The notes beneath the pieces are model-generated. The model did no database searches and was not told the DNA's origin. It was given only the letters and a program-made list of their open reading frames with translations. Made by a program: the position numbers and the translations under genes. From positions 1 through 26,012 of the forward strand of contig JAYTHP010000196.1 of assembly GCA_043732485.1 (NCBI GenBank): 26,012 nt of DNA. The letters are read 5' to 3'. Source of the stretch: Oligoflexia bacterium. Its GTDB lineage: Bacteria; Bdellovibrionota; UBA1018. Shown in pieces: positions 1 to 26,012 of this stretch; position 1 is the first letter of the stretch, and the number at the start of each line of letters is the position of its first letter.

Positions 1-635
1 TTGAGCGGCTGGGGGTCAAACTTGGTCAAATCTAACCCCAAAGTCACCACCTGCACTTTTTGGCAAGCGATGGCGTGAGTGGCAAGCACATTGGCACGCA
101 GAGCGTGACTCATGACCAGCAGAGCATCGACCCGTTGGTAAAGGAAAGCGTGCCAGCTGTTTTTTTTGAGATGCTGGTTCCAGATGTGCCGACTCACGAC
201 TAAGCCCACGCTTGGACATCCCCACAGTGCAGGCACCAGCCACTTTAACAACGAGGGCTGATGAGCGTGCACCAGGTTGACGCCAAAACGTCCAATCAGC
301 AGGTGGAGAGCGCGAATCATGGTTACCTGCCACCCCCAACCCGGATGGATGACCCCAAGCGACGACCCTAGAGAAGGCAACGAAGGCTGCGACGCACAGC
401 AAGCGGCCAAAAAAGGACTCCCAGCAAAGCCCATCCAGGTGACTTGTGCCGCTTCACCCTGCACAGGATCGCCAGTGCCAACCGCCGCTTGCTCTTGCAA
501 GGCCAAGACGTCCTGGGCTGCCACCTGCTCCAGCCCGCCCCAGGAATGTGATAAGCAGACCACGAGCACTTTGAGCTTGCCCGGTAAGGCAGGCGGCGCG
601 ACGCTTGGCAGGGAGACCGTTTGCCCATCACTCAT
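1..635 (-). CDS. Glycosyltransferase family 4 (GT-B), N-terminal domain; runs off the left edge (partial)
   Basis: Not in the ORF track. Manual translation from ATG 635 is open to the window edge: MSDGQTVSLP...KLKVLVVCLSHSWGGLEQVAAQDV...VNLVHAHQ...LVVSRH...VDALLVMSHALR...KVQVVTLGLDLTKFDP. It shows the GT4 pattern GGxE, (D/N)xVHxH, D-x-x-x-x-x-S and GxDxxxF. An in-frame TAG lies upstream, so 635 is the start. Confidence 0.88.
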   Translation of the reverse strand, partial: MSDGQTVSLPSVAPPALPGKLKVLVVCLSHSWGGLEQVAAQDVLALQEQAAVGTGDPVQGEAAQVTWMGFAGSPFLAACCASQPSLPSLGSSLGVIHPGWGWQVTMIRALHLLIGRFGVNLVHAHQPSLLKWLVPALWGCPSVGLVVSRHIWNQHLKKNSWHAFLYQRVDALLVMSHALRANVLATHAIACQKVQVVTLGLDLTKFDPQPL

Positions 636-648
636 ACTGCCCCCCGTC

Positions 649-678
649 CTTCCTGACTTCCTGCTTCTTGACTTCCTG
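649..678. repeat. 15-bp tandem duplication, 1 mismatch
   Basis: cttcctgacttcctg (649-663) followed by cttcttgacttcctg (664-678). Confidence 0.7.
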
Positions 679-762
679 CGGCACTACGCCCTCCGTCGCT
701 TCTGCCTGGGTGCTCTGATCTACGCGGTGTTTTTCCAAGCGTTTGCACGAAGCTTGACGCCG

Positions 763-1986
763 TCACTTGCTGAGCGCCCCGCAGGTGAGCTCCTGAAAGA
801 CGGTCTCAGCCGAGATGCCTTGCAAACAGCCCAGATACTGTGCGCCCATTTGTGCGCACTGGTTTTTCTGGCACGGCCAGCACTCGACTGGATTGAAATG
901 AATTTGCACCTTGCCTGGACCTAGCGGTGCCGTCTTCTTAGGCTCCCCTGCCCCCCAGATGAGATGCACCGGGGAGCCACACAGGGCTGCGACATGCGCC
1001 AGCCCCGAGTCATTGCACACGGTGAACTGCGCCTGACGAAAGACCTGCCAAAAGCCCGCCACTTCCCCTTGATGGGTTAAATCCAGCCAACGGATGTGAG
1101 TCTGTTGCATCAAGAGCGCTGCCAGTTTTTGCTCAGCCTGACCACCGACGATCACCACTCTGGGGGGCTGCACACCACGTTGTTCTGCCCGCTGGGTGAT
1201 TTTTTCCGTTAAACTTAAAAACTGCTCCCAAGACCAGCGGCGTGAGACGGCTGCAGCCCCAGGCGCCAGTACCCAATAAGGCTCGCTGGGTGGCACCAGC
1301 GGCACCGCCTGACTCCAGGCCTGCTCGACTGGAAAACTGAACACCGAAGGCGGGTCCTCGAGCGGCTGGATGGCTTGCCAGAAGTCTTGTGCTTTCTCTT
1401 GCACTTTCAAAGCAGTAGGCAACGCAGCCACCCGGCGGCTGCCCCCCGCTCCCACTAAAAGTCGCACATAACTCTCCGAGCGGTGTAAATAGCGTGCTGC
1501 CTTCAGCGGGATGGCCTGAGTGAGCAAGAAAGAGCGTAAATCGCTGGCATACCCCACCCGCGTGCGAACCCCTGCCCGCCACATCAGCCAGGCTGCTGAG
1601 AAGGACGGCGGTAAGACAAAGGAGAGATCCCAGGAGCCGTGACCTTTGAGGTCTTCTAGCAAGGCGGCCTCAGCCTGCCTCGCCTGGCGCCACCGCCCCA
1701 TCAGCGACAGTTCTTCTTGCTTCAGCTTTACAAGCCCTGATCGCGCAGGCCGCTTGAGAACGAAAACTTCTTGCACCAGGTGTCGGTACTGCAAGGAGGC
1801 CACCCACTCGGGGCACACCACCGCAATGTGCGCGTACGGGTAAGTCTGCCTTAAGAAATAAAAAAAAGGATAGGCCATCACCTGATCCCCGATCCAATTC
1901 GGGGAGCGCACGAGAATGCGCTGGACGGCAGGCCCGGAACTGACCGCTGCGGAAGGGGACATTTTTTTACTCTCCTGACTCATCAT
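763..1986 (-). CDS. waaF: LPS heptosyltransferase, GT9 family (WaaF-like)
   Basis: RILVRSPNWIGDQVM, PPSFSAA, RVGY, APGAA..RRW, CNDSGLAHVAA, CWPC..C..CL. Start placed at ATG 1986 or 1983; the track's GTG is 2001. Confidence 0.85.
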   Translation of the reverse strand: MMSQESKKMSPSAAVSSGPAVQRILVRSPNWIGDQVMAYPFFYFLRQTYPYAHIAVVCPEWVASLQYRHLVQEVFVLKRPARSGLVKLKQEELSLMGRWRQARQAEAALLEDLKGHGSWDLSFVLPPSFSAAWLMWRAGVRTRVGYASDLRSFLLTQAIPLKAARYLHRSESYVRLLVGAGGSRRVAALPTALKVQEKAQDFWQAIQPLEDPPSVFSFPVEQAWSQAVPLVPPSEPYWVLAPGAAAVSRRWSWEQFLSLTEKITQRAEQRGVQPPRVVIVGGQAEQKLAALLMQQTHIRWLDLTHQGEVAGFWQVFRQAQFTVCNDSGLAHVAALCGSPVHLIWGAGEPKKTAPLGPGKVQIHFNPVECWPCQKNQCAQMGAQYLGCLQGISAETVFQELTCGALSK

Positions 1987-2067
1987 TCCACCCACACCCA
2001 CTTGAACCTATTTTTTGCCGAGAGGACAGCTCTTTTTCTGCAAAACCTTAGCCGCAAGCTAACCCCC

Positions 2068-3360
2068 TCAAGACGCGGGAGCAGCGGGCTTTTGTCCGGG
2101 CTCAAGCGCTTTTAGCTCGACCACCACCACGCCCACCTTGATTTTTGCTTCCAACCGCAGGGGAAAACGCCGCTCATCGTTGCTCAGCCAGAGCAATCCA
2201 CCTTCATTTTTCTTCAACACCCCGTCGCGCAAGAAATCGGGATGAATCACAAAAGCCTCTTGTTCGCCCCAGGGGGTTTGCACCTTTTCTTGGCGTAACA
2301 CGGTGGCAATCACCTCCCAGAACTTACCTTCTGACACCACCGGGAAGCGAATCTCTTGACCGACCCGAAGGGGCAAGAAACGCAAATAATGCAAGGCTGA
2401 GAAATTATCCTGAGGACACTCCGGGATTGCCGCCTGTTCGCGGGTGTCTTTCACCGGCTGATTCTTCGGCTGCACGTGGTTCCAGTAATGGGTCAATTGC
2501 AAACGCGAGTCATGAAGCTCAATAGATTCGCGCAGTTGCTTGGACTCATTGAGGTTAATTTGAAAGCGATGGGAATACACCCCTTGCCAGTCGACAAACG
2601 ACTCGACTTGATCCTTAAAACGGTAAAAAAGACTAAAAAGCGCCGAGCTGAAGACCTGTCCCCACAAGTGGTAGACTTTGCGACCCCCTAACCGCTGAAA
2701 CGGCTTGACCTCAAGCGTGATTTCCCCACCGCTGATCCCAAAACAAGAAAAATTATAGGTCAGTTTCTCCCCCACCCAAAGCGGTGAGCCCCCGTCACGC
2801 GGCAACTGGCACGGATGAAACTCCCGCGCTCCCCCGCCCCCCCCAGTGGCAAAACCCGCCAGCTGAGCCGCGGCCGGTCGCAAGGGATGTAGCAAAGAAT
2901 CACGAGGACGATCGGTGTCGTGGCGGCGCAGCAGGGGCTTGAGGCGGCTGGGGGCGCTCACGGGGAGGTCGCGTTGCGCAGCTTCCAACAAAGAGTCAGA
3001 CGGCCCCCTCCCCAAGGTTCCTCCTACCGCCGCAGCCTTCTGCTCCTCTTTACGAGCCGATGCGACGTGAGAGGCGCTGCTGCCACGCCCTTCTTCTTCT
3101 TGCCAAGGTGCGGCGGTAAACCGGGCTTGCAGCTCAGATCCTCCCCCCGGCAGAGCTCCCAAAAAAGAGGTCCCACCCCAGTCGTGCTCGAATTGAGGAC
3201 CCGGTGCTAAAGAAGCCCCCAATAGCTGTGCAGGTGCAGGCGCAGAAGACGGCCACGAGGACGGGGACTGGGGTAAAACGGCGCCCGTCGTACAACCCCC
3301 CAACGCCAGTCCCAGCGACCATGACGACAACGACTGGCTTAGGCGTAGCCTCCTCGTCAT
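2068..3360 (-). CDS. DUF3108-like protein, probable lipoprotein with a long low-complexity linker
   Basis: C-terminal ~235 aa (GEKLTYNFSCFGISGGEITLEV...QDNFSALHYLR...EKVQTPWGEQEAF...LWLSNDERRFPLRLEAKIKVG) fits DUF3108 as I recall it. ATG 3360 gives MTRRLRLSQSLSSWSLGLALGG-C (lipobox) and removes the overlap with lpxL. Confidence 0.75.
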   Translation of the reverse strand: MTRRLRLSQSLSSWSLGLALGGCTTGAVLPQSPSSWPSSAPAPAQLLGASLAPGPQFEHDWGGTSFLGALPGGGSELQARFTAAPWQEEEGRGSSASHVASARKEEQKAAAVGGTLGRGPSDSLLEAAQRDLPVSAPSRLKPLLRRHDTDRPRDSLLHPLRPAAAQLAGFATGGGGGAREFHPCQLPRDGGSPLWVGEKLTYNFSCFGISGGEITLEVKPFQRLGGRKVYHLWGQVFSSALFSLFYRFKDQVESFVDWQGVYSHRFQINLNESKQLRESIELHDSRLQLTHYWNHVQPKNQPVKDTREQAAIPECPQDNFSALHYLRFLPLRVGQEIRFPVVSEGKFWEVIATVLRQEKVQTPWGEQEAFVIHPDFLRDGVLKKNEGGLLWLSNDERRFPLRLEAKIKVGVVVVELKALEPGQKPAAPAS

Positions 3361-3431
3361 CGACTTTGGGAGCTTTCGGTTAAGACTTGCAAACACATCC
3401 ACAAAACATCCTCCACCCCTCTGCCTTAAGC

Positions 3432-4421
3432 TTAAGAGATGACCGCAGGAAAGTCCATCGACTTCCTGACGCGCGGCTTCTCCCACTCGTCCGCGCGCAG
3501 TGGCGAGAGGTCGCCTTTAAAGCGTCGATGCGTCCAAAGCCATTGCTCGGGATGTGCCCGGATGTGGCGCTCCAAAATAGCGGCGTAAGCTGCGGTATTG
3601 ACTGCCAGTTCCCGGTGCAAATCTCCCTCACTGCTCCCGCTCCCCACCTTGATCCAAGCACAAGGCTTCTCAATCACTACCGCGAGGCGCCCATCCGGTT
3701 TGCGGTAATTACTCACCGGCAAGACCACCGCACCGGTTCTTTTAGCCAAGGTGGCTAGCGCCAAGGACGTCCCGACTGGCACACCAAAAAAAGGTACCCG
3801 CACACCCACTGGCGCTCCGGTGTACTGATCAAGCACGAAGCCCACCGCTTGGTTTTTTTTCAAAGCGCGCAAGACGTCTTTGATCGTCTTAGGCTCGTAA
3901 GTGGCACCCACCCCGTAACGGTTGCGCCCCTGCTCAATCCAAGCATGCAACCAGGAAGGCTTGAGCCGCTTGGTCACCATCAAAAGCGGCACCTTGCCCA
4001 GCACCGCGCCTACCGCCAGCATGATCTCCCAATTACCCAGATGGCTTGAGAGAAATAAAATCCCCTTACCTCCCACCTGAGCGCGCCGAATCTCCTCCCC
4101 GCCTTGCAAATCGCAATTTCGCGCAATCCAAGCAGGCATCGGACCCAGTACCAAGGGAATCTCAACGCAAAGGTGCCCTAAATGATCATAATTCTTCCGC
4201 AATAACTCCGCTTGCAAGCCAAGCTGTCCGGGAAAAGCCAGCGCAAGATTGTTGACCACCACCGACCGCCTGAAGGCTAAGCGGTAGGCCACCCAGCCAA
4301 AGATCCGCCCCCAAAAGCCTTGCAAAAAACGTGGCTGGAGATAGAAACAAAAAAGCGCTCCGCGCACCCCACGCAACGCTAAAGCCAGCAGGAAATGGCG
4401 CGGCGCATTGGTCGCTATCAT
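3432..4421 (-). CDS. lpxL: Lipid A late acyltransferase (LpxL/HtrB family)
   Basis: NNLALAFP, GKGILFLSSHLGNWE (HxxxxE), VGFVLDQ, VPFFG, PEQWLWTHRRFK. ATG 4421 overlaps the upstream TGA (ATGA) and has GGGGAG upstream. Confidence 0.9.
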   Translation of the reverse strand: MIATNAPRHFLLALALRGVRGALFCFYLQPRFLQGFWGRIFGWVAYRLAFRRSVVVNNLALAFPGQLGLQAELLRKNYDHLGHLCVEIPLVLGPMPAWIARNCDLQGGEEIRRAQVGGKGILFLSSHLGNWEIMLAVGAVLGKVPLLMVTKRLKPSWLHAWIEQGRNRYGVGATYEPKTIKDVLRALKKNQAVGFVLDQYTGAPVGVRVPFFGVPVGTSLALATLAKRTGAVVLPVSNYRKPDGRLAVVIEKPCAWIKVGSGSSEGDLHRELAVNTAAYAAILERHIRAHPEQWLWTHRRFKGDLSPLRADEWEKPRVRKSMDFPAVIS

Positions 4422-7063
4422 CTGCGCCGCTCCCCCGTCCATTGACCGCAATTGTTGCCGCCTTCGCCTTCGTTGTGACGCAAAGCATCCGGTGCGCGGT
4501 GGCCTTGCGCCGAACTTGCTGACTCAGCAATAGCGGTTGCAGAGTGCGGCAATTTTTCATCAAACGTCTTCACCTGGACATCTTCACCCCCACCGTCACC
4601 AGGCTCGCACCCCAACTCACCCCACAACAGCCGCTCCCAAACCGCCACCGCCTCCTCCTCTTGAAAATAAAGCTCAGGCTCAATCACCCACACCCGCGCG
4701 CGCACCGCCCCCTGCTCCTCCCACTTCACCCAATCCTTCCCGCTCACCGTCACCCTTGCTCCTACTCGCTCTGCAGCCTCACACCACTGGGCAATCTGGC
4801 TGCGCGTCACGGGCGCATGATCGGGTAAAAAAACTGTCTGCGCAATCGTGCAGCCTAGGGCGTCTAAAAAATCCACCACCCGCTGGGGCTGAGCAATCCC
4901 CAACACCAACCATAAGGGTAGCTCAGGCCGCGTCATCTGGCTGGCCGCCGCTAACCGGGTGTAAGCCTGCAGCTGAGGCGTGTCACCGATGAACGGCTGC
5001 ACCGCTTCTCGAAGCTCTGAGGCTACGCCCACTTGCGTCCAGACCACAAGCTGGCAGTACCTGAGGACGCTATAAAAATCACGAAACAACACCTTGCCAA
5101 CACAACCACTCCTCCTACCACCTCGCTGCGCGTGGGTTAAGGCTACCACTTCGAGATCTTTATGAATTCGCCAGTGCTGCAGGCCATCATCGAGAATCAC
5201 CAGATCAATGCGTGGGCTTTGCCCACCTAACGAGCGCGTCGCAAGGAAACGCACCGCCTGATGAAATTGCCGGACTCGGTCAGCCCCGACTGCAACCACA
5301 GCTTGCGGACAGAGTTGATGCAACAGCACGGGCTCATCGCCTGCAAGCTGGGGTGACACTTCGGGCAATCCTGGACCGAGCAAGCCGCCGCAAGCGTCAT
5401 CAACGTTACTGCCCGCCCACCACGCCCTCCCCCAGCGCCCGCTCCGCCCCCACACTCCACCAAACCCGCGAGTGAGAATGATCACCTGCAAGCCGCGCGC
5501 TGCGGCTTCGCAGGCAATCTTCGCCACCAAGGGCGTTTTGCCACTGCCCCCGCTTTGCAGATTCCCGACACTCACCACCCGGCCAACCCCCGGCAGCACC
5601 TTGCCCTTCAGTACGCCACGGCTGAGCAGCCAGCGCACCCACCACGAGGCACTGGACCACAAAAATGACCCGACGAGGGTGGCCACGGCTGGCCCTTTTT
5701 TGACCCCCTGGCTTCCGGTTTGCCATCGGACTTCTGCTGCCTTCGCAAGGACCTGGGTTGCTAAAAAAAGACTCGGACTTCCGCGCTCTTCACCTGCTTG
5801 AGGCGGCACTTGCAACAGTGCCAGGCGTAAAGTCTGAAAATACTCGCGCTGCCTTGCTCGCGCTGGCTCGCTCTCCAGCAGCTGAATCAGCTCGCCCGTC
5901 AACCGCGCCTCCGTCACCTCATGCATTAAAATCTCAGGAATCGCAGGCAGCCCTAACCCCTGGCCAGGGAGCAGGGCCTGGCTTGATACCCCTGCGGTCT
6001 TTGGTAACGTCGTCACTGCGACTAGATGCGGTCCGTTGACTGCTAGATTGACCAGCCCGACCGGCCCACGGTAACGCACCAGGTGACGGAAAAGCCATCC
6101 TGTCAAGCGACTCGGACGATAGACCACGCAGTGCGGTAGATCCAAGACTCCCGCTTCAAGCGTTGCCGTGCCCGATTTGATCAGCCCGCACTCAGCGGCA
6201 CGCAAGCAATCAGCGGCATTTCCGACACTTGGCACGAGCCTCACCGTCGCTTGATACCGCTCTTGCAGGCGTTGGATGGCTGGCAAAGCTGCTTGTTGTT
6301 GCGCGCGAGTTGCAAACGGCAACAACACCACCGCCTCCTGTTGGAGCTTCCCCATTGCTCCTGCCACCGCAGCCACCATCACCTCTAAATGGGCCTTCAG
6401 CTCAGCCGGACGACTCCCGGCCATCAAGACCACCCAGCGACACTGCGCAGACGGCTGAGGGAGTGAGGCGAGCGACGCCTGCGCCTCAGCCCGGGTGCGC
6501 GCCAGATCGAGCTCATCCACGAGCGGGTTTCCGACATAAGTCACCTTGCTCAGCCCAAGTTTTTGATAAAAAGCCACTTCAAAAGGAAATATACAAAACA
6601 AGTGCTGAAAGTAACGCTGCAAGAACCGCACTCGACCGGTCCGCCAGATCCAGGTTTTTGGCGGAATGTAGCAAAACACCGGGATATGGAGTTTTTTCAG
6701 GCGCTTGGCTAAGCGAAAGTGAAATTCCGGGTAATCGACCAAAACGGCAAAATCAGGGCGACGCTCGCGCGCGGCTTTTTCCAGCGCCTCTAACGCCCGA
6801 AAAATCCGGGGGAGGGCACCGAACACTTCCGTCGAGCCCATCACCGCAAGCAGAGCACTGCTTTTTGCTTGACCCCGCCCACCGACCACCGACTCAAGCC
6901 CTGCGGCCTGCAAATGCTCCCCACCCATGCCAAAAGCGGTGAGCGTGCCTGGCCGTAACGACTGCAAAGCCCTCAGCAGCTCGGCTGCATGCTGATCGCC
7001 TGAAGCCTCGCCGGCGGAGATCAGACAACACTCATGGAAACTGTGGCGGGTGACTCGTGGCAC
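4418..7063 (-). CDS. lpxB-lpxK: Fused lipid-A-disaccharide synthase (LpxB, ~aa 1-440) and tetraacyldisaccharide 4'-kinase (LpxK, ~aa 455-815)
   Basis: LpxB motifs: ISAGEASGDQH, LVDYPEFH, YIPPKTWIWR, IFPFE, GNPLVD, AGSRPAE, SGTATLE, GLVN. LpxK motifs: VVSVGNLQSGGSGKTP, LTRGFG, GDEP, GADR, ILDDGLQH, GIAQP, LPDH, SGKDWVK. No stop between them. GTG start 8 nt after the lpxA stop, with AAGGGG upstream. Confidence 0.9.
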   Translation of the reverse strand: MPRVTRHSFHECCLISAGEASGDQHAAELLRALQSLRPGTLTAFGMGGEHLQAAGLESVVGGRGQAKSSALLAVMGSTEVFGALPRIFRALEALEKAARERRPDFAVLVDYPEFHFRLAKRLKKLHIPVFCYIPPKTWIWRTGRVRFLQRYFQHLFCIFPFEVAFYQKLGLSKVTYVGNPLVDELDLARTRAEAQASLASLPQPSAQCRWVVLMAGSRPAELKAHLEVMVAAVAGAMGKLQQEAVVLLPFATRAQQQAALPAIQRLQERYQATVRLVPSVGNAADCLRAAECGLIKSGTATLEAGVLDLPHCVVYRPSRLTGWLFRHLVRYRGPVGLVNLAVNGPHLVAVTTLPKTAGVSSQALLPGQGLGLPAIPEILMHEVTEARLTGELIQLLESEPARARQREYFQTLRLALLQVPPQAGEERGSPSLFLATQVLAKAAEVRWQTGSQGVKKGPAVATLVGSFLWSSASWWVRWLLSRGVLKGKVLPGVGRVVSVGNLQSGGSGKTPLVAKIACEAAARGLQVIILTRGFGGVWGRSGRWGRAWWAGSNVDDACGGLLGPGLPEVSPQLAGDEPVLLHQLCPQAVVAVGADRVRQFHQAVRFLATRSLGGQSPRIDLVILDDGLQHWRIHKDLEVVALTHAQRGGRRSGCVGKVLFRDFYSVLRYCQLVVWTQVGVASELREAVQPFIGDTPQLQAYTRLAAASQMTRPELPLWLVLGIAQPQRVVDFLDALGCTIAQTVFLPDHAPVTRSQIAQWCEAAERVGARVTVSGKDWVKWEEQGAVRARVWVIEPELYFQEEEAVAVWERLLWGELGCEPGDGGGEDVQVKTFDEKLPHSATAIAESASSAQGHRAPDALRHNEGEGGNNCGQWTGERRR

Positions 7064-7071
7064 TTTTCCCC

Positions 7072-7845
7072 TTACTTGACGACGCCAGCCTCACTACTGC
7101 GAATAAATTGCACCAGCTGCTGCACCTCAGGCACCCCACTCCACTGGCTTTCCATGCTGACTAAACACTTTTCCTTCGTCAGCTCCGACTTACTCCAAAA
7201 CTTAATCGCTTCATTGATTTTCTGGATGCGCTCCACCGCAAAGCCGCGGCGCTTCAGCCCCACAATATTCGCACCCTTTAATAGGCAAGGTCTGCCCCCC
7301 AAGGCCACACTAAACGGTGGAATGTCTTTTTCAATCCCCGACTGCCCGCCAATGTAGGAGTAGGCACCGAGCCGCACGAACTGCGAGATCCCGCACATCC
7401 CACCGACCGTCACGTAATCTTCCAAGATCACGTGCCCAGCCAGGCCGCCGTAATTGGCAATAATACAATGATTACCAATCACACAGTCATGCCCTAAATG
7501 AGTATAGGCCATGATCAAACACTCATCGCCCACCGCTGTGACCCCGCCGCCGCCTACCGTGCCGAGGTTCATCGTTACCCCTTCTCGAATCACATTTTTG
7601 CTTCCTAGGGTGAGACGCGTCGGCTCGCCCTTGTACTTAAGATCCTGCGGGATTGCGCCTAAGCTACAAAACGGAAACACCACGTTGTCTGGGCCTAACT
7701 CCGTCCAGCCCTCAATAATCACGTGGCTGCGGATTTGGCAGCGCTCCGCGATCTTCACATGGGGTCCGATGATCGTCCAAGCGCCTATCTCAACGGACGG
7801 ATCAATCTGAGCATCGGGATGGATCTGGGCAGTGGGATGGATCAT
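7072..7845 (-). CDS. lpxA: Acyl-ACP--UDP-GlcNAc O-acyltransferase
   Basis: MIHPTAQIHP start with AAGGA SD upstream of ATG 7845; hexapeptide repeats, PQDLKYKGE, HLGHDC, LAGHV, KDIPPF, NIVGLKRRGF. Confidence 0.96.
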   Translation of the reverse strand: MIHPTAQIHPDAQIDPSVEIGAWTIIGPHVKIAERCQIRSHVIIEGWTELGPDNVVFPFCSLGAIPQDLKYKGEPTRLTLGSKNVIREGVTMNLGTVGGGGVTAVGDECLIMAYTHLGHDCVIGNHCIIANYGGLAGHVILEDYVTVGGMCGISQFVRLGAYSYIGGQSGIEKDIPPFSVALGGRPCLLKGANIVGLKRRGFAVERIQKINEAIKFWSKSELTKEKCLVSMESQWSGVPEVQQLVQFIRSSEAGVVK

Positions 7846-7953
7846 GAAAACGGTCCTTTCAAAAAAAACCAGGTCAAAAAAACTCAGACCTTCCAAGTCT
7901 GTCACGCCTAGGCTTCAGCCAGCGCCAGTCGAGTCGGCTAGCGGCTTGGGTGC

Positions 7954-8481
7954 TTAAGCCCTGTTTTGCAACGTCGCCAGATTAGAGATTAAATTAGCCA
8001 AGATCTCAGCCTCTGCCACCTTCTGCCCCGCGACCAGCACCTTGCACTGAAACGCCCACAACTTGCCACGACAACGCACCACTTCCGTTTCAATCCGCAG
8101 CTGATCTCCCGGCACCACAGGCTTACGAAAGCGCGCATGATCCACCCCCGCCAGCACGCAAGCAAAATCCTTGAGATCGGCCTCCTGATGCAAAGCAAAA
8201 CTCGGGTAAACCGAAAAACTAGCCGTCTGCGCCATCGCCTCTAAAATCAGCACCCCCGGCATGATGGCAAACTCCGGAAAATGTCCTTGAAAAAAAGGCT
8301 CATTGTAACTTACATTCTTTAAAGCCACCACCTGAGTACCGACCTTGGCACTAGGCGGAGCAGCATCTTGCTCTCCCACCGGATTAATCTTTAAAACGCG
8401 GTCAATCAGTAAAAAAGGCTGACGGTGCGGTAAAAACTTGCGAACTTGATCAATATTGAGCGCGTACTTTTCTGTTTCCAT
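7954..8481 (-). CDS. fabZ: 3-hydroxyacyl-ACP dehydratase
   Basis: LPHRQPFLLIDRV, KNVSYNEPFFQGHFP..MPGVLILEAMAQ, ARFRKPVVPGDQL. Confidence 0.96.
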   Translation of the reverse strand: METEKYALNIDQVRKFLPHRQPFLLIDRVLKINPVGEQDAAPPSAKVGTQVVALKNVSYNEPFFQGHFPEFAIMPGVLILEAMAQTASFSVYPSFALHQEADLKDFACVLAGVDHARFRKPVVPGDQLRIETEVVRCRGKLWAFQCKVLVAGQKVAEAEILANLISNLATLQNRA

Positions 8482-8596
8482 AATTTTTTTTAACTGGCGA
8501 GGCCTCAGACGTCTTCAGCGCTCTTTTTTGTCTTTCTTCAGTGAGACGAAATTTTTTCTCCCCTTCCCCACAACACTCCTGCACACCACTGACTCT

Positions 8597-8624
8597 CTAC
8601 CTACCTACCTAACTAGCTGCCTGC
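8597..8624. repeat. Decaying 4-bp tandem repeat in the lpxD-fabZ spacer
   Basis: ctac ctac ctac ctaa ctag ctgc ctgc. Confidence 0.5.
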
Positions 8625-8677
8625 TAGGCCACCAAAACTCTCCCAAATTGGGTCGAACCCGCTTTTCCGGCTCTCAC

Positions 8678-9856
8678 TCACTCAGCGGCCCCCCTCCTCT
8701 TCAGCTGGCGATTCAACCACCCATGCACCCGAAAATGATCCCGCACCGAACGCTGCGGATTCCCCACCACCTTCTCGCCTGCTGCCACATCTTTCGAGAG
8801 CAAAGTCTGGGCCCCCACCTGTGCCCCGGCTCCCACATGTACATGATTGACAATCGCCGTCATGCCACCGATATAACAAAAATCTCCAAGCTTGGCGTTC
8901 CCTGCCACACAAGTGCCGCCACACACAATCGCCCCCCTGGCCACTTGCACGTTGTGACCGAGGTGCACTAAATTATCAAGCTTAGCGTGATCACCTACCC
9001 GTGTATCAGCGATCGTCCCGCGATCAATCGTGGAATTGGCTCCCACCTCCACCTCGTCGCCCAAGACCACCCGACCAAAGTGATGAATCTTCTGGTGCCC
9101 CCCACACGGAACACCGCGATCACCGTCGCTGTCTACCGCTTTTTTTCGGGCAGCATAGCCAAAACCATCCGCCCCCAGCACACAACCCGCATGCAGCCGC
9201 ACCCGCTTGCCAATCCAGGTGCCGTCGTACATCACCACCCGGGGGAAGAGCACCGATTGCTCCCCAATCTGGCAATCTTCACCCACCACGCATCCCGGAT
9301 AAAGCCTCGCGCCTGCCTCAATCACAGTTCCCGCACCCACTACACAGTGCGCCTCGATTACCACGCCACTTGCGAGCTGCACCCCGTCTCCGATCACCGC
9401 ACTCGCGTGAACCTGCGGGGGAGAAAGCGTCAGCGACATTGGAGAGTGGGTGGTTTGCGGGAGATGACTACTTTTGAGCTGAGCTTGCGCAAAATGCTCC
9501 GACAGCACAGCCATCGCGAGATAAGGATCGCTTGCCGCCACCACCACCGTGCGACCCCAGAAAGGGAAGGGCACTGCAAGCAGGGGCGTCACAAAATCAA
9601 AACCCGTGACCAGGATCCCTGCCCCAACACTTGCAAGTTCCGCTTGATATTTTCGGGAAAAGAAAAACACCAGATGCTCAGGCTGAGATCCCGCAAGCGG
9701 CGCGAAACGCCTGACCTGGGCTTGCTGGGGATCAGCAAAAAAACGCTGAGCGCTCTTTTGCTCGGTTTTTCCATCGCTTTTCTGGTCGCTTGGGCCCACC
9801 ACCCGACAGCGAATCTGGTGCTGCTCCAAGAGCGCTAAAACTTCCGCAACAGTCAC
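8678..9856 (-). CDS. lpxD: UDP-3-O-acyl-glucosamine N-acyltransferase
   Basis: DPYLA, hexapeptide repeats, GADGFGY, VEVGANSTIDRG, KLDNLVHLGHNV, GNPQR. Start placed at GTG 9856 with AAGGAG upstream; the track gives 9919. Confidence 0.94.
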   Translation of the reverse strand: MTVAEVLALLEQHQIRCRVVGPSDQKSDGKTEQKSAQRFFADPQQAQVRRFAPLAGSQPEHLVFFFSRKYQAELASVGAGILVTGFDFVTPLLAVPFPFWGRTVVVAASDPYLAMAVLSEHFAQAQLKSSHLPQTTHSPMSLTLSPPQVHASAVIGDGVQLASGVVIEAHCVVGAGTVIEAGARLYPGCVVGEDCQIGEQSVLFPRVVMYDGTWIGKRVRLHAGCVLGADGFGYAARKKAVDSDGDRGVPCGGHQKIHHFGRVVLGDEVEVGANSTIDRGTIADTRVGDHAKLDNLVHLGHNVQVARGAIVCGGTCVAGNAKLGDFCYIGGMTAIVNHVHVGAGAQVGAQTLLSKDVAAGEKVVGNPQRSVRDHFRVHGWLNRQLKRRGAAE

Positions 9857-10026
9857 TGGCCACGACTCCTTGCTGCACTCGGCGCAACACCCTAACAAAA
9901 CGCTTGCCCACCTGTGCATTTTTTAGGCACAGCTTTACAAGCAAGCGTTGTTCAATTTTTTAATGACTTCTCAGTAAGATGACTGGGTGAGGGCTAAGAG
10001 CAACCTCCGATCAAGAGACCCAGCGC

Positions 10027-10596
10027 TTAGGACTTCGACTCTGACTTGTTCTCTTTATCAAACTCGACAATCACGTCCGTGGTCAAGTCAGCCTTGGGAT
10101 CCGAGTAAAGCACCACGTTTTGATTCTTTTCAAAAACAAATTCATAGCCACGCTTTTTCGCTTCCTTCTCAATCACCACCCTCAGGCTATTGATGATCGG
10201 CTGCGTCAGGTCAGCTTCCTTCTGCTGAATTTCATTTTGCGCCTTAGCCGCCATCTCCTGAAACTTCATGATGCGCTCTTGCAGATCGTTTTGCTTCTGG
10301 GAGCGAGCTTTTTCACTCATGGCAAGAGACTTTTTCTTAAACTCTTCGCCCTGCTTCTTAATCTCCGCTTGCTCTTCTTGCACTTCCTTATTACGGGCGC
10401 CTAGGTATTTCTCAAACTTCGCTTTGGCTTCTTTGCCCGTCGTCACGGTCTGCAAGGCGTGTTGCATGTCCACCACGCCGATCCTCGTTGGATCGCCAGC
10501 TCCGGCAGGGGCAGCCAGCAGCAAAAGAGCCAAACCGCTAGTCACACCACTCACTAAACTCACTCGAACAGGATTCCAAAAATGATTCATTTGCAT
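10027..10596 (-). CDS. skp: Skp/OmpH periplasmic chaperone
   Basis: Signal peptide, RIGVVDMQ, long K/E/Q coiled coil, GYEFVFEK..VVLY...DLTTDVI; position between bamA and lpxD. GGGAG SD upstream of ATG 10596. Confidence 0.92.
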   Translation of the reverse strand: MQMNHFWNPVRVSLVSGVTSGLALLLLAAPAGAGDPTRIGVVDMQHALQTVTTGKEAKAKFEKYLGARNKEVQEEQAEIKKQGEEFKKKSLAMSEKARSQKQNDLQERIMKFQEMAAKAQNEIQQKEADLTQPIINSLRVVIEKEAKKRGYEFVFEKNQNVVLYSDPKADLTTDVIVEFDKENKSESKS

Positions 10597-10827
10597 ATGA
10601 TTCTCCCAGTAAAACAAGGAAATCATAAACTCACCCCGTCTGACAACACAAAAAATTAAAATAAATAGGGATCCCTCTACCCAAGCTCAGCGCGCTCTAC
10701 CCCGCCCCCCCCGCGCCTGCACAAAACTCCGAGCCTTTCTCACGCACCGCCCGCCAACAAAAAAGAGAAGGCAAGGCAGACAAAAGAAGAGCAAGAGGGA
10801 GAGCGAGGACGCGGAGACATCCTTCTT

Positions 10828-10851
10828 GCAGTCTTTGGAGCAGTCTTTGGA
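10828..10851. repeat. Perfect 12-bp tandem duplication abutting the bamA stop
   Basis: gcagtctttgga x2 (10828-10839, 10840-10851); the bamA TAG is at 10852-10854. Confidence 0.8.
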
Positions 10852-13365
10852 CTAAAACGGCGGTCCGATGAAAAACTGGAAGACCGGGCTGGGGTTCCCC
10901 GCCGGCGCATTGAGCGGAAAGCCCCATTCAAAGCGCAGCGGCCCAATTGGTGAAAACCAACGCAACCCGAAGCCTGCATCCATCATGAGTGGGGCGTTCA
11001 GCGGCCAGCTATTCCAGGAATTGCCGATATCATAGAACAACACTAGCTTGACGCCCGCATCTTTTAGGATCGGATACTCTAACTCAAAGAGCGAAAAAGC
11101 CTCGAAATCCCCGCCAGTCGGCTGCGGCACTGGCTGGTTCCCAATGCTTGCCGGAGGCAGCTGGGGACCGAGCTGAAACAGTTGAAAGCCCTTCATGTTA
11201 TTGGGACCCCCCAGGTAAAAGCGCTGCGACGGGGGCGTTATCCCTGGGCGCAAGTTGACCAGTTGCCCCACTTCCAGGTTAGTGCGAAACACCAGATCAC
11301 CGATCACGCGGTGGTAAAAACGGTTATTAAAGACCGTCTTGGCAAAAGCCAAATCGCCCCCTAACCCCGCAAACTCGGTCGAGAGACTTTGATAACTGCC
11401 GCCTGTGGTTTCAAAGCGATTATTGCGCTGATCCCTCACCACGCTCAGCACCAGGCTGGATAAAATCCCGTGATCGGCGTTCATTTGCGAAAACAAGAAG
11501 GCCTTATCCACCCCGTCAATGCCATCGATCGCTAAATCGCGGATCCCTTCAAATTTATAAGTCAAAAACACGTTGGTGTAATCGGAGATCGGATGGCCTA
11601 ATTTAACGTCAGCCCCACTTTTTTGGGTGTTCCAACGGTACGGGATCGGCACCTTGACGTGATACAAGTCAGCGCCCGTGACCCAGCGCGAATCAAAGGT
11701 GTAAGGCTCGGTAAACCCTAAATTGAAGCTTTGCGAGAGTTGCGAGATCGAATACTGAGCCGCCAGACTGATGGTTTGCCCTTGCCCTAGCACGTTAATT
11801 TCAGAAATTTGGGTGGTAAAAAATGGCCCTTGCACCGAACCAAACCCTGCCCCCAGCGTCACCGTCCCAGTCGAGCGCTCCTTAACTGAGATTTCGACAT
11901 TTAAGACGTGGGGATGATCTTTTTGCGGAACGGTATTAAAACTCACCTCGCCTGGCGCAAAGTAACCCAAACGCTCGACGTTCTCGCGTGAAATCCTCAT
12001 CCGCGTACCATTAAACAGCTCGCCTTCGACAATTTTCAGCTCCCGGCGAATCACTCGGTCTTGGGTTTTGGTGTTATTAATGATGTTAATCTCACCTAAG
12101 TAAGCTAAATAGCCCTTTTCAAAGCCATAATCGAGGTCAATCCGCTTGCTATCCTCGTGAACATTCATCTTGGGGATGACGTTGACAAAAGCGTAACCCA
12201 AGTCCTGATACTTTTCCGTCAACGCCTGAATGTCGGCATTACGGTTGGAGATACTGAAAACCTCATCGTGCTGTAATTTCAAGTCGTGCAGCAACTCATC
12301 TTTCGGGAACAAAAGATCGCCACTGACCTCAAGCTCCCCGATGCGATAGCGCTCGCCCTCTTCGAGGTAAAGCGAAATAAAGAGCCATTTCTTGTCGTCA
12401 CTCATGGTAACGACCGGATGGTCAAGCTTAAACTTAATAAACCCGTGATCCAGGTACCAGAGACTGAGCCGCTGCAAATCCTGCTTAAAAGCCGACTCCT
12501 TGAAGTTCCCCGAGCTATTGAGCGCCGAGAGCAGCCCACCTTCGCGGGTGTCAGCTAAGACACTTTTCAGCTGCTCATCGGTGAATTGGTGGTTATTCAG
12601 GAAGGTGATTTTCTTGATCTGCACCTTATCATAGTCTTGCACCCGGTAGATGAGCTCTACTTCCTCGTCACTGAGCGGCTTGATCTCGTAACTGACCCGC
12701 GCCAGGTAAAAGCCCTTTTCCTCATAATGCTTTTGAATCCGTAAAACGTCTTGCTGCACCTTGTGAATGTCAAGAATCGACCATTCTTTCAGCTTCACCA
12801 CATCTCTTAAGTCATGGGTGCTAATGCGATCGTTCCCGGCAAAGTTGAGCTCAGCAATCACCGGCCGCTCCCGCACCACGATCCAAACTCGCACCCGCTG
12901 GCTTGCGGTCTTGGTCAGCTCCACCGTCACGTCATCAAAGAAACCTAAGCGAAAGACGGCGCGAATCGCCTCACGCACCGACTCAGAGGTGAGCAGCTCC
13001 CCACGCTTCAGCGGTATTTTCGCTAAAACCGCCTCCTTTTCAATGCGTTTCAGCCCGCGAACCCGCACGTCAGTAATCCTTGCATCAGTGAAAGACAAAG
13101 CAGCCGTCGTCGGTAAGGGTGAGGGTGCCACCGCCGCTGCGCTGGGTTGCAGCGTTAATTCTTGAGTAATAGACTCCGGAATTTCAGACGGCGCTTCAGC
13201 AGCCGCAGCAGGCCTGAAATAAAAACCCACCGGACTTATCGTCATCAAAAAAGCGACCAAAAGCGAAGAAACTGATTTTTGAGGAATCAGACGAGGGGGT
13301 AACGGATGGGGGTTTTGAGCAATCACTGACTTTAATCTGTAGTTTGCCGAGCAAGGCTGTGTCAA
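10852..13365 (-). CDS. bamA: Outer membrane protein assembly factor BamA (start codon uncertain)
   Basis: POTRA repeats (GLKRIE, GFFDDV, YEEKGFY, KTQDRVIRRE, LGYF, VKERSTG), FTEPY, RFYLGGPNNMKGF, GFGLRWFSPIGPLRFEWG, terminal Phe. Confidence 0.96.
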   Translation of the reverse strand: MTQPCSANYRLKSVIAQNPHPLPPRLIPQKSVSSLLVAFLMTISPVGFYFRPAAAAEAPSEIPESITQELTLQPSAAAVAPSPLPTTAALSFTDARITDVRVRGLKRIEKEAVLAKIPLKRGELLTSESVREAIRAVFRLGFFDDVTVELTKTASQRVRVWIVVRERPVIAELNFAGNDRISTHDLRDVVKLKEWSILDIHKVQQDVLRIQKHYEEKGFYLARVSYEIKPLSDEEVELIYRVQDYDKVQIKKITFLNNHQFTDEQLKSVLADTREGGLLSALNSSGNFKESAFKQDLQRLSLWYLDHGFIKFKLDHPVVTMSDDKKWLFISLYLEEGERYRIGELEVSGDLLFPKDELLHDLKLQHDEVFSISNRNADIQALTEKYQDLGYAFVNVIPKMNVHEDSKRIDLDYGFEKGYLAYLGEINIINNTKTQDRVIRRELKIVEGELFNGTRMRISRENVERLGYFAPGEVSFNTVPQKDHPHVLNVEISVKERSTGTVTLGAGFGSVQGPFFTTQISEINVLGQGQTISLAAQYSISQLSQSFNLGFTEPYTFDSRWVTGADLYHVKVPIPYRWNTQKSGADVKLGHPISDYTNVFLTYKFEGIRDLAIDGIDGVDKAFLFSQMNADHGILSSLVLSVVRDQRNNRFETTGGSYQSLSTEFAGLGGDLAFAKTVFNNRFYHRVIGDLVFRTNLEVGQLVNLRPGITPPSQRFYLGGPNNMKGFQLFQLGPQLPPASIGNQPVPQPTGGDFEAFSLFELEYPILKDAGVKLVLFYDIGNSWNSWPLNAPLMMDAGFGLRWFSPIGPLRFEWGFPLNAPAGNPSPVFQFFIGPPF

Positions 13366-13447
13366 GCGATTGCTGCAAACTTTAAATTTTTGCGCCTAAG
13401 CCCTGGATTGTGTCTTCATTCCAACTGGCTTCTTGCCCCAGCAATTA

Positions 13448-15652
13448 CTAGCGCCAAAACGAGTTGAGCAGCTGTTTTTCTTGGATAATTTGTGAATCGC
13501 GGTCTACCCGTGGCACCTCGGCGCGGCGGTGAAAGACACAACGCACATCCACCGCTTGCTCCAAAGCCGGACGTAACCGACCCTGGGCGTCACTGAGGAG
13601 CACGCCCTTAAAAGGCTCGTTTTCCTCCAAACTAGCGCTTTTGAAGAAGTCTTCGTCATCCAGACTATCCAGCGCACTCGGTTCCGACTGCCGATACCAG
13701 AAGCTTTGATCTGCCCGCGCCACGATTTCTTTTTTGGAAACTGTAAGCTGTTGTGAACTGAAGGCCTGGATTCTCATCCACTCCAAACCGCGATTCAACC
13801 ACTCGACTTCCTCAAACTCCGGTAAACTGCCGCCCAAGCGCTGACAAAAATCGGCCGCTTTTTTGCCGCTTGAGGCCTGCCTTAAAACCCCGCTGATCCA
13901 AAACCGCGAAGCTGGAGCCGGCCGCCCCGCAAACGGATCACTGACTTCAAAAACCGGAATTCGCGAGCGATCCACTGCAAGCTTCAAGTAAGGCGGGTAA
14001 GCCATCGTCTCGCTCAGCCTGACCCCGTCCCCCGCTCTTTTAGCCGCACCGTGAAGACTGGCAGCGGCTGACGACGATTCCCCCACCCTTCCAGCGCGGG
14101 CCTCTTCATCCCAAAGCTGGTCGCTTGAGACCACATCAGGCATCAAGCGATGAAAAAGGTGCCCAAGCTTCTGGCGACACTCCGACTTCGGACACTTCAC
14201 AGCGTGATAAGATCCTTCTTGCAGCAAGCTGCTCGCGTTGTCTAATGAGTTGCCTAATGAGCCTGCCATCAAAGCGCCCGATGCGCTGTCGCTACTGCTG
14301 CTGCTGTCGCTGTCACTACTAATTTTTTTCTTAAAAAGCCACAAATCAAAGCAGCGCTTACAAAACGAGTGTCCACACTCCCCGCTCACGAGCTCTCCTA
14401 AGCTGAAGCGATTGGTCAGCAGCGTCATGAAGCGACCCGGCGCACAATGACAAAAAAAGCACACCGATTCTGCCATCACCGCTGAGATCAAATCATCGCC
14501 TGCTCCGGCTAAAACTCTGGTCTGAGCCTGCGGCCGCAAATCAAAGAACACCGGGCGAGGCGTGGACTCAACCGAGCCCGCGCTGACCCGCCCCCTTCCC
14601 TCCGCTTCAAAAGCGGCAAGCACCGAAACCCCACTCAGCTCCGCTTGCGGCGCCTGCGAATCACACGAGGAGGCAAGCGACACCAGCCCCGAGGAGCCAC
14701 TGGAACCCTGCAGGAGGCGCAAATCACGAAAAGCACTTTGCAAATTAGCCAATAAATACGACTGCTTATGATCAATAGCCATCAGTATTTCCCGTACAAA
14801 ATGCTCTTCTGTTTGAAAAAGCTCGGAGCTGATCAACTGAAACACGACCCGCGGGTGCCGATTGTGGGCCGCAAGCAGCACGGGTGTATAGTTTTGATAA
14901 ATCTTCAGTCCGCCCTGCAACGTTACTTGGGTGAACACCACACCTAAGTCGGCTTTTTGTCGCAGGAGCTCTTGTACCACTTCTCTCAGGCCCAGCGCTG
15001 CAGCTAGCGTGAGAGGGGCCCACTGATCTTTGCGTTTTTGATTCAAAGCAAACGGCGCCGTCCCCTCAGGCGAGGCGCGTAGCCGCTGCAAGACTTGGGC
15101 AAGCTTTTGCTGCACCTCAACGCGCGAACGCGTGAACGGCTGGACCCTCAAGGTGAGTGCCCCTAAGTCGGTGAGCTGCTCCATGAACTGCTCAAACAAA
15201 TCCTGCTCTTCTCCTGACTCAGCCACTGCCCCCTGCAGTGCCCCGTTCGGTAACCCAGTCGACATGGCTTGCTGCTGAGACTGAGGCACCCCCCCCCCTT
15301 CCATCCCCGAACCAACCCGCGACGAGCGCTTGAGGTTCTCAGGCAAAAGTGCGGCAGCAAAGACTGGGTCCACAACGAGAGCAGGAGAGACACCCGAGGA
15401 AAACCCAGCGGAGAATCCACCTGACGCAGGGTGAGGCGCGGCGGCCTCGGGTGAGGCTGGCGCTGAGTGAGACGCGTGCTCCGCTAACTCCAAGAGCCTG
15501 GGCTCAGGTACACTGAGCTTGGGGGAGGCCTGAGCAGTACTCCCAAAAAAGCCTAACAAGCACTGCAGCTGAGTGGCGATCAGCAGGTGCGCAAGTCCGG
15601 CCGGTTGAGGAAACAGCTGAGCAGAACGAGTCAAACTTTTTTTCAGTTTCAT
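13448..15652 (-). CDS. Putative secreted ankyrin-repeat / RING-finger / C-type-lectin-like protein (734 aa)
   Basis: Basic N-terminus, hydrophobic stretch and AQA site; ankyrin-like WAPLTLAAALGLREVVQELLRQKAD and YTPVLLAAHNRHPRVVFQLI; C398-x2-C-x24-C-G-H-x2-C-x2-C-x52-C-P-x3-C492; C-terminal AADFCQRLGGSLPEFEE...FWY...VRCV. Confidence 0.8.
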   Translation of the reverse strand: MKLKKSLTRSAQLFPQPAGLAHLLIATQLQCLLGFFGSTAQASPKLSVPEPRLLELAEHASHSAPASPEAAAPHPASGGFSAGFSSGVSPALVVDPVFAAALLPENLKRSSRVGSGMEGGGVPQSQQQAMSTGLPNGALQGAVAESGEEQDLFEQFMEQLTDLGALTLRVQPFTRSRVEVQQKLAQVLQRLRASPEGTAPFALNQKRKDQWAPLTLAAALGLREVVQELLRQKADLGVVFTQVTLQGGLKIYQNYTPVLLAAHNRHPRVVFQLISSELFQTEEHFVREILMAIDHKQSYLLANLQSAFRDLRLLQGSSGSSGLVSLASSCDSQAPQAELSGVSVLAAFEAEGRGRVSAGSVESTPRPVFFDLRPQAQTRVLAGAGDDLISAVMAESVCFFCHCAPGRFMTLLTNRFSLGELVSGECGHSFCKRCFDLWLFKKKISSDSDSSSSSDSASGALMAGSLGNSLDNASSLLQEGSYHAVKCPKSECRQKLGHLFHRLMPDVVSSDQLWDEEARAGRVGESSSAAASLHGAAKRAGDGVRLSETMAYPPYLKLAVDRSRIPVFEVSDPFAGRPAPASRFWISGVLRQASSGKKAADFCQRLGGSLPEFEEVEWLNRGLEWMRIQAFSSQQLTVSKKEIVARADQSFWYRQSEPSALDSLDDEDFFKSASLEENEPFKGVLLSDAQGRLRPALEQAVDVRCVFHRRAEVPRVDRDSQIIQEKQLLNSFWR
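15289..15298 (-). repeat. G10 homopolymer inside the 5' part of the ANK-RING gene
   Basis: Coding strand ATG GAA GGG GGG GGG GTG; the longest G/C run I found in the window. Confidence 0.85.
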
Positions 15653-15710
15653 AGTAAACTTTAGTCTTAGTCCTCTGTCTTAACCGCGTCAATCAATAAA
15701 TTTAAAAAAT

Positions 15711-15732
15711 AGAGAGAGAGAGAGAGAGAGAG
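15711..15732. repeat. (AG)11 / (CT)11 dinucleotide microsatellite
   Basis: 22 nt of perfect AG repeat, about 58 nt upstream of ATG 15652. Confidence 0.95.
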
Positions 15733-16194
15733 CGCAACGCGAACAAAACGAAGAGCAGCAAAGACAAAAAAAGCCCACCCCGAAAGACCGCCAGCGCGGC
15801 CGCCCAACTTCACCGGGGTACAGCCCTTCTTTTCTCTCCGACTCCCCCAACACCCTCGTGCTGTTGCCCTTGTCCTTGGTCCGCAAAAAATGAGCCAGAG
15901 TTACAGCAGCAAAACGTGCGCTTTGCTAGCCCCTCGGGATGGCTGGTAAGCGAGATCAGGAGCCAAAAGAGAACAAGCAAAGGAGAAGGAAGTAAAGAAG
16001 GAAGAGTGGAGAGGGGGCAGTAAAACGGAAAAAGGGAAGGAAAGCTGAGTGCCAGGACCAGATGTTGCGCGGTTGAAGTCCACCCGGGAAAAACTGCGTA
16101 GTCGAGGTGGGCCCCAAGTCCCCAACCGGCCGCTTACCTGACTTTTTAGGTAAATTTTTTGGGACCAACGCACATCAGAGTGCTTTTTACTGGC

Positions 16195-16229
16195 AAAAAA
16201 CCCCCTACCTAAGCGTCGAACTAGGGGGT
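16195..16229 (-). terminator. Possible intrinsic terminator downstream of lolD
   Basis: Minus strand ACCCCCTA-(14-nt loop)-TAGGGGG-TTTTTT, about 70 nt past the lolD stop. The loop is large for a terminator. Confidence 0.55.
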
Positions 16230-16297
16230 CACCCCTGCTCTTCTCCCTTCTGCTGCTGCTTTTTTGTCAAAAAAGGCTTGCCAGGAGAGACCCTCAC

Positions 16298-16984
16298 TCA
16301 CTCCGCAACAAACTGACCGTCGCGCATCACCAGCGTGCGATGCATCTGGCTTGCCAGCGCCTGGTCGTGGGTGACCAGCAGGACCGAGACTCCTGTGGCT
16401 TGATTAAGTTGCCTTAACAGTTCCATGACATGGCTGCGATTGGCGGAATCCAGATTACCGGTCAGCTCGTCGGCCAGCAGCAGCTTGGGCTTTAAGATCA
16501 CCGCCCTGGCAATCGCCACCCGTTGCTGCTCGCCGCCTGAGAGCTCATGCGGGCGATGACTGGCACGGTGCTTCAAGCCCACGAAGCTCAGCAGCTCGCG
16601 GGCCTGGCGCTCTGAGGTCTCACGCGGATGGCCCGCAATCCAGGTGGGCATCAGCACGTTCTCGAGCGCCGAGAACTCGGGCAAGAGATAGTGGAACTGA
16701 AAGATAAACCCGAGACAACGGTTGCGAAAAAAGGCTAGTTTTTTTTCGGAAAAAGCAAAAAGGTTTTCTTGCGGCTGACCAAAAAGCACTTCCCCGGCGC
16801 TAGGCGGCTCAAGCGTGCCTAAGATATGGAGCAGCGTGCTTTTTCCTACCCCCGAGGCCCCGGTGATTGCTACCATCTCGCCTGCCTGCAACGTGAGGTC
16901 CAGACCTCGCACCACGCCGATTTCTTTTTTTCCCTTAAAGAAAGATTTTTTAAGGCCCTTGGCCTGTAACAGCACCTTACTCAT
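16298..16984 (-). CDS. lolD: Lipoprotein-releasing ABC transporter ATPase
   Basis: [63 protein letters not shown] 16984 overlaps the end of the permease gene. Confidence 0.93.
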
Positions 16985-18194
16985 GTCGTAGTCCTTCGAG
17001 CGGCGACTGGCGCGCCACCTTGAGAGCAGGATAAACTGTCGCAGCCGCCGCAATCAAAAGGGTGACTAAAACAATCAAGATTACTTCGGAACTGCGCACC
17101 CCCACCGGCAAAAAAGTGATGTAATAGATATCCGCTGGCAACTGAATCAAATTCAACCTCGCAATCCCCCACAACGCCAGCCCCCCGCCTAATAAACCTA
17201 AAAACGTCCCTACCCCGCCTAAGCCCACGCCAATCATACAAAACAACCAGAAGCCCTGCTCCGGCCTGAGACCCATGGCTTTTAAAATCCCAATTTCTTT
17301 GGTCTTGTCGTGGATCATCATCATCAAGGTGCCCACCACATTAAAGGAGGCCACTAAAATGATCACGGTTAAAATGAGAGCAATCACGGCCTTTTCGACT
17401 TGAATGGCATAAAACAAATTGCGATTCAACTGACTCCAGTCCTTGGACTTCATCGGGTAATCAAACATTTGTCCCAGTCGATCCGAAGCGAGCCTGGCGT
17501 TTGTGCCTTTCGCCAGTTTTAGGTTAAAATGGGTGACCCGACCTTTTTGCTCTAAAAACCCCTGCACCGCCTCAAGCGTCATAAAGATGAACTTGGAATC
17601 GTACTCAAACATTCCCATCTTCACCAACCCCACCACCTTAGCCAACAGTACCTGCGGCGCGCCGTCGGCTTTCCCAGTAAAAGGGGCAATCAAACGCACC
17701 TGCTCACCCACCCGCAAGCCAAGCTTTTGGGCCAGATGAAAACCCAAGGCCACCTCATCTGAGGCCGCCGGCAAGACCCCTTCACTGAGACTTTGCGGGA
17801 TCTCGGTGACTTCGCCCAAGTGCTCGACTTCGACACCCTGCAAAATCGCACCTGCAACCCCGTTAGGCCCTGCCACCATCAGCTCAGCGACAAACGAGCG
17901 CGTCAGCGCAACCACCTGTGGCAAGCCCTGCCTAAGCTCTTCTTCCACTTGGTCGGCGTCCCGCATCGGTTCGCCGCGCGAGTACAGCATGACATCGCCG
18001 TTGACGCGAGTAATCACGCGGACCAATTCCCCTTCAAAGCCATTAATCACGCTGGTGACCACCATGAGCGCCATCACGCCCAAGGCCACTCCCATGATGG
18101 AGACCCAGGAAATGAACGATAAAAAACTATCGGATGACTGCGAGAGAGTAAACCGCAGCGCTAATTGCCCAAGGAGGCTTCGCGAGCCCTGCAC
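16977..18194 (-). CDS. lolE: Lipoprotein-releasing ABC transporter permease LolC/E
   Basis: FISWVSIMGVALGVMALMVVTSVINGF, GMFEYD, DWSQLNRNLFYAIQVEK, KTKEIGILKAMG, YYITFLP, YPA. GTG start overlaps the lysS TAG. Confidence 0.92.
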   Translation of the reverse strand: MQGSRSLLGQLALRFTLSQSSDSFLSFISWVSIMGVALGVMALMVVTSVINGFEGELVRVITRVNGDVMLYSRGEPMRDADQVEEELRQGLPQVVALTRSFVAELMVAGPNGVAGAILQGVEVEHLGEVTEIPQSLSEGVLPAASDEVALGFHLAQKLGLRVGEQVRLIAPFTGKADGAPQVLLAKVVGLVKMGMFEYDSKFIFMTLEAVQGFLEQKGRVTHFNLKLAKGTNARLASDRLGQMFDYPMKSKDWSQLNRNLFYAIQVEKAVIALILTVIILVASFNVVGTLMMMIHDKTKEIGILKAMGLRPEQGFWLFCMIGVGLGGVGTFLGLLGGGLALWGIARLNLIQLPADIYYITFLPVGVRSSEVILIVLVTLLIAAAATVYPALKVARQSPLEGLRHE

Positions 18195-19822
18195 TAGCCA
18201 GTAGGCTCCGGTGAGGCGCTCCCAGTGCTTTCGCCTGTTACCGCACTGACACTCACCCCCGCAGGCGCGCCGTCTCGCAGTGGATGAAAGGAGTGATGCG
18301 ACTGCGGACGCATCAACGGAAACAAAATCACATCGCGGATACTCGCCTGATTGGTCAGCAGCATCGCCAAACGGTCAATCCCCAACCCGCACCCAGCCGT
18401 GGGTGGCATGCCGTACTCCAAGGCCAACAAAAAATCCTCATCAACATCACAGGCCTCCAAATTGCCCTGCGCCTTAGCCACGGCCTGCCGCTCAAAGCGC
18501 TCCCGCTGATCCAACGGGTCGTTTAGCTCAGAAAAACCATTGGCAATCTCACGCCCGGCAATAAACAACTCAAAACGATCCGCCAGAAACGGGTCTTGAT
18601 CGTTTTTACGCGAGAGCGGCGACACCGACAGCGGATAGTGGGTAATAAACGTCGGCTGAATCAGCAGCGGCTCGACCTTTTGATCAAAAATCGCCATCTG
18701 CATCTCACCCACCTCGCTTGCCGGATCCATCACCACCCCAAACTTTACCGCAAACTGCAGCAAAGCCGTAGGCTCCCTGACCTGCGCCGCGTCCGGAAAC
18801 TGGCCAAGCTCCACTAACGACTCTTCCAAGCGCAGCCTGCGCCAACCCACCTTCAGCTCCAGCTGATGCTCCTGGTAAGTCACCAGCGTGCCGCCCCCCA
18901 TTTGCTCACTCAGCCTGGCAATCAACTCCTCCAAAACCACCATCATATCATGGTCTTGGGCGTAGCTTTGATAAAACTCCAGCATCGTAAACTCTGGGTT
19001 ATGGCGAACCGACAAACCTTCGTTGCGAAAGTTACGATTGATCTCAAACACCCGCTCAAATCCCCCCACCACCAAGCGTTTGAGATACAATTCTGGGGCA
19101 ATCCTGAGAAAAAGTGATAAATTAAGTGCATTATGATGGGTACTAAAGGGGCGGGCCGCAGCGCCGCCTGCAATGGCTTGCATCATCGGCGTTTCGACCT
19201 CCAGGAAGTCGCGCTCTAAAAAATAAGCGCGGATGCCCTGGATCATCTGGGATCTTTTGCGAAACACCTCGCGGGTCTGAGCACTGACCATCAGATCCAG
19301 ATAACGCTGCCGGTACTTAATCTCAATATCGGCCACCCCGTGAAACTTTTCAGGTAGCGGCCGCAAACCCTTGGTCAGTAATACTAACTGCTCACTTTGC
19401 AGCGATAATTCCTGGGTCTTGGTCTTAAAAATCACGCCCTCTGAGAAAATGAAATCTCCCAGATCCAGCTCCAAGTATACCGCATAGAGCGCCTCACCCA
19501 GCACAGCACGGGAAATGAACCCTTGCAGCACCCCACTGCGATCCTGGATCTTTAAGAAAGCCCCCTTACCAAAGTGACGAATCGCCATCACCCGTCCGGC
19601 CAGACTGGCGCGCGGCTTCAACCGCTCAAGCTGTTCCCGCGTCTCGTGGTCATAACGCTCATGCAGTGCGGCTGCTAAATGACTGGGCCTGGCGTTGTTT
19701 TTGTAAGCCTGCTCGCCGCGTGCCACCAGGCGTTGCAGCTTTTGCAAGCGGACTTGATACTGCTCGGGCCGTTGTTCGTTGTGCTCACCTAGACTTTCAC
19801 TCACTGCAACCGCCTCCGCCAC
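18194..19822 (-). CDS. lysS: Lysine--tRNA ligase, class II
   Basis: LRPLPEKFHG, YRQRYLDL, GGAAARPF, LRIAPELYLKRL, FRNEG..HNPEFTMLE, ELNDP, YGMPPTAGCGLGIDRL, IRDVILFP. Confidence 0.98.
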   Translation of the reverse strand: MAEAVAVSESLGEHNEQRPEQYQVRLQKLQRLVARGEQAYKNNARPSHLAAALHERYDHETREQLERLKPRASLAGRVMAIRHFGKGAFLKIQDRSGVLQGFISRAVLGEALYAVYLELDLGDFIFSEGVIFKTKTQELSLQSEQLVLLTKGLRPLPEKFHGVADIEIKYRQRYLDLMVSAQTREVFRKRSQMIQGIRAYFLERDFLEVETPMMQAIAGGAAARPFSTHHNALNLSLFLRIAPELYLKRLVVGGFERVFEINRNFRNEGLSVRHNPEFTMLEFYQSYAQDHDMMVVLEELIARLSEQMGGGTLVTYQEHQLELKVGWRRLRLEESLVELGQFPDAAQVREPTALLQFAVKFGVVMDPASEVGEMQMAIFDQKVEPLLIQPTFITHYPLSVSPLSRKNDQDPFLADRFELFIAGREIANGFSELNDPLDQRERFERQAVAKAQGNLEACDVDEDFLLALEYGMPPTAGCGLGIDRLAMLLTNQASIRDVILFPLMRPQSHHSFHPLRDGAPAGVSVSAVTGESTGSASPEPTG

Positions 19823-19893
19823 TGATCCGAGCCCAGGTTGCGGCTAAGACTCTCAGGTTTTTTTTCACCCTCCCCCCGCTTCCTCAAGTGACG

Positions 19894-20871
19894 TCAAGCT
19901 TCGTCGAGCGTCTCAAGGTACCGCTCAGCGTCCATTGCAGCCATACAGCCGCTCCCTGCTGCCGTAATCGCTTGGCGATAGACCGCATCGGCCACATCGC
20001 CTGCCGCAAACACCCCAGGCTTCTCCGTCCGACTGCTGCCAGCATGGACCTTCAAATAACCCTGCTCCGATTGCGCCAACTGGCCTTGAAAGGCTTTTGT
20101 GTTGGGATGGTGCCCGATGGCAACAAAAACCCCTTGCACCTCAAGCGTGCTGCTCTCGCCCGTTTCTAACTGCTTTAACTTTACGCCCGTTACCGCCTTC
20201 TCTCCTAAAATATCCTCGACCACCGAGTGATACACCATCTTAATCTTAGGGTTCTTGCGCGCCCGGTCTTGCATCGCCTGACTGGCACGCAACTGCCCAC
20301 GGCGGTGAATCAGTGTCACTGAGCGGGCAAAACGGGTTAAAAACGTAGCTTCTTCTAGAGCGGTATCGCCACCGCCTACTACCGCCACGTCTAGATTACG
20401 AAAAAAGAATCCGTCGCAAGTCGCGCAGCCCGAAACACCCTTGCCCATCAAGCGCTTCTCATTCTCTAGGCCAATCCACTTCGCGGACGCACCGGTGGCA
20501 ATAATGATCGCGCGGGCTTGCAGCACGCGCCCATCTGCTAAGCTGACACTGTAAGGAGGACGGGTGAGATTGACTTCCACCACGTCGCCTGCATGAAAGC
20601 GGGTGCCAAAGCGCTCCGCCTGCTTACGAAACGCCGTCATCAGATCCGGACCCATCACCGGCTCGGCAAAGCCCGGGTAGTTCTCCACTTCACTGGTGAT
20701 CGTTAACTGACCCCCCGGCTGCACGCCTTCCACACAAATCGGACTCAAATTCGCTCGGGCGCAATAAATTGCCGCCGTAAGCCCCGCAGGTCCGGTGCCA
20801 AGGATAATCAGCTGCTCGATTTTTTGCTCTGGGCTTTGCTTTGAGATGAGACCCGGACTTTCTGTGCTCAT
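19894..20871 (-). CDS. trxB: Thioredoxin-disulfide reductase
   Basis: GTGPAGLTAAIY, GGQL..EVENYPGF, CATCDG, GGGDTALEEA, HRR, GVFAAGDV, YRQAITAAGSG. Start ATG 20871; GTG 20910 is the alternative. Confidence 0.97.
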   Translation of the reverse strand: MSTESPGLISKQSPEQKIEQLIILGTGPAGLTAAIYCARANLSPICVEGVQPGGQLTITSEVENYPGFAEPVMGPDLMTAFRKQAERFGTRFHAGDVVEVNLTRPPYSVSLADGRVLQARAIIIATGASAKWIGLENEKRLMGKGVSGCATCDGFFFRNLDVAVVGGGDTALEEATFLTRFARSVTLIHRRGQLRASQAMQDRARKNPKIKMVYHSVVEDILGEKAVTGVKLKQLETGESSTLEVQGVFVAIGHHPNTKAFQGQLAQSEQGYLKVHAGSSRTEKPGVFAAGDVADAVYRQAITAAGSGCMAAMDAERYLETLDEA

Positions 20872-20875
20872 GATT

Positions 20876-21100
20876 CTAATGCCCGCCTGACCCGGAAACG
20901 GCAGGGTCACGGTGAACGCCTGAGGTGAGATCCTGAGAAAAACTTTCCAGACTCACCCAATCAGCGTTTGCAGCATCATCGGGGAGGTTAGCAATGGCCG
21001 CTAAAGCGACTTTTTGAGCGATCACGCCCCGCTCAATGTTCCGCTCTAACAAACGAACGTCGAGTTTTTTTTCTTCTACGGCATCTTTTAAAAGTGTCAT
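20876..21100 (-). CDS. Small hypothetical protein (74 aa)
   Basis: ATG with AGGGA upstream, co-oriented and ending just before trxB. KKLDVRLLERNIERG...LPDDAAN resembles small uncharacterised proteins I recall from deltaproteobacterial lineages (unverified). Confidence 0.75.
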   Translation of the reverse strand: MTLLKDAVEEKKLDVRLLERNIERGVIAQKVALAAIANLPDDAANADWVSLESFSQDLTSGVHRDPAVSGSGGH

Positions 21101-21223
21101 ATCCCTATACTTACTTCAAATAGCCTGGGGGAACCACCCTTTTTTTCTTGTTTTGGCGAGAAATCGCGGCTAAGAGGCAGCAAAAAATCCCTGTGGCGCT
21201 TCAACCCGTGCCGAGCCTACTTG

Positions 21224-22087
21224 CTAATGCCAGACGTCAGGGTCGTCGGTATCCTGCGGATGCGCTCGGTCGTCCTCAAAATCTTGCTCGCCCGGGTGAC
21301 GGTGGCTGACCACCAAGCGGAGGTGTTTGGGGCGTTTGGACGATGAGGGTGACGACGACGCTCCCCACTCCCACCAGCGACGAGGACGGGTCGACTGAGT
21401 GCGCCTGCCGCTCATCCCGCCCCCACCACCCACCCGCCAGACTTTCCAGGCGGCAGGCACCACCAACGTGAGCCAACCGACCAACATCCCTAAGAGATGC
21501 CCTGCGGTTGCTGCTAAGCCCCCGCTGGAGTAAAAGGTGGTCATCACCTCCATCAAGACTAGAATCCAGATGAAAACTTTGCCCTTCACCGGAAAAAGCA
21601 GCATTAAGAGCAAGATCCGCTCACCAAAAATCAAACCATAGGCGGCCAGTAACCCGTAATTCAGGACTGAGATCCCCTGCAGACTGGTCACTAACACCAG
21701 GCTTTCCCATTGTGCCTGGCGCAACGCTACTTGCAGCAGCAAGAACAACACCGCTGATCCCACCGTGACCACGCCTAAGAAGCGCAAAAAGCGCCTTGAG
21801 CCCCAAAAGCTCTCTAACTCACCGCCAATGAACAGGAGCAGCAGCAACTGAAAAAAAAGTTGACTGACATCGTCATGAATGAGGGGGTAACTGAACAACT
21901 GCCAGTAATAGCCGTGATGCAACACCCCACCCCAGCTCAGGCTCAAAGTCTGGCTCAGATGATAGCCTAAGTACTGGTCGGCGGTTTGATGAACGATAAA
22001 AAAAAGAAAAAGAGTTAACAGTAAGGATTTAAGGACCGGCGTGACCCGAAAGAAGCGGGTGATTTGAGAGAGAAGAGGTGATTGCAT
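21224..22087 (-). CDS. Rhomboid-family intramembrane protein
   Basis: About 6 TM segments, YWQLFSYPLIH, GGELESFWGSRRF, GIS (catalytic Ser position), GHLLG (catalytic His position), soluble C-tail. GGAG SD upstream. Confidence 0.85.
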   Translation of the reverse strand: MQSPLLSQITRFFRVTPVLKSLLLTLFLFFIVHQTADQYLGYHLSQTLSLSWGGVLHHGYYWQLFSYPLIHDDVSQLFFQLLLLLFIGGELESFWGSRRFLRFLGVVTVGSAVLFLLLQVALRQAQWESLVLVTSLQGISVLNYGLLAAYGLIFGERILLLMLLFPVKGKVFIWILVLMEVMTTFYSSGGLAATAGHLLGMLVGWLTLVVPAAWKVWRVGGGGGMSGRRTQSTRPRRWWEWGASSSPSSSKRPKHLRLVVSHRHPGEQDFEDDRAHPQDTDDPDVWH

Positions 22088-22226
22088 AGCCTAGGTCTCC
22101 AAGGTTTTGCCCAAGTTCGGGTGTCAGACGGCAGAGCGAGGACCCGCCCCTTCAGCCGCGATCAAAACCAAAACCGCATCTTTGCTTTCTTGTACGTGGG
22201 ACTCACCCCACTGACTTGCAAAAAAG

Positions 22227-22338
22227 ACTCGACAAAAAGGGACGAGGACTGCCACTACCTGTTGCTGCACCCACCGTCGTCACCCGTTGCAAATAGCGGG
22301 CTCGACAACGAGCAGGCAATAACAGTCCCCAGTCAAGT
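22227..22338 (-). ncRNA. Candidate structured RNA (long hairpin); family not recognised
   Basis: 18-bp uninterrupted stem (22330-22313 with 22261-22244) containing five G-U pairs that work only on the minus strand, plus inner and outer stems. Confidence 0.5.
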
Positions 22339-22381
22339 TGCCCATGCTTTGACGACCCACCAAAGTCCTCAATGCCTAGAC

Positions 22382-22410
22382 AAGTTATCTATCGTCGTTT
22401 TGCGATCCAA
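22382..22410 (-). promoter_or_regulatory. Putative sigma70-type promoter
   Basis: TTGGAT-N17-TAACTT on the minus strand, with an AT-rich tract (AATTATTTAA) just upstream. Confidence 0.45.
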
Positions 22411-22476
22411 CTTAAATAATTCTTCGCGCATCGCCTTCGCGGCTCAATGAGACTTGTTGCTCACACCCAGCCCCCG

Positions 22477-23148
22477 TCAATGATCTGGCTGACACTTGCT
22501 CTTCATCCCTTTACGCACCCGCAGCTCCAAGTCGCGTGCCAACACCCCTAAGGCCTGCTGCAGTTCACGAAACAGCAACCGATGCACGAATTCCTGCAAT
22601 TTGAGCGCTTCGGCCCCCGGTGACGCCACTTTTTTGACGAAAACGAACAAAAAACTCTCCACTTTCGCAAGCCCTAGGCCGCCTTCTTGCAACAACGCCG
22701 CTTCAAGAAGAGGCTGCAGCTCTGACCAAGCTAAGGTCCAGGCAAAATAGTACTCCCGCGACTGCAAGACCTCAAGCACTTGTTGCGCCTGAAGGGGCGA
22801 GAGCGGCAAGCGCAACCCTTGGGCCTTCGCTTGCGTGATCGGCACCCAGATGGCCGACTCCAGCAAGCGGGAGCGCTTTTGGTTGCTGGCTCGAATTTTT
22901 TCCAATTTATAGAAGGGCTGTGGCGCCACTCCCTTACCTAATTGCAGGGATTGTAGGGCTAAAATGCGACAAAACCCATGCATGTTGTAAATCACCGTGG
23001 CACCCGGCTGCAAGTCGTGCCCGGGTCCGGTATCGCAGTCCGGCAAAGGGGGATGGAGAGTGTCGTGAGCAACGAACGAAGTTGGCTGCGATGTTGGTGG
23101 CTGCTTGGCCGTGATTGCGTCTTGCGGCTGATAAGTCAACTTCTCCAT
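22477..23148 (-). CDS. CarD/CdnL-like transcriptional regulator (divergent)
   Basis: LQPGATVIYNMHGFCRI...FYKL...IWVPITQAKAQGLR matches the CarD RNAP-interaction domain pattern, followed by a helical domain with Trp. ATG 23148 has AGGGGG at SD distance; the track start is 23208. Confidence 0.75.
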   Translation of the reverse strand: MEKLTYQPQDAITAKQPPTSQPTSFVAHDTLHPPLPDCDTGPGHDLQPGATVIYNMHGFCRILALQSLQLGKGVAPQPFYKLEKIRASNQKRSRLLESAIWVPITQAKAQGLRLPLSPLQAQQVLEVLQSREYYFAWTLAWSELQPLLEAALLQEGGLGLAKVESFLFVFVKKVASPGAEALKLQEFVHRLLFRELQQALGVLARDLELRVRKGMKSKCQPDH

Positions 23149-23397
23149 TGCGATCATCCCCCTATTGCAGGCGCTCGTGGCTTGAGGCCGTTGTTTTGCG
23201 TTTGCCATTACCCCAGCAGCCCCGAGCCCGCCTCAAACTTTGGGGCTTTCTCCTCCGAAACTGGAGCTATTTTCACGCTAGCAGATCACTTCTAGGGGAG
23301 CAACAAGATGAAACAATTAATCGTGATCCGGAACACTGCTTCAACGCTCAAATTATTTGTTGCTAATTCCTGCTATTTATCACATCTTTAGAAAACT

Positions 23398-23535
23398 ATG
23401 GGACGCGGAAGAAAACAAAAAGTTCAAAAAATGAAGAATCGCAAACGACAAGCAGCTAAAAAAGCCCGCGTGGCCCTGGTCAAACAGGTGCAAGCGCAAA
23501 AAAGCAAACCGGGCGTATCTCATTCAAAACATTAG
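23398..23535 (+). CDS. Small, highly basic protein (45 aa)
   Basis: Not in the ORF track. MGRGRKQKVQKMKNRKRQAAKKARVALVKQVQAQKSKPGVSHSKH*; 16 K/R, no D/E; fills the gap between the CarD-like and lipoprotein genes. No clear SD. Confidence 0.65.
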   Translation: MGRGRKQKVQKMKNRKRQAAKKARVALVKQVQAQKSKPGVSHSKH

Positions 23536-23639
23536 GGTTTTGGTCTTAAGCCGCGTACTGATCGTGCGCACGCTCGCTCAAGAAAACGCGGCAGTCTGCT
23601 CCTCAAAGACGGCGGCCAGGTTACCCCCGCTGCTGCCCT

Positions 23640-25454
23640 TTAAAGACCGCTTGCCGGCAGAATTACCATCTGCGCGCAGTAGGGATTGGCGGCATTGATC
23701 GAAGTGGAAGCCAGCGCAAAGGTGCTGGTGGAGCTAGCCAAGTGCGGATTGCTACTTGCAACCGCTAAAAACACCAGTTGACTCGTCCCGTTCAGGTAAA
23801 CGGGATTGATCTGCAATTGGGGCAAAATCACCTCATTACTCGCCCCTACCCCAAAGGTAAGGTCGGCTGTCACGGTGGTTCCTGGCAGAAAAAAATCGGA
23901 CATGAGACTCGCGGCGTTGCAATACGGTTGACTAAACGCTTGCAGCGTCACCGTTGCCGCTTCCGGCGTTTGAGCGTGCGCGGCGCTCAGCACGACCTTG
24001 ACGTTGGCCGCAAAGCTCAGTGCCGCGTTTGAGGTTGCTTGAAGCGTGGCAGGCACCCCACTCACACCACCACTCCCTGCAGCTAAGGTCGCAATGGCAC
24101 CGGCGCTGAAAAAATCGAGACACGGCAACCCTCCTCCCAGCTCACTGCTTGCAAGCTCGAGACTTGCGGCGCCAACGATCGGCTGGCTGCTTGACCAGGT
24201 AACGTTCAGCTCGCTCCATTGGGGCCAAGTCGTTAAAAAACCGACAAATCCACCCACCACCGGCGACGGGGCCGAGACCACGGCGTCAGGCAGATGCGGC
24301 AAGATTTGCAGCGGCGCGGCAACTGACAGTTTCACGCCAGACAGGAGGTTTCCGGAACATCCCGATCCCGCATAAAACCCACCTGAGACGCTTTGTACGG
24401 TCGTCGCAGAGGCGTTTACTGGGTTCCCCAAGGCATCAAGAAACTGGGCTCGCAAGAAGCTCGCGCCCCCGGCTACTTGAAAGCCACTGGCACTGCTCAC
24501 GTCGAGCGGACCGTTGTCATACAGCGTCATAGGAATGGGAGTCGTACTAGCTGGTTCTGCAGTGAAGGCGGCTATTTTCACAGGCGCGCCTGCCACGACC
24601 GGGAGTGGTAAGGCTGCCGTTTGCATCGGCTGATCCGCTCCCAAAAGACTAAAAATAAGCCCGGCTGTGGGGTAGTTGGGCGTGGCAAGCGTCACACTGA
24701 CGCCACCGCGTCCTCCTCCCGCTAAAAAATTGACACCCTTTAAAAGCTCAGGACCAAAACTCACCGTCCTGCCGTCGGCAGTCACTCCCGTCACCAAAAC
24801 GCCCGTTGGCGCGCGCGCGGTGGCCGGGAACGTGAGCGTCAGAGGCCCGTTCGCCGTGCCGCCTGCTGGCCAAGGCGGGAGCGGCGTACCTAAAACTACG
24901 TGACTTGCATCTGAGCACTGCGGCAGAGCACCCAGCGTAAGCATCACAGGCGGCGACTGCAGCACACCGCCACTGGAATTGCTTTGGGCAATGAGATAAG
25001 TCGAGCTAGGCTTTAAGCCGGAAGCCAAAACCGCGCCACTAAAGGTTAGCGTCAAGGCCCGGCTATCTAAGATCGCAGCGCTGGGTTGAGTGGCAAAAAG
25101 CGTATCGCTAACAGGCGTGCACCCTGTTGCAGTCACACTCGCAGAATCGCAGACCTGCAAACTCATCTTCTCCTCTCCCGTAAAGGGCACCGGAGAACCT
25201 GCCGCGTTAAACTGCTGGATTGCGCCAAACTCCGCAATCCCAGGGGCTTGAAGCGTCGTGCAACGGGGAGGCAAGCGCACAAACGCCAGCTGAACCGGTT
25301 GCAAGGCGACGCTAGACGAGGGACCTGCTCCCGTCTTGCCATCGCCGACGCTCCCCACGACTCCTGGGTGCCCGGGTTTGGCCGTAATCGTAAAATGCTG
25401 AGTACAAGCTACCAAAACCCAGATCAGGACACCAGGGAGAAGGCGAGCAAGCAT
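23640..25454 (-). CDS. Large hypothetical lipoprotein, A/S/T/P/G-rich, probably beta-sandwich domains
   Basis: About 600-aa ORF; ATG 25454 gives MLARLLPGVLIWVLVA-C (lipobox); eight further Cys; few charged residues. The track start is GTG 25502. Confidence 0.7.
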   Translation of the reverse strand: MLARLLPGVLIWVLVACTQHFTITAKPGHPGVVGSVGDGKTGAGPSSSVALQPVQLAFVRLPPRCTTLQAPGIAEFGAIQQFNAAGSPVPFTGEEKMSLQVCDSASVTATGCTPVSDTLFATQPSAAILDSRALTLTFSGAVLASGLKPSSTYLIAQSNSSGGVLQSPPVMLTLGALPQCSDASHVVLGTPLPPWPAGGTANGPLTLTFPATARAPTGVLVTGVTADGRTVSFGPELLKGVNFLAGGGRGGVSVTLATPNYPTAGLIFSLLGADQPMQTAALPLPVVAGAPVKIAAFTAEPASTTPIPMTLYDNGPLDVSSASGFQVAGGASFLRAQFLDALGNPVNASATTVQSVSGGFYAGSGCSGNLLSGVKLSVAAPLQILPHLPDAVVSAPSPVVGGFVGFLTTWPQWSELNVTWSSSQPIVGAASLELASSELGGGLPCLDFFSAGAIATLAAGSGGVSGVPATLQATSNAALSFAANVKVVLSAAHAQTPEAATVTLQAFSQPYCNAASLMSDFFLPGTTVTADLTFGVGASNEVILPQLQINPVYLNGTSQLVFLAVASSNPHLASSTSTFALASTSINAANPYCAQMVILPASGL

Positions 25455-25929
25455 GTGCGGTAAGAAAAGCGGTTGCAAAAAAGTTAAAAAAAGCCTGCTC
25501 ACTGGTTGTCACTCCCCCGATTAAGGTTTCATTGTCACAGGGGTGGGAGTCAAAGCACGTACCCAACTTCAGCTTCAGCGGTCGACGTCTAAAACTGACC
25601 CACTCTCAGGGAAGTCATCGGCTCTCCACCAGTATTTCTAAAGCAAGCCATGTGTAATTTATGACATCGTGGCCATGTGCAACGGCTGCGGCCAGTGACG
25701 ATACCTCACCTCACTGCCACAACACTATCTTCTCAAAAGAGAATAGCAAATTGAGCAATCTTTTGAGGGACTCAGGATGCACTCACATGATATTTTGGAC
25801 TAGAGTGGAAAGGGAAAAAGAGAAGAGGGGAGAGAAAAAAAGAAAGCCCATCCCTAAACGATGGATTACAAAAAATTCGCTTTGTATGGAAAAAACGAGA
25901 CTGAGGAGATCTGAAGAAAGAAAAAAAAT

Positions 25930-26012
25930 TGGGGGCATCGAGCTAACTTAGCGCCGAGCTACCTCGGTACTATGATCGCCGTGGGCGGGCTTAACTTCTG
26001 AGTTCGAGATGG
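25930..26012 (-). rRNA. rrf: 5S rRNA, 3' ~83 nt (5' end outside the window)
   Basis: Minus strand CCATCTCGAACTCAGAAGTTAAGCCCGCCCACGGCGATCATAGTACCGAGGTAGCTCGGCGCTAAGTTAGCTCGATGCCCCC: conserved CGAAC..AGAAGT(G/T)AA loop C/B region, helix IV CCGAG-GTAG-CTCGG, 3' TGCC, then a T8 run. Confidence 0.9.

Follow-up and report, generated by a model that had tools for sequence, protein, structure and literature searches.

Introduction

Can two consecutive steps of lipid A synthesis, those of LpxB and LpxK, be carried by one gene, and how would two such genes have come to be joined? The question is raised by a locus of an uncultured, Bdellovibrionota-related bacterium, in which lpxB-lpxK forms a single intact minus-strand frame of 881 codons (4418..7063 of the window, i.e. 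of the whole stretch of DNA analysed, 26,012 nucleotides). A preliminary description of this DNA had recognized both motif sets in the frame, and thus two consecutive pathway steps in one gene; Pfam matches, catalytic residues and the intact frame bear this out. Taken as a whole, the reading that we consider fairly probable is a tethered two-enzyme chain with bilayer diffusion of the intermediate, which originated from a local indel and recurs at low cost.

Gene organization and family assignment

Neighbouring genes were assigned by Pfam and NCBIfam profile matches and are listed with the other features in Table 1. The gene order downstream of the fusion is common to most relatives. In the host genome (89% complete) the fusion is the sole match to either LpxB or LpxK, a search for LpxI gave no match, which at this completeness does not prove its absence, and an LpxH-like phosphoesterase with a score under the cut-off lies on another contig. 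Two further observations were discarded: "MsbA" labels on 220-300-codon ORFs of other classes are ABC-domain cross-hits, these ORFs lying upstream of bamA where lolD is found, and the LapB zinc-ribbon search also matches 10 of 14 controls.

Table 1. Positions of the genes, domains and motifs in the window
Feature	Position	Strand	Remarks
bamA	10852-13365	minus	upstream, first in transcription order
skp	10027-10626	minus	upstream, after bamA
lpxD	8678-9919	minus	upstream, after skp
fabZ	7954-8481	minus	upstream, after lpxD
lpxA	7072-7905	minus	upstream, directly before fusion gene
GTG start and purine-rich SD-like stretch	7061..7075	minus	just past lpxA stop; anti-SD pairing
lpxB-lpxK fusion gene	4418..7063	minus	881 aa, GTG start; Pfam/NCBIfam matches, contigs agree
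LpxB domain	5723..7027	minus	GT-B fold, residues about 13-447; E19, S21, D110, W138, R218, T299, E303, N339
Linker	5687..5722	minus	residues about 448-459; AlphaFold2 model
Internal GTG (V460)	5684..5686	minus	45 codons before Walker A; within the range of lpxK starts in split relatives
LpxK domain	4616..5686	minus	P-loop kinase and N-terminal helix, residues about 460-816; K509, T510, R532, D576, E577, R596, D625, D626, H630, D748, H749
LpxK Walker A motif	5534..5554	minus	alignment
LpxK Walker B motif	5174..5200	minus	alignment
C-terminal tail	4421..4615	minus	65 residues, absent from relatives, predicted disordered
LpxL-family acyltransferase	3432-4451	minus	downstream
DUF3108	2068-3486	minus	downstream
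GT9 heptosyltransferase-like	763-2001	minus	downstream
GT4	3-635	minus	downstream, truncated by contig end

The plus-strand frame over the same interval contains many stops. The GTG start has an anti-SD pairing of -7.1 kcal/mol, calculated with a generic anti-SD. Pfam LpxB (PF02684) matches residues 13-343 with 206.6 bits against a gathering cut-off of 22.6, and Pfam LpxK (PF02606) residues 466-805 with 154.8 bits against 27. NCBIfam TIGR00682 (lpxK) scores 113 bits, above its cut-off of 91.95; TIGR00215 (lpxB), with 184.3 bits (E 3e-54), is 6 bits short of its cut-off of 190.25 and is the top family for the LpxB half, its match stopping at residue 343 because of an insertion at 344-366. Compared with 58 fused relatives the protein has several insertions and a C-terminal tail (817-881), which explain why it has 881 aa where the median is 734. 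The tail has pLDDT values below 50 in the AlphaFold2 model, and its end in the gene overlaps the next ORF by at most 34 nt.

Domain architecture and catalytic residues

The LpxB half has the GT-B fold and the catalytic and UDP-binding residues of E. coli LpxB (PF02684, TIGR00215; PDB 5W8N/5W8S/5W8X), which is likewise encoded after lpxD-fabZ-lpxA; the E. coli protein ends as LpxB, whereas the fusion runs on into LpxK. By alignment, D98, W126, S200 and R201 of E. coli LpxB correspond to D110, W138, S217 and R218, and T277, E281 and N316 to T299, E303 and N339; the position of F298 is taken by L320. The predicted fold of this half superimposes on 5w8n with Z 24.1 and an rmsd of 4.7 over 300 aligned residues. 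The E. coli LpxB dimer is described as exchanging the C-terminal 87 residues between its subunits (PMC5785501). The single-chain model of the fusion is unswapped (whole-chain rmsd to 5w8n about 21), although a monomer prediction would likely be unswapped either way.

The LpxK half resembles Aquifex aeolicus LpxK (PF02606, TIGR00682; PDB 4EHX/4EHY/4LKV) over the whole chain of the P-loop kinase fold, including the N-terminal helix, and in the catalytic residues. Residues K51, T52, R72, D99 and E100 align with K509, T510, R532, D576 and E577, and R119, D138, D139, H143 and H261 with R596, D625, D626, H630 and H749, so that the Walker A K/T, the Walker B DD, D99/E100, the catalytic H261 and the phosphate-binding R72/R119/H143 are all kept. 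The roles of the mapped residues of both enzymes were taken from the literature (PMC6286764), and most of these positions are invariant or nearly so across 59 fused proteins. The fusion has F534 where 55 of the 59 have Tyr. The predicted fold of this half matches 4ehy with Z 30.7 and an rmsd of 2.5 over 296 aligned residues, and model residues 456-818 match 4ehx 1-315 with Z 26.9.

A helix predicted at 456-481 aligns with the N-terminus of 4ehx. Its part 464-481 is hydrophobic, with a hydrophobic moment of 0.36, compared with 0.43 at the 90th percentile for this protein. The N-terminal membrane helix of A. aeolicus LpxK is free, whereas its predicted counterpart in the fusion is tied to LpxB through a short loop (451-455, modelled with low confidence) that follows the last LpxB helix and leads into the first one of LpxK; A. 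aeolicus LpxK also lacks the extra tail.

Split and fused relatives

Of 101 genomes examined from the order, 30 have the two genes fused and 71 have them split, and 77 of 280 retrieved proteins are fused. Class-level counts of fused loci required both domains in the same ORF. Open-frame length was rejected as a test of fusion, the 735-codon frame of one locus (G166) being in another phase, with split genes, and those of two others (G003, G053) being merely long LpxB frames. One apparent fused/split pair within a genus, the fused G137 and the seemingly split G144, is an artefact: lpxK of G144 is interrupted by a scaffold gap of 10 N.

The preliminary description had suggested that loss or relocation of msbA or kdtA from between the genes possibly led to the fusion. 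As the immediate cause, such a loss was not supported, since lpxK follows lpxB immediately in 110 of the 111 class loci and in all 26 loci from other classes of the phylum; the four inserted ORFs that were scanned at the lone non-adjacent locus carry sugar-nucleotide genes. Geobacter has the order lpxB-X-X-lpxK (Opiyo 2010, Table S2, PMC3087551), and an older loss of intervening genes may, much earlier, have been the source of the adjacency itself.

At split loci a start codon overlaps the lpxB stop in 71 of 81 cases, by -4 in 58, and 68 of the 81 are in the frame given by the -4 overlap; one of them (G091) was kept although its split call is doubtful, with a run of N 22 nt before the lpxB stop. 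Walker A lies a median of 64 codons beyond the last LpxB helix in the 25 measurable loci of the 30 fused and 61.5 codons beyond it in 68 split loci of the order, and the linker sequence is not conserved. A small frame-joining indel, not the loss of msbA or kdtA, likely made the fusion: starting from an ancestral stop-on-start overlap, an insertion or deletion of one or two bases would join the frames with almost no sequence lost. A search for a close fused/split pair from which the joining indel could be read found none.

Possible coupling of the two steps

The gene likely encodes a single chain that carries both enzymes on the inner face of the inner membrane. Its LpxB half would condense UDP-diacylglucosamine with lipid X, and lipid IVA would result when the tethered LpxK phosphorylates the condensation product. 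Surface activity at membranes is described for both enzymes (PMC6286764). Because the disaccharide 1-phosphate is itself a membrane lipid, it would probably reach the LpxK site by short diffusion in the bilayer, not through a tunnel. The fusion likely recurs because joining is tolerated by the C-terminus of LpxB and by the N-terminal helix of LpxK, and because the enzymes were already made in step; fusing would for these reasons be cheap, and the 1:1 ratio would be fixed.

A selected function is the strongest competitor to this low-cost tether, and we regard it as unlikely. It holds that LpxB and LpxK are a working unit in the Bdellovibrionota, their stop-on-start overlap being maintained throughout the phylum, with about seven or more fusions selected because docking of the domains in a fixed geometry allows the disaccharide 1-phosphate to be handed over directly, the free intermediate being harmful or a regulatory signal. 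Within the class, lpxB/lpxK is the only one of 12 operon junctions that is fused, several times over (30 of 110 loci, against none at the 11 others), and other junctions overlap about as often (lpxD/fabZ 66/94, fabZ/lpxA 59/96, lolC/lolD 58/72). Mere tolerance does not obviously explain this restriction, which leaves room for selection. Oligomer state or topology could also forbid fusion at other junctions; LpxA and LpxD are trimers and FabZ is a hexamer. The linker is short and its spacing conserved, and the pTM of 0.71, reached despite 117 residues with pLDDT below 50, hints in this model that the two domains are arranged in a fixed way.

On the physiological side, parts of the literature point the same way: depletion of LpxK in A. 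baumannii leads to a build-up of DSMP and lipid X with inhibited growth (PMC5555675), and the disaccharide figures as a proposed feedback signal for LpxC turnover in a model of E. coli (PMC4412817). The same modelling paper proposes channelling for LpxH-LpxB, with LpxK rate-limiting under regulation. Selection for hand-over has to be set against the 71 of 101 genomes of the order that keep the genes split, the 2-3 reversals that equal-cost parsimony needs and the unconserved linker sequence. Both termini also fuse to other partners, the LpxB terminus in LpxB-MsbA-like and LpxB-KdtA proteins and the LpxK terminus in atlas clusters with KdtA plus LpxK and GT9 plus LpxK. Furthermore, an independent fusion in another class (family f19) was modelled, from a 15-row alignment, with pLDDT 84, a pTM of only 0.52 and a low-confidence linker. 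A complex prediction for the split LpxB and LpxK of one relative (G028, 67-row alignments) scored 0.00 against a mark of 0.32 and is uninformative either way.

Evolutionary history

The tree was built on linked operon genes. Equal-cost parsimony at the level of the order gives 6-7 gains and 2-3 splits; a soft-polytomy count of 9 was set aside, because re-rooting had probably shifted the support values. For the host's family, a tree that unites the five tested fused tips in one clade is rejected (p-AU 1.6e-6), as is one that groups the host genome with G010 (p 0.0023), and family f19 represents a separate fusion origin. The fusion likely arose repeatedly, several independent times, and the host's copy appears to be a separate origin within a mostly split family, and it carries the additional insertions and the tail.

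One ancient fusion in the order, retained in the host and split many times elsewhere, is a distinctly improbable alternative. In the 55-row clade the fused state is found on the deepest branches (f10, f9, f6, f3, f8), an early fusion at the base of that clade being likely, and with gains costed at three times losses parsimony returns 1 gain and 14 losses. These 14 splits, most of them remaking the -4 overlap of the unfused outgroups, are what a single origin would require; the host is moreover nested in three starred clades that are otherwise mostly split, and f19 would be left uncovered.

Integrity of the junction

As had been described, the junction has neither a stop nor an in-frame ATG: the translation contains no Met from M380 to the C-terminal part of LpxK. 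The GTG with a weak SD noted there earlier is V460, with an anti-SD pairing of -5.4 kcal/mol (generic anti-SD). It is possibly a relic lpxK start, and a run of A6 precedes it. Among the 84 internal ATG/GTG/TTG codons its SD ranks 22nd, unremarkable and therefore indistinguishable from chance.

It is very improbable that the fusion is partly nominal, with free LpxK made from this GTG (5686) or by cleavage of the linker. The position of V460 relative to Walker A, in the range of lpxK starts of split relatives, and the low-confidence linker loop would suit such a second product. Set against them are the rank of its SD, the lack of any stop to free LpxB and the search for a conserved internal start or slippage in the 30 fused loci, which found no start codon at a shared position; 5 of the 30 are without any start codon within 30 codons of the anchor Trp. 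Expression as a single chain is the reading that we retain as likely.

Contigs of two sequencing runs, X1 (depth 18) and X2 (depth 16), both possibly the source of this assembly, cover 4300-7200 unbroken with 0 differences and 0 gaps, and so support the junction with no stop or frameshift; no RNA data set was listed as containing this DNA, and the near-identical stretches recovered from runs X3 and X4, of other studies, are short (6022-6226 and 5454-5695) and stop short of bridging it. The fusion is not an assembly error: although a one-base error would be enough to merge two overlapping genes, 56 of the 62 loci of the host's family are split, its genus is represented by this genome alone and both spanning runs may be the assembly's own source, a consensus error has a negligible probability given the agreement of these contigs, a state that is uniform per genus (14 fused, 54 split, 0 mixed, n=68, many single-genome) and fusion in 18 of 18 loci of family f10.

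Known fusions and significance

Adjacent pathway genes have also merged in LpxC/FabZ (Opiyo 2010, PMC3087551) and KdtA-LpxK, with different partners; KdtA-LpxK and GT9-LpxK pair a glycosyltransferase with LpxK, as does LpxB-LpxK. The preliminary description had named the first two as the known fusions of the pathway, which agrees with Opiyo 2010 for lpxC/fabZ and with clusters in which the KdtA and LpxK families occur together, and had not counted LpxB-LpxK among them. Table S2 of Opiyo 2010 and the available portions of its main text (PMC3087551) give lpxC/fabZ as the sole fusion and do not name Bdellovibrio, and our literature search for an LpxB-LpxK fusion found no description in print. The preliminary description had conceded that an architecture both widespread and already described would remove the novelty; by the genome and protein counts above (30/101, 77/280) it is not rare. 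A search of public protein records retrieved 24 other proteins with both Pfam families, named as one enzyme or as hypothetical, and such names can mask a pathway step.

The chemistry is ordinary and implies no new reaction. As an illustration of how gene fusions originate, the repeated change between two overlapping genes and one fused gene is a clean case. If selection for direct hand-over were true after all, the protein would be a ready single-chain tool and could give the first structure of two coupled lipid A membrane steps. Because close relatives of this naturally joined LpxB-LpxK chain keep the genes split, physical coupling of lipid A membrane steps becomes testable by simple comparison.

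Gene context and annotation

The genome studied spans 2.58 Mb in 250 contigs and is 89% complete. The cluster is ordered bamA-skp-lpxD-fabZ-lpxA-[lpxB-lpxK]-lpxL-like-DUF3108-GT9-GT4; lpxC and kdtA lie on other contigs, as do msbA-like and LpxH-like genes, both matching below cut-off.

Coordinates of the fusion gene and other annotated features
Feature	Position	Strand	Remarks
lpxB-lpxK fusion	4418-7063	-	881-codon ORF
Orphan, 734 aa, between lolD and bamA	13448-15652	-	weak matches to ankyrin (E 3e-4) and a RING-like domain (E 7e-4); eukaryote-like domains
Rhomboid-family protein	21224-22087	-	upstream of trxB-lysS-lolCD
Divergent CarD-like protein	22477-23208	-	E 3e-4; upstream of trxB-lysS-lolCD
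620-aa ORF	23640-25502	-	lipoprotein-like N-terminus by eye; 0 Pfam/NCBIfam matches

As the preliminary description had it, LpxB and LpxK share one intact frame: Pfam placed LpxB at residues 13-343 and LpxK at 466-805, both well above cut-off, and the ORF has neither a stop codon nor an ATG at the junction. With NCBIfam, lpxK was over the cut-off and lpxB fell 6 bits short. Each family has a single match in this 89%-complete genome, both within the fusion ORF. The fusion carries about nine insertions. Several genes at 763-9919 (minus strand) appear longer than those of relatives, such as an LpxD frame of 414 against mostly 350-400.

Catalytic residues and predicted structure

All catalytic residues checked by alignment to the solved enzymes are present, namely D110, W138, S217, R218, T299, E303 and N339 in the LpxB half and K509, T510, R532, D576, E577, R596, D625, D626, H630 and H749 in the LpxK half, with roles as given in PMC6286764. 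The position of E. coli LpxB F298 is L320 in the fusion, and residue 534 is Phe, a position occupied by Tyr in 55 of 59 fused proteins. In the AlphaFold2 model (59 alignment rows; pLDDT 83.9, pTM 0.71), residues 430-452 form a helix, 451-455 a low-confidence loop and 456-481 the LpxK helix, and the tail from 818 onwards is disordered. The LpxK half of the model matches A. aeolicus LpxK with Z 30.7 and rmsd 2.5 over 296 aligned positions, and the LpxB half matches E. coli LpxB with Z 24.1 and rmsd 4.7 over 300.

The modelled LpxB half (5723-7027, minus strand) also resembles a subunit of mitochondrial complex I in Tetrahymena that bears the name 'Lipid-A-disaccharide synthase' (entries 7tgh_T1, 8gym_T1 and 8b6f_A0; Z 25-26, ~400 aligned; profile E 1e-18), an LpxB-like fold put to use in complex I.

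Distribution of the fusion

LpxK was matched in 111 of 116 genomes of the order and in none of the other 5; 10 were dropped with lpxK at a contig edge or fragmented, leaving 101 genomes (the one studied included), and 10 further genomes were taken from the two other families of the class. Both domains shared an ORF in 30/101 and 0/10, respectively. Within the order, fused genomes made up 6 of 62 in family f1 (which holds the genome studied), 18 of 18 in f10 and 1 of 2 in f12, along with f3, f6, f8, f9 and f11, each represented by one fused genome only; the genes are split in f2, f4, f5 and f7. Among 68 genera, many represented by one genome, 14 were fused, 54 split and none mixed.

In other classes of the phylum, LpxK was matched in 210 of 221 sampled genomes, and frame length, followed by fetched loci, revealed 5 fusions, all in family f19, among the loci that could be judged, a few of the 210 being cut by contig ends. 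In the sixth f19 genome the break is a scaffold gap only. In family f22, none of ten genomes (90-98% complete; G133, G140, G147, G153, G159, G165, G171, G177, G182 and G187) matched LpxK at E 1e-15, and late lipid A steps have possibly been lost or strongly diverged in this one family.

Protein searches retrieved 280 proteins, of which 77 had both domains; none of the 77 could be placed outside the phylum, most being unnamed and the searches seeded from the phylum, and named homologues were labelled Bdellovibrionales, Bdellovibrionota, Bacteriovoracia or Oligoflexia, labels from which the phylum was deduced. The architecture is present in public records under single-enzyme names. The openly accessible literature searched held no description of it; a genome paper or a supplement might mention it. 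The fusion is recurrent, chemically ordinary and apparently undescribed in print.

Number of origins

A quick IQ-TREE run under LG+G4 on ten linked genes, with the linker excluded, gave a tree of 66 of the 111 rows. It requires 9 changes between the fused and split states, whereas 300 shuffles averaged 15.2 and never fell below 10. Rooting on split outgroups with equal costs gave 6-7 gains and 2-3 losses; a gains-only history takes 12 gains and a single-gain history 14 losses. The genome studied (G000), whose branch is long (0.6), falls in starred clades beside split neighbours. In a 22-row subset, a single clade for five fused f1 genomes was rejected (p 1.6e-6), as were G000+G036+G103 (p 0.0046) and G000+G010 (p 0.0023), the latter two groups having been chosen after the tree was seen. 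These results are to be read with the long-branch sisters of G000, uneven base make-up and the linkage of the markers in mind. The f19 fusions are placed far from the order. The best fit to these patterns is a fusion early on, at the root of the 55-row clade, then splits and re-fusion, with about seven origins in total.

Origin of the junction

The lpxK gene directly follows lpxB at 110/111 loci of the class and 26/26 from other classes, so msbA and kdtA were absent from between them at the time of fusion, and their loss from that position, previously proposed as a possible origin, is not upheld as the immediate cause. The exception, G042 (L122:7569-13565), has ~6 kb in between, where the four ORFs scanned encode sugar-nucleotide enzymes (GHMP kinase, SIS, epimerase, nucleotidyltransferase). 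An older loss of intervening genes is still allowed by the order lpxB-X-X-lpxK of Geobacter in Opiyo Table S2 (PMC3087551).

A start codon overlaps the lpxB stop at 71 of 81 split loci (58 at -4), and such overlaps mediate translational coupling, according to PMC10666635. A median of 64 codons separates the last LpxB helix from Walker A at fused loci, versus 61.5 at split ones. Since overlaps are common and spacing is nearly equal, a small indel at the overlap, joining the two frames, was likely the fusion step.

Both the LpxB C-terminus and the LpxK end tolerate joining, because LpxB also has KdtA or an MsbA-like transporter as its partner there, and LpxK shares protein clusters with KdtA or GT9. 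LpxB fusions other than that to LpxK (proteins P0126, P0177, P0226 and P0186) involve this MsbA-like ABC transporter, KdtA and an N-terminal PAP2 domain; database protein P0125 is an LpxK-LpxL fusion. Two genomes fuse an LpxL-family acyltransferase to DUF3108 (L167 of G206; L182 of G188). At most loci DUF3108 comes after lpxK or lpxL, and it may contribute to building LPS or the envelope.

Two scanned loci (L164:8266-9252 and L160:6120-7130) carry a Gfo/Idh/MocA oxidoreductase, presumably GnnA-like, between lpxA and lpxB, and most other classes have a similar-sized ORF there. In the order studied, lpxA immediately precedes lpxB, which may point to a different lipid A backbone.

Functional interpretation

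True channelling, first suggested as a possibility, and selection for it would be favoured by junction specificity, as 11 other cluster junctions (41-96 loci each, some overlapping about as often) had no fusion, a contrast of several events rather than 30 against none given non-independent genomes. The pTM of the fusion model also speaks for it, as does the harm from build-up of disaccharide 1-phosphate (DSMP) and lipid X in A. baumannii described in PMC5555675. However, many genomes keep the genes split, and the f19 model, from an alignment of just 15 rows, reached a pTM of only 0.52; channelling is doubtful. A second product starting at V460 is quite unlikely, the junction GTG (5684-5686) having, as noted earlier, a weak Shine-Dalgarno sequence (22nd of the ORF's 84 internal start codons). 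An assembly error is hardly credible: contigs of two runs, possibly the source of this DNA, span 4300-7200 with 0 differences. The fusion gene is confirmed as real and intact.

LpxB and LpxK both work at the surface of the membrane, and substrate extraction by LpxK may be only partial (PMC6286764). In E. coli LpxB the last helix packs against the N-terminal domain, which bears the membrane patch (PMC5785501 and PMC6286764), so by analogy an LpxK joined at that helix would likely start near the membrane. The fusion is probably a tethered enzyme pair at the membrane, in which DSMP would pass from LpxB to LpxK by short diffusion.

Follow-up and report, generated by a model that had tools for sequence, protein, structure and literature searches.

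A putative exported ankyrin-RING protein of a Bdellovibrionota bacterium as a candidate mimic of eukaryotic ubiquitin ligases

Introduction

Between the envelope genes lolD and bamA of an Oligoflexia bacterium (Bdellovibrionota) lies a 734-aa open reading frame (ORF) that joins a putative signal peptide, two ankyrin (ANK) repeats, a RING domain and a C-terminal Lcl_C domain. This architecture raises the question of where, and on what, such a protein may act, since a periplasmic or extracellular RING would be without E2 and ATP in the bacterium. A first-pass annotation of the window, i.e., the whole stretch of 26,012 nucleotides that was analysed, had proposed a host-directed, E3-like effector. 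In the following, we examine the locus, the protein, its family and the companion genes, and compare the proposed ligase with known bacterial and eukaryotic systems.

Genomic context of the ANK-RING gene

The window comprises an envelope cluster on the minus strand, in the order trxB, lysS, lolE, lolD, ANK-RING ORF, bamA, skp, lpxD, fabZ, lpxA and lpxB-lpxK (Pfam labels; Table 1). The last two genes are fused into a single ORF of 881 aa (4418-7063), and a signal-bearing, Ser/Thr/Gly-rich ORF of 620 aa without a Pfam match (23640-25502) likely encodes a surface protein. A spacer of 645 bp separates lolD from the ANK-RING ORF and includes a GA dinucleotide repeat upstream of the latter (~15700-15740), where independent contigs break.

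Of 40 sampled relatives, five were omitted because of a short or partial bamA match; the region upstream of bamA was fetched for the remaining 35, and three more relatives were checked. Among these 38 genomes, lolD is found at most 382 bp from the bamA match in 33, unrelated inserts lie between the two genes in three, and the fetched stretch holds no lolD in two. The three other inserts (L034, L048, L026) indicate that the site tolerates insertions. The ANK-RING ORF is absent from the lolD-bamA site in all 38 relatives, and three genomes (G005, G009 and G042) carry its family at other loci, with lolD adjoining bamA. At this site, the ORF is an insertion specific to its lineage. The synteny comparison bears out the earlier view that lolD is followed by bamA in relatives and that the gene is accessory rather than a conserved housekeeping orthologue. 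Its place within the core envelope cluster has no functional significance; the idea that the gene acts together with Lol/Bam was dismissed, as the family holders keep the gene elsewhere and lolD beside bamA.

Eukaryote-like domains within a metagenome bin might reflect eukaryotic contamination, or a RING that works with bacterial E1/E2 enzymes. To this explanation we give almost no credence, and we regard it as largely refuted. The ORF is intron-free and shares one contig with bamA at flat read depth in two sequencing runs, from which the window may derive, and fragments of it recur unchanged in two runs from another study. Its GC and GC3 match the genome, and a GC3 of 0.605, close to the 0.61-0.675 of seven core genes of the window, indicates that the gene is adapted to the codon use of the genome that carries it. 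Moreover, the RBR genes described below have genes for ATP synthase a/c and phosphatidylserine decarboxylase as neighbours, and the genome yielded no E2 (best E value 2.5 with an E2 profile that gave E ≤ 5e-41 for 3/3 held-out E2 controls). The Pfam E2 model PF00179 matched none of five genomes, but its positive controls gave no match either.

Table 1. Features of the ANK-RING locus and of companion genes in the same genome
Feature	Coordinates	Strand	Remarks
ANK-RING ORF (P0001)	13448..15652	-	signal peptide - ANK x2 - RING - Lcl_C
bamA, downstream flank	10852..13365	-	Pfam POTRA x5 + Omp85
lolD, upstream flank	16298..17053	-	Pfam ABC_tran; adjoins lolE (FtsX/MacB)
Putative Sec signal peptide, residues 1-42	15527..15652	-	ends AQA; from sequence, hydropathy 1.64
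Low-complexity linker, residues 43-180	15113..15526	-	gapped in 10/10 relatives (alignment A3)
Ankyrin module, residues 181-315	14708..15112	-	two repeats, about 203-237 and 250-277, plus capping helices
C3HC4 RING, residues 398-493	14174..14461	-	E2-contact positions F400, W438, P488, linchpin R493
Ser/Asp-rich insertion inside RING, residues ~444-480	14213..14323	-	specific to the ANK-RING ORF; low pLDDT
Lcl_C/DUF1566-type C-type-lectin-like domain, residues 561-712	13517..13972	-	profiles from relatives only
RBR-like ORFs	L100:2305-4269, 4482-6374; L233:5300-7567, 8004-9629, 12256-14283; L234:449-3640		
Signal + F-box-like proteins	L103:2733-4892; L235:895-2376; L236:1035-3524		LRRs by Pfam in one, with a GALA-like plan

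Domain architecture

The N-terminus resembles a signal peptide, albeit a weak one: its hydropathy, a heuristic measure, is the lowest in the family, in which relatives show clear signal-like ends before the ankyrin module. The linker that follows is mostly missing from relatives. Pfam Ank exceeds its cut-off at residues 211-236, an E-x-x-x-A helix of the ankyrin module is invariant across the family, and fold searches with a model of the ORF match ankyrins.

The RING contains eight Zn ligands in order (C398, C401, C426, H428, C431, C434, C487 and C492), a pattern reproduced by none of 20000 shuffles of the ORF. A RING canonically contacts its E2 through a hydrophobic position preceding the second Cys, a helix Trp, a Pro after the seventh Cys and a linchpin Arg, and all four are kept here (F400, W438, P488 and R493). 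The first of these contacts is also stated in the available text of PMC12591485. Pfam RING models match residues 422-442 and stay below their curated cut-offs (best 19.9 vs 27 and 17 vs 21 bits) due to the long loop between the sixth and seventh Cys, which counts 52 residues in the ORF versus 10-16 in relatives. The relatives L072, L076 and P0023 exceed Pfam RING cut-offs (L072: zf-C3HC4, 34.9 vs 21 bits).

A structure model built on an alignment of 13 rows (A10) has a mean pLDDT of 55, with a good ankyrin part and a RING core predicted as hairpin and helix. The β-hairpin and helix at residues 420-448 reach a pLDDT of 74-79, the CPKSEC region 67-71 and the first dyad ~53-58. Among the fold matches listed, all ankyrins, the RING and Lcl parts have no counterpart, and both were barely tested by this search. 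A single-sequence AlphaFold model was discarded as unusable (pLDDT 35).

The C-terminal domain shows the Lcl_C-type motif W/F-x-G ... A-x-x-[FY]-C ... LP ... FW ... VRCV. It is matched by a relatives-only profile with an E value of 0.0034, and a profile of 71 Lcl-type domains, from which the ORF was excluded, matches residues 561-712 with an E value of 3.7e-6. Pfam PF07603 has no direct match in the ORF, and the link runs through relatives, one of which (L220) passes the PF07603 cut-off. The Lcl profile (A6) found no match among PDB sequences, and for residues 540-734 the best ESM Atlas score was 0.83, which serves as a lead only.

Hence, the parts named in the first-pass annotation withstand scrutiny: an N-terminus ending in AQA, two ankyrin-like repeats, a full C3HC4 ligand set, and a lectin-like C-terminal module that can now be specified as Lcl_C/DUF1566-type via relatives.

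A small family of ANK-RING-lectin proteins

The domain combination had not been recognised from any described protein; paralogue and homologue searches reveal a small family of 11 known signal-ANK-RING-lectin proteins, the ORF included. Of 30 phmmer matches among 1.84 billion representatives, four share the plan of signal, two ankyrin repeats, RING and a C-terminal Lcl_C/FGE-sulfatase-like domain, and genome searches add six copies in G042, G009 and G005. The ANK-RING module occurs in 4/401 Bdellovibrionota genomes, all of the window's family and including its own genome. A full-length homologue search over 8000 scored candidates of 403-1285 aa returned only the ORF itself and no close homologue; a search with alignment A2 yielded P0016 and seven generic ankyrin proteins. 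Two metagenome scans for the family gave nothing and six generic ankyrin loci, respectively, and a viral scan found none.

All 11 members share seven RING Cys, the CP..CR signature with the linchpin Arg and a hydrophobic position ahead of the second Cys. The His ligand is present in four, while the other seven have an extra Cys that precedes the His position; the helix Trp is likewise kept in 4/11. C-terminally, six members end in an Lcl-type and five in an FGE-type domain, the latter assigned by Pfam (P0023, L058), as a near copy of L058 (L067) or by alignment (P0010, P0014). A profile comparison of Lcl and FGE members (A6 vs A8) gave a probability of 1.5%; we assume that both types adopt a C-type-lectin fold. 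Adjoining an ANK-RING-Lcl copy in G005, the ORF L072:2316-3812 matches Pfam Anthrax_toxA, an adenylyl-cyclase-type fold (26.9 vs 25 bits).

The ORF is the most divergent member, with its weak signal peptide and long low-complexity inserts, one of them within the RING. It might therefore be a decayed copy, in a family of E3 mimics, that lost its function under relaxed selection, as the extended RING loop, ~140 extra linker residues, the low hydropathy of 1.64 and the lack of a close homologue among the 8000 candidates could suggest. We deem this unlikely, since the frame of 734 codons is uninterrupted and neither a ligand nor an E2-contact residue has been lost. The ORF retains His428, Trp438, Pro488 and Arg493, although most relatives lack the His and the Trp. 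Besides, the inserts sit in loops and leave the modelled hairpin and helix undisturbed, and the Simkania RING candidate likewise bears a large insertion, according to the accessible text of PMC12591485.

Companion ubiquitin-system genes

Besides the ANK-RING ORF, which is no RBR, the same genome encodes six full RBR-like proteins (RING1-IBR-RING2) with signal-like N-termini and two partial ones; all six full proteins keep the catalytic Cys of RING2, as do 12/12 aligned RBR-like sequences of this domain order, six of them from this genome. A profile of five of these ORFs matches human ARIH2 over positions 12-246 of 250 (E value 4.6e-8) as well as HOIL-1. The RBR-like proteins of this genome also match parkin RING2. 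In addition, there are three F-box-like proteins, two assigned by Pfam and the third by its motif along with LRRs, and about nine ankyrin proteins.

These genes are unevenly distributed. RING_2 occurs in 9/75 genomes of the window's family and in none of 14 controls; phylum-wide, it is present in ten of 401 genomes (seven in the family), and IBR in seven (six in the family). The RBR type of the window's genome is found in 6/75 and F-boxes in 4/75 family genomes, and G005 alone has 14 RING matches. In a single-gene tree of BamA with long branches (24 rows, without G055 and G084), eight genomes bearing RING, RBR or F-box genes fall together on one side of a branch with support 98/96. Judged from these matches, the three gene types are concentrated in a single branch of the family.

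The Lcl domain is a recurrent partner: in a scan of 48 proteins, the cargoes joined to its N-terminal side comprise RING, RBR/IBR, F-box, kinase, metallophosphatase, Sel1 and C58 protease types. Lcl-type domains occur in 22/75 family genomes, with up to 18 matches in genomes of the branch with E3 genes. Relatives without RING or IBR matches also have proteins composed of signal, cargo and Lcl, mostly in 1-4 copies; accordingly, the tag is not confined to cargo aimed at eukaryotes and looks older than the E3 cargoes.

Several further protein sets were observed in these genomes. A large paralogue set (L096, L193, L200, L208, L214, L215, L217, L225) combines a RING-like part and a single IBR/RING2-like unit with a GCNA motif, followed by Lcl, and by its sequence appears to be a shortened RBR-like design. 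Proteins of 770-950 aa, composed of a signal, an uncharacterised domain and Lcl (L202, L204, L206, L207, L211, L221, L222, L226), are expanded in the same genomes; of these eight proteins, seven were scanned, and their cargo has no Pfam match. A further domain without an assigned name, in which a C-x-x-G-x-F-x-R-L motif is conserved (L101:2114-4831, L102:1-2640; relatives L073, L074, L216) is fused to ANK or Lcl/FGE tags, lacks Pfam and Atlas matches and is possibly a Cys-dependent ligase or hydrolase. Three proteins (L068:868-2076, L083:1498-2691, L085:1498-2730) feature a signal, two Q-x-x-[IM]-T-D-Y-F motifs, a segment resembling an F-box and a tag of the FGE type. We take these motifs to be PIP-degron-like, a label which, if right, would suggest PCNA or nuclear proteins as targets. 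Finally, L104:1672-4311 harbours a cysteine-protease-like GNCGE...H...D motif, presumably HopX-like, ahead of many ankyrin repeats.

Delivery and life style

Each of five genomes, 80-95% complete, contains one FHIPEP (FlhA/SctV) match and four secretins, and in none of them were VirB4, the T6SS sheath protein VipB or a second FlhA/SctV found. In the window's genome, GspD passes its NCBIfam cut-off and its gene adjoins gspE, and hence type II secretion system (T2SS) genes are present, as are genes of flagellar export. The TLC nucleotide translocase gave no match, but neither did its control. That no T3SS, VirB-type T4SS or T6SS was found counts against action in a host cytosol; bacteria that prey by entry would presumably have no need of an injectisome.

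The first-pass annotation had drawn a likeness to intracellular bacteria. The hallmarks of an obligate endosymbiont that were sought (VirB4, T6SS sheath, second FlhA/SctV, TLC translocase) were not found, whereas an FlhA-family gene, a T2SS and four secretins are present. A resident symbiont is therefore no better an explanation than a motile organism that preys on, or parasitises, microeukaryotes. In the available text of PMC12865303, FD111-like bacteria of the Oligoflexales are described as attaching to algal cells, which they enter and in which they replicate.

The same data bear on two other explanations. The protein might be a secreted or surface adhesin or lectin for ordinary bacterial prey or biofilm, with a Zn finger and ankyrin repeats of structural use only. 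Proteins with a signal and Lcl are indeed widespread (22/75 family genomes), no injectisome was found, and the Legionella Lcl_C is a glycosaminoglycan-binding adhesin head in the accessible part of PMC11162425. We nevertheless consider an adhesin decidedly unlikely, given that all 11 members conserve the linchpin Arg and the hydrophobic E2-contact position, and that the gene co-occurs with F-boxes and catalytic-Cys RBRs without a known role against bacterial prey. Alternatively, a free-living bacterium might use an active E3 for defence, either released in the food vacuole of a grazing protist or placed on the bacterial surface against ubiquitin-based killing; the life style would differ, while the chemistry is that of an E3 mimic for attack. 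The FlhA-family gene and the four secretins that were kept are compatible with defence, and so is the missing TLC match, though its control was silent. This alternative appears highly improbable, as the arsenal, in its extent and diversity (14 RING matches in G005; RBR, F-box, kinase and C58 protease cargoes), resembles that of amoeba-associated Chlamydiae (PMC4209131, in the text available) more than it does an incidental defence.

Proposed function

The ANK-RING ORF is probably a Sec/T2SS-exported mimic of RING E3 ubiquitin ligases that would use the E2~ubiquitin of a eukaryotic host or prey. The host-directed reading put forward earlier gains support from the lack of an own E2, from six RBR-like and three F-box-like proteins and from the clustering of RING, IBR and F-box genes in one branch. 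The signal peptide would direct Sec export across the inner membrane, and the outer membrane would most likely be crossed via the T2SS, since gspD-gspE are present and the Lcl_C-bearing Legionella Lcl is a T2SS substrate. The Lcl_C domain may anchor the protein to the eukaryotic host or prey, on a surface of glycan or membrane, or may be a delivery tag common to many cargoes. Inside an invaded or breached eukaryotic cell, the RING is predicted to bind two Zn ions and the host E2~ubiquitin, and the ankyrin pair, by analogy to known ANK-E3 proteins, might select the substrate to be ubiquitinated. The gene would be one component of a set of signal-bearing RING, RBR and F-box proteins that extends across the lineage.

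On a broader scale, one Bdellovibrionota branch may have switched from bacterial prey to microeukaryotes, employing Sec/T2SS-exported ubiquitin mimics (ANK-RING, RING, F-box and true RBR), many with a swappable Lcl_C/FGE tag for address or uptake. We advance this scenario tentatively, as a possibility just short of an even balance, and with the same reserve propose that the ANK-RING ORF is one member of that exported system. If true, the RBR ligases would be a class not yet reported in bacteria. The ANK-RING ORF and the many further such genes suggest a protist- or algae-directed lineage, implying an unrecognised eukaryote-attacking or eukaryote-dwelling life style in a phylum treated as bacterial predators, and effector delivery without type III, IV or VI injection.

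Comparison with known systems

Zn-RING ligases from bacteria have hardly been described. One example from Simkania negevensis, SneRING (SNE_A12920), published in 2025, is a Zn-binding RING that is active in vitro and relies on eukaryotic E1/E2 (accessible text of PMC12591485 and PMC13720258). It likewise represents a bacterial Zn-type RING with an extra C-terminal domain. SneRING is a chlamydial protein of 25 kDa with an atypical ligand set, and the words ankyrin and signal peptide do not occur in the text available (PMC12591485). The ANK-RING ORF, in contrast, is a Bdellovibrionota protein with a canonical C3HC4 set, ankyrin repeats, a signal peptide and Lcl_C.

Type III or IV injection serves the chlamydial NEX1b, Legionella AnkB and LubX and Ralstonia GALA proteins. 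For Legionella, such injection is stated in the part of PMC11162425 at hand. The RING/U-box-LRR (NEX1b) and F-box families of Parachlamydiaceae are also lineage-wide expansions of modular E3 parts and repeat domains (available text of PMC4209131), and the same plan of E3 parts joined to repeat domains applies to AnkB, LubX and GALA (PMC13720258, in part). Unlike these injected E3 mimics, the Bdellovibrionota cargoes, RBRs among them, bear signals of the Sec type and, at the C-terminus, a tag with a lectin fold.

Plant XB3/XBAT ANK-RING E3 ligases also place ankyrin repeats ahead of a RING-HC, a likeness of architecture only: Pfam RING_XB3-XBAT31 scores far below its cut-off for the ANK-RING ORF (E value 0.02; 15.4 vs 50 bits), and the plant proteins are not known to have a signal peptide or Lcl_C.

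Legionella Lcl, a T2SS substrate, shares the order of signal, N-terminal region and C-terminal Lcl_C, and its DUF1566 head has a C-type-lectin-like fold that binds sulphated glycosaminoglycans (PMC11162425, as far as available). The ANK-RING ORF differs from it in lacking the collagen repeat, in its ANK-RING cargo and in its indirect PF07603 match.

The companion RBR proteins have the RING1-IBR-RING2 order and catalytic Cys of eukaryotic ARIH2, HOIL-1 and parkin. They differ in being bacterial and signal-bearing, in having ANK, helical or Lcl modules instead of Ariadne or Ubl domains, and in that another residue usually takes the place of the His found two positions after the Cys. According to the portion available of an October 2026 review (PMC13720258), bacterial RBR counterparts have not been identified, and for this reason the RBR genes are the most striking result: the six signal-bearing proteins are candidates for the first bacterial RBR ligases. 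In the open literature, covered mostly through titles and the beginnings of abstracts, no description of Bdellovibrionota E3 mimics or bacterial RBRs was found, though Pfam/InterPro may list bacterial IBR matches; the accessible portions of PMC9944714 and PMC13200544 hold nothing on E3 mimics. Judging from its sequence, the ANK-RING ORF would work like SneRING and other bacterial RING/U-box mimics but belongs to none of these groups.
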